In this document: positions 1 through 64,000 of the stretch, piece by piece
How positions within the stretch are numbered: position 1 is the stretch's first letter
Layout: every line of letters starts with the position of its first letter
NCBI GenBank assembly: GCA_028819255.1
Contig: JAPPMB010000147.1
Span: forward strand, 80,031 to 144,030
Origin: Bryobacterales bacterium
GTDB lineage: Bacteria > Acidobacteriota > Terriglobia > Bryobacterales > UBA6623
Length of the DNA stretch: 64,000 bases
Direction of reading: 5' to 3'
Notes under the pieces: model-generated
Database searches by the model: none
What the model saw: the letters and a program-made list of their open reading frames with translations, nothing else
Told to the model about the DNA's origin: nothing
Translations under genes and position numbers: made by a program

Positions 1-1247
1 CCTCCCAGGCACAGCTCCACCGTCCCGCCGGAGTGGCAGTGGACGCAGTAGGGAACGTTTTCGTGGCCGACACTTGGAACCGGAGGATTCGGCGAATCGA
101 TGCGATGTCGGGAGTGATCGAGACGATCGCGGGAAACGGCGAGGCGGGCTTCTCCGGCGACGGCGAAGCAGCAACAGCGGCGATGCTCTTCGCTCCCCAA
201 GGGGTCGCCGTTGACGGTTCGGGAATCGTGTACATCGCCGACACCCTGAACCACAGGGTGCGTCGCATTGACAGCGTCTCGAGGACAATCACTTCGGTCG
301 CCGGTTCCGGGTCGCCAACCGCGAGTTGGACTGGCGGCGAGGCCGGTCAGGCGCGCCTGGCTGCGCCGGTCTCGATTGCGCTGGATGGCTCCGGAAACGT
401 GCTGTTCGTGGACTCGAACCGCCTCTGGAATCTCGATGCCTCAGGAATGATCAAGAAGCTGGCAGGCACGGGGTCGGTGGGGGATTCGGGGGACGGCGGA
501 CCGGCGTCCGAAGCGACGTTCAATCGTCCCCAGGGCATAGTGGCGGACAAGGCCGGCAACGTGTACATCGCTGATACCTCGAACCATCGAATCCGGTGGA
601 TCGATGTCGTGACGGGACTGATCGCGACCTTGGCGGGCACCGGCGAAAGCGGAGATTCGGGGGACGGCGGACCGGCGTCGGACGCCCGGCTCTCCTGGCC
701 GCATGACGTGGCGTTGGACCCGGCCGGGAATGTGCTCGTCGCTGACACCCGGAACCATCGGATCCGGCGGATTGACGTTCTGACCGGAGTGATCGAGACG
801 GTCGGGGCAGTAGGGGGCCGGGGCTCCTCGGAGAACGGCGGATTGGCGTCCGTTCCGGCGCTTCACGCTCCTACCGCAGTCGCGGTTGACAGCGAGGGCA
901 ACATCTACGTGGCGGAACGCTGGAACCGTCGAGTCGTGCGTGTCGACCCTTTCACAGGAGCGGTCGAGACGATCCTGAGTGTCGAGGGCCCCGAGGCCCT
1001 AGCCGCGGACAGTGCCGGCGATCTGCTCGTCGGGGCGGGACACCGGGTCCTGTCGATCGGGCCGGAGGGCGAGACTGTTCTGATCGCCGGCACCGGACGG
1101 GGAGGGTTTTCCGGTGACGGAAAGCCTGCGGCGGGAGCTGAGCTCTCGGTTTCAGGGATTGCTGTCGGTGCAGGCGGGACGATCTGGTTCTCAGACCCGA
1201 TGAGTCGCCGGATTCGCGTGCTCGAACCTTGGGAGTCGCAGAACTGA
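1..1247 (+). CDS. NHL-repeat beta-propeller protein (5' end outside window)
   Basis: Track ORF 33..1247 stays open in the same frame back to the window edge. It has about eight ~45-aa repeats with the NHL pattern (P.GVAVD..GNVYIADT.NHRIRRID...G.I.TLAG.G..G.SGDGGPA). Confidence 0.85.
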   Translation, partial: SQAQLHRPAGVAVDAVGNVFVADTWNRRIRRIDAMSGVIETIAGNGEAGFSGDGEAATAAMLFAPQGVAVDGSGIVYIADTLNHRVRRIDSVSRTITSVAGSGSPTASWTGGEAGQARLAAPVSIALDGSGNVLFVDSNRLWNLDASGMIKKLAGTGSVGDSGDGGPASEATFNRPQGIVADKAGNVYIADTSNHRIRWIDVVTGLIATLAGTGESGDSGDGGPASDARLSWPHDVALDPAGNVLVADTRNHRIRRIDVLTGVIETVGAVGGRGSSENGGLASVPALHAPTAVAVDSEGNIYVAERWNRRVVRVDPFTGAVETILSVEGPEALAADSAGDLLVGAGHRVLSIGPEGETVLIAGTGRGGFSGDGKPAAGAELSVSGIAVGAGGTIWFSDPMSRRIRVLEPWESQN

Positions 1248-2215
1248 GCCATCGGGGTCGCCTCTGCAGTCCGGTTCCGCAGCACGGGCGGTTCAGGCCG
1301 CGTGGGGTGCGCGAAGTAGGCGGGCAGGCCCGGCGCCGGCGCGGCTGGAGCCGGACGCAGCCCGGTGCCAGCGGGCACAACCTGACCTCCGAGCGGTCCG
1401 GGCCACCCTCCTCCTCGGCCCGCACCAGCCGCACCCTGCCTTACACGTATCCGGGCAGGTGGCAGACCCGGTTCTGGATCGTCTCCAGCTCCGACGGTCT
1501 CTCTCCTCGGGACGCGGCTGACACGGCCCCACCGTTTCTGCGATTGCCCCGGTACGCGGCTGATGGCCGCGCACAGTCTCTGCCGGAGAGCACGGCTGAC
1601 GCCGCACTCCACTTCCATGTTGCCCGAGTCTCGCTGCGATCCGGACCAAAGCGCGGCAGCCGCTGCGCACCTGAGAGAGATCAGTACCGCCGGAACAAAG
1701 AACCGGCTTCCAACCTACGGATTCTGAGGAAGACGCGATTGAACACAAGCCCTACCAAGCGCACTGAGCTAACGAGGGACAGAGGGCGGAAACGTCTCAT
1801 GGCAGGATCAAGGGGAGTTTCCGGATTGTCGTCCTCTCAGTGCGGAGGGCCGAATGTCTTCCTGTATCAGTATCCGGGCGTTCTGCGGAGCCCTGTCCGT
1901 TCCGCAGGAATCCGGCATTTCAGCAATTCCGACCCCATCAACTGACAAACGTCGGAAATGAGTCATATCAATAGTGTGAAGTACGAAATCAGCTAACAAC
2001 GCAATATCGAGACGTAGATCCCAACTCACAGACTGCCGAAGTCTGAACGCTATCGAATAGAATCCATATCGTGGGAGCAGAGCAACAATTGCGGATTTCC
2101 AATTGGAACGAGTGCCTGATAATGAAGCATTCCATCCATATTCGGTTGATAGTTATCGTAGTACTGCAATTGGCGAACGAACTGGTCATCCAAGGTGCTA
2201 GACTGGGTTCCGTCG

Positions 2216-3610
2216 ATGGACTACGACGTCTTGGTCATTGGCAGCGGACCGGGCGGTTACGTGGCCGCCATCCGGGCCGCACAGTACGGCCTCAAGGTCG
2301 GCGTCGTTGAGAAGGACCCGCATTTGGGTGGAACCTGCCTGCATGTCGGCTGCATACCGACCAAGGCGCTGCTGCACTTTGCCGAAATCTACGAGGCGGC
2401 ACTGCACGGTGAGGCCATGGGCATCCGCGCCGACAACCTCTCCATCGACCTCGAGGCCATGGGCCGCCGCAAGGGCGAGATCGTCGACCAGCACGCCGTC
2501 GGCATCCGGCAGCTGTTCAGGAAGCACCGGATCGACACGATTCAGGGCTTCGGGACGCTGCTGGGCGAGGCCAGGGTTCGAGTGACCGGCAGCGTGGGGG
2601 TAAGCACGCTGAGGGCCCCGCACGTGATCCTCGCGACGGGCTCCGAAGCGCGCATGCTGCCCGGACTCGATCCGGCTTCAGGCCGGATTCTGACCAACGT
2701 CGAGATTCTCGAGCTCAAGCAGGTTCCGGCCTCGCTTGGCATCATCGGGGCGGGAGCCGTGGGCGTCGAGTTCGCCTCGATGTTCCGCAGCTTTGGTGCG
2801 GAGGTCGCGCTCTTCGAAATGCTGCCCAGAATCGTCCCCGTGGAGGACGAGGAAGTCTCTTCCGGACTGCTGGGGGCGTTTCGGTCCAAGGGCATCGAGG
2901 TCTTTTGCGGCGCCGCCGTGGAGGAGGTTGGGGAGACGGACGAGGGCGTGGAAGTGCGGTTCTCGGGAGAGGACGGCCAGAGGCAGGTTCGCGAGTTCGA
3001 GAAGCTGCTGGTTGCGGTGGGGCGGAAGCCGAACACAGACCGCATCGGCTTTGAGAACACCGCGATCCGGACCGAGAACGGCTTCGTCCCAGTCAACGGC
3101 TACATGGAGACGGCCGAGATGGGCGTCTACGCGATCGGGGACATCGTGGCCGGCTCGCCCCAGCTCGCCCATGTCGCTTCGGCGGAGGGCATGGTGGCCG
3201 CCGCCCGGATCGCCGGCAAGGACGCGCATCCGATCGACTACGACCGCAACCCGAACTGCACCTACTGCGATCCCCAGGTGGCCAGCGTAGGCCTGTCGGA
3301 GGCAAGGGCTCGCGAAGCAGGGCAGCGGGTGAAGGTCGCGAAGTTCCCGTTCGCCGCGAACAGCAAGGCGTCCATCCTCGGCAGCCGCGCCGGTTTCGTC
3401 AAGGTCGTGGCCGACGAGGAGTTCGGGGAGATCCTGGGCGTGCACATCCTCGGCCCGCAGGCGACCGAGCTCATCCACGAGGCCGTCGTCGCGATGCAGA
3501 GCGAGGCCACGGTGGAGTCGATGCGTGCGACCATTCACGCGCACCCCACCCTGTCCGAGGCTGTGCTCGACGCCTTCAACGGCATCTATGGGCAGGCGAT
3601 CAATGCCTGA
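2216..3610 (+). CDS. lpdA: dihydrolipoyl dehydrogenase (E3)
   Basis: N-terminal FAD fold MDYDVLVIGSGPGGYVAA, redox disulfide motif GGTCLHVGCIPTK and C-terminal HAHPTLSE. I chose the ATG at 2216 inside track ORF 2195..3610. Confidence 0.95.
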   Translation: MDYDVLVIGSGPGGYVAAIRAAQYGLKVGVVEKDPHLGGTCLHVGCIPTKALLHFAEIYEAALHGEAMGIRADNLSIDLEAMGRRKGEIVDQHAVGIRQLFRKHRIDTIQGFGTLLGEARVRVTGSVGVSTLRAPHVILATGSEARMLPGLDPASGRILTNVEILELKQVPASLGIIGAGAVGVEFASMFRSFGAEVALFEMLPRIVPVEDEEVSSGLLGAFRSKGIEVFCGAAVEEVGETDEGVEVRFSGEDGQRQVREFEKLLVAVGRKPNTDRIGFENTAIRTENGFVPVNGYMETAEMGVYAIGDIVAGSPQLAHVASAEGMVAAARIAGKDAHPIDYDRNPNCTYCDPQVASVGLSEARAREAGQRVKVAKFPFAANSKASILGSRAGFVKVVADEEFGEILGVHILGPQATELIHEAVVAMQSEATVESMRATIHAHPTLSEAVLDAFNGIYGQAINA

Positions 3611-4364
3611 AGCCATGGTGGCTGCGCCTGGGGGTGCCGGTCCGGGTCCGTCTGCCGGCGTTGCGCCTTGTCAGGTCCGAGACCTTGGCCGCGCAGGCTA
3701 CGGGGAGGCGTGGGACATCCAGCGGGAGCTTGCCCGCGCCCGCAAGGCGGACGAGGTCTGCGATCAGCTGGTTCTCGTCGAGCATCCGCCCACGATCACG
3801 CTCGGACGCAATGCCGACGCGGCCCACGTCCTGGCCGATCCGACCCGGCTACGTCGCCTCGGCGTGGACCTCCACGAGACCAACCGGGGGGGTGACGTTA
3901 CCTACCACGGGCCCGGGCAGCTTGTCGCCTATCCGATCCTTGATCTCAAGCAGTGGCGCCGCGATGTCGGCGCCTACCTGCGGGCACTTGAGGAGGTCAT
4001 GATCCGGACACTGCGCGGCTTCGGCATTCGGGCCGGGAGGGTGTCCGGACTGACCGGAGTGTGGGTTGGGGACGCGAAGATCGGGGCGCTCGGCGTCCAT
4101 CTCAGCCGCTGGGTGACCTCGCACGGGCTGGCCCTCAACGTTGCACCGGATCTCGGCCATTTCGCTTTGATCGTCCCCTGCGGACTGAGCAGGCCGGTCA
4201 CGTCGATGGAGCGGATTCTTGGTCATGCGCCGAACCTGGAGGCCGTCGCTCGCTCGCTGGCCGAGCGGTTCGGCGAGGTTTTCGGGCGCACGATGACCGA
4301 AGTGGCGTCCCCAACTAAGATCGAGAGAGAAAGCCTGAGAGCGAGGGCCGCCGGACATGGGTGA
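3603..4364 (+). CDS. lipB: lipoyl(octanoyl) transferase
   Basis: LipB motifs are present: LVLVEHPPTITLGRNA, NRGGDVTYHGPGQLVAYPILDL, GDAKIGALGVH. The ATG at 3603 overlaps the lpdA stop. The exact start (3603 vs 3615) is uncertain. Confidence 0.88.
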   Translation: MPEAMVAAPGGAGPGPSAGVAPCQVRDLGRAGYGEAWDIQRELARARKADEVCDQLVLVEHPPTITLGRNADAAHVLADPTRLRRLGVDLHETNRGGDVTYHGPGQLVAYPILDLKQWRRDVGAYLRALEEVMIRTLRGFGIRAGRVSGLTGVWVGDAKIGALGVHLSRWVTSHGLALNVAPDLGHFALIVPCGLSRPVTSMERILGHAPNLEAVARSLAERFGEVFGRTMTEVASPTKIERESLRARAAGHG

Positions 4365-5610
4365 AGTTGTGATGCCCCAGATGGGGGAGAGCCTTGTCGA
4401 AGGAACGATCACCAAGTGGCTGAAACAGCCGGGTGAGCGCGTCGAGCGCGACGAGGTGCTGTTCGAGATCTCGACCGACAAGGTCGATTCCGAGGTGCCG
4501 GCTCCCGACTCGGGAGTTCTGGAGGCGGTATTCTTTCCCGAGGGCGAAACGGTCGAGATCAATACGGTCGTCGCCGTCATCGGCGACGGCTCGGGGATCG
4601 GCCGGCACGGCTCGCCGACAGCGCCCCCACCGGATTCGCCGGTCGAGGCACCCCCTGCACGGCCCGCGCCGCCCCCGCCTCCTGCGGCGGAGACGCGCGA
4701 GCCTCCACGCAGGGCTCCGAAGAGAATTCACAGCTCGCCGCTGGTCCGTCGCATCGCCAGGGAAAAGGGCGTCGATCTCTCCGCCGTCGGCAAGGGCAGC
4801 GGCGCCGGAGGCCGGATCACCAAGAACGACATCCTGGCTTACGTCGACCGTCAGGAGCGCGCCGTCTCGTCCGGGCTGCCGGCAACCGCGTTCCCCGACG
4901 TGCCGGAGTCCCGGTTCGGTCAGTTCGACGTCGAGCCGCTGAGCGCGATGCGCGTGAGCATCGCCGAGCACATGGTGCGGACCAAGCGGGTCTCTCCGCA
5001 CGTTTCCGCCATCCACCGCGTGGATTGCACCAGGATCGCCAGGGAACGAAGCGCCGCAAAGGACCGATTCCTGGAGCAGAACGGCACCAAGCTCACGTAC
5101 ATGCCGTTCTTCCTGCAGGCGGTGTCGTCCGCGCTCAAGGCCTATCCGCTGGTCAACTCGTCACTGGATGGTAGGAACGTCGTCCGGCACAGGGAAATCA
5201 ACGTCGGCTTCGCCGTGGCCTTGGACTGGGGCCTGATCGTCCCGGTCATCCGCAACGCAGACGAGAAGAGTCTGCTGGGACTGCAGCGGTCGGTCAACGA
5301 CCTCGCCGCGCGCGCCAGGTCCAAGGCGCTCAAGCCGGACGAGATCTCGGAGGGGACCTTTTCGATCTCCAACTACGGCAGCTACAACTCGCTGCTCGCC
5401 ACCCCGGCCATCAACCAGCCGCAGGTCGCAATCCTCGGGATCGGGGCGGTCACCAAGATGCCGGTGGTCATCAACGACGCCATAGCCATCCGGTCGATGT
5501 CGTACCTGACGCTGAGCTTCGACCACCGCGTGATCGACGGCGCGACGGGCGCCCTGTTCCTCGAGCACGTTCGCGAGATCATTGAGAGCTGGAACGTGCC
5601 GGTTCTCTAG
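4357..5610 (+). CDS. 2-oxoacid dehydrogenase E2 (dihydrolipoamide acyltransferase)
   Basis: It has a lipoyl domain (MPQMGESLVEGTITKW...EISTDKVDSEVPAP), a Pro/Ala linker, an E3-binding segment (SSPLVRRIAREKGVDLS) and a catalytic domain with DHRVIDG. The start overlaps the lipB stop. Substrate class cannot be resolved by eye. Confidence 0.9.
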   Translation: MGEVVMPQMGESLVEGTITKWLKQPGERVERDEVLFEISTDKVDSEVPAPDSGVLEAVFFPEGETVEINTVVAVIGDGSGIGRHGSPTAPPPDSPVEAPPARPAPPPPPAAETREPPRRAPKRIHSSPLVRRIAREKGVDLSAVGKGSGAGGRITKNDILAYVDRQERAVSSGLPATAFPDVPESRFGQFDVEPLSAMRVSIAEHMVRTKRVSPHVSAIHRVDCTRIARERSAAKDRFLEQNGTKLTYMPFFLQAVSSALKAYPLVNSSLDGRNVVRHREINVGFAVALDWGLIVPVIRNADEKSLLGLQRSVNDLAARARSKALKPDEISEGTFSISNYGSYNSLLATPAINQPQVAILGIGAVTKMPVVINDAIAIRSMSYLTLSFDHRVIDGATGALFLEHVREIIESWNVPVL

Positions 5611-5656
5611 GACCGGCCTGGGAAGCGGCGCAGGCTCTGATAAGGTCTCGGCAGCG

Positions 5657-6790
5657 ATGCGCGTCCTGATACCCAATCTGGGTTCGACCTCGCTGAAGTA
5701 CCGGCTGCTGCGGTTCCCGGGCGAGCAGCAGCTCGCCGCCGGCCGGATGGAGCGCATCGGCCGCCCGGGGGGCGACGCAGCCAGTTACTCGGATGCGATC
5801 GGATCGGTGCTCCGCGAGGTCGGAGAGATCCAAGCGGTCGGCTTCAAGGCCGTGCATGCCGGGCCCTTCTACCGGGGGACGTTCCGGATCGACGACGGCC
5901 TGCTGGCCGCCCTCGAGGAGTACGCGCCGGCGGCGCCCCTGCACAACGGGATCTACCTGGAGGGAATCCGCGAGTTCCGCGCCCTGTGTCCGGGTCTGCC
6001 GCTCGTGGCGGTCATGGAGACGGGCTTTCACAGCACCGTTCCGGATCACGCCAGCACCTACGGGATCCCTGCGGAGTGGCGTCGCAGGCACGGCATCCGT
6101 CGCTACGGATTCCACGGGGCCTCCCACCGCTCGATCGGCAGGCGCGTGCCCGCGCTCCTGGGCGCGGAGGAGTCCGGCCTGCGGACGATATCGTGCCACC
6201 TGGGGGGGAGCTCGTCGATCTGCGCGATCCGGAACGGCCGTTCGTGCGACGTCTCGATGGGATTCTCGCCGCAGACCGGCCTCGAGAACGCGACCCGCCA
6301 CGGAGAGCTGGATCCCTTCGCGGTGCTGTTCCTGATGGACCGGCTCGGAATGAGCGCCGCGGCCATGCGCGACACGCTCGTCAGGGACGGCGGGCTGGCC
6401 GGACTCTCCGGGATTGCCGGCGGCGACGTGCGGGACATTGAGGCCGCCGCCCGCGAGGGCAGCGAGGCGGCGGAACTGGCGCTGGCGGTGTTCGCATACC
6501 AGGCGAAGAAGACGATCGGGGCCTTCGCGGCCGCCATGGGCGGCGCGGACGCGCTGGCCTTCACCGGGGGGATCGGCGAGAACTCGGCCTCGCTCCGGCA
6601 AAGGATCTGCGACGGGCTCCAGTTCCTCGGGATCGAGCTGGACCCCGAAAGGAACGCCGCCGCCGTGCCGGACTGCAGCATCGGCCGCCGCGGGAGCCGT
6701 GTCGCCTGCCTCGTGCTCGCCGCGCAGGAGGAGCTGGTGGTCGGCCGCGAGGTCTACCGACTTCTGGGCGGCGGCCCGCCCTCAGGGTAG
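5657..6790 (+). CDS. ackA: acetate/propionate-family kinase
   Basis: The ATG at 5657 gives MRVLIPNLGSTSLKYRLL. The motifs RRYGFHGASHRS and AFTGGIGENS are typical of acetate kinase. Confidence 0.85.
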   Translation: MRVLIPNLGSTSLKYRLLRFPGEQQLAAGRMERIGRPGGDAASYSDAIGSVLREVGEIQAVGFKAVHAGPFYRGTFRIDDGLLAALEEYAPAAPLHNGIYLEGIREFRALCPGLPLVAVMETGFHSTVPDHASTYGIPAEWRRRHGIRRYGFHGASHRSIGRRVPALLGAEESGLRTISCHLGGSSSICAIRNGRSCDVSMGFSPQTGLENATRHGELDPFAVLFLMDRLGMSAAAMRDTLVRDGGLAGLSGIAGGDVRDIEAAAREGSEAAELALAVFAYQAKKTIGAFAAAMGGADALAFTGGIGENSASLRQRICDGLQFLGIELDPERNAAAVPDCSIGRRGSRVACLVLAAQEELVVGREVYRLLGGGPPSG

Positions 6791-8464
6791 CCAGAGAATC
6801 CCCTTCGCCAGGGCGATCAGGGCGATCACGACCAGTGCGGCCACGGCGAGGCCGTTGAGGTCAATGCGGAAGCGGCGGTAGAACGCCGCGAATCCCTGGG
6901 AGAGCCGCAGATCGAAGAGGTGGACGAACAGGAGCGCGTTTCCGTCGGTGCGGTCAGCCATCTCCCTGCCGTCCGCCTCGTTCCAGCGCGAGGCCCGGCC
7001 CAGCCTCTCGTAGAACCGCCGGGTCCGTTCCCGAGGCTCCTCCGGCGTCAGCAGGCTTGCCGCGGCCAGGGCCAGGAAGCCGACGAGCAGGGCGATTCCG
7101 AAATTGTCGGCCTCCCACTGCAGCAGCACGCCGTGCTCCCGGTAGGTGAGCCAGAAGAACAGGCCCGAGGACGCGAGCAGGCTGGCGAGCGCCCCCCACC
7201 GGTTCGACCTTCTCCACGAGATCGCGCCGAACATGCTGATCCCCATGAACGCGGCGATCGTCTCGGTGAACAGGAATGCCTGCAGGACGCTGCCGACGTA
7301 CAGCCCGAAGACGACTCCGAGCAGGGTCATGGCCACGCCGGCGAACCGGCCCGACCACAGGTAGTGACGGTCGCTGCGGTCTCTCGCCACGTAGCGGCGA
7401 TAGAGATTCTGCGTGAACAGCGCGGCGCTGTCGACCATGAAGGCGGAGCCCGTCGACATGTTGGCCGCAAGGACGCAGGCGATCATCAACCCCAGCCCCC
7501 CCGGAAACAGCAGTTCCCGCGTCGCGTACCCGAACGCATCCTCGGGATCGGCGAACGCGGCCTCTCCGCGCTGCACGAGCAATGTCGCCACGATGATGCC
7601 GACCAGAGCCCATCCGATGGTGCAGAAGCGCTTGATGAAGTTGCCGTACGCCATGCCGATCCGGCAGGATCGCTCGTCTCTGCCGGTGCCCACGCTTGCT
7701 AGGATGTGCGGCTGAGCGACAATCCCGATCAGGCCGTTCAGCGTGAGCATGACGATCGTGAACACGCCGACATCGCCCGGAGTGACCATCGAGAGCATGC
7801 CCGGCTCGAGCGTGTCGCGGATGCCGGTGAATCCGCCGGTCTCGCGCAGGCCGATCGGGATCAGAAGGAAGCTCAGCGCAACGATGAAGATGCTTTGGAC
7901 GAAGTCCGTGTAGGCGGCGGACACCAGGCCGCCCACGAAGCTGTACAGCAGAAACGTGGCGGTCATTGCAAGAACGACCGCGTTCGCGGACACCGCCTCG
8001 CCCGAAGCGACGCTGACCAGCTTGCCGGCCCCCTTGAGCATCGCTCCCATGTTGAAGGTGAAGTACGCCAGGGCGAAGAGCGTGTAGACCGCGCCCATCC
8101 AGCTGCCGTATCTGTCTTCGTAGACCTCCCCCGTGGTCGTCCGTCGAAACCGGCGGAACAGCGGGGCGAGAATCCAGTAGAACGGAGTGATGAAGAGGTT
8201 CTTCCACTGGTACCAGATGCCGGCGTAGCCGGACTGGTAGACCTTTCCCGCCAGCGACACGGGCATTTCGGCATGAGTGCCCACGCCGAGGGCCTGCCCG
8301 ATGACAAGCCACACGCTGAAGCTGCGATTGCCGAGGAAGTAGTCGGCGGTCTTCCTAACTCTCCGAGCCGCGTACAGCCCCACGGCGACCATCGCCACGA
8401 AATAGAGCGCGATGACCGCCCAATCGACCGACTGCAAGCTGGTTTCCATTTGCGAGCCGCCCAT
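6782..8464 (-). CDS. sodium:solute symporter family transporter
   Basis: The start MGGSQMETSLQSVDWAVIALYFVAMVAVGLYAARRVRKTADYFLGNRSF is followed by many hydrophobic helices. The upstream 367 codons of track ORF 6782..9568 are Arg/Pro/Gly junk and overlap the next symporter gene. Confidence 0.85.
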   Translation of the reverse strand: MGGSQMETSLQSVDWAVIALYFVAMVAVGLYAARRVRKTADYFLGNRSFSVWLVIGQALGVGTHAEMPVSLAGKVYQSGYAGIWYQWKNLFITPFYWILAPLFRRFRRTTTGEVYEDRYGSWMGAVYTLFALAYFTFNMGAMLKGAGKLVSVASGEAVSANAVVLAMTATFLLYSFVGGLVSAAYTDFVQSIFIVALSFLLIPIGLRETGGFTGIRDTLEPGMLSMVTPGDVGVFTIVMLTLNGLIGIVAQPHILASVGTGRDERSCRIGMAYGNFIKRFCTIGWALVGIIVATLLVQRGEAAFADPEDAFGYATRELLFPGGLGLMIACVLAANMSTGSAFMVDSAALFTQNLYRRYVARDRSDRHYLWSGRFAGVAMTLLGVVFGLYVGSVLQAFLFTETIAAFMGISMFGAISWRRSNRWGALASLLASSGLFFWLTYREHGVLLQWEADNFGIALLVGFLALAAASLLTPEEPRERTRRFYERLGRASRWNEADGREMADRTDGNALLFVHLFDLRLSQGFAAFYRRFRIDLNGLAVAALVVIALIALAKGILWLP

Positions 8465-8535
8465 TATACGAGCGGGGCGGTAGGCCGGGCCGACCCAGTG
8501 GGCACGGGACGGGTGTCGGGCGGGAGGTGCGGGCT

Positions 8536-9939
8536 TCAGCCTCCGGGACTGCCGCCCGGCGCGTCGATCCGGGACCGCAGAAGGCCCCGGGCGACGAAGA
8601 CCGCCGCACTGGCCGCAATGCCGGCGGGAACGGGCCCGAGCCAGCCGCCCAGCGCGTCCGGCACGAGGAGGGCAAGCCCGGCGGCCGCCAGCGAGAAGCC
8701 CATGGCTGCGAGGGCCGTAGCCTGTCCCGGCCGCCTCCAGTACAGTCCCGCCAGCAACGGCACGAACAGGGTGATCGTCAGCAGACTGTAGAAGAAGCCG
8801 AGCGCGGACAGGATCGACCGGAACCACCTTGCCAGAAGGATGCCCGCGAGGCCTGCGACCACAGCCGACAGTCGTGTCCGGGCGAGCAGCGCCGCGTCCC
8901 GCAGCCGCCCGCCGGACAGCGGCTCGATCACGTCCCGCGCCGCGGAGGTTGTGATCATGAAGAGCACGGCGTCGGCTGAGCTGATCTCCGCCGAGAAGAC
9001 CGCGGCGAGCATCAGGGCGCCAAGCCAGGTCGGAGCGGCCTCGCCGAGCAGCCGGATCAGCGCCAGGCCCGGATCGTCCAGGTCCGGGAAGTGGACGCGT
9101 GCGATCATCCCGAGCAGCACGGGAAGAAACGCGAATCCCAGCAGGGCAGCTCCCTGCAGCCCGACGCCTGTCCGGACGGCGGACTCGTCTCTTGCGCCGA
9201 ACAGTTTCTGGACAAGGCCGGGGGAGACCATGAAGGCAGGTGCCAGCATCAGGACCATTTGCGCGATCGCTGCGGATCCGGTCGCGTCGCGCGGCACTGC
9301 CTGGGCATTCGGTGCCGCTGCCGCCAGCCCGGCCCAGCCGCCGCCGGCCCGAAGCATCCAAGGCACCGCGATTGCGAATCCGGCCACCTTCACCACGACC
9401 TGCAGTGAATTGACCCACGCGGCCGACCGAAGGCCGCCCATCACGAAGTAGGCCGTTGCGACGCATCCGCCCAGCACAAGGCCCCATTGCTCGGGCACTC
9501 CGGCCACGACGCGCAACACCAGCCCGACCGCGATGATCTGGCCGGCTAGGATCGCGGGTGCGCCACAAAGCAGGATGACGGCGGCGACCAGACGCGTCGT
9601 CCGTCCGTAGCGCGCTTCAAGGAGATCGCCCACCGTGTACAGGCTGAGGCGGCTGGCGACACGGTGGAGACGGGGCCCGACCGCAAACGCAAGCAGCAGC
9701 GAGCCGATGCCGGCCGAGCCCACCCACCACCACGCAGCCAGGCCGTCCGTGTATCCGAACCCCGCCGCTCCCACGGTGCTCCCCGCCCCGAGATTCGCCG
9801 CCAGGAAGGTTGCGAAGACCAGGGACGGGGACAGGTTCCGGCCGGCGACGAAGAAATCCTCGGCTCGGCGGACGGAACGCGATGCGTACGCCCCGACGAG
9901 CAGCAGAAGAAGGCAGTACGCAATCAGGAAGACGAGCAT
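8536..9939 (-). CDS. sodium:solute symporter family transporter
   Basis: The N-terminus MLVFLIAYCLLLLLVGAYASRSVRRAEDFFVAGRNLSP is typical of the SSS family. The protein is polytopic throughout. Confidence 0.85.
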   Translation of the reverse strand: MLVFLIAYCLLLLLVGAYASRSVRRAEDFFVAGRNLSPSLVFATFLAANLGAGSTVGAAGFGYTDGLAAWWWVGSAGIGSLLLAFAVGPRLHRVASRLSLYTVGDLLEARYGRTTRLVAAVILLCGAPAILAGQIIAVGLVLRVVAGVPEQWGLVLGGCVATAYFVMGGLRSAAWVNSLQVVVKVAGFAIAVPWMLRAGGGWAGLAAAAPNAQAVPRDATGSAAIAQMVLMLAPAFMVSPGLVQKLFGARDESAVRTGVGLQGAALLGFAFLPVLLGMIARVHFPDLDDPGLALIRLLGEAAPTWLGALMLAAVFSAEISSADAVLFMITTSAARDVIEPLSGGRLRDAALLARTRLSAVVAGLAGILLARWFRSILSALGFFYSLLTITLFVPLLAGLYWRRPGQATALAAMGFSLAAAGLALLVPDALGGWLGPVPAGIAASAAVFVARGLLRSRIDAPGGSPGG

Positions 9940-10619
9940 GCCGAGGTTCAGGGACTACGGGATCTTGATTGTAGAGGTGTGCTGGCGGAGTTCCTGCGGG
10001 CCATGACCGCGCGAGCCCGTGCCAGCCCCTCCGCCCCTCCAACACTCCCGCGCCAAAGCCGCGAGAGAGTACATGTCCGCCCGTACGATTGCGATCCGCT
10101 CGAGGTGAGGGTTGCCGCGAACTCCACGTACCAAGAGAGCCTGACGTTCAACATTGAAGGCAATGGGTGCCCGCCATCGCCCGAATCCTGCACGATTCGA
10201 TCAAGAACGTGCTCTCGCCAACTCGAATAATGCATGGCGGCCCAAGCCAAGCGTCAGGCTTTCAAGTGCGCCCTCTCCACGTCCTTCGCCAGTGGCTCCC
10301 CCTCCTTCGGTCGCCTGAACTGACAGGAGAGTTGTCGCCAGAACCCCGTTGACACCGGTGTCTCGATGCCTCGCCGCAGTCGCATGCGTTTCAGACCGGA
10401 GGCAAACCGCCGGACCGACGGAACAGAGTTGGACGAGTCCATAGCTGTGCTCCCTTCCGAGCGATGGAGGAATGCGTCGGCAGCTAGGCTTCGGCCGCTT
10501 CGCAGCCGCAATCGGGCTACCCTGCACTCGCCGGGCCTCGCACGCTGCTACCGCAGCTCCCGCATCTCCGGAGTCTGCGAGGCGCCGCGGGCGGGCGGCT
10601 GGTTGCGTCTGCTACGATC

Positions 10620-10805
10620 AGGAGGCTCCGGGGTGCCCACTAGGGCCTAACAGGGAAGTCCGGTGGAAATCCGGCACGGTCCCGCCACTGTGAGCGGCGA
10701 GTCGCATCGACATGCCAGTGAGGTGATTGCCTTGCGAAGGCCGGTGCGACGAAGGCGAGGAGACTTCGCTTGAGCCGTTAGTCAGGAGACCTGCCCCGGT
10801 GCAGT
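10620..10805 (+). promoter_or_regulatory. cobalamin (B12) riboswitch aptamer
   Basis: It carries the conserved core AACAGGGAAGTCCGGTGGAAATCCGGCACGGTCCCGCCACTGTGA and the 3' element GTCAGGAGACCTGCC. The closing helix is CCGGGG (10628) with CCCCGG (10794). It lies upstream of a TonB-receptor remnant and btuFCD-like genes. Confidence 0.85.
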
Positions 10806-11163
10806 GTGCGCGCACGACTCCGCGAGGTACGGATGAGCGGCTTGAATGTTGGCTATGGCGGCCCGCCGGGAAGAGGCCCCGGTCGGGTCGTCTTCCATCC
10901 CACCGCTGACTCCACAAGTGGATTGCATCCGATTCCCGCATCGGGATCGACCTCAGGTGGAGTGCGCAGCATCCAATAGCCCGCGGAGACGGGCACGGAG
11001 GCAGCGTGAGCAGGAAATCCAGGCCCTGCAGAAGTCGGCGGGGCGTTCGACCGCACGGCTCCCGCTCAGCGGATTCAGCTTGGCGATTCGCCAGCAGGCT
11101 CCCTTGGACGGCCGCAGGTCGAGCGACGGACAGCTCTGCGTCGAAACGCACGGAGGCAACACG

Positions 11164-11881
11164 ATGCGACGCCGGTCTGGGCTCGGCTTGTGCGGTGTTT
11201 GCGGTTCCCGTGTTTCTGATCACGGCCGTCGTCGCGTCGCAGTTGCAGGCGGGCGGCCTGCTCGGGAGGGTCCTCGACCCGCATGGCGCCGCTGTTGTGA
11301 ACGCGCGGCTGCGCCTCTTCGACCGGGACGGCGGTACGGTTCGCAACGCCCGGAGCCGAATGGACGGGACATACGCGTTCCCCAACCTCCTTCCGGGCGA
11401 ATACCTCCTGGAGGGCGCAAAGCCCGCCGCGTCCCTGGCTGGATCGCGCGCCCTCAAAGTGGGCGGGCAGACACGACTCGACCTGGATCTAGCTGTCTCG
11501 GCATCCACCGTAGAGATTGTCGTCACTGCCTCCAGCACACCCGCTGCGCAGGCTGAGATTGCCAAAGCACTCGACGCCGCGCACGACGAGGAGATTGCCC
11601 TGCGCGACGAGTACTCGCTGGCGGAGGCCCTCCGCAGCACGCCAGGCGTGCGCGTACAGCAGTTGCGGGGTCCCGGGAGCCTCGCGACCATCCAGACTCG
11701 CGGACTGCGCACATACGACACGGCCTTGTATCAGGACCTGCTGCTCTTTGACACCGACCGGGTCGAGTTCATGCGCGGCTCCGGCTCCTCGCTCTACGGA
11801 TCCCACGCGCTCGGCGGAGCAATACGCGCAGGGGTACGTATTCTTGGGTCCGTACCCCAGCCACTTGTGGAGATCGCATGA
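11164..11881 (+). pseudogene. TonB-dependent receptor remnant (frameshifted N-terminus, CarboxypepD_reg plus partial plug, no beta-barrel)
   Basis: GGAGG followed by the ATG at 11164 opens MRRRSGLGLCGV in one frame. The signal-peptide remainder and receptor domains (FAVPVFLITAVVASQLQAGGLLGRVLDPHGAAVVNARLRLFD..., TRGLR..., RVEFMRGSGSSLYGSHALGG) lie in the next frame (track ORF 11006..11881). That ORF stops right after the plug and overlaps the next gene. Confidence 0.7.
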
Positions 11882-12858
11882 GCTCCGCATCACGAATCGT
11901 TCTTGCCTTGCAGATGGCCGCATGCGCGCTGCTGCTCGCCGCCGCCTTTCGGTTCGTTGGAGGAGCGCCCGCGGCACTTTCCCGGGAGCCCGAAGCCCCA
12001 TCGACCGTGACCGGCGACGCCTTCCCACGTGTCGTCCGGGACGCGCACGGCGACACACTGAGGCTGGAACAGCCGCCCGCGAGACTCGGCTCACAGGCCT
12101 TGTCCACAGACGAGTTCCTGTTCTCCATCGTCCCCGCCGCCCGCATCGTCATCGCGAGTCCGTATGCCGCTGATCCCCGCTACAGCTTCGTCGCCGACCT
12201 TGCCGGAGCGACGGACCCGGCGAAAGCGACGGATCCGGAGTCGATCGTGCTCCGCAGTCCCGAGGTGTTGTTCGTTTCCCACACGGCGCGCGCCGAGTAC
12301 GTCGAGCAGGTCCGAGCATCCGGGATACCTGTGTTCCGCATGACCACGGTCTTCGAGCAGCTGGAGCAGATCGCATCGGCATTGCGCGTGACCGGATCCA
12401 TCGTTGGCGAAGACGAAGCCGCCGAGCGCGAGATAAGGCGTTTCCTAGAACGGATTCGCGCCGCCAAGGAGCTTGCCGCTCCGGGAGACAAGCCTGCCCG
12501 GATCCTTGCCTTCTCGAATCTTGCCCATACGTTTGGAGCGGGTTCCCTGTTCGATCGAATCGTCACGGATCTCGGAGCCGTCAACGTTGCCGCCGAACAG
12601 GGAGTCGGCCCGTACGGCTCAATCACCAGCGAGCAGGTCGCGGCGTGGAATCCGGACTGGATCGTGGCGGGCGTGGAGCCCGGCCGTGCGACGACAGAGC
12701 GCGACCGCCTCCGTGCTGATCCCGGAATCGCTGTGACGCATGCCGGGCGCGAGGGCCAGATCCTGCTCATCGAGAATCGCGCCTACCTGTCCATGTCCCA
12801 CCATGCCGTGGTCGTCATGGAGATGCTGGCTGCGGCTCTTCACGGAGGGAAGCGGTGA
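11878..12858 (+). CDS. btuF: ABC transporter periplasmic substrate-binding protein (BtuF/FhuD-type)
   Basis: It has a signal peptide (MSSASRIVLALQMAACALLLAAA) and a type-2 periplasmic binding-protein layout. It lies in a 4-nt-overlap chain with the permease and ATPase genes, downstream of a cobalamin riboswitch. Confidence 0.7.
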   Translation: MSSASRIVLALQMAACALLLAAAFRFVGGAPAALSREPEAPSTVTGDAFPRVVRDAHGDTLRLEQPPARLGSQALSTDEFLFSIVPAARIVIASPYAADPRYSFVADLAGATDPAKATDPESIVLRSPEVLFVSHTARAEYVEQVRASGIPVFRMTTVFEQLEQIASALRVTGSIVGEDEAAEREIRRFLERIRAAKELAAPGDKPARILAFSNLAHTFGAGSLFDRIVTDLGAVNVAAEQGVGPYGSITSEQVAAWNPDWIVAGVEPGRATTERDRLRADPGIAVTHAGREGQILLIENRAYLSMSHHAVVVMEMLAAALHGGKR

Positions 12859-13934
12859 GTCGGGCCCTCGATTCCCTGGCGGCGTTTGCCCGATCGCGAG
12901 CGGCGCCCCTGTACTTTCTTTCCGCTGCGGCGGCTCTGGCGGTTGCAGCCGTCGCGGGCGTCGCCCTCGGCAGCACCGAGATCGGATGGGAGTCCGTGCT
13001 CAGGACGGTCTTCTCGAAGTTCCTGCCCGAGGGATGGATCGACCTTGGCGGAGTCACCGAGGCCGAGCGGGTGATCATCTGGCAGATCCGAATGCCCCGC
13101 GTCATCGTGGGCGGACTGGCAGGCTGCGGGCTGGCGGTCGCGGGGACGCAGGTGCAGGCAGTGTTCCGGAATCCGCTGGCCGAGCCGAGTGTGATCGGAT
13201 CCAGCCAGGGGGCGGCGCTCGGGGCCGTCACTGCGTTCGTCACCGAACTGGCGACGCGTTCGGCGCTCTGGCTGCCGCTGTTCGCCTTCAGCGGAGCGCT
13301 GATTGCACTGTTCACCGTCTATGCCGTGGCAAGCAGGGCCGGGCGGACGCCGGTTGCGACGCTGCTGCTGGCGGGCATCGCTCTCGGCTCACTGATCTCC
13401 GCCGCCACCTCGATGCTGATCTCCCTGAACTTCGTGAACTGGCAGGTAGCCTCGGAGATCGTTTTCTGGATGATGGGCGGCCTCGACGGCCGCACTTGGA
13501 CTCACGTGTGGATTTCCGCGCCCCTGGTCGCGATCGGCGCTTCGGTTGCGTTCTGGTACGTCCGGGATCTCGACCTGATGCTTCTAGGGGAGGAGGCCTC
13601 GGCCTCGCTCGGGGTCGAGGTCGAGCAGGTCAAGCGGTCGGTCCTCGCAACGGCCGCGCTGCTGACCGGCACCGCGGTCGCCGTGAGCGGAGTGATCGGC
13701 TTCGTGGGCCTGGTCGTGCCTCATGTCATTCGGATCCTGCTGGGACCGGCGCATAGAGCGCTGCTTCCCGCGAGCATTCTGTCCGGAGCAGCGTTCCTGA
13801 TCGGTTGCGACATCCTTGCCCGCACCGTCTACGCGCCCACCGAGCTGAGGCTCGGCGTCGTGACTGCTCTGTTCGGAGCGCCGCTGTTCCTTTATCTGCT
13901 CCGTCGCAAGCGCATGGAGGTCGCCGTCCTTTGA
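12855..13934 (+). CDS. btuC: FecCD/BtuC-family ABC permease
   Basis: Family pattern is present: IIWQIRMPRVIVGGLAGCGLAVAGTQVQAVFRNPLAEPSVIGSSQGAALGA ... GVIGFVGLVVPHVIR. About ten hydrophobic helices. Confidence 0.85.
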   Translation: MSRALDSLAAFARSRAAPLYFLSAAAALAVAAVAGVALGSTEIGWESVLRTVFSKFLPEGWIDLGGVTEAERVIIWQIRMPRVIVGGLAGCGLAVAGTQVQAVFRNPLAEPSVIGSSQGAALGAVTAFVTELATRSALWLPLFAFSGALIALFTVYAVASRAGRTPVATLLLAGIALGSLISAATSMLISLNFVNWQVASEIVFWMMGGLDGRTWTHVWISAPLVAIGASVAFWYVRDLDLMLLGEEASASLGVEVEQVKRSVLATAALLTGTAVAVSGVIGFVGLVVPHVIRILLGPAHRALLPASILSGAAFLIGCDILARTVYAPTELRLGVVTALFGAPLFLYLLRRKRMEVAVL

Positions 13935-13957
13935 CGATCAGGCTGGATCGCGCCGGC

Positions 13958-14770
13958 ATGCGGATTCGGCGGAACTGGCTGGTGCGGGATGTCTCGATGG
14001 TAGTCCGCCCGAACCGGATCACCGCCCTCGTCGGCCCCAACGGATCCGGAAAATCGACGGTGCTGCGGCTTCTGGCAGGCCTGTGGCAGCCTTCCGAGGG
14101 CCGCGTACTGGTCGATGGTTCGGACATGGCGAGTCTCGGTCGGCGGGACCTTGCCCGTCAAGTCGCATTCGTTCCGCAGAATCCGCGCATAGACGTGCCG
14201 TTCACGGTCAGGCACGTCGTCAGCATGGGCCGCCATCCGCATCTCGGCAGGTTCGAATCCGCCGGGCCGCGCGATCTGGAGGTTGTCGAGTCGGCGCTCG
14301 CCCGAGTCGACGTCCTGCACCTTGCCGAGCGCCGCGTCAACGAGCTGTCCGGGGGCGAATTCCAGCGGGTCGTCGTCGCGCGCAGCCTGGCGACCGAAGC
14401 CGATGTGATCCTGCTTGACGAGCCGACATCCAACCTCGATCTGGACCATTCCCTGGAGACTCTCGAACTGCTGCGCCGGCTGGCTGAGGACGGCAAGGCA
14501 GTCGCCGCAGCCTTGCATGACCTGAATGCTGTGGCTCGCTGGGCGGATCACGCGACGCTGATGCATCGTGGTCGCCTACGTGCGCACGGGCCCGTCGGCC
14601 AGGTGCTTGCCGACGAGCAGCTCGTGCCGGTCTTCGATGTCGACATCGAGCGCCTGCAGACCTCGCACGGGGTGCCCGACCTGGTGTTCCATCGTCGAAT
14701 CCATCGTTCCGGGGAATCGTCGCGGGCCGAGCGAGGCCGTGATGCCGACGAGAACCGCTTGCCCGGGTAG
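13958..14770 (+). CDS. btuD: ABC transporter ATP-binding protein (BtuD/FepC-type)
   Basis: Walker A GPNGSGKST, signature LSGGEFQRV and Walker B ILLDEPTSNLD are present. A TTG at 13931 that overlaps the permease stop is an alternative start. Confidence 0.88.
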   Translation: MRIRRNWLVRDVSMVVRPNRITALVGPNGSGKSTVLRLLAGLWQPSEGRVLVDGSDMASLGRRDLARQVAFVPQNPRIDVPFTVRHVVSMGRHPHLGRFESAGPRDLEVVESALARVDVLHLAERRVNELSGGEFQRVVVARSLATEADVILLDEPTSNLDLDHSLETLELLRRLAEDGKAVAAALHDLNAVARWADHATLMHRGRLRAHGPVGQVLADEQLVPVFDVDIERLQTSHGVPDLVFHRRIHRSGESSRAERGRDADENRLPG

Positions 14771-15105
14771 CTCATCGGACCCTGTTGTCGAGACGGCAGG
14801 CGATCCCGTTCAGCGGCTCGACGATCACCCGATGCTCCGGTGAGAGCCTGCCGATTTCCTCATGACGGGTGTCCGGATCGTGCGGTGTGGCTCTCCGTGC
14901 ATCCCGTGACAGTGCCAAGCCCACGCCGGGAGAGCCACTGGCCGGTGGCTGAGATTGCGCCACCCGCTCTTCGCAGGTCAAACGGTCCTAGACACCCGGA
15001 CTCTGCCAACTTGCCGCGCATGGTCTTGTCGCCCTACCTCCACGCTGCACGCACAGGGCCACAGGTTCCGTCTCGGCCCGTTGGGGCAATCGAGGCGGCG
15101 AGGCC

Positions 15106-15576
15106 CTACCGGCGCGCCGCATCGCCGACCGACGACAGGTTCTTCAGAACTCCCATGACGAACGGAATGCAGACGAGCGGCAGGTAGAGGTCGGATGCCC
15201 GGTCCTGGATGGCAGCGCCGGTTTCCCAACGGCCCAAGGCGGCCTCGGCGATGGCGGCGGCCTCGGCGAAAGCGGCCCTGGTCATTCCGTGTTGTTCCCG
15301 GACCCCACGGACTTCAGCCGGGGTCAGCACTCCGAGGTGGCGGCACACGAATGCGTGACGCAGCCGCTCGCCGACATGGTCAATGTACTCGGTCCCACAG
15401 TCCATGCAGCGTCGGACGGGCAGTTCGACCCGCAGTGTTGCCGCAGAATCGCCTAACCCGTAGATGAATTCGTCGGTATGCCGGAACGTGTGGATCGACC
15501 TGCTGTCGCAGAGCGGACAAGTATGGGCTTCCACCGCAGCGCGAACGGAGAATCGAGTCTTGTCGTCTGGTTCCAT
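15106..15576 (-). CDS. MqsA/YgiT-like zinc-ribbon plus XRE-HTH protein (antitoxin-like), with hydrophobic C-terminal tail
   Basis: GAGGA sits 9 nt before the ATG at 15576. The protein has two Cys pairs (CPLCDS ... CMDCGT) followed by an HTH (LTPAEVRGVREQHGMTRAAFAEAAAIAEAALGRWETG). The extra tail is LYLPLVCIPFVMGVL. Confidence 0.7.
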   Translation of the reverse strand: MEPDDKTRFSVRAAVEAHTCPLCDSRSIHTFRHTDEFIYGLGDSAATLRVELPVRRCMDCGTEYIDHVGERLRHAFVCRHLGVLTPAEVRGVREQHGMTRAAFAEAAAIAEAALGRWETGAAIQDRASDLYLPLVCIPFVMGVLKNLSSVGDAARR

Positions 15577-15911
15577 GTTCCGTAGTCCTCGGAGCAATGA
15601 AAGGTGCGCCCGAATGCCTTCTTCGTCCCACTTACCGGCTTCGCGCACAGTTCGGGCAATCTCGATCCGAGACCGACATTGATGGACTGGCCGTTCTTGC
15701 CCGGCGGCTACTTAGACTCGATTATTGTCACCTCGCAGCCAACCTCCGGTCTCGCGGCCATGAACTCCCGTGCCGTCGCGCTTGTGCGGCAGGGAGCAAG
15801 CACCCCGTCGGGGCTGGGAACCTGGTCGGCCGCCACCGCTGGGGCCGCGCTGCCGAGAAAGCCTCATCCCGAGTTCTCGGGTGGAGCGAGCCCCGATGGA
15901 CGCAGTCGGCT

Positions 15912-17501
15912 TCAGACGCCCCACACGTCTATGCGCACCTCTCCCAATGGCTCCTGCCGATGAAAGAGGCGCTGGGACCATGTCCTGTTCGGTCGGAGTT
16001 CGAAGACCACCAGATGCCCCTCGTCCGCACCGGCGACGTCCATGTACTCCCCGGTCTGCCGCACGCCCTGGGCGATGACGGCTTCCAGGCTGCGTCCGGG
16101 CCGGAGCACCTTGCACTCGATCACGTACCGTGCCTCACCGCCCCCGGGCGGGCGCCAGACGACGAGCAGGTCCGTCCGCGGCCGGCCGACGCCGAATTCG
16201 CGCTCGATGCGGCCGCCGCTGTTGACCAGCCGCTGGAGGAAGGCCTGCAGGATCAGCTGCGGGCCGGCCTCGCGGTAGCCGAACCGCTCCACCCAGTGCT
16301 CGGAATGGTCGCGGAAGAAGCCTTGGAAGTGCTGCATCAGGCGCCTGAGGTCGAGAGACCCATCGAACCTGAGGTAGGAGCCTGGCCGGATGAATCCCGC
16401 CAGCCGGCTCTGCAGCACCGAGGTGAGCTGCCTGGGGACCACCTCGCGGTAGATGGGGTTCGCGATTCGGACGGGGTCGTCCGGGGCGATCAGTCCCAGA
16501 TCGCGGACGTACTCCATGTCCTCGTCGGACCAGTCGGGTTCGAGGCTTCCCTCCAGCAGGGGTTCGATGACGCGCCTGACGCGGTCCTCGGAGAGTCTGG
16601 CGGCGAGCTGGTCGAGGTGGGTGACCCTTCCGACGATGAGCGTCTCCCTGGCCCGGTCGATGGATTCTGCCCCGATCGGCCGGCTGCGGTCCCGTCCCGC
16701 CTTGTCTTCGAAGCAGGCCTCGAGGGCCAAGGCGTTGACCAGCCAAGGCTGGCCGCGAGTGAGCTCCCAGATCCTCTCCACCGCGCCCGCTTCGAACTCC
16801 TGGCCGGTCTCGGCAGTGTGCTGGCCCAGCAGCGAGCGCACCTCGTCCTGCGTGAAGTCTCCCAGCCGCAGGGACTTGGCCCTGATGTTGAAGGCGCTCC
16901 CCCCGGTGACGCTGGCGCCGAGCGAACTCGAATAGATGCGGTAGTCGCGCACATCACGCACGCCGCACAGGATCACGCTCTGCGGGAAGCCGTCAGGCCG
17001 CTCGTCATAGCCGGCGCGGAGCTGCCGCAGCACGGAGATCAGCGAGTCGCCTTCCAGGCTGTCGATTTCGTCGATCAGCAACACCAGCGGCTTCTCTCGA
17101 GCGCTCGCCCAGCGGGCCAGGGTCTCGTTAAGCGCACCGTGGCCCCCGTGCTCCTCCAGCACGTTAAGCCGGACATCCCTGACGAATGTGTCCTGCAGCA
17201 TCTTCTCCGCACGTCTTGCGATCTGGCCCAGAAGCACTCGCATCGCCTCTGGCACGTCCTCACGCGCTGTCTGGCCGACCTCGAAGTTCGCGTACACGCA
17301 GCCGTACTTGCCTGTGGCGTTGAGCGTGTCGGCGAGAGCCTTGAGCGTCGAGGTCTTGCCGGTCTGGCGGGGGGCATGGAGGACAAAGTACTTTCTCCTC
17401 CGGATCAAATGCAGAATTTCGTCCCGATCCACGCGCTCCAACGGAGGGATGCAGTAGTGGATGCTGGGATCGACCGGGCCCTCGGTGTTGAAGTCTTTCA
17501 T
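15912..17501 (-). CDS. AAA-like ATPase fused to a C-terminal PD-(D/E)XK-type nuclease fold
   Basis: Walker A is HAPRQTGKTS and Walker B is LVLLIDEIDSL. The C-terminus GRPRTDLLVVW...ARYVIECKV fits the D...E.K nuclease signature. The ATG at 17501 (MKDFNTEGP) lies inside track ORF 15912..17780. Confidence 0.7.
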   Translation of the reverse strand: MKDFNTEGPVDPSIHYCIPPLERVDRDEILHLIRRRKYFVLHAPRQTGKTSTLKALADTLNATGKYGCVYANFEVGQTAREDVPEAMRVLLGQIARRAEKMLQDTFVRDVRLNVLEEHGGHGALNETLARWASAREKPLVLLIDEIDSLEGDSLISVLRQLRAGYDERPDGFPQSVILCGVRDVRDYRIYSSSLGASVTGGSAFNIRAKSLRLGDFTQDEVRSLLGQHTAETGQEFEAGAVERIWELTRGQPWLVNALALEACFEDKAGRDRSRPIGAESIDRARETLIVGRVTHLDQLAARLSEDRVRRVIEPLLEGSLEPDWSDEDMEYVRDLGLIAPDDPVRIANPIYREVVPRQLTSVLQSRLAGFIRPGSYLRFDGSLDLRRLMQHFQGFFRDHSEHWVERFGYREAGPQLILQAFLQRLVNSGGRIEREFGVGRPRTDLLVVWRPPGGGEARYVIECKVLRPGRSLEAVIAQGVRQTGEYMDVAGADEGHLVVFELRPNRTWSQRLFHRQEPLGEVRIDVWGV

Positions 17502-17905
17502 GCCCACCCGGAGCATTGCGTGCGGTTCATTTAAGCATTGTCCACTCTGCGATTCGTCCCGCCACCCGGGCGGGCGGTTGCCGATCCGGGAAAACCAGGC
17601 ATCCCGATCCCGTCTCTGGCTCGCATGCCGCGCCGGAGGCGCAAGGCCGCTGCCGATTCGCAACTTCGCGAACAGTTCCTTGCGGGATCCATGGGCACAG
17701 CGGCCGGTCAGGCTGCTCCCGCACACGGTCCCGCCGCCACCCGGCCCCGGACTCCGGGCCGGATCCCTGCTTGGAGACATCTCGGAGCCCAGTGCTCAGC
17801 AAGTCCCTGCACCTGGCACGTTGGCACAGCATTCAATGCGACTCGGAGCCGGTTCCCCAAGCCGGGACCGGGAAGCGGCGGCTTGGAGCCGAAGGTGAGG
17901 GCAAG

Positions 17906-17983
17906 TGGTGTCCCCAGCGGGATTCGAACCCGCGTTGCCGCCGTGAAAGGGCGGTGTCCTAGGCCGGGCTAGACGATGGGGAC
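17906..17983 (-). tRNA. tRNA-Glu(UUC): tRNA-Glu (anticodon UUC), CCA encoded
   Basis: The minus strand reads GTCCCCATCGTCTAGCCCGGCCTAGGACACCGCCCTTTCACGGCGGCAACGCGGGTTCGAATCCCGCTGGGGACACCA. All four cloverleaf stems pair, and the anticodon loop is CTTTCAC. Confidence 0.95.
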
Positions 17984-18069
17984 GCGAGTTGCGGGTGCCC
18001 TAAGGGCCAACTAAGCTGATTCTAGCACGCGGACCCCGACCTGCTGGCCGGAAGCCCAAGACGTGATGA

Positions 18070-19536
18070 CTACCGCATCGCGAGCTCGGATTCTTCAACG
18101 ACGATGGGCCGGGAAGCGATCAGATCCCCCGCGCTCAGGCCGGCTCCCACAACGGCTTCCGTATCGCTGACGGACACGAGTTCCACGGGACGTCTCACGA
18201 ACTCGTCTCCGGATCCCTTCACCCACACGGCCGGCTGGCCGTCGGAGTGATCCAGGCTGGCTCGGGGAACCACGAGCACATTCTCCAGCTCCTCGATGAT
18301 GACGTCGCCCGAAGCCGACAGATCAGGCTGGATGCGCTCGTCGCTCGCAAGGATCTCGATTTCCACGGGAACCTGCTTGATCCACTCGCCGCGCGATCCC
18401 GAGGATCCCGGTGGGCCGCGGCGGCCCCCGCCGCCCCCGCCGCCAGACACGGCCATCGCGCCGACGGAGCTGACGCGTCCCTCGAACACGACGTCCGGAT
18501 AGGCGTCGAGCTGGACCTTGACCGGAACTCCTAGCCGAACCAGCTGGCTGTCCGCCTGGTTCAGGTTGGCGAACACAGCCATGTTCGACAGATCGACCAC
18601 CCGCATGAAGAAGGCTCCGCCATAGATCTGGTCTCCGGGTGAAGCCTGTTGGAAGTTCCCCCGCTGGAACATCGTCTCGATCACGACCAGACCGCCCACA
18701 GGCGTCCGAATCCGCATCTTCTCAAGGTCGGAACTCGTCCGGTCCATGCGCTTCTGGTCCTGCTCGACCGTCAGGTCCAGGCTCCGCGATTCCGCCTCGT
18801 TGGCAAGCTCCTGCAGTTCCACCTCTCTCCTGAGCTGGTCCGTGGAGGCTCGGCCCTCCTGTGCCATGAGATCGAAGATCTCGGCCTGAATCGCGGACCT
18901 CACCTCGGCCGTCTGCAGGTCCAGCTCGGACTTCTCCGCCTCGGACTTCGTTGTCCTGAAGTCCTGCCGAAGCGTCTCGGTGGCGATCAGGATCTCCGCC
19001 TTCCGGGTGCCCGCCTCGGCTCTCGTCTGGGCCAGCATGGAGGAATACGTGTCGAGCTTGTCCTGCGTGTCCTTGGACTCGAACTCTGCGACCACTTCCC
19101 CCGCCTGGACGACGGTGCCCGCTTCGGCAAGCGTCTGGATCGTCAGCGAAGATCCGCCTCCGCGGTCCCGTCCGCCGCGCATGCGGGGAGCGCGGATCAT
19201 TGCGAAATTGGTCGCACCGACCGTGCCGCCGATCCGAATCGAACGCCGGAAGTCCCGCTTCTCGGCCACGACCGTTGCGACCGCCGATGGCGCGGCCACT
19301 GCCTGGTCGACGCCCGAAGACCGGGTGGACTGGAACACGCCAAGACCCACGGCCGCTCCTAGGACGACCAAAACGCCGACACCCCAAGGCGGCAGGCCGG
19401 GTTTTTCCGCCTGCGGGTCGGGAACGACTTGCGGACCGGGTCCCGGTCCCGGCTCGGCTTGAGGCGCCGGTTGCGCGGACGCAAAGAACCGAGGCACCGT
19501 CAGCCACGAAAGGGGTGTATGTGCAGCATCTTGCAT
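18070..19536 (-). CDS. HlyD/MacA-family membrane fusion protein (periplasmic adaptor)
   Basis: It has an N-terminal anchor, a lipoyl-like hairpin (GTVVQAGEVVAEFESKD), a long coiled coil and a beta-barrel part (IRTPVGGLVVIE). A Gly/Arg-rich insert is present (GGGGGGRRGPPGSSGSRG). Confidence 0.8.
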   Translation of the reverse strand: MQDAAHTPLSWLTVPRFFASAQPAPQAEPGPGPGPQVVPDPQAEKPGLPPWGVGVLVVLGAAVGLGVFQSTRSSGVDQAVAAPSAVATVVAEKRDFRRSIRIGGTVGATNFAMIRAPRMRGGRDRGGGSSLTIQTLAEAGTVVQAGEVVAEFESKDTQDKLDTYSSMLAQTRAEAGTRKAEILIATETLRQDFRTTKSEAEKSELDLQTAEVRSAIQAEIFDLMAQEGRASTDQLRREVELQELANEAESRSLDLTVEQDQKRMDRTSSDLEKMRIRTPVGGLVVIETMFQRGNFQQASPGDQIYGGAFFMRVVDLSNMAVFANLNQADSQLVRLGVPVKVQLDAYPDVVFEGRVSSVGAMAVSGGGGGGGRRGPPGSSGSRGEWIKQVPVEIEILASDERIQPDLSASGDVIIEELENVLVVPRASLDHSDGQPAVWVKGSGDEFVRRPVELVSVSDTEAVVGAGLSAGDLIASRPIVVEESELAMR

Positions 19537-19935
19537 GATTGCTTCCGACCAGCCCTAGGTCTTCAAAAGTATAAGGCGATTCTGATACGCCTTGGTTATG
19601 GGACCTGTGCCGCCTTTCGCCCGTGAACGTCACGTTGCGCACACACGCACAGACGGGTTTCCGGATTCCCCGGCACGCGGCGCGGACCGCATGCTTGCCG
19701 GGGACCCCCCGGGGACGTTCCTGCGCAGTGCGGACCGCACAGTCCCGGGGTGCCGGGTGCGCGGCGCACCCGGCGATGGTGCCACAATGAGTAGGCCTGA
19801 GTGCATGACCCGTCCGCGTTGCGCTCGACGGAGGTTCGCGCTCCTACCCGGCTATCAGCACTCTTCGCGGGCACGTCCCGCGGCCAGAAAGCACGCCCCA
19901 TGCCCACCCAGCTCCCGCGTCCACCCTGCCGTTCC

Positions 19936-21798
19936 ATGGACTCTCGCCTGTTGGCCGTCGCGGTGCTTGCGGCGGTTCTCGTCCCGCTCCCGCTCCTGGC
20001 CACTCCCGCCGAGCGGCAATCCGAGGCTGTTGAGCGATACATGGAGCACGTGCGGTTCCTTGCCTCTCCCGAGATGCGCGGGCGAGGGCCCGGCATGCCC
20101 GAACTCGATGAGGCGGCGGACTACATCGCCGGACGGTTCCGCGAACTTGGGCTGCAGCCCGCCGGCGACGACGGCAGCTTCCTGCAACCGTTCGAGGTGA
20201 CGACCGGCGCAAACATGGGGCAAGGCAACTCCATGCGGGTTGAGCGGCCCCGCGGCGTGAGCGAGCTCGAGGTGGGCAAGGACTTCATTCCCATCAACTT
20301 CTCCGCCAGCGGAGAGGTCGAGGGCGAGGTCGTCTTCGCCGGGTACGGCGCCTCGGCGGAGGAACTCGGCTACGACGACTACTTTCACTTCGACGTCACG
20401 GACAAGATCGTTCTCGTCCTTCGCTACGAGCCCGACTTCTTTCGCGAAGAAGATGACGGCGAGGGAGACAGGGGCGACAGCGAGCGCGGGCGCCGCTACA
20501 CGCGTCACGCGCACCTGATCGCGAAGGCGATCCAGGCCCGCAATCGAGGCGCGAGGGCGGTCCTGGTCGTAGACGGCCGGACGCGGGGAAGGTCTAGGGA
20601 CCGGCTGATTCGCTTCGGAAGCGTCTCCGGCCCGACCGACGCGGGCATTCCGATGGTTCAGGTCCGAAGGGAGGTTGCCGAGCGGTGGCTCAGGGGATCG
20701 GGCCGGTCGCTCCGCCTGCTGCGAAGGGACATCGAGGAGTCCAGGCGACCCCAGACCTTCAATCTCGCGTCATCCTTGCGGATCAGGCTGTCTGTGGATG
20801 TCGAGCACGAGCGCGCAACCGTGAGCAACGTCGCCGCCTACCTTCCCGGCTCGACCCCGGACTACGTCGTGCTCGGCGCTCACTACGACCACCTCGGCCT
20901 TGGAGGCGAGAACTCGCTCTCCCCGTCGAGCGTCGGCAAGGTCCATCCGGGCGCGGACGACAACGCCTCCGGCGTCGCGGCGATTCTGGAGTTCGCCCGC
21001 ACCCGCTCCGCCCGCGGCGAAGAGCCGCGCCACGGCCTGCTCTTCCTCGCGTTCGCGGCCGAGGAGATCGGGCTGCTCGGATCCGGTCACTGGGTGGACA
21101 ACCCGACGCTGCCGCTCGAGAACGCCGTGGCCATGCTGAACTTCGACATGGTCGGCAGGATCCAGAACCGCAAGCTGTATGTCGGGGGCGTCGGCACCGC
21201 CGGGCCGTTCGCCGATCTTGTCGAGCAGGCAGCCTCCGAGCACGAGCTGAAGGTCGACAAGTCCCGCAGCGCCTCCAGCTCCAGCGACCACACTTCGTTC
21301 TCGGCAAAGAAGATCCCTGTCCTGTTTTTCTTCTCGGGGCTGCACTCCGACTATCACAAGCCCGGCGACACTCCCGACAAGATCAACGGCGAGGCCGCTG
21401 TTGATCTGCTCGGCGTCGCCGACCGCATCGTCCACGGCATCGAGGCCTTGGACGATCGCCTGGCGTTCGTCGACAAGGCGCCGGAGTCCGGCCACGGCCG
21501 TCCGTCCGGAGACGGGGCGAGCAGCGGCGGCTACGGACCCTGGTTCGGCTCGATCCCGGACTTCGGAGAGGTGCCCAGCGGCGTCAAGTTCGCTGACGTG
21601 CGCACCGGGTCCCCGGCGGCGCTGGCCGGTCTCCGCGGCGGAGACATCCTGACCCACTGGAACGACGCGCCGATCACGAACCTCTACGACTTCACCTACG
21701 CCCTTCGGGACTCCGAGGTCGGCGAGGTTGTCAGGGTCCGCGTGCTGCGCGACGGCGAGGAAGTCAGGTCGGAAGTGACCTTGGCGGAGCGTCCGTGA
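19936..21798 (+). CDS. M28-family aminopeptidase with C-terminal PDZ domain
   Basis: It has a signal peptide (MDSRLLAVAVLAAVLVPLPLLA) and M28 metal-site motifs (GAHYDHLG, HPGADDNASGVAAILE, LFLAFAAEEIGLLGS, SDHTSF). The PDZ-like end is GSPAALAGLRGGDILTHWND. The start (19900 or 19936) is uncertain. Confidence 0.85.
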   Translation: MDSRLLAVAVLAAVLVPLPLLATPAERQSEAVERYMEHVRFLASPEMRGRGPGMPELDEAADYIAGRFRELGLQPAGDDGSFLQPFEVTTGANMGQGNSMRVERPRGVSELEVGKDFIPINFSASGEVEGEVVFAGYGASAEELGYDDYFHFDVTDKIVLVLRYEPDFFREEDDGEGDRGDSERGRRYTRHAHLIAKAIQARNRGARAVLVVDGRTRGRSRDRLIRFGSVSGPTDAGIPMVQVRREVAERWLRGSGRSLRLLRRDIEESRRPQTFNLASSLRIRLSVDVEHERATVSNVAAYLPGSTPDYVVLGAHYDHLGLGGENSLSPSSVGKVHPGADDNASGVAAILEFARTRSARGEEPRHGLLFLAFAAEEIGLLGSGHWVDNPTLPLENAVAMLNFDMVGRIQNRKLYVGGVGTAGPFADLVEQAASEHELKVDKSRSASSSSDHTSFSAKKIPVLFFFSGLHSDYHKPGDTPDKINGEAAVDLLGVADRIVHGIEALDDRLAFVDKAPESGHGRPSGDGASSGGYGPWFGSIPDFGEVPSGVKFADVRTGSPAALAGLRGGDILTHWNDAPITNLYDFTYALRDSEVGEVVRVRVLRDGEEVRSEVTLAERP

Positions 21799-21853
21799 GC
21801 TTGGGCGCCGGGCTGCGCGGTCCGGCAGTCCCGGCACGCGGTCGGAACCTGGA

Positions 21854-22636
21854 ATGGCGGCGTCGCGGGCAGTCGCGAATCTTCTCTGGCAACTGGCGCT
21901 GCGCGACTTCAGGCAGCGCTTCGTCGGATCCATCCTGGGCTGGCTCTGGGTCGTCGTGCATCCGCTGGTGCTTCTGGGCGTCTACACGTTCCTGTTCCAG
22001 TACGCCTTCGGTGCGCGGCTGCCCAGCGAAGAGGCCACCGGGAGCTACCCGCTCTTTCTTCTGAGCGGGCTGCTGCCCTGGCTGCTCCTGTCCGAGACAC
22101 TCTCCCGCTCCGCAGGTTCGCTGACCGAGCATGCCGCGCTCATCCGGCGGACCGTGTTTCCCTCCGAGGCGGTACCGGCCAGCATCCTGGCCTCGACGGC
22201 CCTCGGCCACCTGATCGCGCTGGCCGCGCTGCTGGCCGCGGCGGTTCTTCTGGGCCAGGTTCCCAAAGGCTCGCTGGCGCTGCTGCCGGTGTGGCTGGGA
22301 CTGCTTGCGCTGCTGACTCTGGGGCTGTCCTGGATCGCCGCGGCGCTGCATGTGTATCTCCGCGACACCGCACACGTCCTCCGGATCATCCTGATCGGCT
22401 GGTTCTGGGCGACGCCGGTGTTTCTCCCGGAAGCCTTCTACAGGGAACGGTTCGGCGCCGTGCTCGAATGGAACCCCGCCAGGTACGCAGTCCTCGGCTA
22501 TCGCAGCGCCATCCTGGGAGGAGAGCCCCCGAGCCTGTCCCAGGCGGCATCGCTCCTTGCATTCGCCGTCGCCGCATTCTTCGCGGGCGGGCTCCTGTTC
22601 CGCCACGCGAGGAAGGGCTTTCCGGATGTCATCTAG
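21854..22636 (+). CDS. ABC-2 type polysaccharide/O-antigen export permease (Wzm/TagG-like)
   Basis: The typical N-terminus LLWQLALRDFRQRFVGSILGWLWVVVHPLVLLGVYTFLF is followed by six hydrophobic segments. Confidence 0.85.
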   Translation: MAASRAVANLLWQLALRDFRQRFVGSILGWLWVVVHPLVLLGVYTFLFQYAFGARLPSEEATGSYPLFLLSGLLPWLLLSETLSRSAGSLTEHAALIRRTVFPSEAVPASILASTALGHLIALAALLAAAVLLGQVPKGSLALLPVWLGLLALLTLGLSWIAAALHVYLRDTAHVLRIILIGWFWATPVFLPEAFYRERFGAVLEWNPARYAVLGYRSAILGGEPPSLSQAASLLAFAVAAFFAGGLLFRHARKGFPDVI

Positions 22637-22728
22637 CGTGGCGCGGCGATCGAGCCTCCGGACGCGCTGATCCGTCCCGGGTCCATTAAGATAAGGGCGG
22701 GCGGCGCCGAGCCCGACGTTTCCCAGTC

Positions 22729-24018
22729 TTGGCCAGGATCGCATTCAACTCGGTCTCAAAGAGCTACTCCTCGTACCCCCGCCCCTCAGACCGGCTGCGC
22801 GAGCTTTTCCGGCCAGGGCATGCCGCCGGACCGGCCAGGTTCCAGGCGCTGCAAGAGGTCTCCTTCGAGGTCGGGGCCGGCGAGACGCTCTGCGTGATCG
22901 GTGCGAACGGCTCCGGGAAGAGCACCTCGCTGCAGATCGCGGCGCGCATCCTGCGCCCGACCAGCGGGACCGTCGAAATCGAGGGCCGCGTTTCCGCACT
23001 GCTGGACCTCGGTGCGGGATTCCATCCGGAATTCACCGGACGCGAGAACGTCCGCCTCTGCGCCGCGCTGCACGGGCTGTCGAACCGGGACACGAGGGCG
23101 CGACTCCCCGAGATCGAGGCCTTCGCCGAGATCGGCGAATTCATCGACCGGCCCGTCAGGACATACTCCAGCGGAATGCTCGTGCGGCTCGCCTTCGCGG
23201 CCGCGATCAGCATGGAGCCCGAGATCCTGCTCGTCGATGAGGCCCTCGCGGTGGGGGACTACTACTTTCGCCAGCGCTGCATGCGGAGGGTTCACGAGCT
23301 CCGGGCCCAGGGCGTTACGATTCTGTTCGTGTCCCACTCCATGGCGGACGTGCAGGCGCTCGGCACCCGGGCCCTCTGGCTGGATCGGGGTCGAGTGGCC
23401 GGTCAGGGGGATCCGGCGACGGTCGTCCGCAACTACCTGGCGCGGATGAAGCTGAAGGACCGCGAGTCTTCGGCCGAACCGCGCGGCGCTCGGGAACCTT
23501 CTTCAGCCGTCGCCGAAGGGGTGCCGAATGTGGACCGCCGCTTCGGCACGCGAAGAGCCGAAGTGACCGGCATCGCAGTGCTGGACGCGAGCGCGAGGCC
23601 CGTACGGTCGCTCGCACCCAGCCAGACCGCCATCGTGCGGATTTCGGCGCGGGCCAGGGACCGGATCGAGAGGCCGAACATCGGTTTCATGCTGCGGAAC
23701 CACCTGGGGATCGACTTTGCCGGCACCAACACCGTGCGCGAGGGACTCGCGCTGGAACCGATGCGGCCGGGCGAGGTGCGCACGGTGGACTTTCACATCG
23801 ACCTCCCGGAACTCCATGCCGGATCGTTCTCCTTCGCTCCGGCCGTCGCCGACGGAGGGCTTGCGGACTACGAGATCTGCGACTGGATCGACAACGCGCT
23901 CGCGCTACCGATGGAACGCGGCGCGGGCGAGGTGTACGGATACATGCACTTGCCTTGCCGTGTCGAGGTCGGCCGGCAGCCCTCTCCGGCCGCGAAGCCC
24001 CGGACGGAGGCCCCGTGA
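22729..24018 (+). CDS. polysaccharide export ABC ATPase with C-terminal Wzt-type carbohydrate-binding domain
   Basis: Walker A GANGSGKST, signature YSSGMLVRLAFA and Walker B LLVDEALAVGD are present. A ~160-aa beta-rich C-terminal extension is as in Wzt/TagH. The start is TTG. Confidence 0.85.
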   Translation: MARIAFNSVSKSYSSYPRPSDRLRELFRPGHAAGPARFQALQEVSFEVGAGETLCVIGANGSGKSTSLQIAARILRPTSGTVEIEGRVSALLDLGAGFHPEFTGRENVRLCAALHGLSNRDTRARLPEIEAFAEIGEFIDRPVRTYSSGMLVRLAFAAAISMEPEILLVDEALAVGDYYFRQRCMRRVHELRAQGVTILFVSHSMADVQALGTRALWLDRGRVAGQGDPATVVRNYLARMKLKDRESSAEPRGAREPSSAVAEGVPNVDRRFGTRRAEVTGIAVLDASARPVRSLAPSQTAIVRISARARDRIERPNIGFMLRNHLGIDFAGTNTVREGLALEPMRPGEVRTVDFHIDLPELHAGSFSFAPAVADGGLADYEICDWIDNALALPMERGAGEVYGYMHLPCRVEVGRQPSPAAKPRTEAP

Positions 24019-26381
24019 GTACGGCGCGAAGATGGCTGGCGGCTCTCGCCGCCGCCGGCTTTATCGTCTTTCTCGCCCCTGCGTTGCTGCTCGCGCTTGT
24101 GCTCCTCTTCGTGCTCGCTGATCTGGCTTCGCTGTTCGCCCGTCGCCGGCGGCGCGGTCCCGACCGCGAAGTGTCCAAGCGCGCTGTGAGCGTGGTTATT
24201 CCGACTTGGAACGGCAGAAAGCCGCTGGCCCGGAACCTCCCTTCCGTGGTCGAGGCGCTCTCGGGAAACCCGGAGCACGAGATCCTCGTGATGGAGAACG
24301 GCTCCGACGACGGGTCCGCCGAGTTTCTCGCCCGGGAGTTCCCGTCCGTCCGCGTGGTCGAGCTGGGATCGAACCTGGGCTTTGGTCGGGCCTGCAATGC
24401 CGGACTGACCCTCGCCCGACACGACGTAGCGGTGCTGCTCAACAACGACATGCGGGTCGAGCCGGACTTCCTCGAGCCGCTGATCGACGGATTCCGCGAT
24501 CCGAGGGTCTTCGCGGTCACCGCCCAGATTCGCTTCGCGGACCCCTCGAAGCGCCGGGAGGAGACGGGACTGACGGCGGGCCGCTGGCACCGGGGCCGGA
24601 TCCATCTTCGGCATGTGGCCGACGACAGGGTCGACGAGCTGTTCCCCACCTTCTACGCCGGGGGGGGCTCCTCGGCCTACGACCGGCTCAAGATCCTGGA
24701 GCTGGGCGGCTTCGACGAGCTGCTCGAGCCGTTCTACATGGAGGACGTGGATCTGTCCTACATGGCGTGGAAGCGCGGCTGGCTCAACTTCTACGCCCCG
24801 GCCAGCGTCGTTCATCACGAGCACCGGGGCACGATCGGCAAGCACTTCAGCGAGCAGTCCATCCAGCGCGTGCTCCAGAGGAACCGCCTCCTGTTCATGT
24901 GGAAGAACATGCACCACTGGCGGCTGCTCCTCACCCACCTCGGCTGGCTGTACGCCGACCTGTGGGTGTCGCTGCTCGCCGGGCCGTCTCCTGCGAGGCC
25001 GGGCATGGCATCGTTCCTGGACGCGATGCGCAGGTCGCTCCGCGCGGCAGGTCGGCGCACTTCGGCGCGCCGCCTGTCCGTGATCCCCGACATGGAGGCT
25101 CTGCGCAGGCCTTTGGGCGGCTTCTTTCGCGACCGCTACCACCGTCTGCAGGCCAAGTCCGAGGAGGACCTGAACGTCCTCTTCGTGTCGCCGTACCCGA
25201 TCGAGCCGCCCACGCACGGCGGCGCGGTGTTCATGAAGCTGGCGGTCGAGGGACTCGCCGCGCGGTGCAACCTGCATCTGCTCTGCCTCACCGAGGGGGA
25301 GGAGGACGAGCGGGCGCACGCCGAAATCGCCCCGGCATGCAGGAGCACGGAGTTCGTCCCGCACGACCCTCGCCGGCACCGTGGAGCACCCCTGATCTGG
25401 CCCCATGCGGCGCAGTCCTACTGGAATCCGGACCTTCACTGGCGGATTCATCGCGCCATCCTGAAGCACCGCATCGACATCGTGCAGATCGAGTACGCGC
25501 AGCTGGCGTCCTACGGAGAGAGATTCCACCAGGTCGTGTGCTGCCTCTTCGAGCACGACCTGCACTACCAGTCGGTGCAGCGGAGCATCCTGGCCCGCGG
25601 TCCCGACGCGCTGCGGCATGGGTACGAGTACCTCCGGGCGCTGCGGTTCGAGCTCAGGATGCTGCCGCGGTTCGACGCCGTTCAGGTGTGCAGCCGCGAG
25701 CAGCGCCTGGCGCTGCAAGGCCTGCTCGGCGAGTCGCCGCCCGTGCTGGACAATCTGCGGGCGGCCATCGACGCGGACAGCTATCCGTGTCCTCGGAACG
25801 ATCGCGAGCCCGACACGATCCTGTTCGTCGGCAACTTCCGGCATCCGCCGAATCTGGGAGGGCTAACGTTTCTCCGCGAGGAAGTGATGCCGCTGGTGCG
25901 AGAGCGACGGCCGGGGGCGCGGCTGGTCGTCGTCGGCGCCGACGCTCCCGAATGGCTGGCCGCGACGCTCAACGACGACGGCCTGGAGTTCCTTGGCGCC
26001 GTGCCCGAGATCCGGAGAGTGCTGGCTCGGTACGCGGTTCTTGCTGCGCCGATTCTCTCGGGTTCGGGCATCCGCGTGAAGATCCTGGAGGCGTTCGCCT
26101 GCGGCATCCCGGTGGTGTCGACGACGCTCGGCGCCGAGGGTCTGCGCGCGCAGGAAGCGGGAACGGCCGCGATCGGGGACCGGCCGGAGGCCTTTGCCCT
26201 TGCCGTCGTGCGACTCCTCTCGAACCCGCCACGGGCGGAGGCGATGGCGCGGGCCGCCCGCCGTGCCGTGGTGCGCGACTGGAACGGTCGGCGGACCGTC
26301 TCCCGCCTGCTCTCCCACTACGGGGCGGAACTCGAGACGAAGCTACTTTCGCGACTCGCGCGCCCCTTGCCGTTGCGCTGA
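24015..26381 (+). CDS. bifunctional glycosyltransferase (N-terminal TM plus GT2 domain fused to GT4/GT1 domain)
   Basis: The GTG overlaps the Wzt stop (GTGA). The GT2 part reads VSVVIPTWNG...VMENGSDDGS...NLGFGRACNAG...LNNDM. The GT4 part reads VLFVSPYPIEPPTHGG...ILFVGNFRHPPN...GIRVKILEAFACGIPVVST. Confidence 0.85.
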   Translation: MSTARRWLAALAAAGFIVFLAPALLLALVLLFVLADLASLFARRRRRGPDREVSKRAVSVVIPTWNGRKPLARNLPSVVEALSGNPEHEILVMENGSDDGSAEFLAREFPSVRVVELGSNLGFGRACNAGLTLARHDVAVLLNNDMRVEPDFLEPLIDGFRDPRVFAVTAQIRFADPSKRREETGLTAGRWHRGRIHLRHVADDRVDELFPTFYAGGGSSAYDRLKILELGGFDELLEPFYMEDVDLSYMAWKRGWLNFYAPASVVHHEHRGTIGKHFSEQSIQRVLQRNRLLFMWKNMHHWRLLLTHLGWLYADLWVSLLAGPSPARPGMASFLDAMRRSLRAAGRRTSARRLSVIPDMEALRRPLGGFFRDRYHRLQAKSEEDLNVLFVSPYPIEPPTHGGAVFMKLAVEGLAARCNLHLLCLTEGEEDERAHAEIAPACRSTEFVPHDPRRHRGAPLIWPHAAQSYWNPDLHWRIHRAILKHRIDIVQIEYAQLASYGERFHQVVCCLFEHDLHYQSVQRSILARGPDALRHGYEYLRALRFELRMLPRFDAVQVCSREQRLALQGLLGESPPVLDNLRAAIDADSYPCPRNDREPDTILFVGNFRHPPNLGGLTFLREEVMPLVRERRPGARLVVVGADAPEWLAATLNDDGLEFLGAVPEIRRVLARYAVLAAPILSGSGIRVKILEAFACGIPVVSTTLGAEGLRAQEAGTAAIGDRPEAFALAVVRLLSNPPRAEAMARAARRAVVRDWNGRRTVSRLLSHYGAELETKLLSRLARPLPLR

Positions 26382-26455
26382 CCGGGGCGGGCGGATGTTG
26401 AGCGCCGGCGCCCGAAGTGTGACGATAGATGCCAAGCGGGCTAGGAGGATCCGAC

Positions 26456-26794
26456 ATGCAACAGAGTAACGACAGCCCCTACATGATCGCGTTCTGCACC
26501 TGTCCACCCGACAAGGCGGCGGACATCGCCCACGTCCTGGTGCGCAAGCGGGTCTGTGCCTGCGTCAACGTCGTGCCCCGCATGCTGTCGGTCTACACCT
26601 GGAAGGGAAGCGTCGAGGAGGACGACGAGTCGCTGCTCGTGATCAAGACCCGCGCGGACCGTCTCGACGCCCTGGAGAGCGCCGTGGCCGAGGTCCATCC
26701 CTACGAGGTCTTCGAACTCGTGGCCTGCCGGCTGGAATCGGGCAGCCAGCCATACCTGCGCTGGATGGACGCCTGCCTCGGCCCGCAAGGGTAG
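26456..26794 (+). CDS. cutA: divalent-cation tolerance protein CutA
   Basis: CutA1 pattern is present: CTCPPDKAADIAHVLVRKRVCACVNVVPRMLSVYTWKGSVEEDDESLLVIKT...HPYEVFE. Confidence 0.85.
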   Translation: MQQSNDSPYMIAFCTCPPDKAADIAHVLVRKRVCACVNVVPRMLSVYTWKGSVEEDDESLLVIKTRADRLDALESAVAEVHPYEVFELVACRLESGSQPYLRWMDACLGPQG

Positions 26795-26839
26795 CCCGGG
26801 TTCCCGTCACCCGATCGGCATCCCGGCGGAACGGGCGGG

Positions 26840-28063
26840 TCAGGCGACGAGCTGCCTCCTGACGACCTCGTCGTTCAGCTCGACCCCCAAGCCGGGTCCC
26901 GAGGGAGGGGTGATGAATCCGTTCTCGAACCGGATCGGTTCCTTGAAGATCTCGCTGTGGAGCCTGTTCGTGTTGAACTCCTGGATCAGGAAGCTGGGAG
27001 AGCAGGTGTCGAGCTGCACTGCGGCGGCTGCTGCAACCGGACCACAGTACATGTGCGGAGCGGTCATCGCGTAGTGCGCCTCGGCCATGCCCGCGATCTT
27101 CTTGGCCTCGAGGATCCCTCCGCACTGGCCCACATCGAGCTGGATGACCTGTGCGGCCTGCTTTTCCAGCACCTCGGCGAACTCGAACTTCGTGACCAGG
27201 CGCTCACCGGTGGCGATCGGGATGCTGGTGTGCGCGGCCACCCGGGCCATCTCGTCCACGTTCTCCGGCGACACGGGCTCCTCGAACCAGAACGGATGAA
27301 ACTCCTCCAGAATGCTCGCCACGCGGATCGCCCCGGCGGTGCTGAACTGGCCGTGGGTGCCGATCCCGATCTCGAGGTCGTCGCCCACGGCGTCGCGGAT
27401 GGCGCGGAAAATCCTCGCCACATGCCGGATCGTCTTGAGCGAGTAGTCGCGGGGAGGGCCTGTGATCGGACGGAACGGATCGATCTTGCAGGCCGTGTTG
27501 CCCGCCTCGACCAGTTCGGCGGCCCGCTCGCCGGCCAGTTCGGGGTTCTCCCAGATGCCCTGAGTGTTCATGTAGGCGTACGCACGGAGCTTCTCGTGGT
27601 ACCGGCCGCCCAGCAGGTTGTAGATCGGCTGGCCGGTTGCCTTGCCGACGATGTCCCAGCAGGCCATTTCGATCGCCGAAAGGGCAGGAATGCCATAGAG
27701 GCTGGGGTGGCGGTAGTCGTGGGGCTCGGTGTAGATGCGCTGCCAGATGCGCTCGATGTCGAACGGGCTCTGACCGATGACGAAGCGCTCGCACAGGTCA
27801 TGGATGAGCTCGATCTGCGACTTCAGGTTGGGAATTCCGCCGGTCGGCCGCTCCCCGAGCCCGACGATGCCCTCGTCGGTGCTGAGCTCGAGAAACAGCC
27901 ACTTCCGATGACCGATGTACGGAGCGACATTGTCGAGCAGAATCGTTTTGACACCAGTGACCTTCATGTTTCCCGCCTCCGAAACTTGAGCTGCGGCACT
28001 CCATCCGGCACCAAGGCCGGCCGCCACAGCGCCCGAACCCTGCAGAAACGTTCGTCGATGCAT
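26840..28063 (-). CDS. enolase-superfamily enzyme (mandelate racemase / sugar-acid dehydratase-like) with twin-arginine signal
   Basis: The ATG at 28063 gives MHRRTFLQGSGAVAAGLGAGWSAAAQ (Tat motif RRTFL). The MR/MLE fold follows: KWLFLELSTDEGIVGLGE ... EEPVSPENVDEMARV...IATGE. Confidence 0.8.
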   Translation of the reverse strand: MHRRTFLQGSGAVAAGLGAGWSAAAQVSEAGNMKVTGVKTILLDNVAPYIGHRKWLFLELSTDEGIVGLGERPTGGIPNLKSQIELIHDLCERFVIGQSPFDIERIWQRIYTEPHDYRHPSLYGIPALSAIEMACWDIVGKATGQPIYNLLGGRYHEKLRAYAYMNTQGIWENPELAGERAAELVEAGNTACKIDPFRPITGPPRDYSLKTIRHVARIFRAIRDAVGDDLEIGIGTHGQFSTAGAIRVASILEEFHPFWFEEPVSPENVDEMARVAAHTSIPIATGERLVTKFEFAEVLEKQAAQVIQLDVGQCGGILEAKKIAGMAEAHYAMTAPHMYCGPVAAAAAVQLDTCSPSFLIQEFNTNRLHSEIFKEPIRFENGFITPPSGPGLGVELNDEVVRRQLVA

Positions 28064-28567
28064 GCCGAATCCACCCGTTCGGCGGCCGGCCCTCGGGCGG
28101 CCCCCACAGCCAGCCGCATTATAGTCCCGCACTTCGCTCATGGCCGAAGCGCGACCGGGATTCCGGCCGAACCACGGGCAATGGCGAGCTTGGCGGTGCC
28201 TCTGGCGCGGCCGCCGCTCCGGTTCTTCCACTCCCCAGCCGGATGGCCTCGGCGGCGCCGTCCGCGTGCGGGCTTCGTCTAAGTTGCGAACGAGGATTCG
28301 TCAGTGGCTGGCGTGTTCGATTGTCAAGGAAGACGCAGTACTCCGATTCAACGGGAGGAGCGCCTCAGAGTGGCTCGGAACTTTCGCCGCCACCAAGACG
28401 TCGATGCAGGGGCGGGTGAGGCGAGTCGCTCGCCCACCACGGGCACGAGCGTCGACGCAGACGGGCTGCCGGAGGAGTAAGTGTCCGACGAGAAAGCGCT
28501 CGCGGCACTTTGCTGGGCGCTGGGGGCATCTCGCGTACCAGGATTCAGCGGCTGAGAGGCCGATCTG

Positions 28568-28957
28568 ATGCGGGACGGAGCCGTCCCGTCCAAGAACGTT
28601 GTCGCACGGGTCAAGCATGCGATCCGGCGAGGGGCGGACCCGCTGGGCGATGTGTCCTGTGCCCTCCGATCTGCCCGGGAACGTCGAAGTTCGGGCGCAG
28701 TCCTCACTCCTCCGGCGATCGTCGATTCCATGCTTGCGTGGGCGGAAGCCCAAGGCAATCCATGTCGCGTTGTTGATCCGGGAGCGGGGTCCGCCCGGTT
28801 CCTGGCTGGTGCGGGGCGCAAGTTTACGGACGCCACGCTTGTCGCAGTCGAGAGCGAGCCGTTGGCGGCCCTGACCGCTTGCGGAAACCTCGCTGCCTCC
28901 GGAATGGCGGCTCGATCCGCAGTTCGCGTCGAGAACTTCCTGCTTCACGAGACTTGA
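28568..28957 (+). pseudogene. N-terminal stub of an N6-adenine DNA methyltransferase
   Basis: GAVLTPPAIVDSMLAWA is followed by the AdoMet motif I RVVDPGAGSARFL. The ORF stops after 129 aa, before any (D/N)PPY catalytic motif. The downstream sequence runs straight into the convergent ABC ATPase gene. Confidence 0.55.
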
Positions 28958-29043
28958 CCGGACCGGCGGATCTCCTGCTGTTCGGCTGCCCAATCGAATC
29001 GGCCGTCGGCGCATCGGCGCCAGCCTCGCGGGTTGCCGCGCAC

Positions 29044-29781
29044 CTACTCCACGATCTTTCCGTCGAAGAGCCGCACCACACGCTCGGCGCGCCCCTCGAA
29101 CCTCGGGTCGTGCGTGACCATGCAGATGGTCGCCCCGCCCTCATGGACACCCTGCAGGAGATCCATCACTGCTTCCCCGTTCTTGGAGTCGAGGTTGCCC
29201 GTCGGCTCGTCCGCAAGCAGGACTGACGGGTCTCCTCCCAGCGCCCGGGCGACCGCGACTCTTTGCTGCTGGCCGCCGGACAGCTGCGAAGGGAAGTGCT
29301 TCATTCTGTGCGCCATTCCCACCCGGTCGAGAGCCTCCTCGGTGCGCCTCTTCCGTTCGGCGGCCGGCATTCCCCGGTACGTCAGCGGCAGCTCGACGTT
29401 CTCGTAGACGGTGAGGTCCCCGATCAGGTTGAACGCCTGAAAGATGAATCCGATCTGGCGGTTGCGGATCCGCGCCCGCTGCCTCGCCTTGAGTTTCTCG
29501 ACGGACTCTCCGTGCAGCAGATAGACGCCCTCGGTCGGGGTGTCGAGCAGCCCCAGAATGGACAGCAGGGTGGACTTTCCGCAGCCCGAAGGCCCCGAAA
29601 TCGCAACGTATTCGCCGTCACGGATCTCCAGACTGACCTCGGAAAGCGCGTGCGTCTCGACTTCGTCGGTATAGAACACCTTCGACACGCCTTCAAGCCG
29701 GATGAGCGGCGCATCCCCATTGGTCGATGTAGTCATTGCAGCGTTCTCTGTCTCCGTTGGTGCCTTGGTCGGCCTGCTCAC
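29044..29781 (-). CDS. MacB/LolD-type ABC ATP-binding protein (NBD only)
   Basis: Walker A GPSGCGKST, Q-loop FIFQAFNL, signature LSGGQQQRVAVARAL and Walker [12 protein letters not shown] are present. The start overlaps the upstream adaptor stop. Confidence 0.9.
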   Translation of the reverse strand: MSRPTKAPTETENAAMTTSTNGDAPLIRLEGVSKVFYTDEVETHALSEVSLEIRDGEYVAISGPSGCGKSTLLSILGLLDTPTEGVYLLHGESVEKLKARQRARIRNRQIGFIFQAFNLIGDLTVYENVELPLTYRGMPAAERKRRTEEALDRVGMAHRMKHFPSQLSGGQQQRVAVARALGGDPSVLLADEPTGNLDSKNGEAVMDLLQGVHEGGATICMVTHDPRFEGRAERVVRLFDGKIVE

Positions 29782-31031
29782 TCCAGCCGGATCCTGTCGA
29801 ATTCGTCCCAGGCGGACATGTCCGAGAGGATCACTGTGTCCCCAGCGACCAGTCCCGACCGGATCTCGATCGTGCTGACGGAGACCTTGCCCACCTGCAC
29901 CTGGACGCGCGAGGCGTGAGTTCCGTCTTCCTCCAGCCGGAAGAGGCCCATTGTGCCTCCCTCCCGCGCGTGGATCGGGCGACCGGCATGCAGGACATCC
30001 TCCAGGCGCTCGAGCTCGATGGTCCCGTCCACGCTGAGGTCGGGGCGGGCGCCGCGCGGCATTGCGCCGAGCAGCCTGATGTCGACAAGCACGGTTCCCT
30101 CGACCGCGGCGGGGTCGATGCGCGAGACCTGGCCCCTGATCACGCCGTTCCGGGTGTCGACTTCCGCTCGCTGCCCCACCGCCACGTCGTTGACGAGCGT
30201 TTCGGGAATCTTGAGTTCGGCCTTGAGGCGCGTCGGGTCCGACACGCGGGCCAGCTCGTCCCCGGGAGCGACCAGCTGGCCGACCTCCACGCCCATGAGC
30301 TGGAGAACGCCGTCCAGACCTGCCCGTACCCTGAGCCGGTCGACCTTCTCCCTGCGCAGCGCGACCAGGGCCTCCATCTGCTCGATGCGCGCCGCCTGCG
30401 CCGCCAGCTGCGCATCCACGGAGGGCTTGCGGGCATCCTGCCGGGCGCGCTCCAGCCGGAGCCGCTTCTGCAGTTGCTCCATGGCGACGCGCGACTTCAT
30501 CAGCGTCACGCGATCCGTGAGGCCGGACCTGGACAGCTCGAGGTCCGCGTCGTGCTGCGCCTTGGCCTGCAGGTACTGGGCCTCAACGTCCGCGGTCAGG
30601 GACTCCTGGGTCAGGCGCTGGTCCTCCAGCTGCGCATGGAGATTCGCCAGGTCGGCTTGGGCCGCCCGCAGCTGGGCCTCCGCGTCGAGGTGCTCCTGCT
30701 CGACCTGCGGGCTGCTCAGGTCCAGCAGCACCGTGTCCGGCTTCACGGGCTGGCCGGGCTGGACGCGCCGTCTCTCGACCCGGCCCGAGTCGCTCGCCGC
30801 GATCACGACAACGGTCTCCGGCACCAGCGTGCCGATGCCCCGCACCTGTCTCAACATCTCGCCGCGTTTCACTGTGCCTGTGAATACGACGGCGGCATCC
30901 ACGCCGGGCGCCGCAGGCTCGACTCGGGAAAGAGCCCATCCGACCCCGACAAGGGCCGCCACCGCTGCGGAACCGGCGACGATGCGGCGAGCCCGCTTCC
31001 GCTTGGCATATCCGATGCGGGGCCTGTCCAT
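29778..31031 (-). CDS. HlyD-family membrane fusion protein
   Basis: MDRPRIGYAKRKRARRIVAGSAAVAALVGVGWAL forms the anchor. It is followed by a hairpin, a long coiled coil (LRAAQADLANLHAQLEDQRL...) and barrel domains. The ATG at 31031 lies within track ORF 29778..31103. Confidence 0.85.
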   Translation of the reverse strand: MDRPRIGYAKRKRARRIVAGSAAVAALVGVGWALSRVEPAAPGVDAAVVFTGTVKRGEMLRQVRGIGTLVPETVVVIAASDSGRVERRRVQPGQPVKPDTVLLDLSSPQVEQEHLDAEAQLRAAQADLANLHAQLEDQRLTQESLTADVEAQYLQAKAQHDADLELSRSGLTDRVTLMKSRVAMEQLQKRLRLERARQDARKPSVDAQLAAQAARIEQMEALVALRREKVDRLRVRAGLDGVLQLMGVEVGQLVAPGDELARVSDPTRLKAELKIPETLVNDVAVGQRAEVDTRNGVIRGQVSRIDPAAVEGTVLVDIRLLGAMPRGARPDLSVDGTIELERLEDVLHAGRPIHAREGGTMGLFRLEEDGTHASRVQVQVGKVSVSTIEIRSGLVAGDTVILSDMSAWDEFDRIRLE

Positions 31032-31406
31032 GGGCGGGCTGGGTCTGCGGTGCCGTTCAGGGCCAGTGAGTCCGACCAGGCGGGCGCTGTTGCCCCGGGG
31101 CACCCTTACACTAGCATCACCCCGTCGGCCTCAAGGACATGCCGCCGGCACGCCGAGCCCGGCACGGAACGGCCTGGCCTTGCGTCGGAACCTTCATCTC
31201 GGCCGGCGCTCTCCTTCAGGTCGGCGGAAGCACCGCCGAGGCGCACGCCGCCCCCGCGGGTTCCCTCGTTGTCGTGCGTCCGCCGCACCGCCGCACATCG
31301 AGTCCGAAGCTGGCCGCTGTCATGCCCGGACATTGGGGCTGTCCGGTCCCTGTGAGGCCGATCCTGAACCCGAGGTCCGCTTTGGTAGAATGTTCCCGAA
31401 AAGCCT

Positions 31407-31685
31407 ATGAGCGAAGACACTTCCGCCGCGCCGGACCCGAAGAACCTGGTGCTCCGGCTCTCGGACGGCACCATCGTCAAGCGCCGCCTGCGGCGTCAGC
31501 GGGCTTGCGACGAGCCGCTTAAGAAGAAGATCTGCCTAGGCCATCTGAAGAGGTGGTATCGCTTCGGCTCCGAAGTGGTCGAGCATTTCGGATCCAACCC
31601 CGAGATCTACCGCTGCGAGCGCTGCCAGATTCTGTTCGTGCCGAACAAGGACGAGGTCGCCCGCACCCGCACGCTCGCCTTCTAG
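31407..31685 (+). CDS. small Cys-containing (zinc-ribbon-like) hypothetical protein
   Basis: The 92-aa ORF has normal composition and four Cys (C-x8-C ... C-x2-C: ACDEPLKKKIC, CERC). Its stop lies 3 nt before the mutase GTG. Confidence 0.5.
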   Translation: MSEDTSAAPDPKNLVLRLSDGTIVKRRLRRQRACDEPLKKKICLGHLKRWYRFGSEVVEHFGSNPEIYRCERCQILFVPNKDEVARTRTLAF

Positions 31686-31688
31686 GAC

Positions 31689-33257
31689 GTGGACCGCCGC
31701 ACAGTCTCGAACCTGCTCGTCGAACGGCTCTACGCACCCTCCAACGGCGGTCAAGGGGAGCTGGGCTACCCCGGGGAACTACCGTACACACGGGGGATTC
31801 ACCCGCTCATGTATCGCCAGCGGCTCTGGACGATGCGCCAATTCGCCGGATACGGCACTCCGCAGGAGACGAACCGGCGATTCCGGTTTCTGCTTGAGCA
31901 AGGGCAGACCGGACTGTCGGTGGCGTTCGATCTGCCGACCCTGATGGGGTACGACAGCGACAGCCCGGCGGCGGAGGGCGAGGTCGGCAAGTGCGGGGTG
32001 GCGATCTCGTCCCTCGCGGACATGGAGGAGCTGTTCGATGGCATTCCGCTCGGCGAGGTCACGACCTCCATGACCATCACCTCGTCCGCGGCGATTCTCT
32101 GGGCGATGTACCTGGTCGTCGCCGAGAGGCAGGGGGCCGCGTGGGAATCCCTCTCGGGCACGGTCCAGAACGACATCCTCAAGGAGTTCATGGCCCAGAA
32201 GGAGTACATCTACCCTCCCAGGCCGTCCATGCGGCTGGTGGCCGACTCCATCGAGTTTGCGACACGGTCGACCCCACGCTTCAACCCGATCTCGATCAGC
32301 GGCTATCACATCCGGGAGGCCGGCGCCACGGCGGTGCAGGAACTCGCCTACACCCTCGGCGCCGCGGTCGCGTATGTCGAATGGACACTGCGGCGTGGGT
32401 TCGCAGTCGACGAGTTCGCGCCGCGGCTCAGCTTCTTCTTCGATTCCCACAATGATTTTCTTGAGGAGATCGCGAAGTTCCGGGCTGCCCGGCGGATCTG
32501 GTGCAAGATCATGCAGGAGCGGTTCGGTGCCGCCAATCCGCGATCTCTGAAGCTGCGATTTCACGCACAGACGGCGGGGGTCACCCTGACCGCCCAGCAA
32601 CCGCAGGTCAATCTTGTGCGGACGGCCCTGCAGGCTCTCGCCGCGGTGCTCGGCGGGGCGCAGTCCCTCCACACCAATGCACTGGACGAGGCCTATGCGC
32701 TGCCCACGTCGGAGGCGGCCCTGCTCGCTCTTCGCACGCAACAGGTCATCGCTTCCGAAACCGGCGTGACCGAAACCGTCGATCCGTTCGGCGGGAGCTA
32801 TTGCGTCGAACGCATGACGGACGAACTGGAGGCCGGCTGCTGGAAGGAACTCGACAGGATCGATGCGATGGGCGGCATGGTCAAGGCGGTGGAGCGCGGC
32901 CACCCGCAGGCCGAAATCGCCCGATCGAGCTACGAGCACCAGCGCCGGATCGAGAGCGGCGACTTGCGCATCGTCGGGGTCAACGCGCACAAGGAGAGCC
33001 AGGAAGAGCCCATCGAGACGCTCGCCGTCGACGAGGAGGCTGGTCGTCGGCAGCGAGCCAGGCTAGCGGACTTGCGGCGCAGAAGGGATTCGGGTGCCGT
33101 CGATGCGGCTCTCGCAGAGGTGCGCAGGGCGGCGGCCGGCACCGAGAACCTCATGCCGCCGATCCTGGCGGCTGTGAGGGCCTATGCCACCTTGGGTGAG
33201 ATCTGCGATGCACTGCGGGGAGAGTTCGGGGTGTACTCAGAAGCGACCGCGATCTGA
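31689..33257 (+). CDS. methylmalonyl-CoA mutase-family large (substrate-binding) subunit, no B12-binding domain
   Basis: [65 protein letters not shown] is the hallmark MCM TIM-barrel N-terminus. The ORF ends before the flavodoxin-like cobalamin domain. Confidence 0.9.
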
Positions 33258-33307
33258 GTCCCGAGGGTGACCCTGGGCGCAAGGAGTGCCCGCCCCGGTC
33301 GCTCGGC

Positions 33308-34480
33308 TCAGCGGTCACCGTCCCGGGCGCAGCCGATCCGACGCATCCGGCCGTCCTGCGTCAGTTCGTACTCGCGGTCACGCCACGCGATTCGCCTGCC
33401 GAAGAGTCCGGCGAACCACATCGCCAGACTGAGCATGTCCTGGATCGGCACGAGCCACCATCGCCGGATTACGAGCCGGTCACCGAGGACGACTCTCCCG
33501 ACTGTCACTGCCGCTGCGAAGCGAAGTGCCGCGCAGGCGCCAAAGACCCACCACGACCATCCCGCCCATGATGCAGCCGGCAGCAGGACCAGGGTCCACG
33601 GCAGCGGGTTCGCGAGCAGCTCGCCCCAGTAGCCGGCCGGGCGCGACCTGCGGGTTGAACGGCGCCACCGGAGGCGGTGCGCGAAGTTCGCAGCGAAGGA
33701 CGCGCTGCCAATCCTGTGCGCGACGACATGGGAGGACAGGCGCACGCCGAAGCCGGCCTCGCGTGCGCGGCGGCCGATCTGGAAGTCCTCGGCCAGATAG
33801 GCTCCAAATGCCTCCCAGCCCCCGATCGATTCGAGGCACGACCGGCGGACCGCCATCGTGGGACCCACCGCGAAGTCCATCGGCGCGAGCATCTGGGAAG
33901 CCAGCACTCCGCTCCAGAACTCCGTGTTCATGCCGAGGCCCTCCAGGCGTGACCAAGGGCTCGGGCCAGGCTCAGCCCGGTAGGGGCACGTCACGACTCC
34001 CACGCCTTCGTCCTGGAACTCCGACGCCAGGTCCCGGAGGAGCGTCGGCTTGGCGAGGATGTCGCTGTCGCTGACGACAAGGATGTCGCCCGACGCGATC
34101 CGGGTCATTTGCGCGAGGGAGTGCACCTTTGCATTCGCGCACGGGGGCTCTCCAACGCTGATCGCGCGGGTGCGCTTCCCCGAGTGGCGGGCTCCCAGCG
34201 ACCGCGCGAGGGCCAGCGCGGGATCCGAGTCCTCCCGGGCTGCGAACAGCAGCTCGAAACTCGGATACTCAAGCTGGAAGAAGCTCTCGAGGTTGCCTGA
34301 CAGACCCGGCTCCGCACCGGCCAGCGGCTTGAGCACGCTGAAGCTGGGCAAGACACCACGGGGCTGCCGCCTGGACCGGCGCCTGCGAAAGCTCCATGCC
34401 GCGACGAGCACGAGGACGTAGTATGCGCAGCCCGCGACGACCACGCAGGCAGCGAGAACCGCGAGCGCGGGGGGTGGCAA
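33308..34480 (-). CDS. GT21-like membrane glycosyltransferase (ceramide glucosyltransferase / HpnI family)
   Basis: It has an N-terminal TM, then SVLKPLAGAEPGLSGNLESFFQLEYPSFELLF, the DSD motif (VVSDSDI), the (Q/R)xxRW motif (HRLRW) and C-terminal TM helices. Confidence 0.75.
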   Translation of the reverse strand: MPPPALAVLAACVVVAGCAYYVLVLVAAWSFRRRRSRRQPRGVLPSFSVLKPLAGAEPGLSGNLESFFQLEYPSFELLFAAREDSDPALALARSLGARHSGKRTRAISVGEPPCANAKVHSLAQMTRIASGDILVVSDSDILAKPTLLRDLASEFQDEGVGVVTCPYRAEPGPSPWSRLEGLGMNTEFWSGVLASQMLAPMDFAVGPTMAVRRSCLESIGGWEAFGAYLAEDFQIGRRAREAGFGVRLSSHVVAHRIGSASFAANFAHRLRWRRSTRRSRPAGYWGELLANPLPWTLVLLPAASWAGWSWWVFGACAALRFAAAVTVGRVVLGDRLVIRRWWLVPIQDMLSLAMWFAGLFGRRIAWRDREYELTQDGRMRRIGCARDGDR

Positions 34481-34487
34481 GGCGCTG

Positions 34488-35294
<807 letters not shown>

Positions 35295-35327
35295 GTCCTA
35301 AATCAGTTAGGCGCACCAGCGGGCGGG

Positions 35328-36284
35328 CTAGTTACCCATGGGCCGCCGCCCGCGAGTCCAGACCACGACTTCGCAGCGATGGCCCGGACGGATGCTCGCG
35401 TCGGGCGAAGCAAGGCCCAGGACACCCTCGCGTACTGTGAACGGTAGCGGGCCCGGAACTCCGCAGGCCGACCGGACCATCATGACGGCGCCGAGGTCCC
35501 CGGTGCTGGCCTCCAGCCTTGGGAGCGCTGTCCGGACCAGTGTCACGAGCGCGGCGCCCCTGGGGGTCGCCGCGCCCACGGCGACGTGGATCTCGCCAAC
35601 CGTCCCGTCCCACGGGCTCGTCACCACGAAGGTCCCGGGAAGCCGGTCCAGCCTCGCGCGCAGCCGCTCGGCACGCCGCAGCTCCGGCGACTCGCGCTTG
35701 GCGACCGGCTCATTCCGGTCCTGCTCCGCCTGCTCGGCGAGTGCCCTGGCTTCGGCGAGCCGCTGACCGAGCTCGGCGAATTCCTGTTCCTTCTTCCTGA
35801 ACTCGAGGCGCGCGACCAGCCCTCCTTCGTTGAGAGCCTTCCAGCGCTCGAAGTCCTCCCGCGCGGATTCATAGGATTCCTCCAGCTGGCGCAGCGCGGC
35901 CTGTCTCAGATCCCGCCGTTCCGACCTCACGACATCGGCTTTCGACTGGGCGGAGTCCTCCGCGCCACGGAGTCCGGCGATCTTCCGGTCCAGTTCGGCC
36001 TTCGCTTCACCAAGGCCGACGTCCACGAGTTCTACGAGAGGGTCGCCGGCGGCCACGGTGGCCCCCTGGGACGACCGGAGGGCGGTCACGTGGCCCCTGC
36101 GCCGCGTGGTCACCACACTCTCTCGCGTTCCCACGGCCAGAGCCGAGAGCACTGCCGGACGCAGCGGCGGCTGCGCGATGCGGGGCGGCGGGCTGAGGAT
36201 GACCCCCAGCGAGCCGGCCGCCGCCAGGAACGCCGCGGCCGTCGCCCACAGCGCGGGCAGCCTACGTGAGAGCGGTCCCGCCAT
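35328..36284 (-). CDS. short HlyD-like membrane fusion protein
   Basis: It has an N-terminal anchor (LPALWATAAAFLAAAGSLGVIL), a hairpin (GATVAAGDPLVELVD), a coiled coil and VVTSPWDGTVGEIHVAVG. Confidence 0.7.
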   Translation of the reverse strand: MAGPLSRRLPALWATAAAFLAAAGSLGVILSPPPRIAQPPLRPAVLSALAVGTRESVVTTRRRGHVTALRSSQGATVAAGDPLVELVDVGLGEAKAELDRKIAGLRGAEDSAQSKADVVRSERRDLRQAALRQLEESYESAREDFERWKALNEGGLVARLEFRKKEQEFAELGQRLAEARALAEQAEQDRNEPVAKRESPELRRAERLRARLDRLPGTFVVTSPWDGTVGEIHVAVGAATPRGAALVTLVRTALPRLEASTGDLGAVMMVRSACGVPGPLPFTVREGVLGLASPDASIRPGHRCEVVVWTRGRRPMGN

Positions 36285-36311
36285 CGCCTGTGCGGTCCAC
36301 CGGGCCGAGTC

Positions 36312-37763
36312 CTAGCCGATGCCCAGCGCGTCCCAGATCGGGTCCACCCTCCTCTTCACTTCCTCGTCCATCACGAGCACTTCGGGCCACGGCCGGGTGA
36401 AGCCCTCGGAAGCCCACTTGCGCGTCGCATCGATCCCCATCTTCGAGCCGTAGTCCGGAAGGCGGCTGGCGTGGTCCAAGGAGTCGACCGGTCCCATTGT
36501 GAACTGGATGTCCCGCTCGGGATCGATGTTGTTCAGGGCGCGCCACGCGACTTCCGAGTAGTTCTGGACGTCCACATCGTCATCGACGACCACGATGCAC
36601 TTCGTCGAAGACGCCTGTCCCAGGCCCCAGATGGTGTTCATGACCTTGCGCGCCTGTCCGGGATACGACTTGCGGATCGAGACCAGCATGAGGTTGTGGA
36701 AGATGCCCTCCGGCGGCATCGCCATGTCCACGATCTCGGGGGCCTGCAGCCGGATGAGGGGCAGGAAGATCCTCTCGATCGCCTTCCCCATGTAGTAGTC
36801 CTCCATCGGCGGCGGCCCGACGATCGTCGTGGCGTAGACCGGATGCCTGCGCTGGGTGACGCAGTCCACGTGGAACACCGGGTAATCGTCCTCGAGCGAG
36901 TAGTAGCCCGTGTGGTCCCCGAACGGGCCCTCGGTGCGAAGCTCCCCGAGATTGACATGGCCCTCGAGCACGATTTCCGAGTTGGCCGGCACCTCGAGGT
37001 CGACGGTCTTGCACCGGACCATCTCCACGGGCTGCCGTCGAATGAACCCTGCGAACAGCATTTCGTCCAGGTCCGGCGGGAGAGGCAGGATGCCCGAGTA
37101 CATGGTGGCCGGATCGGAGCCGATCGCCACCGCGACATCCATGCGGGTCTCCTTGCCCTGCTTCCGGAGCCGCCGGTAGTGCTCGGCGCCCTGCTTGTGG
37201 GTCTGCCAGTGCATGCCGGTCGTGCGGTCGTCGTACACTTGCAGCCGGTAGGTGCCGCAGTTTCGCTTGCCGGTGATCGGATTGCGCGAAAAGACCATCG
37301 GCAGGGTGATGAACGGACCAGCGTCTCCGGGCCAGCAAGTCAGGACGGGGTAGTCGCTTAGCGAGAACGCCGCTTTCTTCACGACCTGCTGGCAGGGCCC
37401 CGACCGCACGGTGCGGGGGAGGAACTTGCGGATCTCGGCGAGCTTGGTCAGACCCTTCAGCTTTCCCGCAACCCCCTTCGGAACGCCGAGGTCCAGATAT
37501 TCGGTGATTCGCGCCGGAACCTCCTCGATGTCCCCGACCTCGAACGCGATCTGCATCTTCGACATGGAGGCATAGGCGTTGATCAGCAGGGGGACGGCGG
37601 ATCCCTTTGGGTTCTCGAACAGGAGGGCCGGGCCGCCGTTCTTGACGGCACGGTCCGCGATCTCGGAGATCTCCAGATGGGGGTCGACCTCGGCCTGAAC
37701 CCTTTTCAGCTCGCCCGCCCTTTCGAGCGCGGTAATGAATTCGCGAATGTCCCGGTATGCCAT
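36312..37763 (-). CDS. ubiD: UbiD-family (prenylated-FMN) decarboxylase, quinone biosynthesis type
   Basis: MAYRDIREFITALERAGELKRV...GGPALLFENPKGS...GTYRLQVYD...GPFGDHTGYY are UbiD family hallmarks. Confidence 0.88.
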   Translation of the reverse strand: MAYRDIREFITALERAGELKRVQAEVDPHLEISEIADRAVKNGGPALLFENPKGSAVPLLINAYASMSKMQIAFEVGDIEEVPARITEYLDLGVPKGVAGKLKGLTKLAEIRKFLPRTVRSGPCQQVVKKAAFSLSDYPVLTCWPGDAGPFITLPMVFSRNPITGKRNCGTYRLQVYDDRTTGMHWQTHKQGAEHYRRLRKQGKETRMDVAVAIGSDPATMYSGILPLPPDLDEMLFAGFIRRQPVEMVRCKTVDLEVPANSEIVLEGHVNLGELRTEGPFGDHTGYYSLEDDYPVFHVDCVTQRRHPVYATTIVGPPPMEDYYMGKAIERIFLPLIRLQAPEIVDMAMPPEGIFHNLMLVSIRKSYPGQARKVMNTIWGLGQASSTKCIVVVDDDVDVQNYSEVAWRALNNIDPERDIQFTMGPVDSLDHASRLPDYGSKMGIDATRKWASEGFTRPWPEVLVMDEEVKRRVDPIWDALGIG

Positions 37764-38017
37764 GTCGGAGCCGCGCGACGATCGGTGCGGCTGTCTCCCC
37801 AGAAGCTATCCTACTTGGCTCTGCCCGATTGGATCCCCTCGCCTCCGATCCGTGATCCGCAGGAGGGCCACTCTCCCTTCGCGCCTCCTGCAGTCGTCAG
37901 GACGGCGAGCGCCCGCCAAAAGCCCAGGTCGTATCCCGGACGCTCGACCCGAGGATAAGAGAAATGCGCGAGGCTTCCTGCATCCTCGGCGGTTTGCGAG
38001 GTGGAGGTTCGGGTGCT

Positions 38018-38806
38018 TCAGGGTCGAAAGCCGAGTCCGACAAGGACCGACTTCCCCAAGGGCGCGTCGAGCGCCGTTGGATGGATCACGAGGCCGGCCC
38101 TCAATCTCACTCGCCTTGAGATGTTCAGCAGCACTCCGCCACTGAAGTGGGGTGCCAGCTGGAGGATGCTGTCCTTGCTGACCTCGAAGCTATCGGACCT
38201 CACTAGGTCGGATCGCACCGGGTCGAGCTGCAGCTCACCGCCCATCGCCTCGCTCTCCGGCAGGAAGGCGACGTCGCCGCTGACCGGCCTGTGCGTGATG
38301 GCCTGTCGCAGGTGGGTGACTCCCAATCCGCCGCCAAAGTAGACGGAAAATTTCCTCTTCCGCACCATTCTCACAAAAGACGGGTAGATCGAAATCTGCG
38401 ACTGATTGGTGAAGTCTTCATTCGGGACATGGGGATTCAGCTGGTAGTAGAACACCGAGGGATGGAGGGTCAGCGGGTTGTGCAAGCCTTCCGGAACTTC
38501 CACAAAGCTAACTTGGCCGTCAATCAAGAGGCTCCATTTCGGCCTGAACGGGAGGAGGAGTGCCGCGCCGCCTTGCGGCCCCCACACTCTGCTCTTGAAG
38601 ACGTTGGACTGGTTGGCGAAGTAGTAGGTCCCGGTCATCCCATACACCTCAGGTCCGGGATCGGGCTGCTGGGAGTGTGCCGGGAGGGCCCAGCACGTGA
38701 TCAGCAAGAGCAGGCCGGCAACTCGAGCCAGGCCACGGAACCGCACTCTCCCCAGGTCGCCCGCATCGCGGGGACGCCCTTGACGAGCACTCTCCATCCG
38801 CCTCAC
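38018..38806 (-). CDS. putative outer-membrane beta-barrel protein
   Basis: It has a signal-like segment (LARVAGLLLLITCWALPAHSQ), alternating aromatic/Gly beta-strand pattern and a C-terminal VLVGLGFRP. The family was not recognised and the start is uncertain. Confidence 0.5.
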   Translation of the reverse strand: MRRMESARQGRPRDAGDLGRVRFRGLARVAGLLLLITCWALPAHSQQPDPGPEVYGMTGTYYFANQSNVFKSRVWGPQGGAALLLPFRPKWSLLIDGQVSFVEVPEGLHNPLTLHPSVFYYQLNPHVPNEDFTNQSQISIYPSFVRMVRKRKFSVYFGGGLGVTHLRQAITHRPVSGDVAFLPESEAMGGELQLDPVRSDLVRSDSFEVSKDSILQLAPHFSGGVLLNISRRVRLRAGLVIHPTALDAPLGKSVLVGLGFRP

Positions 38807-39182
38807 CGCGCCCGTTTCATGCCCCGTGGGAAGCCCTGTGGCAGCCCGCGCCCGTGCGAGGCCCCCGGATGTCGTAAGCGATGCGGAGTGAATCCTCGAT
38901 GCTCGGCGCGCATCGCCCGAGGCGGGCTTGGATCGAACGCATCGAGACGCCTCAGGAGGTTGGCGTGGATTCCAGCCAGGCCCCAGCGTGCTCCATGACC
39001 TGCTTGGGAATCCTCTTCGTCACGGCTTCTCCCTCCGAATGCCGAGTTTTCAAGTGTATGCACAGTCCTTCCTGGAGCGATGGACGCGGCAAACCGGATA
39101 GTGCTCGATGCGCGCACCGAGTCGGACGCAGGGCCGGGGCGTGCCGGACCGCCTCGAGGAATCGCCTGTCGCTACTTCGGCG

Positions 39183-40733
39183 TCAGTCGCCTGTGTCATT
39201 GAACGCCTCATGGTAGAGCGTCTCGATTTGCACTACCTCGTCGTCTCGCAACGCAGCGAATTCCCGATTGCGGCGACGACGGGACAACCTGCCTCCGTTC
39301 TGGTGCAGAAACCGGAACAATAGGTCGGACAGCCTCTCGGGCATGTCGACCATTTGGCTCACCTCGGCGCGAAACCTGTCATAGCGCTGCAGGAATGCCG
39401 CTTCCTCCGGCAAGTCCCGTTCGACGGTCTGCTGCACGCATTCGTACAGGAACTCGGCTTGAGGTGTCGCATCGAAGAACCGGTAGAAGTCAGCGGTGTC
39501 GTTTAGCACGCGAACATTGCCGCTCTCTGAAGGTTCCCAGTCAACGACTGGCAGCAACCGCTGGGAGTAGCTCTCCAGGGCAGCACGATACTCGTCGATT
39601 CGCCGATAGACGGTCGCCGATACCGGAAAGGTAATGCCGGGCGGGTTGAAGCCGCGCCTGGCCAGCACATGGTGAATCAGGTAGCGGTGGAGTCGGCCGT
39701 TGCCGTCCTCGAGTGGGTGGGCGTACACAAAGCCGAAGGCGAGCGTCGCCGCAGCTACGACTGGGTCGAGGTGTTGCGCGGCGCGCCGGTCGAAGTCGTT
39801 CATGCCTCGCATGAGGCTGACCAGGTCTTGCGGCCGGGCGCTCACATGGTCAGGGATCGGCGTGCCCAACTCCCGGTCCCGTTCTCCAACGAATCCACCC
39901 TCCACGCGCAGTCCAAGCCGGACGAAGCGGGCGTCTCCTATCACGATGCGCTGCAGCCGGAGGAGTTCGTCGAAATCCATCGGCTGCCGGCCTGCCTGGC
40001 CGATCGCCCTGCCCCACCGCTGGAGGCGGCCTTGGGGCGGGTGCTCTCCTTCAATGGCAAAACTCGATCTGGAATCCTTGAGCACCAGGAAAGCCGCCGT
40101 GCGGGACAGCAGGTCCTTCGGGACCCTGGCGACGGCATCGCGTGCCCGCACTTGCAACTGCATGGAAGCGAACCGGTCCAGAGTCTCGGTGCGGAAGACC
40201 AGAGGACAAAACTCCGGCGTGCCCGGCAGGTTGTTCTTCACCCTGTGCCGCCGCGAGGTCTTGGGGCGGACTGCGAACTGACGGTCAGGATTGACAACGA
40301 GAGGGTACCTCCCTTGCTCCGCGTTGGGCAGATCCAGCCGGCATCCGGTGAGCCATTCATAGAGAAACCAAGTTCGCCGGGCGTAGATGCCTGTGGGCTT
40401 GGCCTTGACGATGCTCTCGACCGGCTCCGGACCGGTCGCGGCGAACAAGCGTCTGAGGACTGCGAGATCGAGCCCTTCGTGCTTCAGGGCGAATGTGAGG
40501 TGGCCTTGAAGGCTCGCTCGAGGCGCATAAGGTGGTGAGTAGATCCGCCAGCCTGCCTCTTCAATGACCCTGTGCCTTTCCCCGATGGCGCTCAGAGTCC
40601 GCGGAAGAGGCACACGGAGACCAAATGCGCCGATGAGCGCGGCGTAGCCGCACGGGGAAGCAGCTACGGGAAGCCTTCGCTTTCGAAAAACGGTAACAGG
40701 ACGTGAAAAACGATCCTGATGGGGGAGTCTCAT
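39183..40733 (-). CDS. Fic-family protein (AMPylase-type) with internal inhibitory motif
   Basis: The Fic motif is HPLEDGNGRLHR, and the upstream (S/T)xxxE(G/N) motif is SFAIEG. The gene has visibly lower G+C than its neighbours and an AT-rich upstream region. Confidence 0.85.
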   Translation of the reverse strand: MRLPHQDRFSRPVTVFRKRRLPVAASPCGYAALIGAFGLRVPLPRTLSAIGERHRVIEEAGWRIYSPPYAPRASLQGHLTFALKHEGLDLAVLRRLFAATGPEPVESIVKAKPTGIYARRTWFLYEWLTGCRLDLPNAEQGRYPLVVNPDRQFAVRPKTSRRHRVKNNLPGTPEFCPLVFRTETLDRFASMQLQVRARDAVARVPKDLLSRTAAFLVLKDSRSSFAIEGEHPPQGRLQRWGRAIGQAGRQPMDFDELLRLQRIVIGDARFVRLGLRVEGGFVGERDRELGTPIPDHVSARPQDLVSLMRGMNDFDRRAAQHLDPVVAAATLAFGFVYAHPLEDGNGRLHRYLIHHVLARRGFNPPGITFPVSATVYRRIDEYRAALESYSQRLLPVVDWEPSESGNVRVLNDTADFYRFFDATPQAEFLYECVQQTVERDLPEEAAFLQRYDRFRAEVSQMVDMPERLSDLLFRFLHQNGGRLSRRRRNREFAALRDDEVVQIETLYHEAFNDTGD

Positions 40734-40972
40734 GAGTTAATGGTCATTAGACCAGAAAAACTGCGTCTGAATTGAAGACGTGCCAAGACAACAGTACCGT
40801 TGCGTGAATTCAACTAACATTTCCGGCTTCTGACAAGCGCAGGGAGACATGAGAACATCCTGTGCGGCAAACGAGGATCGTATTCGTTACCTATGGGATC
40901 CACACGCTGACACGGTCCGGGTCGGCGTTCCGCAGGCCGCCTCAACCGCACTATCCCGTGCGGACCCCAGCC

Positions 40973-41317
40973 TCAGCCGTTGCCCTCGCACAACAACCGC
41001 CCTCCGCGCTCAGCTGCCACAGCGCATGCGAAGACGTCGCCGAGGCTGAGGCCGTACGGATGGGAAGCCCGGCCAGACCGCATGAACGCTCGGCGGACAA
41101 CCAAGGCCTGATCGTTGTCGACCGAAGCGCTCCCGACGCGCGCCTTGCCAGTCAGCAGGCCCAGGTCCCGCAGGCCGTCGGGCTGAATCCACGCGCCGAC
41201 GACCATCGGAGTCCGCAAGACGGACGCCACCGGCATCGCACAAGCGAAGTCCCTGAACTCTGGCTTGTTCTGAAGAACAGCCACCAGCGCCGAGGCGTCG
41301 ACGACCACCAGGTACAC
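40973..41317 (-). CDS. vapC: VapC-like PIN-domain protein, probably decayed
   Basis: The GTG start gives YLVVVDASALVAVL (first PIN Asp). GLSLGDVFACAVA carries the third Asp. The usual second acidic residue was not recognisable, and the C-terminus ends early (LLCEGNG*). Confidence 0.6.
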   Translation of the reverse strand: MYLVVVDASALVAVLQNKPEFRDFACAMPVASVLRTPMVVGAWIQPDGLRDLGLLTGKARVGSASVDNDQALVVRRAFMRSGRASHPYGLSLGDVFACAVAAERGGRLLCEGNG

Positions 41318-41419
41318 AGGCCGTTCCTGTCGTACACGAGGATCTGGTCCGCGCCGCTGGAATCGAGGACCGGCAGGGACGCGCGGCTGTCCTTGTACTC
41401 TGAGCGGCGAGGGCCGATT

Positions 41420-42112
41420 TCAGCTCAGGCGCAGTGGCCGGTTCAGGTATTCGAGGAGGGGTGCGAGAATCCGGAAGTGTCCGTCAATGAGGTCTCCGAT
41501 CGACGGCTTCTCGATCTCCGCAGCGGGGAAATTCGCCCCGGAAAGGTATTGTTTGAAGGCCAGCAGGTCTGCGGCGGGATGATCGCGTCTGAAGCCGCGC
41601 GGCGTTCCCTTCAGACGCTTTCCCTCGAGGCCGGAGAACTTTCTCGCGAAGGCCTCGTCCGACAGGATCCCGCGCAATCGGTCCGGGTCCTCCGCAATCC
41701 GCCCACGTATCCGTCGCAATTCGGCAGAGCCGGGTGCGTACAGACCGCCTCCAATCAGCAGCTCCTCCGGAGAGAAGTGGAAGTAGAAGCCGGCCGCACT
41801 GTGGCGCGGGAGACCGACCGGAGGGAAGATCGCGGCGGCGTTCGTCTTGTACGGCTGCTTGTTCCGGGAAAAGCGGATGTCGCGGTAGATGCGGTACACC
41901 GACTTTCGGGGGTCCTGCAGGTAGCCTGGCGCGTACCTGGGGATCGAGTTGCCAATCTCCTCCACGAGCTGCAGAAGCGGCTGGCGCACATGCCGCTCGT
42001 AGTCGGCCTTGCGGGCCTTGAACCATTCGCGGTTGTTGTTCTCACGCAGGGCCCGAAGAAACTGTCGCGCCTCGGGCGGAAATCCCTGGAATCGAAAGCT
42101 CACCACTTCCAT
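41420..42112 (-). CDS. DUF2461 (TIGR02453) family protein
   Basis: FQGFPPEARQFLRALRENNNREWFKARKADYERHV...YRIYRDIRFSRNKQPYKT...GFYFHFSPEELLIGGGLY is the family pattern. Confidence 0.8.
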   Translation of the reverse strand: MEVVSFRFQGFPPEARQFLRALRENNNREWFKARKADYERHVRQPLLQLVEEIGNSIPRYAPGYLQDPRKSVYRIYRDIRFSRNKQPYKTNAAAIFPPVGLPRHSAAGFYFHFSPEELLIGGGLYAPGSAELRRIRGRIAEDPDRLRGILSDEAFARKFSGLEGKRLKGTPRGFRRDHPAADLLAFKQYLSGANFPAAEIEKPSIGDLIDGHFRILAPLLEYLNRPLRLS

Positions 42113-42174
42113 GATGCGGGAAAGCGCGGCTCCGGCCGCCCGCAAGACCTTGCCTCGCCCCGCCCTACAATTGG

Positions 42175-43152
42175 ATGTTGGAGGACGCGACTCAGGCCTC
42201 TCGTGCCTTGGCCGACCGCCTTTCCCGAATCAGCGGCCTGACGGTCGAGACCGGGGTGCAGCTGAAGACATGCACGCGGTTCGCCGTCGGAGGGCCCGCA
42301 GACGTGTTCGCCCGGGCCGGGAATGCGGGAGCCCTCAGCGAGGCCTTTCTTGCCGCCCGACAGGCGGGCGTTCCGTTCTGTCTGCTGGGCGACGGGAGCA
42401 ACGTCGTTGCGGCCGATGAAGGCTTTCGGGGGCTCGTCGTGCGCTACACGGCGGATCGTCTCGAGTACCGGAACGGGGGGATCGAGGCCGATGCGGGCGG
42501 AAGCCTGCAGGCGCTCGTGGACCTGACGATCGAGCATTCGCTGGAAGGCATGCATACGCTGACCCGCATTCCCGGCTCCGTTGGCGGGGCCGTCTACGGG
42601 AACGCCGGCGCCTACGGCCACCAGATTGACGAGTTTGTCCAGCGGGTCGACTTCGTCGACGGGGCGCGACTCCGGTCGTTCGGCCCGGCCGAATGCGAGT
42701 TCGAGTACCGCGAGTCCGTCTTCAAGCGCCGCAAGGACTGGCTCATTGCAGGCGTGCGTCTTGTGCTTCCGCGCGGCCAGGGACACGCATTGCGCTCGCG
42801 TGCCGCCGAGATCCGGGAGGTGCGGGACAGGAAGTTTCCGCCCACCATGCGCTGCGCCGGCAGCATCTTCAAGAACCTCCACCTGCACACACTTCCGGAG
42901 CGTGCCGCCGCGATCGTGCCGGACCGGGCGGTGCGCGCCGGCAAGGTGGCTTCGGCATTCTTCCTCGAGCTGGTCGGAGCCAAGGGGATGCGCAACGGAG
43001 GCATCGAGATTGCTCCGTACCATGCAAATCTGATCTACAATCTCGGCGGAGGCACTGCCGCCCAGATTCTCGAGCTGGTGGCGGAGCTCAAGTCGCGCGT
43101 GCGGCAGCGTTTCGGCTTCGAGGTCGAGGAGGAAGTGCAGTACATTGGCTGA
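42175..43152 (+). CDS. murB: UDP-N-acetylenolpyruvoylglucosamine reductase
   Basis: The FAD-binding N-terminus is TRFAVGGPADVF...PFCLLGDGSNVV. It continues GSVGGAVYGNAGAYG...AGSIFKN...GGIEIAPYHANLIYN. Confidence 0.88.
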   Translation: MLEDATQASRALADRLSRISGLTVETGVQLKTCTRFAVGGPADVFARAGNAGALSEAFLAARQAGVPFCLLGDGSNVVAADEGFRGLVVRYTADRLEYRNGGIEADAGGSLQALVDLTIEHSLEGMHTLTRIPGSVGGAVYGNAGAYGHQIDEFVQRVDFVDGARLRSFGPAECEFEYRESVFKRRKDWLIAGVRLVLPRGQGHALRSRAAEIREVRDRKFPPTMRCAGSIFKNLHLHTLPERAAAIVPDRAVRAGKVASAFFLELVGAKGMRNGGIEIAPYHANLIYNLGGGTAAQILELVAELKSRVRQRFGFEVEEEVQYIG

Positions 43153-43170
43153 CACTCAGAGGTCGATGCG

Positions 43171-43839
43171 GTGAGACACGCGATTCTGGCGCTACTGCTC
43201 CTCGCTCCGGCGGCGGTCGCAGCAGACTGGTCTGACCTGACGAGGAACGGGCTTGACGACTGGGAAGTGCTGGGGGAAGGGCACTGGCGCGTGCGCTCCG
43301 ACGGAGTTGTCACGGCCTATTTCAGCCACGACCGCCAGGAAGAGCTGGCGGGACCGGGGCCGATTGACCGGGAACGGTTCGTTTGGTGGAGCACACGTCA
43401 GTCCTGGCTCTATACCAAGCGGGAGTTCGAGGAGTTCGACCTGCATCTCGAGTACTGGGTGAACACGCCCGGCAACAGCGGCATCTCGATTCGCGACCCC
43501 TCGCGGGCGCGCTGCGGCATCGCCGAACGCCCGGACTACGAATGCACTCCGTCGAAGCTGGGCTACGAGATCCAGATCGACAGCGAGTACACGGGGAGAT
43601 GGTCCACCGGCTCGATATACGGCTTCGCGAGGGCTCCCGAAGGGCTCGCGAAACCGGACGAGTGGAACCGGATCAACATCAAGTCCCGCACGGACTCGAT
43701 CAGGGTCTACGTGAACGGGGTGCTGGCCTCGGAGCACATCGGCGATCCGGAGCGCCCGCTGAAGGGACCGATCGGTCTCCAGCTGCACGATGTCCATAGC
43801 TTCGTGATGTTCAGAAACCTCTGGATTCTCGAGCGCTAG
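43171..43839 (+). CDS. DUF1080 (3-keto-disaccharide hydrolase-like) secreted protein
   Basis: It has a signal peptide (MRHAILALLLLAPAAVAA), then GLDDWEVLGEGHWRVRSDGVV ... NSGISIR ... GPIGLQLHD...VMFRNLWI. Confidence 0.75.
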   Translation: MRHAILALLLLAPAAVAADWSDLTRNGLDDWEVLGEGHWRVRSDGVVTAYFSHDRQEELAGPGPIDRERFVWWSTRQSWLYTKREFEEFDLHLEYWVNTPGNSGISIRDPSRARCGIAERPDYECTPSKLGYEIQIDSEYTGRWSTGSIYGFARAPEGLAKPDEWNRINIKSRTDSIRVYVNGVLASEHIGDPERPLKGPIGLQLHDVHSFVMFRNLWILER

Positions 43840-44012
43840 TCCTGCGGGCCAATGCTCGCCCGGCTGAGGAATCGGTTCTTAACGCGATTGCCCGTCCCAG
43901 TCCCTCTGGCTCGCTTGCTAAGCACAAGGCTTCAAGTTAGGTCAGCAATTCGTCGTGACTGTTTGGCCCTCGGGGTCCCCTTCGCTTGCGAATTCCTGAT
44001 ACGCTCCCATCG

Positions 44013-45257
44013 ATGGCTTCCAACGCGACACGACGACAGTTCCTGGGAGGTCTCGCGGCCGCTTCGGCGGTTACAGCCCGCCCCGCCGCAGCGCCTGCAG
44101 CGGAACGCAGCGAGAACTACTGGGAGGGGGTTCGGCAGCAGTTCCTCTTCCACGAGCAACGGGTGCCGATGAACGCGGCGAATCTGTGCCCTGCGCCCAG
44201 GAGCGTCGCCTCGGCCGTGACCGACCTGACGCGGTCCATCAATGTCGACTGTTCGTTCCAGAACCGCGCTCGATTCGACCGGGACAGGGAAGCCGCGCGG
44301 GAGCTGGTGGCCGGCCAGCTTGGGGTCACCGCCGACGAGATCGCACTGGTTCGCAACACGAGCGAGGCAAACAACATCGTCAACAACGGACTGGATCTCG
44401 GCCCGGATGAGGAAGTGGTGACCTGGGACCAGAACCACCCGACCAACAATGTCGCCTGGGCCGTGCGGGCCCGCCGCCGCGGATTCGCGGTGCGGTCCGT
44501 GACGGTTCCCGCCGATCCCGTCGGCCCGGAAGACCTGATCGAGCCGTTTCGCCGCGCTCTCACACCGAGGACTCGTGTTCTGGCACTGACCCACGCCTCC
44601 AACGTCAGCGGCATTCGGCTGCCGGTACGTGAGCTCTGTTCGATCGCGCACCGCCAGGGTATCCACGTGCATGTGGACGGTGCCCAGACGTGGGGGGCGC
44701 TCTCAGTCGACCTGCGGGAGCTCGACTGCGATTCCTATGCCGCCAGTGCGCACAAATGGTACTGCGGGCCGAAGGAGGTCGGACTGCTCTACGTTTGCCG
44801 GGAGCGCATCGACCGGATCTGGCCCAATACCGTGGCTCCAGGCTGGGGAGCCACCGCCGACACGGAGCTCGCCGGCGCCCGGAAATTCGAGTCGATGGGC
44901 CAGCGCGACGATGCCGCGCTGAGCGCGCTCGGCACTGCGGCCGAGTTCCATGCCGCCATCGGCACCGATCAGGTCGAGGCCCGCGTCCTAGAGCTCGCTT
45001 CCGCTCTCAAGCAGTTCCTGCAGGCGATCGGGGCGCGGCTGGTGACACCGATGGACGAGGAGCTGAGCGCCGGCGTGTGCATCGTGGATGTCCCGTCCGC
45101 AAGACGCCAGGAGCTGTTCGAGGCCATGTACGAGCGATACGGCATCGCCGGCTCGACGTCCGGGGGCTTTCGCCTGTGCCCCCATGTCTACAACACCCGG
45201 CAGCATGTGGAGAGGGCTGCGCAGGGGATCGAGGCGCTTCGAGGCCTCTGGGCATAG
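44013..45257 (+). CDS. class V PLP-dependent aminotransferase-fold enzyme with Tat signal
   Basis: MASNATRRQFLGGLAAASAVTA carries the Tat motif. THASNVSG and SAHKWYCGPKEVG (PLP Lys) are typical of the class V fold. Confidence 0.8.
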   Translation: MASNATRRQFLGGLAAASAVTARPAAAPAAERSENYWEGVRQQFLFHEQRVPMNAANLCPAPRSVASAVTDLTRSINVDCSFQNRARFDRDREAARELVAGQLGVTADEIALVRNTSEANNIVNNGLDLGPDEEVVTWDQNHPTNNVAWAVRARRRGFAVRSVTVPADPVGPEDLIEPFRRALTPRTRVLALTHASNVSGIRLPVRELCSIAHRQGIHVHVDGAQTWGALSVDLRELDCDSYAASAHKWYCGPKEVGLLYVCRERIDRIWPNTVAPGWGATADTELAGARKFESMGQRDDAALSALGTAAEFHAAIGTDQVEARVLELASALKQFLQAIGARLVTPMDEELSAGVCIVDVPSARRQELFEAMYERYGIAGSTSGGFRLCPHVYNTRQHVERAAQGIEALRGLWA

Positions 45258-45265
45258 CCGCTGGA

Positions 45266-46843
45266 TCACGCCCTGTTGGACGGATCGACGCCAACGTCCG
45301 CGAAGCTTACCTGCTGGCCTCGCCGGATGCGCGAGTCCTTGCGAAACTCGGGCCTCGGTTCTGGGTGGTCCGTGCGGTAGTGGCCTCCGCGGCTCTCCTC
45401 CCGTGCCAGTGCGCAGCGCGCTAGGAGCCGGATGACCTGATACATGTTGTCCCCCTCGAAGCCGTGCCGGCTGTTCCGCCCCAGGCCCTTCTCGAAGAGC
45501 GTGGACAGCAGGTCGAGCTGCTTCAGGCCCTCGCGCAGACTCTCGCCCGACCGGGTGATCCCGGCGTGCCGCCAGGCTAGGTAGCGGAGATTCGAGATCG
45601 CATTCGCGGGCAGCGCGCTGACAGGCCCGCGTCGGCGGATCGGCGGCTTGGCGACCCGGTCCCCGGCATGGTCGCGCATGCTCTCTCCGGCGCGCGCCCC
45701 GAACACCAGTCCCTCCAGAAGGGAATTGCTGGCCAGCCGGTTTGCACCGTGGACTCCGTTGCAGGCGGCTTCGCCGGCGGCATACAGCCGCGGCAGGGTG
45801 GTGGCGCCGTCGAACCCGGTGGCGACGCCCCCCATGGCGTAGTGTGCCGCGGGATGCACGGGGACGGGCTCGACCTCGAGATCCACTCCGTACAGGAGGC
45901 AGGTTCGGTACACGCGGGGGAACCTCTTTCGGACGAATCCGTCCGAAAAGTGCGTCAGGTCCAGATACACGGGCCCCCTGCGCAGCCGGCCGAGCTCGCT
46001 GACGATCGCCCTCGACACGATGTCTCGCGGTGCGAGTTCCTCGCTCTGGTGATACCGCGACATGAAGCGCTGCATGTCGGCGTTGCGCAGGACGGCGCCC
46101 TCGCCGCGAAGCGCCTCCGACAGCAGGAATCGCGGTGCGCCTTCCAGGAACAGTGCCGTCGGGTGGAACTGGACCATTTCCATGTTGGCGATCATGGCCC
46201 CGGCCCGATAGGCCATCGCCACGCCGTCCCCTGTGGCAACATCCGGGTTGGTCGTCTCGCGGTAGATCTGACCCACTCCGCCTGTGGCAATCAGCACAGC
46301 GCGAGCGTGGACGGGAATCAGCGACCGGTCCTCCTCGTTCCAGGCGATGGCCCCGCACACCTCCCCGTCGCGGACCAGCAGTTCGACCACCGAGGAGAAG
46401 CTTCGGAACGAAATGGCCGCAATCGAGCGGGCCTTCTGTAGCAGCGTGCGGGCGATCTCCCTGCCTGTCGAATCGCCGCCGGCGTGCAGTACGCGGCTCA
46501 CGCTGTGGGCTCCCTCGATGGCGAAGGTCAGCCGACCGCCGCGGCTGTCGAACCCCGCGCCCCACTCGATCAGCCTCTGGATCCTCCCGGGACCCGCCTC
46601 GACGAGTTCCCTGACTGCTCTCGGGTCGCAAAGGCCCGCTCCCGCCAGGAGGGTGTCCTGCTCGTGGAGGCGAACCTCGTCCTCGTCGCTCAGCGCGACC
46701 GCCACCCCTCCCTGGGAGTACTCGGTGGCAGACTCGGTCAGGTGGTCCTTGGTCAGGACCAGCACGCGGCCGGCGGCGGCGGCCTCGATCGCGGCGCTGA
46801 GGCCAGCCACGCCCGCCCCGATGATCAGGAAATCGGTCTCCAT
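45266..46843 (-). CDS. nadB: L-aspartate oxidase
   Basis: The ATG at 46843 gives METDFLIIGAGVAGLSAAIEAA. YSQGGVAVAL, HPTAL, RGEGAVLRN and the C-terminal ESRGGHYRTD follow. Confidence 0.9.
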   Translation of the reverse strand: METDFLIIGAGVAGLSAAIEAAAAGRVLVLTKDHLTESATEYSQGGVAVALSDEDEVRLHEQDTLLAGAGLCDPRAVRELVEAGPGRIQRLIEWGAGFDSRGGRLTFAIEGAHSVSRVLHAGGDSTGREIARTLLQKARSIAAISFRSFSSVVELLVRDGEVCGAIAWNEEDRSLIPVHARAVLIATGGVGQIYRETTNPDVATGDGVAMAYRAGAMIANMEMVQFHPTALFLEGAPRFLLSEALRGEGAVLRNADMQRFMSRYHQSEELAPRDIVSRAIVSELGRLRRGPVYLDLTHFSDGFVRKRFPRVYRTCLLYGVDLEVEPVPVHPAAHYAMGGVATGFDGATTLPRLYAAGEAACNGVHGANRLASNSLLEGLVFGARAGESMRDHAGDRVAKPPIRRRGPVSALPANAISNLRYLAWRHAGITRSGESLREGLKQLDLLSTLFEKGLGRNSRHGFEGDNMYQVIRLLARCALAREESRGGHYRTDHPEPRPEFRKDSRIRRGQQVSFADVGVDPSNRA

Positions 46844-46931
46844 GTCTTGCCGGGCGGCGGCTTGCGCCGGACTCCGCGTGAGCGGGAAAGCCCCGGAAGC
46901 CTGCCGCAGAGGGTCATGGTACAAGGGACTC

Positions 46932-48041
46932 ATGCGGCTCGTCCGGGTTCAAGCCGGCGGCGGTGCGTACGACGTTCGCATCGAGGTCGGCGGTCTGGCC
47001 CGCGTTGGTGAGGCGGCTGAGGCCGTGCTGGGCGGGCGCAGGCTCTTCGTGGTCGCGGACGAAACGGTCTGGACCAGTCTCGGCAGCCGCGTCAGGCCGG
47101 GGCTCGATGGACGCGATTGGACGTTGCTCTCGACTCCGCTGGGAGAGCCGCGAAAGCGCCTCGAGACGGTCGAGAGCCTCTGCTCCGCGATGCACGCGGC
47201 CGAAGCAGATCGCCGGAGCGCCGTTGTGGCCCTCGGAGGCGGCGTGGCCGGTGATGTCGCCGGTTTCGTGGCGGCGTCGTACATGCGCGGGATCGATGTG
47301 ATCCAGGTCCCGACGACGCTTCTCGCGCAGGTCGACGCATCGGTCGGGGGCAAGACCGGCGTGAACCTCGCAAGCGGCAAGAATCTCGTCGGGGCTTTCC
47401 ACCAGCCGCGTCTGGTCCTGATCGACCCCCAGTCGCTGGACACTCTCCCCGACCGCGAGTACAGGGCCGGCCTCCAGGAGGTCATCAAGCACGGGATCAT
47501 CCGCAGCGAGTCCCTGTTCGAATTCATGGAGCGGTCCCGGCGCAGCGTCATGGAGCGGGATCAGGCGGCGGTGGAGCGCATGATTGAGGATTCGGTGCGG
47601 ATCAAGGCTGCGGTAGTGGAGGAGGACGAACGTGAAGGCGGCCTGAGGCGGATCCTGAATTTCGGACATACCCTCGGCCACGCACTCGAGGCCGAGACCG
47701 GGTACCGAGTTCTCCTTCACGGCGAGGCGGTGGCCTTCGGCATGGTCGCGGCCGCCCGGCTTTCCGAGCTGCGGGGCAGGCTGGCACGGCCGGACCGGGA
47801 GCGGGTTGAACGGCTCGTCCTTGACTACGCCGAATTTCCGGCTGTCGAGAGGTTGGATGCGCGACGGGTGGCCGCGAGGATCGGCGGGGACAAGAAATCG
47901 GTCGGCGGACGGGCAAGATTCGTTCTCGCGGACGGGATCGGACGCGTGAGCGAGGAACTGGACCCTCCGCTGCGGGATGTCGTCGAGGCCACCGAGCATG
48001 CGATCCGCGTTTGTGTCCCTCGCTCCATGGCAGCGGTGTAG
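46932..48041 (+). CDS. aroB: 3-dehydroquinate synthase
   Basis: The ATG at 46932 gives MRLVRVQAGGGAYDVRI. ALGGGVAGDVAGFVAASYMRGIDVIQVPTTLLAQVDASVGGKTGVN and NFGHTLGHALE follow. Confidence 0.9.
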   Translation: MRLVRVQAGGGAYDVRIEVGGLARVGEAAEAVLGGRRLFVVADETVWTSLGSRVRPGLDGRDWTLLSTPLGEPRKRLETVESLCSAMHAAEADRRSAVVALGGGVAGDVAGFVAASYMRGIDVIQVPTTLLAQVDASVGGKTGVNLASGKNLVGAFHQPRLVLIDPQSLDTLPDREYRAGLQEVIKHGIIRSESLFEFMERSRRSVMERDQAAVERMIEDSVRIKAAVVEEDEREGGLRRILNFGHTLGHALEAETGYRVLLHGEAVAFGMVAAARLSELRGRLARPDRERVERLVLDYAEFPAVERLDARRVAARIGGDKKSVGGRARFVLADGIGRVSEELDPPLRDVVEATEHAIRVCVPRSMAAV

Positions 48042-48044
48042 GGA

Positions 48045-48821
48045 GTGAGCCGGCACCCAACGGCGCGGGGCGCCATGCCCGCGGGCATCGAGCCGGGAGA
48101 CCCGGCCGAGGCATCACGCGCAGTGCGCGAGATGTTCGGACGCGTGGCGCCCAGGTACGACCTGCTCAACCACCTTCTCTCGGCCCAGATCGACCGCTAC
48201 TGGCGCTGGAGGCTGGTTCGGGAGGTCCGGCCGTACCTGCAGCGGCCCGGAGCGCGCATTGCCGACCTCTGCTGTGGCACCGGCGATCTGGCGCTCGCGC
48301 TCGAGCACGAACGCCGCCGCGCGCGACCGGGACGAACGCCGGCGGTGCTCGGATCGGATTTCTGCCGACCGATGCTGCGCCGCGCGGCCGGCAAGGCCCG
48401 TCGCGCCGGACTGGGCACGGTCCTCACAGAGGCCGACGCCTCCCGGATGCCGATGGCCGACGCCAGTCTGGACCTGATCACGATCGGCTTCGGATTCCGG
48501 AATCTGGCGAGCTACCGGTCGGGCGCCGAGGAGTTCGCACGCCTGCTCGCGTCCGGCGGCTGCCTCGCCATCCTCGAGTTCTCCCGACCAGCCTCGAGAC
48601 TCTGGGGCGGCGCGTTCAATGTGTATTTCCGGCATGTTCTGCCGCGCCTCGGCAACGCCATCTCGGGAAGCGGCGGAGCGTACTCGTACCTGCACGATTC
48701 CGTCGTCGACTTCCCGGAACCGGACCAGGTCCGGGCGCTGCTTGTCGATGCCGGCTTCGCCCGTGTCAGCCTTCGCGCGCTGACCGGAGGCGTGGCCGTG
48801 CTGTATCTTGCGTACAGATAG
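48045..48821 (+). CDS. ubiE: demethylmenaquinone/ubiquinone C-methyltransferase
   Basis: FGRVAPRYDLLNHLLSAQIDRYWR, the SAM motif DLCCGTGDL, ITIGFGFRN and the C-terminal AYSYL..S are present. Confidence 0.88.
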   Translation: MSRHPTARGAMPAGIEPGDPAEASRAVREMFGRVAPRYDLLNHLLSAQIDRYWRWRLVREVRPYLQRPGARIADLCCGTGDLALALEHERRRARPGRTPAVLGSDFCRPMLRRAAGKARRAGLGTVLTEADASRMPMADASLDLITIGFGFRNLASYRSGAEEFARLLASGGCLAILEFSRPASRLWGGAFNVYFRHVLPRLGNAISGSGGAYSYLHDSVVDFPEPDQVRALLVDAGFARVSLRALTGGVAVLYLAYR

Positions 48822-48838
48822 CAGCGGGAGGCGCACCA

Positions 48839-49525
48839 ATGGAGACGAAATTCACGGACTCGGAGTGGTTCTACTGGGTGCGGCTCAGCGTCAAGGTCGC
48901 GGTGGTTGTGGGTGTGGTGTACGTTGCCTATCACTTCTACGAGCGAAGCCGCATCGCCAACATGGGCCGGGAACCCGAGGTCAAGAGAATCGAGCTGCCC
49001 AAGGACGTTTTCGCGTTCGTGCCGAAGTCCAATGTGACCGACCTCGCGGCCGCGCGCCGCAAGCTCGTGGGCAAGCCTCTGTGGGTCAAGGAGGGCTACC
49101 GCTGGAGCTACGAGCCCGGCGGCCGGCTGTTCGGCCCGATCGAGCAGATCGTTCCTACGTCAGTGGAGGCGCGGGGACGCGAGGCGGTGATCGCCTTCGA
49201 CAAGGATGGCGGGAAGGCGACATTCGTGATCGGCACGCCCGACCGGGTCTTCGTCGACGACATCTTCTTCGTCAAGGATCCCCGGGAGATCTACGACCAC
49301 TGGACCGACGAGATGTGGGCGGCCGCCGGGAACGGACAAGCAGAAATCGGGATGAGCGAGATCCAGATCGGATTCGCCCTTGGGGTCGGCGAGACCGTCC
49401 GGCAGTCGCCCGGCGGGACGACCCGCATCGTGGACTACCGGCAATGCCGCGAAGCCGGACTGGATCCGGTTCGAGTGACCTACCGCCACCACGTCGCGAC
49501 CGCCATCGAGCCGATCACAAATTGA
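48839..49525 (+). CDS. hypothetical membrane-anchored protein
   Basis: The ATG gives METKFTDSEWFYWVRLSVKVAVVVGVVYVAYHFY (one TM). A ~190-aa domain of ordinary composition follows. No family was recognised. Confidence 0.55.
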   Translation: METKFTDSEWFYWVRLSVKVAVVVGVVYVAYHFYERSRIANMGREPEVKRIELPKDVFAFVPKSNVTDLAAARRKLVGKPLWVKEGYRWSYEPGGRLFGPIEQIVPTSVEARGREAVIAFDKDGGKATFVIGTPDRVFVDDIFFVKDPREIYDHWTDEMWAAAGNGQAEIGMSEIQIGFALGVGETVRQSPGGTTRIVDYRQCREAGLDPVRVTYRHHVATAIEPITN

Positions 49526-49665
49526 GCGCCGGCGGCAAGACCGGGATGGCGGAACCTCCCAATGAAGGAGGTCGCCCCAGGATCCCCGGTGTCCGTGCTG
49601 ACGCGGAATTCGATCGAACTCGCTGGGCCGCGGCAGGCCGGAATCGGTTCGGGGTCCGCCCGGGC

Positions 49666-52600
49666 ATGAGAGTCTCCGCGGCGACGAAACCAGGAGCGGT
49701 TCACGCCTCCGTCGCGGCCCGCCGTGCACAACGGAAAGCACTCCCGGCAGGGATAGACAGGAGGGGCGCCGGCCCCGGCAGGAGAACGAGCCACCGCGGA
49801 ATCGTCCCGGGCCTGCTGGCAGTTGCAGCCATGCTCGCCTGCGGCACGCGAGAGTCCGGGCCGCTGTCGCCAGGCCAGGCCCTCCGGACCTTCCGGATCG
49901 CAGAGGGATTCCGGCTCGAGCTCTTCGCCGCAGAACCGCACGTCGTCGATCCGGTTGAGATGGTCTTCGACGAATCCGGCGGCGTCTTTGTCGCCGAGCT
50001 GCTCGACAATCCCGACGACCCGCCCGAAGGCGAAGCCCCCCTGAGCCGGATCAAGCATCTGGAGGACACGGACGGCGACGGACGGATCGACACGCACACC
50101 GTGTTTGCCGATCGCCTGCTCGCCGTAGAGGGCATTGCTCCGTGGAAGGGAGGGCTCATCGTCACCGCGGCACCCGACATTCTCTATCTCAAGGACGTGG
50201 ACGGAGACCGCAAGGCGGATGTGCGGGAGGTGCTCTACACCGGCTTCGCCCTGGCCCACGTGGAAGGGAGGCTCAGCAACCCCAGGCTCGGCATGGACAA
50301 CTGGTTCTACGTCGTCAACAACTCATACCCGGGGGAGGTCGTCTCCCCGCAGCGCCCCGACGATCCGCCGGTCAGCGTCCGCAGCCGCGAATTCCGCTTC
50401 CATCCGCTGCGCGGGCTGGCGGAGGCGTCCACCGGAGGCGCACAGTTCGGGCAGACGTACAGCCAGTGGGGGCACTGGTTCATCTCGCACAACACCGTGC
50501 ATCTGCGCCACACGGTGATCCCTCCCGGCTACCTTGACCGGAACCCGTTCCTGCCGGTCGAGAGCACGGCGCATGACATCTCCGACCACGGGCGCCCCGC
50601 GGCGGCGGTCTTTCCGATCAGCAGGCCGCAACAGTGGCGAATCGACCGGACCCGGGCACGTCAGGCGCGCTACGACGAGACCCAGCCCGGGCGGGTGGAG
50701 CAGCTGGAGGGATTCTTCACGGCGTCGAGCGGCGCGACCGTCTATCTCGGGGATGCATTTCCCGAGGAATTCGCCGGCAGGGTGTTCGTCGGCGAAGGGG
50801 CGGGGAACCTCGTGCATTGCGACATCGTCGCCCCGGCCGGCCCAACCTACACGGCTTCCCGATGGCCCGCGACCTCGGACTTCCTCGCCTCGACCGACAC
50901 CTGGTTCCGCCCCGTGAACTTCGCCAACGCGCCGGACGGAAACCTGTACGTGGTCGACTACTACCGGCAGTACCTCGAGCATCCGATGTTCATTCCCGAT
51001 GCGGTCAAGCGGCGGCTGGCCATGGACTTTCGCGCCGGGGACACGATGGGGAGGATCTACCGGATCGTCGCGGACGGGCCGCGAGTCCGCCGTGCTCCGA
51101 CGGTCGATCTCGCCTCAGCTCCCGCCGAGGACCTGGTCGCCCTGGTCGAGCATCCCAACGGCTGGCACCGGCGGACCGCGCACAGACTCCTCGTGGAGCG
51201 ACAGGATGCTTCCGTGGCCCCGCAATTGCAGGTCGTTGCGCAGGAGAGTCTCCGCCCAAGCGCCCGGCTGCACGCCCTGTGGATCCTGGAGGGGCTTGAC
51301 CGCCTTGACGCGGAGATGGTGGAGGCAGCCCTGACAGACCGGCATCCGGCTGTCAGGGAGCACGCAATTCGGCTGGCCGAGACCTATCCGCCTCAGCTGG
51401 AGCAAAGGATCCTCGCGGCGACGGGAGACGAGTCTCCGCGAGTCGCCTTGCAGGCGGTGCTCTCGGCGGGCGGCCTTCCCAGATCGGGCCGCGTGATCGA
51501 AGCGGTCGCCAAAGTGCTCTTGAGGCATCCGCAGGATCCGTGGTTCCGCCTCGCCGCGCTCAGTGCGCCGCCGGAGTTTGCGGCACCCGTTCTCGACCAG
51601 CTGGTGTCTCGCTCCTACTTCTCCGATGCTGTTTCTGACGGCCGGCGGGGCCTGCTGCGGGCCTTCGCCAGGACGATCGCGGCCGGCCGCCGTCCGACGG
51701 ATCTCGACCGGATGTCCGGATGGCTCGACACGGAACTGCGCCGGGTTGAGTGGAAGACATCGGTTCTGCGCGGCATGGCGGACGGCCTCGCCATGCGCAA
51801 GGGCAGCCGCCTGACCGGCACCGGAACCAGTCGGATGCTGGAGCTGCTCCTGAGCGACCGGTCTGCCGACGTGCGCGAGGCGGCGGCCGCCATCGCACGG
51901 CACTTCGATCTCGGATCCCGGCTCCAGCAGGCACTTGCTGACGCTGCGGACGGCGGGACCCCCGTACCACGCCGCCTTCTGGCCGTTCGCGTGCTGCAGG
52001 GCGGCGACTACGGGCAGGTGGCGGGAGTTCTCAGGGCCGTCCTCTCCGCGGCCGGCGATGCGGACTTGCGCACTGCGGCGGCGGCCTCCCTCGCGTCCTT
52101 CGACGACCCCGACGTCTCAAGGGCTCTGCTCGACCCGTGGAGCACCTATGCTCCTTCCACACGGGACGCCGTGTCCGAACTCCTCATCCGGCGTCGAGAT
52201 CTTGCACTGGCACTTGCTTCGGCGCTTGCCGAGGGACGTGTCAGGGAGCCGGAAATTCCCGCGGTGACACGGATCCGCCTTGCGAACCACCCCGACGAGG
52301 AGATTCGAGGCCGCCTCAGAGGCCTCCTCCGGACGCGGGCATCCGGAAGGGACGAGACCGTCCAGGACCACCTCGGTGTGATTGACCTCGCTGGCGAGCC
52401 GGCCCGCGGCGAGATCGCCTTCGAACGGGAGTGCGCGAACTGCCACCTCCGTCGCGGGTCGCGGGGACGGATCGGCCCGGACCTTTCGGGAGTGAGCAAC
52501 CGGAGCAGGGAGATGCTGCTCACCAGCATTCTCGACCCCAGCCGGTCAATCGAGGACCGCTACCGCAACTACCTAGTCGAGACCTCCGGGGGGCACTTCC

Positions 52601-52794
52601 ACGACGGGCTTCTGGTGGCCGAGACGGCGGCGCTCGTCACACTGAGGGGCGAAGCAGAGGATGTGACCGTGATGAAGACCGACATCATCGACATGCGGGT
52701 CTCGGAGGTTTCTCTGATGCCCGAAGGGATCGAGGACGTTCTCACCGACCAGGAGCTTGCGGATGTGATCGCATACCTTCGCGCGGGGCTCTGA
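49666..52794 (+). CDS. PVC-type haem-binding protein (putative membrane-bound dehydrogenase domain + HEAT repeats + C-terminal cytochrome c)
   Basis: A lipobox-like AAMLAC is followed by FRIAEGFRLELFAAEPHVVDPVEMVFDESGGVFVAE...DTDGDGRID...DVDGDRKAD, HEAT-like repeats (HPNGWHRRTAHRLL..) and CANCH with the distal ligand region SLMPEG. The start codon is uncertain. The first 286 codons of track ORF 48808..52794 are rejected. Confidence 0.8.
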   Translation: MRVSAATKPGAVHASVAARRAQRKALPAGIDRRGAGPGRRTSHRGIVPGLLAVAAMLACGTRESGPLSPGQALRTFRIAEGFRLELFAAEPHVVDPVEMVFDESGGVFVAELLDNPDDPPEGEAPLSRIKHLEDTDGDGRIDTHTVFADRLLAVEGIAPWKGGLIVTAAPDILYLKDVDGDRKADVREVLYTGFALAHVEGRLSNPRLGMDNWFYVVNNSYPGEVVSPQRPDDPPVSVRSREFRFHPLRGLAEASTGGAQFGQTYSQWGHWFISHNTVHLRHTVIPPGYLDRNPFLPVESTAHDISDHGRPAAAVFPISRPQQWRIDRTRARQARYDETQPGRVEQLEGFFTASSGATVYLGDAFPEEFAGRVFVGEGAGNLVHCDIVAPAGPTYTASRWPATSDFLASTDTWFRPVNFANAPDGNLYVVDYYRQYLEHPMFIPDAVKRRLAMDFRAGDTMGRIYRIVADGPRVRRAPTVDLASAPAEDLVALVEHPNGWHRRTAHRLLVERQDASVAPQLQVVAQESLRPSARLHALWILEGLDRLDAEMVEAALTDRHPAVREHAIRLAETYPPQLEQRILAATGDESPRVALQAVLSAGGLPRSGRVIEAVAKVLLRHPQDPWFRLAALSAPPEFAAPVLDQLVSRSYFSDAVSDGRRGLLRAFARTIAAGRRPTDLDRMSGWLDTELRRVEWKTSVLRGMADGLAMRKGSRLTGTGTSRMLELLLSDRSADVREAAAAIARHFDLGSRLQQALADAADGGTPVPRRLLAVRVLQGGDYGQVAGVLRAVLSAAGDADLRTAAAASLASFDDPDVSRALLDPWSTYAPSTRDAVSELLIRRRDLALALASALAEGRVREPEIPAVTRIRLANHPDEEIRGRLRGLLRTRASGRDETVQDHLGVIDLAGEPARGEIAFERECANCHLRRGSRGRIGPDLSGVSNRSREMLLTSILDPSRSIEDRYRNYLVETSGGHFHDGLLVAETAALVTLRGEAEDVTVMKTDIIDMRVSEVSLMPEGIEDVLTDQELADVIAYLRAGL

Positions 52795-53428
52795 CAGGTC
52801 GCAGCCGACCGGAACTGCCCGTTCCAGTGGTCTTGCCTCGGCGGGGACCTGTCGCCGTGGGGCGACCAACGTTTGCCCTTCCAGGATCGAGAAATGCCGC
52901 CGTGATCGGGTTGGATCGCGTCTTGACGTGAACCTGTGTCCTGCAAGGGGGTCGGTGCTCAGCGGCACGGTGTTGAGCAATGTTGTCGATCAGCTGCGTG
53001 GTTAGGGGCAGCGGTTGGAGGCAACTTGATGACCCGTCGATGGAACTTCAGCGATTGCGTCGCGCCGAGTAGGCCCATTGATGGCGGGCATCGACGCTCC
53101 AATGCTCCCGAGTTGCTCGGGACCCGGTTCCAGAGCGCCGTTTCACCCCGGAACCAACAAGCCCGTCACTAACGCTAAGGCGCGCATCGATCTCTTGGTC
53201 AGAGCCATCGCGGATCGAGATGAATGATGGCCATCCCGACACCAGCCCTCAGCGCAATGCGGGTCTTCGAGCCCTGGGAATTCGTGCGAGCCGAGCGGGA
53301 GGCTGGTCGGTGCCGCTACGCGGGCCGCCAATCGCACGAACCGCCGCTCCGACAGACCCGCGATTGCGTTCCAAGCCGGGTGGGTTCCGGCCTGCCGCCC
53401 GAAGTCCGGACGCGGTCAGGCGCACCCG

Positions 53429-55558
53429 TCAGCCGACGAGCGTCTTCTGAGGCCTCGGCATCCGCATTGCCTTGCCAAGCCTTTTCCTCTCCGTTGGCTC
53501 CAGCCGATCCTGAATGCCTTCCGGGCGGAGCTGCATCAGCTTCTCCGCCCTGGTCAGCCATTGCAAATCGACCTTCGCCCGGCCGCTGGTTTGCGGCGAG
53601 GCCTTCTCGTATCTCTCCTGCCTCGCGCCAGTTGCGGAGGGCGGCTCGGGGCAAGCCCGCCTCCTCGAACGCCGCTGCCGCTTGTGCGTGGCGCCCGAAC
53701 CCTTCCGAGACAATTGCCGCCTGTCGAGGTTCGGGAGACTCCATGCGCGCCAACATCTGGCTGGCGGTCTTGAAGTCGGTTGCGTCCGTCAGCACGTCCA
53801 GCGTGACGTTGCGCAGGCGCCGGGCTTCCTCGCCCGCGTCGCCCATGAACCCGGCGACTTCCGGGATGCCTTCGACGTCGCCGGTGAAGCGGTGTGCGGA
53901 AACTGCATCTCCTGCAGTATTTCGGATCGCCCGCCGCAATTGCTGCTGCACGGCCGGAAGGGCCGCATCCAGCCAGGCGCCGTCCAGTTCGAGCCCGGCC
54001 TCGAGCAGGTCGAGGGGCTATCCCGTCCGATCGGCGCTCCACAGGGCCAGCTCCCTCACCACCTTGAACTGCTTCGGACTCCCCCATGCCTGGGTCACGG
54101 CCTCTGCAGTCTGCGATATCGTGCCGCGCATCGCCCCCTCGAGGCCGTCCTCCGCCAATCGACGCGCGCCGATGCCAAGCACCGTGAGGCAGTCCTCGTC
54201 CTAGACCGACTGGCCGTCGACGAGCGCACGGCCATCACCCGCGCCAAGGAGTCGCAACGCCTGCACCGCCCTCTCCCACGCGCGTTCTAGCGGAGCGTCG
54301 GGCAGCGTCCTCGCGTCGTTGGTCCGCGTGTCGATCCGCTCGTCAGGGGGATAGTCGGCGTCCTCGAACAGCTTGAGGAGGTCGCCTGCAGTGAAGCGCT
54401 CGGCGGTGCACCGCAGTTCCAGGCAGAGTTGACGAGCTCTGTCGTCGGGTGCGACATCGACCAGGATCAGGTTCTCTTCTCGGTGGCGCGGCTAAATGCG
54501 ACGCGCAGGCGGTTGATCGCCGTGCGCCGCATATGGATCTCCAGCGGGTCCTGACCGTCCACGCTGCGCCGCAGTCGCGTGAGAACCGATCCCAGGTCAA
54601 GTACGCAGACGGAGGAGGGTTCGAGCGCCTTGGCCTCTTCCGGCGTGAGGACGGCGCTGCGGTGTTGCGGCGGCATCCAGTCGGGCACGGTGCTCTCGGG
54701 AGTCACCATCGCGATGTCGTCCAGGTCACCGAGTCCGGCCACGAGACTTCGGGCCTAAGCACGGTTCTCGATCTCTGTGTAGATGAGACGGGAGTCGACC
54801 CGCGAAGCGCCGTCGCGTTCCATCATCTGGCTCCGCTGGTCGACGGGGCGAGAGCCCTTGCGGATCACGGTGTAGAGAACCGAGGCGCGCTCGACAACCC
54901 CCGCGACCGGGCCAGGACTGCGCACGTTGTATTCGAGATTGAACTCCTCCGGCGCGGTCAGCCAATCGTGCAGCAGCTTGTTGAGGCGTCCGGCGTGGAA
55001 TCCGGAGGGACGCACGGTCTGTCCATTGTCGAAGGCCAGCAGCAGCCAGGGCGCATGGCCGCGTCTCGCGGCCAGGACCCGGCAGTACTGGGCCACAACC
55101 GCCGCTAGAGGTAGTAGTGCATGCCGTGATGGCCGCCCAGCGGCGTTCGCCGCCACCGGCTGTTTACGGGGTCGCTGCACCCCTTCGCCATCGTGCTGCG
55201 CCCCGGGGCAGCCACCTGCTGGACAACGATCGAGAGCCGCTTGCTGATTCGGGGTCGGTTCTCGATTTCGTCGAGAATCTCATGGTGCAGCCGCTGCCCC
55301 TCCTCTGGCACCGCCTAGAAGATACAGGGTGGCCTCCCCAATGACCAGACGCCTCTCGCTCGCGACGCACGGAGTGTCCAAGGCAGACAACTGAGATCAG
55401 CACCTGGCCGGCCGCGTCGGGCAGATTCGCGCGAGGAGCCCGCCGAGGCCCAGGTTCGTCATGTGGCGGTCGGGAGGCTCCACAAGCGATCGACGGGACG
55501 GGATCTGCGCTTCTGCTTCGAGCGCCGCAAGCGCCGCAGCGTGTCGCGAGCGAACCAT
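53429..55558 (-). pseudogene. SF1B (Upf1/AAA_11-AAA_12-like) helicase-related pseudogene with helical C-terminal extension
   Basis: The reading frame is broken into at least six pieces. Degenerate helicase motifs are present: ILDEIEN (II), LLLAFDNGQTVRP (III), AINRLRVAFSRATEK/NLILVDV (VI). There are clean in-frame TAGs at 54755, 54201 and 54018, further stops at 55397 and 55105, and frame changes near 55105-55320, 54470 and 53640. Confidence 0.65.
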
Positions 55559-55638
55559 GCCATGGCCGGAGTCAATCGAAATCGAGTGCCCGCCCCCCGG
55601 AACTACACTGTGGGCAGCCGCAACCACGCGGACTTGCC

Positions 55639-56586
55639 ATGGGAGCCTGCGAAAGCGCAATTCGACGGCGGGATTTCCTCACGGCCGGCTTCACCGCGGC
55701 TGCCCTGTCCCGGTGCGCCTCGGGCGAGCCGGAACCGCCGTCCGGAGAACTCGCCGCGCCCGCCTCCGGGCAACCGGTCATCGACTTTCACCAACACACG
55801 AACTACAAGGGCCGCGCTGACGACCTCTTGGTCGCCCATCAGCGCGCGATGGGCGTGGACCTGACTGTCCTGCTGCCGGCAGGCTCCCGATACGGGCTGG
55901 CCGCCGACGCCTTGGGAAACGACTCCGTCCTGGATCTCGCGAGACGCCATCCCGAGGAATTCGTCTTCTACGCGAATGAACTGCCCGATCTGCCCGACAC
56001 CCGCGAGGTGCTCGAGAAGTACCTGAAGCTGGGCGCATCCGGAATCGGCGAGCAGAAATTTCCAGTCGAGTGCGACTCCGCGCCCATGCAGCTCGTGTAC
56101 TCGATCGCCAGGGAGTTCGATGTTCCGGTCCTGCTGCACTTTCAGCACGACGCGTACAACACGGGCATCGAGCGGTTCCACACCATGCTCGAGAAGTTCC
56201 CGGAAGTGGACTTCATTGGTCACGCCCAGACTTGGTGGGGCAACGTGGACGCGAATCACGACCAGGCGGTGATGTACCCCAGGGCGCCCGTCACTGCGGG
56301 CGGCATCACCGACCGGCTGCTCTCCGACTACGGAAACATCTACGGCGACCTGTCTGCGGGCTCCGGTCTCAACTCGATGCTGCGCGACGAGGACCACGCC
56401 AGAGGCTTTCTTGAGCGCCACCAGGACCGGCTGCTCTGGGCCAGTGACTGCAACGACATTCTCGGCAGGGGGAGCGAGTGCATCGGCGCGAGGAGTCTCG
56501 CTGCGGTCCGGCGGCTGGCTCCTGACGATGTGGCGCTGAGGAAGATCCTGCACGACAATGCCGCGCGACTGCTCAAGAGGGCCTGA
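55639..56586 (+). CDS. amidohydrolase-2 (TIM-barrel metal hydrolase) family protein with Tat signal
   Basis: MGACESAIRRRDFLTAGFTAAAL carries the Tat motif. The metal motif VIDFHQHT follows, then LHFQHD...GHAQTWW...WASDC. Confidence 0.75.
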   Translation: MGACESAIRRRDFLTAGFTAAALSRCASGEPEPPSGELAAPASGQPVIDFHQHTNYKGRADDLLVAHQRAMGVDLTVLLPAGSRYGLAADALGNDSVLDLARRHPEEFVFYANELPDLPDTREVLEKYLKLGASGIGEQKFPVECDSAPMQLVYSIAREFDVPVLLHFQHDAYNTGIERFHTMLEKFPEVDFIGHAQTWWGNVDANHDQAVMYPRAPVTAGGITDRLLSDYGNIYGDLSAGSGLNSMLRDEDHARGFLERHQDRLLWASDCNDILGRGSECIGARSLAAVRRLAPDDVALRKILHDNAARLLKRA

Positions 56587-56631
56587 CGCTTCGTGTGCGG
56601 ACGGTCGTCGCAGAACCGCGGTGGAGAAACC

Positions 56632-57102
56632 ATGACAAAGTCCGCCGCATGGCTCGTTCTTGTCGCCCTCGCGTCAGGCTGCGCGTCCACTCCGGAAACC
56701 GCCGAGGCTCCTGCGTTCCCGGAAAAGCGCTTCCTCAATCTTCCCTACCGATCCGCCCCCAACGGCTACACCCACGTCGTGAAGTCGCCTCCCGGCACCA
56801 TGGTGTTCCTGTCCGGCGCGGGCGGCGCCGATCGCGAGGGCCACATGCCGGACGACTTCGCAACGCAGGCGCAGAACGCGTTCGAGAACCTGAAGGCCGG
56901 CCTGGAACTGGCGGGTGCGACCTTCGACGATGTCGTCAAGATCACGTACTTCCTCACTGACATGGACGATCTGGGCGAGCTGCGCGAGGTCAGGGCGAGG
57001 TACCTGAACATGGGGGCTCCGCCGGCGGCTTCCGCGGTGCAGACCGGGCTGGGCGGCGCGATGAAGATCGAGGTGGAGCTGATCGCGGTCATCCCTGAGT
57101 AG
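56632..57102 (+). CDS. RidA/YjgF-family protein with lipoprotein signal peptide
   Basis: MTKSAAWLVLVALASGC has a lipobox. The RidA fold follows: GTMVFLSGAGG...FENLKAGLELAGATFDDVVKITYFLTDMDD...PAASAVQ...IEVELIAV. Confidence 0.8.
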   Translation: MTKSAAWLVLVALASGCASTPETAEAPAFPEKRFLNLPYRSAPNGYTHVVKSPPGTMVFLSGAGGADREGHMPDDFATQAQNAFENLKAGLELAGATFDDVVKITYFLTDMDDLGELREVRARYLNMGAPPAASAVQTGLGGAMKIEVELIAVIPE

Positions 57103-57138
57103 GCTCGCGGGCACCCCGGCACGGGCGAGCGCACACGG

Positions 57139-59004
57139 CTATCGGGCCCACGGGAACGAAAGGTCCGGCATGGCGGCATACCGCTGCATCTGCAGGGTGA
57201 GGCGCTGCCCGGCGCCCGGTGCGAGAAGCACTGAGACGGCGCTCGCGTCGAGATCGGTCAGGTCCGCTGCGCCCTCGATGGCCGTGAACCTGTGCTCTGC
57301 GTAGCCGCCCGCCTGCACCACGACCTCCCTGGATTCCGCCTCGTTGAGGTTGACCAGCGTGACCGTGACGAAGTCTTCGCCCAGCTCGTGGACCAGCGCG
57401 GCAACGTCGCTAGGCAGGCCGGCCCGCCGTCTCTGGGGGTCGAAATAGCGCAATCGGCTGTGCAGCACCCAGATCCGGCCACTCGCGAAGTAGCCTCCGG
57501 TCGTCAGCTGGGTCAGAGTGTCCGTGGCGGCCGGCATGATTCCGAGCAGGTAGTCGGCCAGTCGCGTGTCGGCCGTCGTCTCGTCGTTGCGCATCATGTC
57601 CAGGCGCTGGCGGATGTGCATCGAGTCGGCTTGCATCGCCCGGAGCGGATAGCCGGGATCCTCGCCCTGGAGAAACGCGATCCAAGGCTCGTCCTTGAGC
57701 GGTATCCGCTCGAGGTCGGAAGGCTGCATGGACCAGAGGTAGATCTCAGCAAGCCGGTCCGAGTACGTCATGGGCAGGAACCGGTAGAACTCGGGCTCGC
57801 CGTTGAAGGCGTATCCCCGCGGATCTCCGTACATGGTCGGCAGCAGTCTCTGGCCGTCCTCGATCCGCTCCTCCGCCAGCACCAGGTCCATCTGCTTCCT
57901 CAGGACGTCGATGTAGCTGGAGTCGCCCGTGAGCAGAAGGCCGTTGGCGAAGCCCTGGAAGCTCGCCGCGGTGAAGTAGTTGCGGTGAGCGATCTGCTCC
58001 AGCTCGCCGTCGAAGATCGTGAAGTTCCAGCCGTAGGTGCCCTTCCACCACTGGCCGTCATGCTCGCCGCCCAAGGTGCCGTCCAGACCCACGTTCGACG
58101 GAATCATGCCGCCAGTCTCCGCCGCGCGTTCCTTCCACGCGTCCAGGTAGTCCAGTGTCCAGTCCCGGTATTTCTCCTTGCCCGTCAGGGCGTAGGCGTT
58201 GGTGCCGAGGAGCGTTGCCGCAAGGTTGAGGAAGTTGTCGCCGACGGAATCGAGGTACTCGTCGCAATGGGCCAGCATGCGCGGGTACCACTCCTCCAGG
58301 TCGAGCAGCTGGGTTGTGCGGGCCGGGTTGTGCAGGAGGTGAAATCTGCCGGGCACCGGATCCCCGACCCAGTCATAGACGGTCGCTCTGCGCAGCATCG
58401 GCCCCCGGCTGCCGTTCCAGATGCTGCGGATGATCCGGTGCTCCGGATCATAGTTGCCGTAGGAGGGATCCTCGCCGGTGTACATCCGCGCGAATCGCTC
58501 CATCCGGGCCACGTACTGCTCGTTCTCGGGGTCGGAGTGGCCCATGAGGAAGAACGCCCGCATGCCCTCCGCGGTGTGAAACCAGTCGGACTGTGTGATG
58601 AACTCCTCGTGATACGCACCCTCGGCCGCAAGCGTGGTCAGTTCCGTCCGGATCTCACCGTATTGCTGCAAGTGCCCCTCCAGAGCCTTCCCGTACAGCT
58701 CGAGAACGGAATCGGAACCTCCCAGTGTGTGCAGGAGCGTCCAGTTGTAGAACGTCTCGATGGCGTCGTCAGGACCGTCCAGAGTGCCCCACCGCGGAGT
58801 ATGGAGGAGGTAGCCTCTTTCGTCTAGATAGCGGTCCGCGAACGCTTCCACTGCCCTAGAGTTCTCATCCAGCAGTGCGCGCTCAAGCAATGCCCATTCG
58901 GGCGGGGCCATCGGCGTGTCGACCTCGACCGACGGCAGGGTGGCTGAAGAGCAGGAAAGCAGGGCAGCACCGAGGAGGGCCGCCGCGGGTGTTCGGACTG
59001 TCAT
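57139..59004 (-). CDS. large hypothetical lipoprotein
   Basis: The ATG at 59004 gives MTVRTPAAALLGAALLSCSS (lipobox). The 621-aa protein is Trp/Tyr-rich with ordinary composition. No family was recognised. It lies directly downstream of the patatin gene. Confidence 0.6.
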   Translation of the reverse strand: MTVRTPAAALLGAALLSCSSATLPSVEVDTPMAPPEWALLERALLDENSRAVEAFADRYLDERGYLLHTPRWGTLDGPDDAIETFYNWTLLHTLGGSDSVLELYGKALEGHLQQYGEIRTELTTLAAEGAYHEEFITQSDWFHTAEGMRAFFLMGHSDPENEQYVARMERFARMYTGEDPSYGNYDPEHRIIRSIWNGSRGPMLRRATVYDWVGDPVPGRFHLLHNPARTTQLLDLEEWYPRMLAHCDEYLDSVGDNFLNLAATLLGTNAYALTGKEKYRDWTLDYLDAWKERAAETGGMIPSNVGLDGTLGGEHDGQWWKGTYGWNFTIFDGELEQIAHRNYFTAASFQGFANGLLLTGDSSYIDVLRKQMDLVLAEERIEDGQRLLPTMYGDPRGYAFNGEPEFYRFLPMTYSDRLAEIYLWSMQPSDLERIPLKDEPWIAFLQGEDPGYPLRAMQADSMHIRQRLDMMRNDETTADTRLADYLLGIMPAATDTLTQLTTGGYFASGRIWVLHSRLRYFDPQRRRAGLPSDVAALVHELGEDFVTVTLVNLNEAESREVVVQAGGYAEHRFTAIEGAADLTDLDASAVSVLLAPGAGQRLTLQMQRYAAMPDLSFPWAR

Positions 59005-59023
59005 CGCGTGTCTCCCCAACATG

Positions 59024-60724
59024 CTAGCCTGCGCCGTCCCGAGACGGGTCCTGCCGAACCGGATCCGTCCAGCCCGGCCGGTGCCGGACGGTCGCCGGCC
59101 ACACGTTCCGGCCACGCATGTCCAGGACGCCCCGGTGCAGCAGGTCCCGCAGTGTGACCGTTCGCTTGCCTTCCTCGAAGCGGCCGTCGAACTCAACCGT
59201 GCCGACCAGCGGCGCTCTCGGGGCGACTCGGTAGATGGGCACGACCCTTCGCTGCGGTGCAGCTCTCCCCACGCTTCCACGTCCCGGCCCCAGCCCGGCC
59301 GGGCGGGACATCAGGAACCGGTTCCATGAAGCCGTGCGCCGAATGTCCTCGCGCGTCGCTCGCTCCAGGACCGTCGTGAAGGTCGCCAGTGCCGCCTCGA
59401 GCAGCCTGTAGCCGCCGGATGGCCGTGCGTCGCTCGCCAGCGGGTCTTTCTGCTCGAACGGTCGGATCTCGAGCGAGATTACGTGTGTGGCTCCCGCATC
59501 GATGGCCACGTGAACCGGGCTGTTGTTCAGGACGCCGCCGTCGACGAAATGGTGACGAGCCACTTGGTTCCCGCCTGCGCGATAGATTCCGATGCGCTGG
59601 GTCGGAAACGCTCCCGGTACCGCGGATGAGGCAACGAGGGAGCGCAGGAAGGTCTCCGGAGGCGCGAACATCGCCCGGGCTCCGCAAGCGTAGTCCGTCG
59701 AGCATGCCGGGACCGAGTCGAACTGCACGGCCATCCATTCCCTCTGGAGAAGCAGCCTGTACGTTTCGGGCCGGACAAGGGTGAACAGGCACTCCCGACC
59801 CGCCGAGATGTCTGTGCCTGTGACGATGAACTCCGGCACTTCGTCCCGTCGCCGATACCACTCGGCGACGATGTCGCGGCTCAGGTTGCGAGCCCTGTCA
59901 ATCGCTTGGCCTCGCGACAGCCGGGGATACCCTCTCAGATCGCCATCCGGCCCCGTGTTGGCGAGGAACCGCAGGAGCGGCAGGTCGGGGAACAGGCTCT
60001 CCCGAAACGCCTTGGCGACCAGCCAGCCGCCAACGCACAGTGCGGCCGTCGCAGCCAGCGCAAGCCCGAACAGAAACGGCACGGACTGGGCGAGGCTGTC
60101 CGACCCAATCCAGCCCAGAGAATCCGCCCCCGCGCGGGCCGCCAGCGAGGCGAGCGGCAGGAGCAGATTGGGCTGGAGGAGCGCCGCGACTGCAACCAGC
60201 AGCAAAGCGATGCCGAGCTTGCGCCAGCCGGAAGGGAAGCCCCGGGAAGCGAACCGAACGATCCAGGACCGCTGTCCGACGACCCATCGGGATGCCTTGC
60301 CGTCCCGGTCGAGATAGGACCAGGCGGACGCGATGTAACTGTCGAACGGCTGCCGGATGGAGGGATCCGTCCGGAACTGAGGGTTGCCCAGCCCAAGGGC
60401 CTCGAGAAACACCCCGTATCCGTTGACCGCGCCGGATGACGTGCCCACCAGGATGCCGACGTCGATCCCGCGCCGCCTCAGTCCGCCCAGAAGCACCTCG
60501 AGAAGCCCCGCATTGTAGGCTCCCGAAGCGCCGCCCCCGCTGATCGCGATCGCCACCTTGCGCCTCTCCGGCGGGCATCTGCGCAGTTCCAGCCCCTGCT
60601 TGACGAACAGGCCGCTTGAAGGGCCGACCTCGAGTTCGAGGGCGTCCAGGACTTCGTTCAGGTTGAGGAAGCCGGGATCAAGAAACCGCTCGAGTTCGGT
60701 CGGACGTGCCGTGATCTGTTCCAT
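59024..60724 (-). CDS. patatin-like phospholipase with membrane-spanning insertion
   Basis: The oxyanion motif is ISGGGASG, the nucleophile elbow is GTSSG and the catalytic Asp motif is FVDGGVLNNSP. Two hydrophobic helices (LGIALLLVAVAALL..., VPFLFGLALAATAALCVGGWLV) lie between Ser and Asp. A GTG at 60742 is an alternative start. Confidence 0.85.
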   Translation of the reverse strand: MEQITARPTELERFLDPGFLNLNEVLDALELEVGPSSGLFVKQGLELRRCPPERRKVAIAISGGGASGAYNAGLLEVLLGGLRRRGIDVGILVGTSSGAVNGYGVFLEALGLGNPQFRTDPSIRQPFDSYIASAWSYLDRDGKASRWVVGQRSWIVRFASRGFPSGWRKLGIALLLVAVAALLQPNLLLPLASLAARAGADSLGWIGSDSLAQSVPFLFGLALAATAALCVGGWLVAKAFRESLFPDLPLLRFLANTGPDGDLRGYPRLSRGQAIDRARNLSRDIVAEWYRRRDEVPEFIVTGTDISAGRECLFTLVRPETYRLLLQREWMAVQFDSVPACSTDYACGARAMFAPPETFLRSLVASSAVPGAFPTQRIGIYRAGGNQVARHHFVDGGVLNNSPVHVAIDAGATHVISLEIRPFEQKDPLASDARPSGGYRLLEAALATFTTVLERATREDIRRTASWNRFLMSRPAGLGPGRGSVGRAAPQRRVVPIYRVAPRAPLVGTVEFDGRFEEGKRTVTLRDLLHRGVLDMRGRNVWPATVRHRPGWTDPVRQDPSRDGAG

Positions 60725-61156
60725 TTGCACGCTCCGCGGCACTGGTGATTCGCGAATTTCTTCGGTGCTTGCAGTATAGGGGCGGGTGCCGCAGGCCAGG
60801 GTGGCTTGCTGCGGGGCCCTGCCTTGCGGGACAGGCGTCCGATCCTCTCCGAGGGGCCCTTCACAGCCCCATCGTCAGCAGAGAGGATCCACCCGGCGAT
60901 CCGCAGTCCCGGACCTGCTTGTGGGGCTGTCTTGCGGTTTCCGGTGGGGGACTCCAGCGAGGTTGCGGCAGGCGGCCCGACGGGAATGCGGGCCGAGATC
61001 CGCCTGGAATGCTCCGAGCGCGACGGAGGGGCTGGAGACCGGCGGCGGGACGAGTGGCTGGCCGGCCCCCGGGAACTCCGCCCGTCACCCACAGGGGTCG
61101 AGCCCCGTGGGGCAGGATGCTCCCCGGGCATCCCGGCTGCCGTGCAGGCGCGCCGT

Positions 61157-64000
61157 TCAGAAGATGAACTTGAGGCCGAACTGGATGTTCCTCGACCCTC
61201 CGGCCCCCGCGATGCGGCCGACGTTGCGGTTGCCGACTTGGGCGTTCGGATTGCCGAACGGAGGGGTATTGGTGAAGTTGAAGGCCTCAAAGCGGAATTG
61301 CAGCGCCTTCGACTCGGTCAGCTCGAAGCGCTTGTAGACGGCAAAGTCCCAGTTCCTGCGGTCTGGCGAGAGCAGAATGTTGCGCCCTGCGTTGCCGAAC
61401 TGAAACCGCTCGTTGCTCACCAGCATGTCCGTGGCGAACCAGCGGTCCAGCGTCCGCTGCCCGGACGGCAGGTTCGGGTCGCCGAGAACGTTCGGCCGGT
61501 TGGTGGTGTTCGTGTTGGCAGGGTTGCCCCGGACGGTGGCGCTGAACGGCTGGCCGCTTCGGAGCGTGGTGATCGTGGCCAGCGTCCACCCGCCCAGAAC
61601 CCCGTCCTGGACGCGGCTCCAGGAGGAGCCCCATCGCCGCCCGCGGCCGAAGGGCAGGTCGTAGATGACGCTGCCCACGAACTGGTGCCGGATGTGCAGG
61701 CTGCTCAGCGCCTTGTTCAGGCGGAAGTTGTTCGTGTCCTGGGGCTCCCCGCAGCCTCCGGTCGTGCCGCCGCCGCCCTCGGCGCAGAAGTCGTCGATGT
61801 TCTTGGAGAAGGCGTAGGATCCCAGCACGTTCAGTCCGCCGGACAGACGCTTCTTCAGCTTCAGCTGGCCCGAATGGAAGTTCGCATTCCCGTCGAACTG
61901 GTGGCGGAAGACCTGGGCCAGCGGCGTGATGAGAATGTCCGATCCAGGCCACACGATCGACTTCCACCGGCGCTTCCTGTTGCGGTTGCCGGGGCCGGGC
62001 GGCGAGAAGTTCATGTCGTACTTGCGAATCGCGTGCGTCGTCTTCGAAGCGAAGTAGCCGACCTCCAGCATCCAGTTTCCGCCGAGGCTCTGTTGGATGT
62101 TGAGGTTCCACTGCTGGGAATACGGCCAGGAACGGTCCCTCTGGTAGTTGGTCACCGACATGTTGGATGCCGCGCGCGGATCGAAGCCTTCGCTCACGGG
62201 CGAGTTGGGAATCCCGGTGCTCAGGCGAATGTCGGGATGGATGTTGTCGGTGCTAGACCAGTTCCGCACTTCGAAGGGCGGATTGCTCTGCATCAGCTTG
62301 CCTCCGCCCGGGGGATCCCACGTGCCGTGGAAGATACCGTAGCCGACTCGGATGACGGTGTCCCGACGAACCTGGTAGGCCAATCCGAAGCGCGGTCCGA
62401 AGTTGTCGCGGTCGGTCTGGACGTGGGACCGCTCCAGCCGGCTGCCGCCGGGAACGGCGAGCACGAGCGGCGGGTTGTCGGGATTGGCTTCGATGTCGAA
62501 GTTGACCCAGCCGTCCCTGGACTTCTCGACCCAGGGCAGGAAGACTTGGTAGCGGACGCCCATGTTGAGCGTCAGCTTGTCGGTCGCCTTCCATTCGTCC
62601 TGGAAGTAGAAGTGGTGGAACTGGCCCCTCAGCGCCATGTACACGCCGCGCGAGACACGGCTCTGGTGCGGTATCCCGGTGAGGAAGTGGGCGAACGGAT
62701 CGCCTCCCCGATTGCCGTCGGGATTACGTGTGTAGTTTCCATTGAAGAAGAACAGGCCGAGCCTTTCCTTCGGGTTCTTGAGGTAGTTCTGCAGCCACAT
62801 CAGATCTGTCCCGACCTTGATCGTGTGCCTTCCGCGGATGAACGTCGTGTCGTTCTTGAACTGGCGGGTCTGGGCGTTGGCGTCGTTCGGCACGTTCGAC
62901 CCGATCCCCAGCGGCGTCACGCCGTCGATGTTGAACCGCGGCGCGCCCGGCTGGAACTGGTCCACGCCCGCGATTCCGAGCTGGGCGTTGGCGTTGTAGT
63001 CGACGAGGGGGGCGAGCTTGGTGTCCGTGTTGTTCCAGCCCAGCCGGGTCGAGGTGAGGATGGTCGGCGTGAATATGTGGTTCCAGGCGAACCCGATGTT
63101 CTGCCCTGCGTGCGTGAAGCTTCCCCCCGTGTTGCCGGCGCCCCCGATCGCCGGAGCCGGCAGGCTGGGAGAGGCCGGAATGTGCCGCGTGTCATGGCTG
63201 TACCGGAAGAAGATGTTGTCGTCCCCGGAGAATACGTGATCGACGCGAACGTCCCCCCGGTTGCGGTCTTCCTCGCGCGGGGGGTTGTAGAGGAAGTTCT
63301 GCGTCAGCCGGTCATTCTTCGGGTCGGGGTACCAGTCCTTGGCCTGCGCGGAGACCGGGTCCATCTGGCTGAGGGGAATGACGTTGCCCGGAAAGGGGTC
63401 GCGGAAGAACTTCCCGTCCACCTCGCGAAGGCTGTTTGGGTCGTAGATCGTGCTTCCGATCTCGGTGAAGTCCCCCTGGCGCATCAGGATCGTGGGTATG
63501 GTGTTGTTCACCGTGCGCGACTCGCGGACCCTCGTCGCCTCGTAGTCTCCGAAGATGAAGGTCTTGTTCCTGACGATGGGGCCTCCGGCGGAGAAGCCGA
63601 ACTGGCTCCGCTTGTACGGCGGCCGCGGCTTGTCGGGAGCGTCGAAGAAGTTCTTGGCGTCGAAGACCTCGTTCCGCAGGAATCCGAAGACGGTCCCATG
63701 GACCTGGTTCGTGCCGGACTTCATGACCACGTTGACCACGCCGCCGGCCGACTTGCCATACTCCGCCGAGAAGGAGTTCGTCTCGACCTTGAACTCTTGG
63801 ACGGCGTCAATCGAGATCGCCGTGGCGTCCGATCTCCGGGCATGGGTCGCGCTTTGCAGGTTGTTGTTGTCGATGCCGTCCAGCATCACGTTGTTCTGGC
63901 TGGGCCGCATGCCGGAGGCGCTGAAGGAGTCCCTCCGGCCCGTGTTCGTCATCATTGCCCCGGTGGAGAGCAGAGCCAGCTTGATGTAGCTGCGGCCGTT
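61157..64000 (-). CDS. TonB-dependent outer-membrane receptor (N-terminus outside window)
   Basis: The frame stays open to base 64000 (…NGRSYIKLALLSTGAMMTNTG). The plug/barrel junction reads MLDGIDNNN...EFKVETNSFSAEYGKSAGGVVNVVMKSGTN. A long beta-strand pattern follows, and the C-terminus is RNIQFGLKFIF. Confidence 0.9.
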   Translation of the reverse strand, partial: NGRSYIKLALLSTGAMMTNTGRRDSFSASGMRPSQNNVMLDGIDNNNLQSATHARRSDATAISIDAVQEFKVETNSFSAEYGKSAGGVVNVVMKSGTNQVHGTVFGFLRNEVFDAKNFFDAPDKPRPPYKRSQFGFSAGGPIVRNKTFIFGDYEATRVRESRTVNNTIPTILMRQGDFTEIGSTIYDPNSLREVDGKFFRDPFPGNVIPLSQMDPVSAQAKDWYPDPKNDRLTQNFLYNPPREEDRNRGDVRVDHVFSGDDNIFFRYSHDTRHIPASPSLPAPAIGGAGNTGGSFTHAGQNIGFAWNHIFTPTILTSTRLGWNNTDTKLAPLVDYNANAQLGIAGVDQFQPGAPRFNIDGVTPLGIGSNVPNDANAQTRQFKNDTTFIRGRHTIKVGTDLMWLQNYLKNPKERLGLFFFNGNYTRNPDGNRGGDPFAHFLTGIPHQSRVSRGVYMALRGQFHHFYFQDEWKATDKLTLNMGVRYQVFLPWVEKSRDGWVNFDIEANPDNPPLVLAVPGGSRLERSHVQTDRDNFGPRFGLAYQVRRDTVIRVGYGIFHGTWDPPGGGKLMQSNPPFEVRNWSSTDNIHPDIRLSTGIPNSPVSEGFDPRAASNMSVTNYQRDRSWPYSQQWNLNIQQSLGGNWMLEVGYFASKTTHAIRKYDMNFSPPGPGNRNRKRRWKSIVWPGSDILITPLAQVFRHQFDGNANFHSGQLKLKKRLSGGLNVLGSYAFSKNIDDFCAEGGGGTTGGCGEPQDTNNFRLNKALSSLHIRHQFVGSVIYDLPFGRGRRWGSSWSRVQDGVLGGWTLATITTLRSGQPFSATVRGNPANTNTTNRPNVLGDPNLPSGQRTLDRWFATDMLVSNERFQFGNAGRNILLSPDRRNWDFAVYKRFELTESKALQFRFEAFNFTNTPPFGNPNAQVGNRNVGRIAGAGGSRNIQFGLKFIF

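What the first reader, a model, noticed from the sequence alone, without database searches (positions are those of the whole stretch)
14771..17983. Accessory islet wedged between btuD and the 3' end of tRNA-Glu
The 3.2 kb between the btuD stop and tRNA-Glu(UUC) holds only two genes. Both are typical of mobile or defence contexts: an ATPase/PD-(D/E)XK fusion and an MqsA-like Zn-ribbon HTH. There are also three stretches of 330-400 nt with no convincing ORF.

tRNA 3' ends are classic integration sites. On the other side of the tRNA, an MFP gene (18070..19536) lacks its usual ABC partners, as if an operon had been interrupted.

I saw no integrase and no convincing direct repeat of the tRNA 3' end. 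The only candidates are weak 7-nt matches such as GGTGTCC near 14868. If this was an island, it is eroded.
Basis: inference. Interest (0 to 1): 0.55.

Follow-up and report, generated by a model that had tools for sequence, protein, structure and literature searches.

The report
Decayed accessory slot beside tRNA-Glu
The DNA next to this tRNA-Glu gene is a real variable "slot" that related Bryobacterales genomes fill with different toxin-antitoxin or defence-type genes. Here it holds one intact ATPase-nuclease gene, the wreck of a three-gene toxin-antitoxin-like module and a vitamin-B12 uptake operon. This is an ordinary kind of genome hotspot, seen in a little-studied phylum.

Summary
tRNA-Glu(UUC) lies at 17906-17983 (-). 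An intact AAA+/PD-(D/E)XK gene lies at 15912-17501, and an MqsA-like Zn-ribbon/HTH gene at 15106-15576. There is no integrase and no repeat of the tRNA end.

Comparison with nine related Bryobacterales loci supports the "islet" reading but moves its edge. M28 peptidase, MFP and tRNA-Glu are conserved. In two genomes the tRNA is followed within 63-88 nt by a sodium:solute symporter gene. In the window that gene starts at 9939, so about 7.97 kb (9940-17905) is variable, including the B12 riboswitch and btuB'FCD. Other genomes carry PemK/HTH-M78, PIN/Phd/HicB-like or a DEAD-box helicase in the same slot.

The ORF-free stretches are decay products:
- 15585-15836 is a nonsense-mutated pseudogene of a small protein that normally precedes the MqsA-like gene.
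- 15134-15153 is the junction of a ~2 kb deletion. It removed a KGGVGR-motif ParA-like ATPase and the MqsA-like C-terminus.
- btuB is truncated.

The ATPase-nuclease is a self-contained, multi-copy cassette found in defence islands elsewhere. The MFP "interrupted operon" idea is refuted. Verdict: an integrase-less tRNA-flanked toxin-antitoxin/defence hotspot, a new member of a known kind.

The parts
18070..19536 (-). Membrane-fusion (HlyD-type) protein gene. It is the conserved right-hand flank together with the M28-PDZ peptidase gene (19801-21798, +).
   Evidence: Pfam HlyD_D23/HlyD_3. The order M28, MFP, tRNA-Glu is conserved in L001-L003, L005, L006, L008 and L012.
17906..17983 (-). tRNA-Glu(UUC), CCA encoded. 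Its 3' end is the right boundary of the variable slot.
   Evidence: ARAGORN; Rfam RF00005, 59.7 bits; sequence.
17571..17905 (.). Non-coding spacer between the tRNA 3' end and the ATPase-nuclease cassette. It is specific to the window's close relatives.
   Evidence: 99.4% identical to L008 and 90% to L012, with no match in L001-L006. No Rfam hit at E<=1.
15880..17570 (-). Single-gene cassette encoding an ORC/Cdc6-like AAA+ ATPase with winged helix, fused to a C-terminal PD-(D/E)XK nuclease domain. The CDS is 15912-17501 (ATG, 529 aa) or 15912-17507 (GTG, 531 aa). In 529-aa numbering: Walker A K49, Walker B D144/E145, nuclease triad D444...E462-x-K464.
   Evidence: Pfam AAA_22/AAA_16/AAA_35. 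Invariant residues in 47 homologues. AF2 model with pLDDT 75 hits Cdc6 1fnn (E 7.5e-7) and PAB2304 2qen. C-terminal model with pLDDT 86 has an alpha-beta-beta-beta-alpha-beta core, and its best fold hits are PD-(D/E)XK nucleases, though weak (best E 5.5e-3). PDDEXK_9 scores only 13.3 bits. Paralogues at other loci share about 45-60 nt upstream and about 30 nt downstream of the CDS.
15585..15836 (-). Pseudogene of 'p90', a small uncharacterised protein that in intact modules lies directly upstream of the MqsA-like gene (putative toxin partner). It carries an AAG-to-TAG nonsense codon (K*PP, about 15708-15710). The normal stop is lost and conserved LYVKLEL residues are altered.
   Evidence: tblastn with L014 p90: 49% identity over 80 aa, E 2e-19. 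Translation. The p90 family and its co-occurrence with MqsA-like genes.
15106..15576 (-). MqsA-like Zn-ribbon (CPLC...CMDC) + XRE-HTH gene, 156 aa from the ATG at 15576. A GTG at 15648 would give 180 aa. About 34 C-terminal residues are missing and the tail is replaced, compared with intact 185-193 aa homologues.
   Evidence: TIGR03830 E 4e-12, 46 bits, below the 61.8 cut-off. HTH_31/HTH_3. Homologues are typically 185-193 aa. Alignment to the L014 protein stops at residue 151.
15134..15153 (.). Deletion junction. About 2 kb present in L014 (L014 6424-8412) is replaced here by 20 nt. The lost DNA held the end of the MqsA-like gene and a 607-aa KGGVGR-motif ParA/CbiA-like ATPase with TPR repeats.
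   Evidence: blastn of L014 against the window. NF047398 167 bits for the L014 protein. PADLOC PDC-M28B 113 bits. The pair is conserved with a 5-nt gap in L015-L017.
14771..15133 (.). Spacer distal to the btuD stop. In L014 the homologous spacer lies between the KGGVGR-ATPase gene and btuD.
   Evidence: 99.4% identical to L008, 91% to L012, about 70% but alignable to L014. No ORF with homologues.
11878..14770 (+). btuF (11878-12858), btuC (12855-13934) and btuD (about 13958-14770): a corrinoid-type ABC importer. It lies inside the segment that L001 and L002 lack.
   Evidence: Pfam Peripla_BP_2, FecCD, ABC_tran. NCBIfam best hit is corrinoid ABC ATPase, below the equivalog cut-off. Absent from the slot in L001-L006.
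11006..11881 (+). Truncated TonB-dependent receptor (btuB-like) gene. Only the CarboxypepD_reg and Plug domains remain. The barrel (1.78 kb in L008) is deleted.
   Evidence: Pfam. L008 and L012 have intact 803/796-aa genes. The deletion is mapped by blastn. The same truncated allele occurs in L014 at 98.4% identity.
10614..10812 (+). Cobalamin riboswitch heading the btuB'FCD operon.
   Evidence: Rfam RF00174, 98.3 bits, E 4.7e-24.
9940..10613 (.). Non-coding left end of the variable slot. In L008 part of it is replaced by about 1.5 kb carrying an unknown ORF.
   Evidence: blastn against L008. ORFs of L008.
8536..9939 (-). Sodium:solute symporter (SSF) gene, the conserved left-hand flank of the slot.
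   Evidence: tblastn gives 63-82% identity in L001-L003, L005 and L006. The start codon lies 88 nt (L001) or about 63 nt (L002) after the tRNA. Pfam SSF in L008.

Best explanation
The interval is the tRNA-proximal part of a variable slot, 7.97 kb in the window (9940-17905). The slot is bounded by two conserved features: the 3' end of tRNA-Glu(UUC) and the start of a sodium:solute symporter gene. No integrase is present.

In Bryobacterales this slot behaves like the defence and toxin-antitoxin hotspots bounded by core genes that are described in E. coli and Pseudomonas. It is empty in some genomes and holds unrelated small toxin-antitoxin or defence-type cargo in others.

In the window's lineage it holds three things:
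1. A riboswitch-controlled B12 uptake operon whose receptor gene is truncated.
2. The remnant of a three-gene module: p90 small protein, MqsA-like Zn-ribbon/HTH protein and KGGVGR-motif ParA-like ATPase. The p90 gene is a nonsense pseudogene, the HTH protein has lost its C-terminus and the ATPase is deleted.
3. One intact, self-contained cassette for an ORC/Cdc6-like AAA+ ATPase fused to a PD-(D/E)XK nuclease.

Shown: the polymorphism, the boundaries, the decay events, the domain make-up and the multi-copy nature of the cassette.

Inferred:
- Cargo is gained, lost and swapped by homologous recombination in the conserved flanks plus illegitimate deletions and IS activity, not by tRNA-directed site-specific integration.
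- The ATPase-nuclease is a single-protein defence effector that assembles on nucleic acid using ATP and cuts it.
- The truncated MqsA-like protein survives, if at all, as an orphan repressor.
For: Polymorphism and boundaries:
- M28, MFP and tRNA-Glu are conserved in related genomes.
- After the tRNA, L001 and L002 continue within 88 and about 63 nt into the SSF gene, which in the window starts at 9939.

Different cargo in the same slot:
- L003: PemK toxin, HTH/Peptidase_M78 and a HEPN fragment.
- L006: HicB-like, PIN and Phd.
- L005: DEAD-box helicase, plus a Fic gene between the MFP gene and the tRNA.

Mobility hallmarks are absent:
- No att-like repeat in the window or in any relative.
- No integrase among the ORFs.
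- Composition is native.

Decay:
- L014 keeps p90, MqsA-like (185 aa) and the KGGVGR ATPase (607 aa) between the ATPase-nuclease gene and btuD, plus two IS4 transposases.
- The window has the p90 nonsense pseudogene and a 20-nt junction in place of about 2 kb.
- btuB is truncated, as in L014, but intact in L008 and L012.

Recombination:
- The window is 99-99.9% identical to L008 except across about 9940-12000. There it is 84-88% identical to L008 but, across the part L014 covers (11006 onward), 98.4-99.4% identical to L014.

Cassette behaviour:
- At least 12 paralogue clusters appear to sit on one 4.38-Mb contig and at least 7 on a 7.06-Mb contig.
- Three paralogues lie in tandem inside a BREX/AbiE/AriA-like island.
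- A solo copy lies between housekeeping genes in L009-L011. In L022 that exact site holds a Schlafen-type helicase matching candidate defence model PDC-S41 at 404 bits.

Domains.

Concept of tRNA-flanked hotspots without identifiable mobilisation: PMC10250203 and PMC10121019.
Against: - The direction of events is inferred from only nine relatives without a phylogeny. Deletions in L001 and L002 could mimic an 'empty' site.
- The DEAD-box helicase in L005 and the btu operon are not defence genes, so the slot is not purely a defence hotspot.
- The ATPase-nuclease matches no PADLOC model convincingly (mad8, 15.9 bits). Its defence role rests on neighbourhood only.
- Fold matches for the nuclease domain are weak (best E 5.5e-3).
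- The identity mosaic could partly be a chimeric metagenome assembly.
- I did not confirm that L014 has the tRNA upstream, because the locus ends 69 nt before the ATPase gene.
Confidence: 0.72

Rival explanations
1. Classical tRNA-targeted integrative element. A phage, satellite or integrative mobilisable element inserted into the 3' end of tRNA-Glu using an integrase. It later lost the integrase and its distal att repeat.
For: The cargo abuts the tRNA 3' end, a preferred integrase target (background cited in PMC10250203 and PMC10121019). The contents are visibly decayed.
Against: No integrase remnant and no partial tRNA copy exists in the window. None exists in any of five other occupied or empty versions of the site either. 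The cargoes are small (1.8-2.7 kb) unrelated modules rather than variants of one element. Composition is native. The other boundary coincides with the start of a core gene, not with an att repeat.
Confidence: 0.1
2. Ancestral region, differential loss. The btu operon and its neighbours were originally at this site. Other lineages deleted them and later picked up toxin-antitoxin genes.
For: Native composition and codon usage. B12 uptake is a metabolic rather than a mobile function. Deletions clearly occur in the slot.
Against: Five of the six species-level relatives keep the tRNA-Glu/SSF slot, and none of them retains any btu, MqsA-like or ATPase-nuclease fragment there; L004 is rearranged after the MFP gene. 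Two have near-minimal spacers of 63-88 nt. The ATPase-nuclease is at 83-86% identity to copies at unrelated loci in other genomes, which indicates recent spread.
Confidence: 0.1
3. The ATPase-nuclease is itself a selfish mobile gene. Its AAA+ and PD-(D/E)XK domains would mobilise a 1.7-kb cassette, broadly like TnsC/TnsA. On this view it colonised the tRNA flank on its own, and the rest of the slot is unrelated.
For: It is multi-copy and dispersed, often as a solo gene between housekeeping genes. Short flanks are conserved at both ends of the unit.
Against: Paralogues are 60-86% identical rather than near-identical copies. No terminal inverted repeats or target duplications were seen in the flank alignments. 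The conserved 5' flank looks like a leader or promoter. The site occupied in L009-L011 holds a different defence-type gene in L022, which fits cassette replacement better than transposition. In the window, 335 nt of unrelated DNA separate it from the tRNA.
Confidence: 0.08

Closest known systems
Core-gene-flanked defence hotspots (P. aeruginosa cDHS1/cDHS2; E. coli tRNA-associated hotspots)
   Same: Conserved flanks, one of which is a tRNA gene. The site is empty or occupied. Unrelated defence or toxin-antitoxin cargo occurs in different genomes. Many instances have no identifiable mobilisation genes, and flank recombination is the proposed route (PMC10250203, PMC10121019).
   Different: Here the slot is small (0.06-11 kb) and lies in Acidobacteriota (Bryobacterales). 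It also holds a metabolic operon (B12 uptake). Its cargo is largely decayed. Only about ten genomes were sampled, not hundreds.
MqsR/MqsA type II toxin-antitoxin system
   Same: The 156-aa protein has the MqsA layout: an N-terminal CxxC...CxxC zinc ribbon and a C-terminal XRE-type HTH. A small gene precedes it, in the toxin-first order typical of mqsRA.
   Different: The score is below the TIGR03830 cut-off. Intact modules carry a third gene, a KGGVGR-motif ATPase with TPR repeats. In the window the toxin candidate is a pseudogene and the HTH protein is truncated.
DUF1703 proteins (AAA-ATPase_like PF09820 + PDDEXK_9 PF08011)
   Same: The same two-part architecture: an N-terminal P-loop ATPase and a C-terminal PD-(D/E)XK domain. 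Lineage-specific expansions to tens of divergent paralogues are seen. Function is unknown (PMC6387759).
   Different: There is no PF09820 hit, and PDDEXK_9 scores only 13.3 bits against a cut-off of 25.5. The ATPase here is closest in fold to Cdc6/Orc1 and Arch_ATPase-type proteins.
PADLOC candidate system PDC-M28 (component B)
   Same: The KGGVGR ATPase that the window has lost matches PDC-M28B at 113 bits.
   Different: It is only a candidate system, and no function has been shown. The p90 and MqsA-like partners match no PADLOC model. The gene is absent from the window.

Membership tests
tRNA-targeted integrative island (prophage, satellite, ICE or IME) | Tyrosine or serine recombinase gene at the tRNA-proximal end | tested here: not met
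   Every ORF of 9940-17905 that has homologues is accounted for: btuB', btuFCD, the MqsA-like gene, the p90 pseudogene and the ATPase-nuclease. None is a recombinase.
tRNA-targeted integrative island (prophage, satellite, ICE or IME) | Direct repeat of the tRNA 3' end (attL/attR) at the far boundary | tested here: not met
   A 25-mer with up to 3 mismatches is found only in the tRNA. Exact matches of 11 nt or more occur at chance level in the window and in L001-L006. The repeat finder found nothing.
tRNA-targeted integrative island (prophage, satellite, ICE or IME) | Atypical base composition relative to the host | tested here: not met
   Tetranucleotide z from -1.3 to +0.6. GC and GC3 match the neighbouring genes.
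Core-gene-flanked defence/toxin-antitoxin hotspot | Conserved flanking genes with a variable interior across genomes | tested here: met
   M28, MFP and tRNA-Glu on one side and the SSF gene on the other in L001-L003, L005, L006 and L008; in L012 the same order was seen but the locus ends before the SSF gene. The slot is 63 nt to about 11 kb long.
Core-gene-flanked defence/toxin-antitoxin hotspot | Unrelated cargo, enriched in toxin-antitoxin or defence genes, at the same site | tested here: met
   PemK + HTH/M78 + HEPN (L003). HicB-like + PIN/Phd (L006). Fic and DEAD-box helicase (L005). MqsA-like remnant + AAA+-nuclease (window). The helicase and the btu operon are exceptions.
MqsRA toxin-antitoxin system | Antitoxin with an N-terminal Zn ribbon and C-terminal HTH that reaches the family threshold | tested here: inconclusive
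   TIGR03830 E 4e-12 but 46 bits against a cut-off of 61.8. The intact L014 homologue scores 59.4 bits, also below the cut-off.
MqsRA toxin-antitoxin system | MqsR (RelE-like RNase) toxin encoded upstream | tested here: not met
   The upstream p90 family has no Pfam, NCBIfam or PDB sequence match. The window copy is a pseudogene.
PD-(D/E)XK nuclease superfamily (C-terminal domain) | D...(D/E)xK motif on an alpha-beta-beta-beta-alpha-beta core | tested here: met
   D453, E471 and K473 are conserved in at least 90% of 47 homologues (D453 in all; A2 numbering; D444/E462/K464 in the 529-aa protein). The AF2 C-terminal model (pLDDT 86) has that topology. The top fold hits are restriction enzymes, Cas4, EndoMS, CidB, DdmD and Mus81, but with weak E-values of 5.5e-3 or worse.
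DUF1703 (PF09820 + PF08011) | Pfam matches above the gathering score for both domains | tested here: not met
   No PF09820 hit. PF08011 scores 13.3 bits against a cut-off of 25.5.
ORC/Cdc6-type AAA+ ATPase (N-terminal part) | Walker A GKT/S, Walker B DE, AAA+ lid and winged-helix fold | tested here: met
   Invariant G57-K58-T59 and D153-E154. The best fold hits are Cdc6 1fnn (E 7.5e-7), PAB2304 2qen, clamp loaders and RuvB.
Known anti-phage systems (PADLOC-DB v2) | Significant match of the ATPase-nuclease or the MqsA-like protein to a defence model | tested here: not met
   Only mad8 at 15.9 bits, E 0.0018, with no stretch passing on its own. Nothing for the MqsA-like protein.
Riboswitch-controlled BtuBFCD B12 uptake locus | Cobalamin riboswitch, TonB-dependent receptor, and binding protein/permease/ATPase genes | tested here: inconclusive
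   Riboswitch at 98 bits. FCD-type genes are present. The receptor lacks its barrel, so the locus is incomplete in the window.

The most novel reading that the evidence does not exclude
Two uncharacterised systems meet at this site.

1. The ORC/Cdc6-like AAA+ / PD-(D/E)XK cassette may be a diversifying single-gene immune family in Bryobacterales, or alternatively a selfish nuclease gene. It is expanded to at least 12 paralogues per genome and comprises about 960 clusters at 50% identity in public data (E<=1e-30). It would be analogous to the unexplained DUF1703 expansions in symbionts.

2. The conserved trio of p90, an MqsA-like HTH protein and a KGGVGR-motif ParA-like ATPase with TPR repeats may be a new tripartite toxin-antitoxin or defence system. 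The p90 gene is repeatedly knocked out by nonsense mutations (in the window and in L015-L017), as expected for a toxin.
Probability: 0.3. Interest if true: 0.6.

Novelty: new member of a known kind. Interest (0 to 1): 0.35.

Why it matters
- It extends the picture of defence and toxin-antitoxin hotspots that lack integrases and sit beside tRNA genes. That picture comes from well-sampled Proteobacteria; here it appears in Acidobacteriota known mainly from metagenomes.
- It gives a worked example of how such a slot decays: a nonsense mutation in the putative toxin, deletion of the partner ATPase, IS insertion, and recombination patches.
- It flags two untested gene families for experiment: the expanded AAA+-nuclease cassette and the p90/MqsA-like/KGGVGR-ATPase trio.
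- For annotation, it shows that the "empty" stretches are pseudogene and deletion scars. It also shows that the B12 receptor gene of this strain is broken.

Tried and rejected
- Repeat searches for an att site (repeat finder, a 25-mer with mismatches, k-mer extension, and the same in five relatives) returned only chance matches.
- Rfam at E<=1 over 10-22 kb found only the tRNA and the cobalamin riboswitch, so the spacers hold no known RNA.
- Consensus promoter and terminator scans of 14600-18100 found nothing.
- Composition and codon analysis gave no foreign signal.
- NCBIfam gave no family for the ATPase-nuclease. PADLOC gave only an insignificant mad8 hit.
- PDB sequence searches with the protein and with a 47-sequence profile gave nothing useful.
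- p90 was tested as an MqsR relative by Pfam on 33 members, by a PDB profile search and by hhalign. No relationship was found.
- Literature searches for 'KGGVGR' (0 papers) and 'AAA_35' (irrelevant hits) were unproductive.
- The idea that the islet interrupted the MFP operon was rejected on synteny.
- The idea that the btuB truncation is an assembly artefact was rejected, because L014, an independent assembly, has the same allele.
- A metagenome scan for an empty-site allele of the L009-type cassette insertion found instead a site occupied by a different gene (L022), so target-site duplication could not be assessed.

Full report
**What is in the interval**

The window is high-GC (0.665) DNA. 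Its closest public relatives are metagenome-assembled Bryobacterales (Acidobacteriota).

tRNA-Glu(UUC) lies at 17906-17983 on the minus strand and encodes its CCA. Its 3' end therefore faces lower coordinates.

Between it and the btuD stop (14770) there are two intact genes, both on the minus strand.
- **ATPase-nuclease, 15912-17501** (ATG, 529 aa; NCBI's pipeline uses the GTG at 17507 in the 99% identical protein P0001). It hits AAA_22, AAA_16, NPHP3_N and, just below threshold, AAA_35.
- **MqsA-like gene, 15106-15576** (156 aa; a GTG at 15648 would give 180 aa). It has a CPLC...CMDC zinc ribbon and an XRE-type HTH. It matches TIGR03830 (MqsA family) at E 4e-12 but 46 bits, below the 61.8-bit cut-off.

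Three stretches have no intact ORF: 14771-15105, 15577-15911 and 17502-17905.

There is no integrase. No repeat of the tRNA end exceeds chance. Composition and codon usage match the surroundings.

**Comparison with relatives: the slot is real, but wider than described**

A scan with the MFP protein returned six species-representative Bryobacterales genomes, L001-L006, at 67-77% protein identity.

M28 peptidase and MFP are conserved in all six. tRNA-Glu follows the MFP gene in five.

None has btuD, the MqsA-like gene or the ATPase-nuclease next to the tRNA.

In L001 and L002, synteny resumes immediately after the tRNA with a sodium:solute symporter (SSF) gene. Its start lies 88 nt and about 63 nt from the tRNA end. 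In the window that gene is 8536-9939.

Relative to those genomes, the window therefore carries 7,966 extra bases (9940-17905), made up of:
- a 674-nt spacer;
- a cobalamin riboswitch (10614-10812; RF00174, 98 bits);
- a truncated TonB-dependent receptor gene;
- btuF, btuC and btuD;

The same slot holds other cargo elsewhere.

| Locus | Slot length | Cargo |
|---|---|---|
| L003 | 2.7 kb | PemK/MazF toxin, HTH + Peptidase_M78 protein, HEPN fragment |
| L006 | 2.2 kb | HicB-like protein, PIN/Phd pair; further PIN and nucleotidyltransferase genes one gene further on |
| L005 | 1.8 kb | DEAD-box helicase; a Fic gene also sits between the MFP gene and the tRNA |

L004 is rearranged directly after the MFP gene.

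No locus has a partial tRNA copy.

This is the signature of a flexible hotspot bounded by conserved genes, as described for P. aeruginosa cDHS and E. coli tRNA-associated hotspots. Many instances of those also lack identifiable mobilisation genes (PMC10250203, PMC10121019).

The MFP gene is monocistronic and followed by the tRNA in every relative that has the tRNA. The suggestion of an interrupted operon is therefore not supported.

**Close relatives explain the ORF-free stretches**

Three near relatives share the window's layout.

| Locus | Source | Identity to window | Notes |
|---|---|---|---|
| L008 | GCA_028824065.1 | 99.6% over 15.7 kb | Intact btuB (803 aa) |
| L012 | independent assembly | 93-96% | Intact btuB (796 aa) |
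| L014 | 1.85-Mb contig | 96-97% | Least-decayed version of the module |

L014 keeps a less decayed version. Between the ATPase-nuclease gene and btuD it has:
- two IS4 transposase genes;
- a 90-aa gene (p90);
- a 185-aa MqsA-like gene 15 nt downstream of p90;
- 5 nt further on, a 607-aa protein with a KGGVGR-motif ParA/CbiA-type ATPase domain and TPR repeats (NF047398, 167 bits). It also matches the PADLOC candidate PDC-M28B at 113 bits.

The MqsA-like + KGGVGR-ATPase pair recurs with the same 5-nt spacing on unrelated contigs, L015-L017.

p90 homologues lie upstream there too. They also share at least ten contig lengths with MqsA-like homologues in the two protein searches.

In the window:
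- **15585-15836 is a p90 pseudogene.** It is 49% identical to L014 p90 (E 2e-19). It has an AAG-to-TAG nonsense codon, a lost stop codon and altered conserved residues.
- **L014 positions 6424-8412 are replaced by 20 nt (15134-15153).** This removes the ATPase and the last ~34 residues of the MqsA-like protein.
- **14771-15133 is the old spacer next to btuD**.
- **17571-17905 is lineage-specific non-coding DNA.** It lies between the tRNA and the conserved leader of the ATPase-nuclease cassette.

Further left, the receptor gene keeps only its CarboxypepD_reg and Plug domains (ORF 11006-11881). A 1.78-kb deletion removed the barrel that L008 and L012 still have. L014 carries the same truncated allele at 98.4% identity, so this is not an assembly error.

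"Eroded" is therefore correct, and the individual lesions can be named.

**Evidence on how the slot changes**

The window is 99-99.9% identical to L008 from the M28 gene to btuC, and again in the SSF gene. Across about 9940-12000 the picture changes.
- There it is only 84-88% identical to L008, or cannot be aligned.
- Across the part L014 covers (11006 onward), it is 98.4-99.4% identical to L014.

The simplest reading is a homologous-recombination patch that brought in the truncated-btuB allele. A chimeric metagenome assembly is the caveat.

Add the IS4 insertions in L014, the two independent deletions, and a 1.5-kb replacement near the SSF gene in L008. Together these point to recombination in conserved flanks plus illegitimate events, not site-specific integration. 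This step is inference.

**The ATPase-nuclease**

*Sequence motifs.* Forty-seven homologues at 61-86% identity show several conserved motifs:
- an invariant Walker A (GKT);
- an invariant Walker B (DE);
- a conserved D...E-x-K triad near the C-terminus (D invariant, E and K in at least 90% of sequences).

*Structure prediction.*
- An AlphaFold model of the full protein (pLDDT 75) matches Cdc6/Orc1 best (1fnn, E 7.5e-7). It also matches the archaeal Walker ATPase PAB2304, clamp loaders and RuvB.
- A separate model of the last 153 residues (pLDDT 86) has the alpha-beta-beta-beta-alpha-beta core of PD-(D/E)XK nucleases. Its hit list is dominated by PaqCI, Cas4, EndoMS, EcoO109I, the R2 endonuclease, CidB/CinB, DdmD and Mus81. 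The E-values are weak, 5.5e-3 at best.
- Pfam gives only a sub-threshold PDDEXK_9 match.

*Family size and copy number.*
- The family has about 960 clusters at 50% identity at E<=1e-30.
- It is strongly multi-copy in Bryobacterales. At least 12 clusters share the contig length 4,384,823 and at least 7 share 7,061,630. Attributing them to single contigs is an inference from identical lengths.

*Genomic behaviour.*
- Paralogues at different loci share about 45-60 nt upstream and about 30 nt downstream of the CDS. The unit is thus a ~1.7-kb single-gene cassette.
- An 86% identical copy sits with two further paralogues inside an island holding BrxC (1253 bits), an AriA-like/DUF4276 pair, AbiEii and a DUF4143 ATPase.
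- 83-85% identical copies sit alone between housekeeping genes. In L022 that same site holds a Schlafen-type helicase matching PDC-S41 at 404 bits instead.

*Interpretation.* These neighbourhoods and the site replacement suggest a defence role. No known defence model matches, however, and nothing here tests activity. The closest described analogue is the DUF1703 family, which has the same architecture, similar unexplained expansions and unknown function (PMC6387759). The Pfam thresholds for that family are not met.

**The putative toxin-antitoxin remnant**

p90 belongs to a family of 76 clusters, typically 117-134 aa, with conserved GYVM, LYVKLELG and GRSFHYSE motifs.
- It has no Pfam, NCBIfam or PDB sequence match.
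- It shows no profile similarity to E. coli MqsR (probability 0.5%).

The module should therefore not be filed as MqsRA. It has an MqsA-like DNA-binding component, a toxin-first gene order, and a third gene for an ATPase.

p90 is interrupted by nonsense codons at different positions in the window and in L015-L017. That is what one expects of a toxic gene, but it is only suggestive.

**Verdict**

It is best described as the tRNA-proximal part of a hotspot that lacks an integrase and is bounded by tRNA-Glu and a symporter gene. The btu operon lies inside the variable segment.

This is an ordinary phenomenon in bacterial genomics, documented here in an under-studied phylum. Hence modest interest (0.35) and the rating "new member of a known kind". 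The more novel leads are the expanded AAA+-nuclease cassette and the p90/MqsA-like/KGGVGR-ATPase trio. Both need experiments.

Noticed in passing
window 10614-10812 (+): Cobalamin riboswitch (RF00174, 98 bits) heads the btuB'FCD operon.
   Followed up: yes
window 11006-11881 (+): The TonB-dependent receptor gene downstream of the riboswitch is truncated to its CarboxypepD_reg + Plug part by a 1.78-kb deletion. It is intact in L008 and L012, and the same truncated allele occurs in L014. B12 uptake through this locus may be impaired in this strain.
   Followed up: yes
window about 9940-12000, compared with L008 and L014: There is a sharp identity mosaic. The window is 99-99.9% identical to L008 elsewhere but 84-88% here, and 98.4-99.4% identical to L014 from 11006 onward (L014 is not held left of 11006). 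This is either a recombination patch or a strain chimera in the assembly.
   Followed up: partly
window 38000-41500; ORF 39183-40733 (-): A lower-GC (0.62), compositionally deviant stretch (z up to 2.7) contains a 516-aa Fic/DOC-domain protein and ORFs with no Pfam hit. It may be another accessory patch in the window.
   Followed up: partly
window 60500-64000; ORF 61157-63955 (-): This is the strongest tetranucleotide deviation in the window (z 3-3.7). It coincides with a 932-aa TonB-dependent receptor (OMP_b-brl_4, 799 bits) next to a patatin-like phospholipase gene (59024-60742). The cause is probably protein composition rather than foreign origin.
   Followed up: partly
L015 4717-4980, L016 315-578, L017 312-575: The p90 homologue upstream of intact MqsA-like + KGGVGR-ATPase pairs carries an in-frame stop at a conserved tyrosine codon (KG*VMKID). 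This is a different position from the window's nonsense codon. The three contigs may represent one strain.
   Followed up: partly
L007 7820-13699: Three paralogues of the ATPase-nuclease lie side by side (two direct, one inverted). They are embedded between AbiEii/DUF4143-ATPase genes and a BREX locus with an AriA-like/DUF4276 pair.
   Followed up: partly
L008 18793-20145 (+): A 450-aa ORF with no Pfam or PADLOC match occupies the SSF-proximal end of the slot in L008. Only the last 137 aa are called as a gene. The window has 300 nt of unrelated sequence there instead.
   Followed up: partly
L022 7347-9236 (-): A 629-aa protein with an N-terminal PD-(D/E)XK-like motif and a Schlafen group 3 helicase domain (PADLOC PDC-S41, 404 bits) occupies exactly the intergenic site that holds an ATPase-nuclease paralogue in L009-L011. 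That makes a second 'replacement' hotspot.
   Followed up: partly
L014 2019-5193: Two IS4-family transposase genes are inserted between the ATPase-nuclease and the p90/MqsA-like module in this relative. They are absent from the window.
   Followed up: no

Follow-up and report, generated by a model that had tools for sequence, protein, structure and literature searches.

The DUF1703 proteins, in which PF09820 is joined to PDDEXK_9, have been described previously (Knizewski 2007, PMC1913061; Siozios 2019, PMC6387759), and 25 DUF1703 paralogues are carried by Cardinium cCpun, for which a role in symbiosis has been speculated (PMC6387759). PDC-S01 and PDC-S27, which are also single-gene fusions of an ATPase and a PD-(D/E)XK domain, are untested candidates for defence genes (PMC12988326; bioRxiv 10.1101/2024.01.29.577857). 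PDC-S01, composed of AAA_14 (PF13173) and DUF4143 (PF13635), is very abundant and has been transferred between bacteria and archaea (PMC12988326).

A gene of comparable design lies in the 64-kb stretch of DNA analysed here (hereafter the window; Table 1). The order of parts in its single chain of ~520–550 aa is that of DUF1703: a conserved N-terminal segment precedes a P-loop ATPase, after which come a helical region and, at the C-terminus, a PD-(D/E)XK domain. Both families are multi-copy expansions with recombination-like mosaicism. DUF1703 differs, however, in that the ATPase of the window protein is closer to AAA_35, AAA_22 and ATPase_2. On AAA-ATPase_like (PF09820), which 16/40 relatives match, the window protein scored 12.7 bits (E 0.11; cut-off 26.1), against 220.7 bits for a true DUF1703 member (L043:19169-20809). 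At one family locus, L099, a true DUF1703 gene was observed 7 kb from a family member. PDC-S01 is likewise a single-gene AAA+ ATPase with a PD-(D/E)XK-superfamily domain, but comprises ~390–420 aa and other Pfam families; its model aligned with the window protein over residues 23–61 only (39 residues, E 0.022) rather than over the full length, and found weak matches in 8/40 relatives (best E 4.7e-5). A true PDC-S01 gene (L003:6431-7594, E 9e-91) sits directly upstream of family copies at another locus. Equating PDC-S01 with DUF1703 was refuted, the former being AAA_14 plus DUF4143 and a true DUF1703 protein having no PADLOC match.

More distant parallels exist on either side of the fusion. The best structural match to the N-terminal two-thirds of the window protein is the archaeal ATPase/ORC-Cdc6 clade (2qen, 1fnn); unlike the window family, ORC-Cdc6 replication initiators have neither a nuclease domain nor a multi-copy, accessory distribution. 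In STAND/Avs-like antiviral proteins, too, one chain couples a P-loop NTPase to a PD-(D/E)XK-type effector; they are linked to the window protein by its score above the NPHP3_N cut-off (30.9 versus 24.8 bits) and by weak nSTAND_NTPase5 or iSTAND matches in some relatives, and they differ in that the window protein has only 529 aa, with the nuclease at its C-terminus, and Pfam found no TPR, WD40 or LRR repeat sensor in it. No PADLOC or NCBIfam model matched the window protein significantly; an earlier sequence-only reading could not place it in a named system by eye. By its scores, the protein falls under every curated threshold tested for ATPase–nuclease architectures, but relatives match AAA_35 and PDDEXK_9; it accordingly represents a separate branch of the known one-polypeptide AAA+ ATPase and PD-(D/E)XK kind, to which DUF1703 and PDC-S01 belong.

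Table 1. Coordinates of the gene, its predicted parts and the surrounding features in the window.
Feature	Position (nt)	Strand	Basis
ATPase–winged-helix–nuclease CDS, complete, 529 aa + stop	15912..17501	-	Translation
AAA+ P-loop ATPase domain, residues ~26-270	16692..17426	-	Pfam, Foldseek, conservation
Walker A HAPRQTGKTS, residues 42-51	17349-17378	-	Translation
Walker B LVLLIDEIDSL, residues 139-149	17055-17087	-	Translation
Arginine-rich stretch ISVLRQLRAGYDERPDGFPQSVILCGVRDVRDYR, residues 155-188	16938..17039	-	Conservation
Helical lid and probable winged-helix region, residues ~271-380	16362..16691	-	Full-length model; domain assignment inferred
C-terminal PD-(D/E)XK-type nuclease domain, residues ~385-529	15915..16349	-	Conservation, domain model
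RTDLLVVW…YVIECKV, residues 442-465	16107-16178	-	Translation
Q482xxxY486	16044-16058	-	Translation, conservation
Zinc-ribbon and XRE-type HTH gene	15106..15648	-	Two CxxC pairs, HTH_31, HigA-2
tRNA-Glu(TTC)	17906..17983	-	ARAGORN, Rfam
Variable segment, ~8 kb	9939..17905		blastn of L089 and L091 against the window

The gene is real, and a single protein combines what are predicted from sequence to be an ATP-driven motor and a DNA-cutting domain. Its reading frame is free of internal stops. The longest ORF in this frame extends to 17780; despite this, 17501, the start proposed previously, is the correct one, because homologues begin at the same MKDF/MRxFNTEGP position as the window protein. The protein is 100% identical to P0001, an "ATP-binding protein" of a Bryobacterales MAG, and 86% identical to P0002. 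No hydrophobic, signal-peptide-like N-terminus was noticed on reading the sequence by eye, the N-terminus being a conserved soluble motif. Scans for promoters and terminators around the gene detected none, and tblastn found no second copy of the family within the window.

The sequence-only reading had proposed an AAA_35/archaeal-ATPase-like N-terminal half followed by a nuclease in the same polypeptide, and Pfam matches, fold matches and motif conservation all agree with this architecture; every motif that it quoted (Walker A, Walker B and RTDLLVVW…YVIECKV) was located by translation. The AAA_35 score of the window protein (PF14516; 26.9 bits, E 2.7e-6) lies just short of the gathering cut-off of 27, with 34/40 relatives matching this model (best E 2.1e-15), and its N-terminal part is above the Pfam cut-offs for AAA_22, AAA_16 and NPHP3_N. 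ATPase_2 (PF01637) is matched by 30/40 relatives, the window protein itself scoring 22.1 bits, below the cut-off of 33.2. The closest solved folds in Foldseek were the archaeal ATPase 2qen (E 9e-8) and Cdc6 1fnn (E 1e-6), with RFC, RuvB and TnsC also matched (prob at least 0.97); whole-chain alignments with Cdc6/Orc1 cover 411–429 columns. Both Foldseek and the full-length model (pLDDT 80–96 across residues 51–160) gave an AAA+ core fold with a helical lid. The P-loop signature is present as PRQTGKTS (GxxxxGK[ST]) and LVLLIDE (hhhhDE). Across 40 diverse homologues, the sample used for all conservation counts, the Walker residues G48, K49 and D144 are invariant (40/40) and E145 of Walker B is kept in 35/40. 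The arginine-rich region pointed out earlier, a putative sensor or arginine finger, is likewise present and conserved (Q160 and R162 in 40/40, R168 in 35/40, R182 in 36/40), and the domain also carries a conserved GQPWLVN motif. Sequence entropy peaks at residues 91–135, which correspond to a variable helical insert of the ATPase domain (~90–135); this insert and the linker at ~361–385 are the most variable regions of the protein.

The D...E.K signature read by eye at the C-terminus belongs to a larger set of predicted catalytic residues, E435, D444, E462 and K464 together with Q482xxxY486. Between 30 and 35 of the 40 homologues retain this E…D…ExK…QxxxY set (D444 35/40, E462 35/40, K464 33/40, Q482 30/40, Y486 34/40), with catalytic residues missing in ~5/40 members. 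A model of the domain (pLDDT 87, pTM 0.85) has the alpha-beta-beta-beta-alpha-beta order, in which D444 opens strand 445–449 and E462 and K464 lie inside strand 457–466; helices 412–426 and 472–490 flank the catalytic strands and are followed by strand 494–501. The D…(D/E)xK residues thus fall on strands 2 and 3 of the core, as in PD-(D/E)XK enzymes, and the model has both the nuclease fold order and the catalytic residues. Foldseek matches to this domain were weak (best E 8.6e-3), with no solved structure at E<1e-3, and the top matches were mostly PD-(D/E)XK nucleases; fold matches comprised 1y88 (prob 0.91, TM 0.35), MspJI, EcoO109I, AspBHI, XisH, Mus81, EndoMS and DdmD. Solved structures were also searched by sequence, and neither the full-length protein nor a profile of its C-terminus gave a usable match. 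The C-terminus of the window protein has no Pfam match, and PDDEXK_9 (PF08011, cut-off 25.5 bits) matched neither the whole protein nor its C-terminal 152 aa. Among the relatives, 14/40 match PDDEXK_9 (best E 4.7e-7), one of which, P0166, passes the cut-off with 26.5 bits, and the nuclease motifs can be aligned with those of a true PDDEXK_9 protein (GR.D…hhE.K…Q..Y). Motifs, matches of relatives and the model together support the assignment of a PD-(D/E)XK-type domain probably related to PDDEXK_9.

At this locus the gene is present in some genomes and absent from others. Homology of two syntenic relatives (L089 and L091) to the window stops at 17905 and restarts at 9938, and in both the tRNA-Glu is followed by an SSF transporter gene; the segment that they lack holds a B12 riboswitch, a B12-type uptake operon, a zinc-ribbon/HTH gene and the ATPase–nuclease gene. 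The tRNA to which the sequence-only reading had drawn attention, 404 nt upstream of the gene on the same strand, does mark the upstream edge of this variable segment with its 3' end. It is not a classical integration site, because an integrase and a duplicated tRNA end are absent. A classical tRNA-integrated island was accordingly rejected: no integrase, duplicated tRNA 3' end, terminal repeats or meaningful flanking repeats were found in the window, and there was no GC anomaly. The neighbouring zinc-ribbon/HTH gene, earlier described as a TA-like regulator, matches HTH_31 below the Pfam cut-off (E 2.6e-4) and the HigA-2 antitoxin at E 0.015, so that by sequence the label is plausible but weak. 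Its protein occurs at this locus only among ~100 family loci; the adjacency is incidental, and a toxin–antitoxin pair formed with the ATPase–nuclease was discarded on these grounds.

The family is very large, accessory and partner-free, moves between lineages and multiplies in tandem arrays. At least 8000 database clusters match the window protein, and 962 representatives of 50%-identity clusters do so at E<=1e-30, which argues against chance as the source of the motifs; the hallmarks FNTEGP…HYCIPPL and GQPWLVN are conserved. Horizontal spread is evident from copies of 51–67% identity in at least ten phylum-level groups, Methanothrix included. Same-strand chromosomal tandem arrays contain up to six copies, and one genome carries at least 12 copies within 275 kb. 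Array copies differ mainly at residues ~90–135 and ~361–385. Array paralogues are under relaxed purifying selection (dN/dS 0.32–0.42), and positive selection among them was not seen overall. The ~670-nt spacers of the L002 array were considered as a functional non-coding element and rejected; their divergence is similar to that of the genes (89% versus 83–90%), so that plain duplication of the unit explains their conservation.

This expansion, with its mosaic signs, parallels that of the 25 DUF1703 paralogues in Cardinium cCpun (PMC6387759). To judge by record names only, related assemblies appear to come from sponge metagenomes, and ankyrin and WD40 genes occur among family neighbours. These observations would fit nucleases that multiplied in host-associated bacteria and target the host or competitors, but such a symbiosis factor is very improbable: the family is also carried by wastewater, sediment and free-living lineages (Competibacter, Amarolinea, Methanothrix and Parabeggiatoa), and the conserved soluble N-terminus has no signal-peptide-like stretch noticeable by eye.

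QxxxY-bearing PD-(D/E)XK domains are also found in repair nucleases, which have the RecB/Cas4-type motif set. A housekeeping, ATP-dependent, structure-specific nuclease of host DNA repair or recombination would further account for the high sequence conservation (60–86% identity in the best 120 of at least 8000 matches) and for the housekeeping surroundings of three of the eight annotated loci, one of which adjoins recR and dnaX. We nonetheless regard this explanation as quite unlikely, since a core repair function fits poorly with a gene that is missing from the syntenic locus of close relatives, that varies in number between none at that locus and at least 12 within 275 kb of one genome, that has a patchy phyletic pattern crossing domains, and that has lost catalytic residues in ~5/40 members.

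The gene had previously been read as stand-alone, and indeed no recurrent family emerged from 135 immediate neighbours in 34 genomes, a sample based on GC3-based gene calls with long-ORF gap-filling that includes some spurious ORFs and perhaps under-samples foreign genes. Matches to defence models are sparse and in the minority among these neighbours, a count made without a control set. Of the eight annotated loci, likewise without a control set, five lie near defence or mobile genes and three among housekeeping genes. The former include L003, with three copies amid AbiEii, PDC-S01, BrxC/PglY-like, AAA_15/21 plus DUF4276 and MmeI-type methylase genes; L002, which adjoins IS110 and GmrSD_N; L004, amid AAA_15/21 ATPases; L099, with reverse transcriptases and the DUF1703 gene; and L100, with DruA and Fic. 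The window gene is surrounded by transport and housekeeping genes, not defence genes, and so is a second paralogue, which the near-identical MAG GCA_028824065.1 carries; L101 also has housekeeping surroundings.

Transposases are frequent beside chromosomal copies, and ~40% identical copies are carried by 15 plasmid records; in two strains of the cyanobacterium Pseudanabaena, a plasmid typically has a single copy. A tyrosine recombinase directly adjoins the gene or lies no more than 1.5 kb away at four of five Pseudanabaena plasmid loci, at two of them 13 nt downstream on the same strand, and ParA or ParA/ParB genes lie 2–3 kb away at two plasmid loci. Together with the fold likeness to initiators (Cdc6/Orc1) and TnsC, these observations would suit a family serving mobile elements or replicons, in plasmid or element maintenance, replication initiation or site-specific recombination, perhaps with the tyrosine recombinase as a partner. 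This seems unlikely to us overall: no recombinase recurs beside the gene among close relatives, the window has none of the integration marks sought, six-copy same-strand chromosomal arrays clash with one-per-replicon maintenance, and one Pseudanabaena plasmid copy sits amid Cas6, an ImmA/IrrE protein, a ubiquitin-like system and a toxin gene. No phage-borne homologues were found.

With moderate confidence, we favour an autonomous ATP-dependent DNA nuclease engaged in genetic conflict. A defence effector, as proposed by the sequence-only reading, is a putative role: the architecture and five of the eight loci agree with it, whereas the PADLOC and NCBIfam searches and the three housekeeping loci do not. 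The lack of any cognate methylase or antitoxin also counts against defence, given the risk of cutting self-DNA, and we found no experimental report in the literature of phage or plasmid protection by the family. In the mechanism that we propose, the protein would consist of an AAA+ N-terminus of the ORC/Cdc6–"archaeal ATPase"–AAA_35 type, a probable winged-helix middle and a PDDEXK_9-related nuclease. ATP binding and hydrolysis at Walker A and B would drive its assembly or remodelling on DNA, which the winged-helix region may grip; the ATPase step would then license the Mg-dependent C-terminal nuclease (E435, D444, E462, K464) to cut nucleic acid. The most variable parts, the insert at ~90–135 and the linker at ~361–385, would be the likely specificity determinants. 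We infer from these features ATP-dependent oligomerisation, a DNA substrate, regions of specificity and a role in defence, probably as an autonomous weapon that restricts phage or plasmid DNA or causes abortive infection.

More tentatively, each copy in an array may be an immune receptor with its own specificity, so that the array forms a repertoire, within a distinct and very large family of autonomous ATP-dependent nucleases that defence catalogues have missed. Amplification of such arrays could have taken place in sponge-associated and other dense microbial communities, with exchange across the divide between bacteria and archaea. Few candidate immune genes of prokaryotes are as abundant as single-gene ATPase–nuclease fusions, and the size of this family (962 clusters at 50% identity) rivals that of the PDC candidates, yet PADLOC and NCBIfam naming models miss it; its local amplification is extreme, and it has been transferred across phyla and domains. 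Should it not be a defence family, it would caution against reading each ATPase–nuclease fusion as immunity. If it is, immunity would be undercounted in sponge symbionts, wastewater consortia and cyanobacterial plasmids, and the arrays would supply natural variants with which specificity could be mapped.

The longest possible ORF for the ATPase–nuclease gene reaches 17780; the start at 17501 chosen in the sequence-only reading is right, because 40 homologues (40/40) begin at the equivalent of MKDFNTEGP, and translation placed the quoted Walker A, Walker B and nuclease motifs where that reading had them. An antisense ORF spanning the whole gene was taken as an artefact of 66% G+C. Residues 35–260 match generic AAA families in Pfam, with AAA_22, AAA_16 and NPHP3_N exceeding their cut-offs and AAA_35 scoring 26.9 bits (cut-off 27); the last 150 residues had no Pfam match, and PADLOC and NCBIfam scans of the protein returned nothing significant. 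When a full-length AlphaFold model (pLDDT 74.7) was compared with solved structures using Foldseek, it matched the archaeal Walker-type ATPase 2qen (E 9e-8) and Cdc6 (1e-6), and further clamp-loader subunits, RuvB and TnsC. These matches argue that the N-terminal two-thirds is, as modelled, an AAA+ module with a lid, probably also containing a winged helix.

Features of the window, of its ATPase–nuclease protein and of compared loci
Feature	Sequence	Position	Strand	Remark
ATPase–nuclease gene	window	15912–17501	minus	529 aa
Antisense ORF	window	15597–17534	+	645 aa; taken as artefact
Walker A HAPRQTGKTS	protein	residues 42–51		confirmed by translation
Walker B LVLLIDEIDSL	protein	residues 139–149		confirmed by translation
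RTDLLVVW…YVIECKV	protein	residues 442–465		confirmed by translation
tRNA-Glu(TTC)	window	404 nt upstream of ATPase–nuclease gene	same as gene	
Variable segment	window	9939–17905		~8 kb; absent from two syntenic relatives
Cobalamin riboswitch, full-length	window	10614–10812	+	98 bits, E 3e-24; upstream of uptake operon
ORF overlapping riboswitch	window	10618–11721	minus	probably spurious; no Pfam match
BtuF/C/D-like (BtuF/FecCD/ABC-ATPase) uptake operon	window	11878–14770	+	in variable segment
Apparent TonB-dependent receptor gene remnant	window	in variable segment		partial homology to intact L001 gene
Region with intact TonB-dependent receptor gene	L001	15684–18827		gene of 803 aa; counterpart of window ~10500–11824
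Zinc-ribbon/HTH gene	window	15106–15648	minus	in variable segment
Six-copy array	L002 (same locus as L005)	6621–18398		
Four-copy arrays	L006, L008			four copies each
PDC-S01 gene	L003	6431–7594		AAA_14 + DUF4143, E 9e-91
Pseudanabaena plasmid loci with recombinase	L094	5995–8493		
	L097	4995–7505		
	L093, L095			

Modelled separately, the last 152 residues gave a confident model (pLDDT 87, pTM 0.85) with the alpha-beta-beta-beta-alpha-beta topology of restriction-endonuclease-like domains, in which strand 2 starts at D444, strand 3 holds E462 and K464, and the next helix carries Q482xxxY486. Foldseek with this model found 0 solved structures at E<1e-3; the top matches, all weaker than this threshold, were mostly PD-(D/E)XK nucleases (AF1548, R2 endonuclease, MspJI, EcoO109I, AspBHI, XisH, Mus81, CidB, EndoMS and DdmD). 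Across an alignment of 40 family members (32%–86% identical to the window protein), the Walker A GK and Walker B D144 are invariant, and D444 and E462 are each kept in 35/40, K464 in 33/40 and Y486 in 34/40, the catalytic residues being gone in a handful of divergent members. Individual Pfam scans of the same 40 matched AAA_35 in 34, AAA-ATPase_like in 16 and PDDEXK_9 in 14 (best E 4.7e-7), with one family member exceeding the PDDEXK_9 cut-off, and the nuclease motifs of the family profile align residue for residue with those of a true AAA-ATPase_like + PDDEXK_9 protein. Motif conservation, the relatives' PDDEXK_9 matches, the profile alignment and the model therefore leave the nuclease assignment well supported for the family; for the window protein itself, the prediction is well supported by motif and model. 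The proposed pairing of an AAA-like ATPase with a PD-(D/E)XK nuclease is thus borne out by Pfam AAA matches, conserved motifs and fold models.

Of the families already described, DUF1703 (AAA-ATPase_like + PDDEXK_9) comes closest; it was defined through remote homology (PMC1913061), has unknown function and forms a recombining 25-paralogue expansion in Cardinium (PMC6387759). The nearest entry in defence catalogues is PADLOC PDC-S01, a fusion of an ATPase with a PD-(D/E)XK domain that is among the most abundant candidates and untested (PMC12988326; bioRxiv 10.1101/2024.01.29.577857), and which direct testing identified as the AAA_14 + DUF4143 family. With scores below the profile thresholds of both, the window protein is, as judged by profile comparison, a separate branch of the same ATPase + PD-(D/E)XK kind and a member of neither.

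Searching 90%-identity clusters gave at least 8000 matches, the best 120 each at least 60% identical to the window protein, and an exhaustive search of 50%-identity representatives gave 962 at E<=1e-30; most full-length representatives are ~490–550 aa and matched end to end. A scan with one genome per species confirmed at least 556 relatives, of which the best 80 (51%–67% identity) come from Acidobacteriota (Bryobacterales, Vicinamibacterales, Blastocatellia), Latescibacterota, Spirochaetia, Chloroflexota, Gamma- and Alphaproteobacteria, Binatia, Desulfobacterales, Armatimonadota, Longimicrobiales, Candidatus Palauibacter (names per records) and the archaeon Methanothrix. Identity this high between bacteria and an archaeon implies horizontal transfer. 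Archaeal copies in Methanotrichaceae/Methanothrix MAGs (L052, L073) share 55%–56% identity with the bacterial protein, a level that points to recent transfer between domains.

Family copies often lie in same-strand tandem arrays, and one 4.4-Mb Bryobacterales contig holds at least 12 copies inside 275 kb. The genes of the six-copy array are 83%–90% identical at the DNA level, and their C-rich spacers (~670 nt, 89% identical) are about as conserved; two copies were called 10 codons too short by gene callers. Its paralogues have dN/dS of 0.32–0.42, with differences clustered at residues 61–140 and 361–380, the same regions in which variability peaks family-wide. One 993-aa protein (P0121) comprises two nearly complete family units head to tail and may represent either a tandem pair that has fused or a read-through.

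Over 15.7 kb, the window shares 99.6% identity with contig JAPPEZ010000041.1, part of a Bryobacterales MAG (GCA_028824065.1). Another contig of this MAG holds a second paralogue (83% identical), which stands alone among transporter genes near recR and dnaX. Two syntenic relatives share with the window the order CutA1, glycosyltransferase, ABC exporter, M28 peptidase, membrane-fusion protein and tRNA-Glu, and their adaptor-protein genes beside the tRNA have 85% and 76% identity to the window's counterpart; 3' of the tRNA, both have an SSF transporter gene. Their nucleotide homology to the window ends precisely where the tRNA's 3' end lies (17905) and restarts at 9938, and the intervening stretch is therefore a variable segment, which contains no integrase, repeat of the tRNA end or compositional anomaly. 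The tRNA noted beside the gene thus matters as the edge of this segment. About 1.8 kb of the receptor gene intact in L001, the near-identical MAG contig, is missing from the window and the remainder is only 86%–92% identical; the window gene seems truncated, or that part seems to come from another strain or assembly. The zinc-ribbon/HTH gene, earlier taken for a TA-like regulator, proved an incidental neighbour: its likeness to XRE-type antitoxins is weak, and it was found beside no other family member. Gene calls give it 99 aa in GCA_028824065.1 but 156 aa in another assembly, and its two CxxC pairs occur in the longer frame only.

Among the two nearest non-family ORFs per side in 34 genomes (135 proteins), no neighbour family recurs, the commonest being PhyH (5) and ankyrin (3), and therefore no obligatory partner gene is indicated, in support of the "stand-alone" description. 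Defence-model matches are a minority of the 135 (methylases, a restriction enzyme, reverse transcriptases, Cas1 and two PDC-S01 genes). Of eight loci with called genes (no control set), five adjoin defence or mobile genes and three copies are solo among housekeeping genes. The neighbours are AbiEii, PDC-S01, BrxC/PglY-like, AAA_15/21+DUF4276 and MmeI-type methylase genes in L003; IS110 and GmrSD_N in L002; AAA_15/21 ATPases in L004; reverse transcriptases, a transposase and DUF1703 in L099; and DruA, transposases and Fic in L100. The PDC-S01 gene of L003 sits immediately upstream of three copies of the family, and thus two different ATPase–nuclease families are clustered there.

The family was found in no phage records and in 15 plasmid records (about 40% identity or less), eight of them Pseudanabaena plasmids. 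In this clade it may instead serve element maintenance or recombination, since 4/5 inspected loci have a tyrosine recombinase next to or near the family gene. In two loci the recombinase shares the strand of that gene and begins 13 nt downstream, an arrangement suggestive of a two-gene module; the fifth copy instead has Cas6, a ubiquitin-like system and a toxin gene around it. For the window protein, the defence-effector role that the sequence-only reading proposed is reasonable but putative. Its ATPase–nuclease architecture is already known and common, and the family is of note because it is large, is missing from defence catalogues and is strikingly amplified in tandem.
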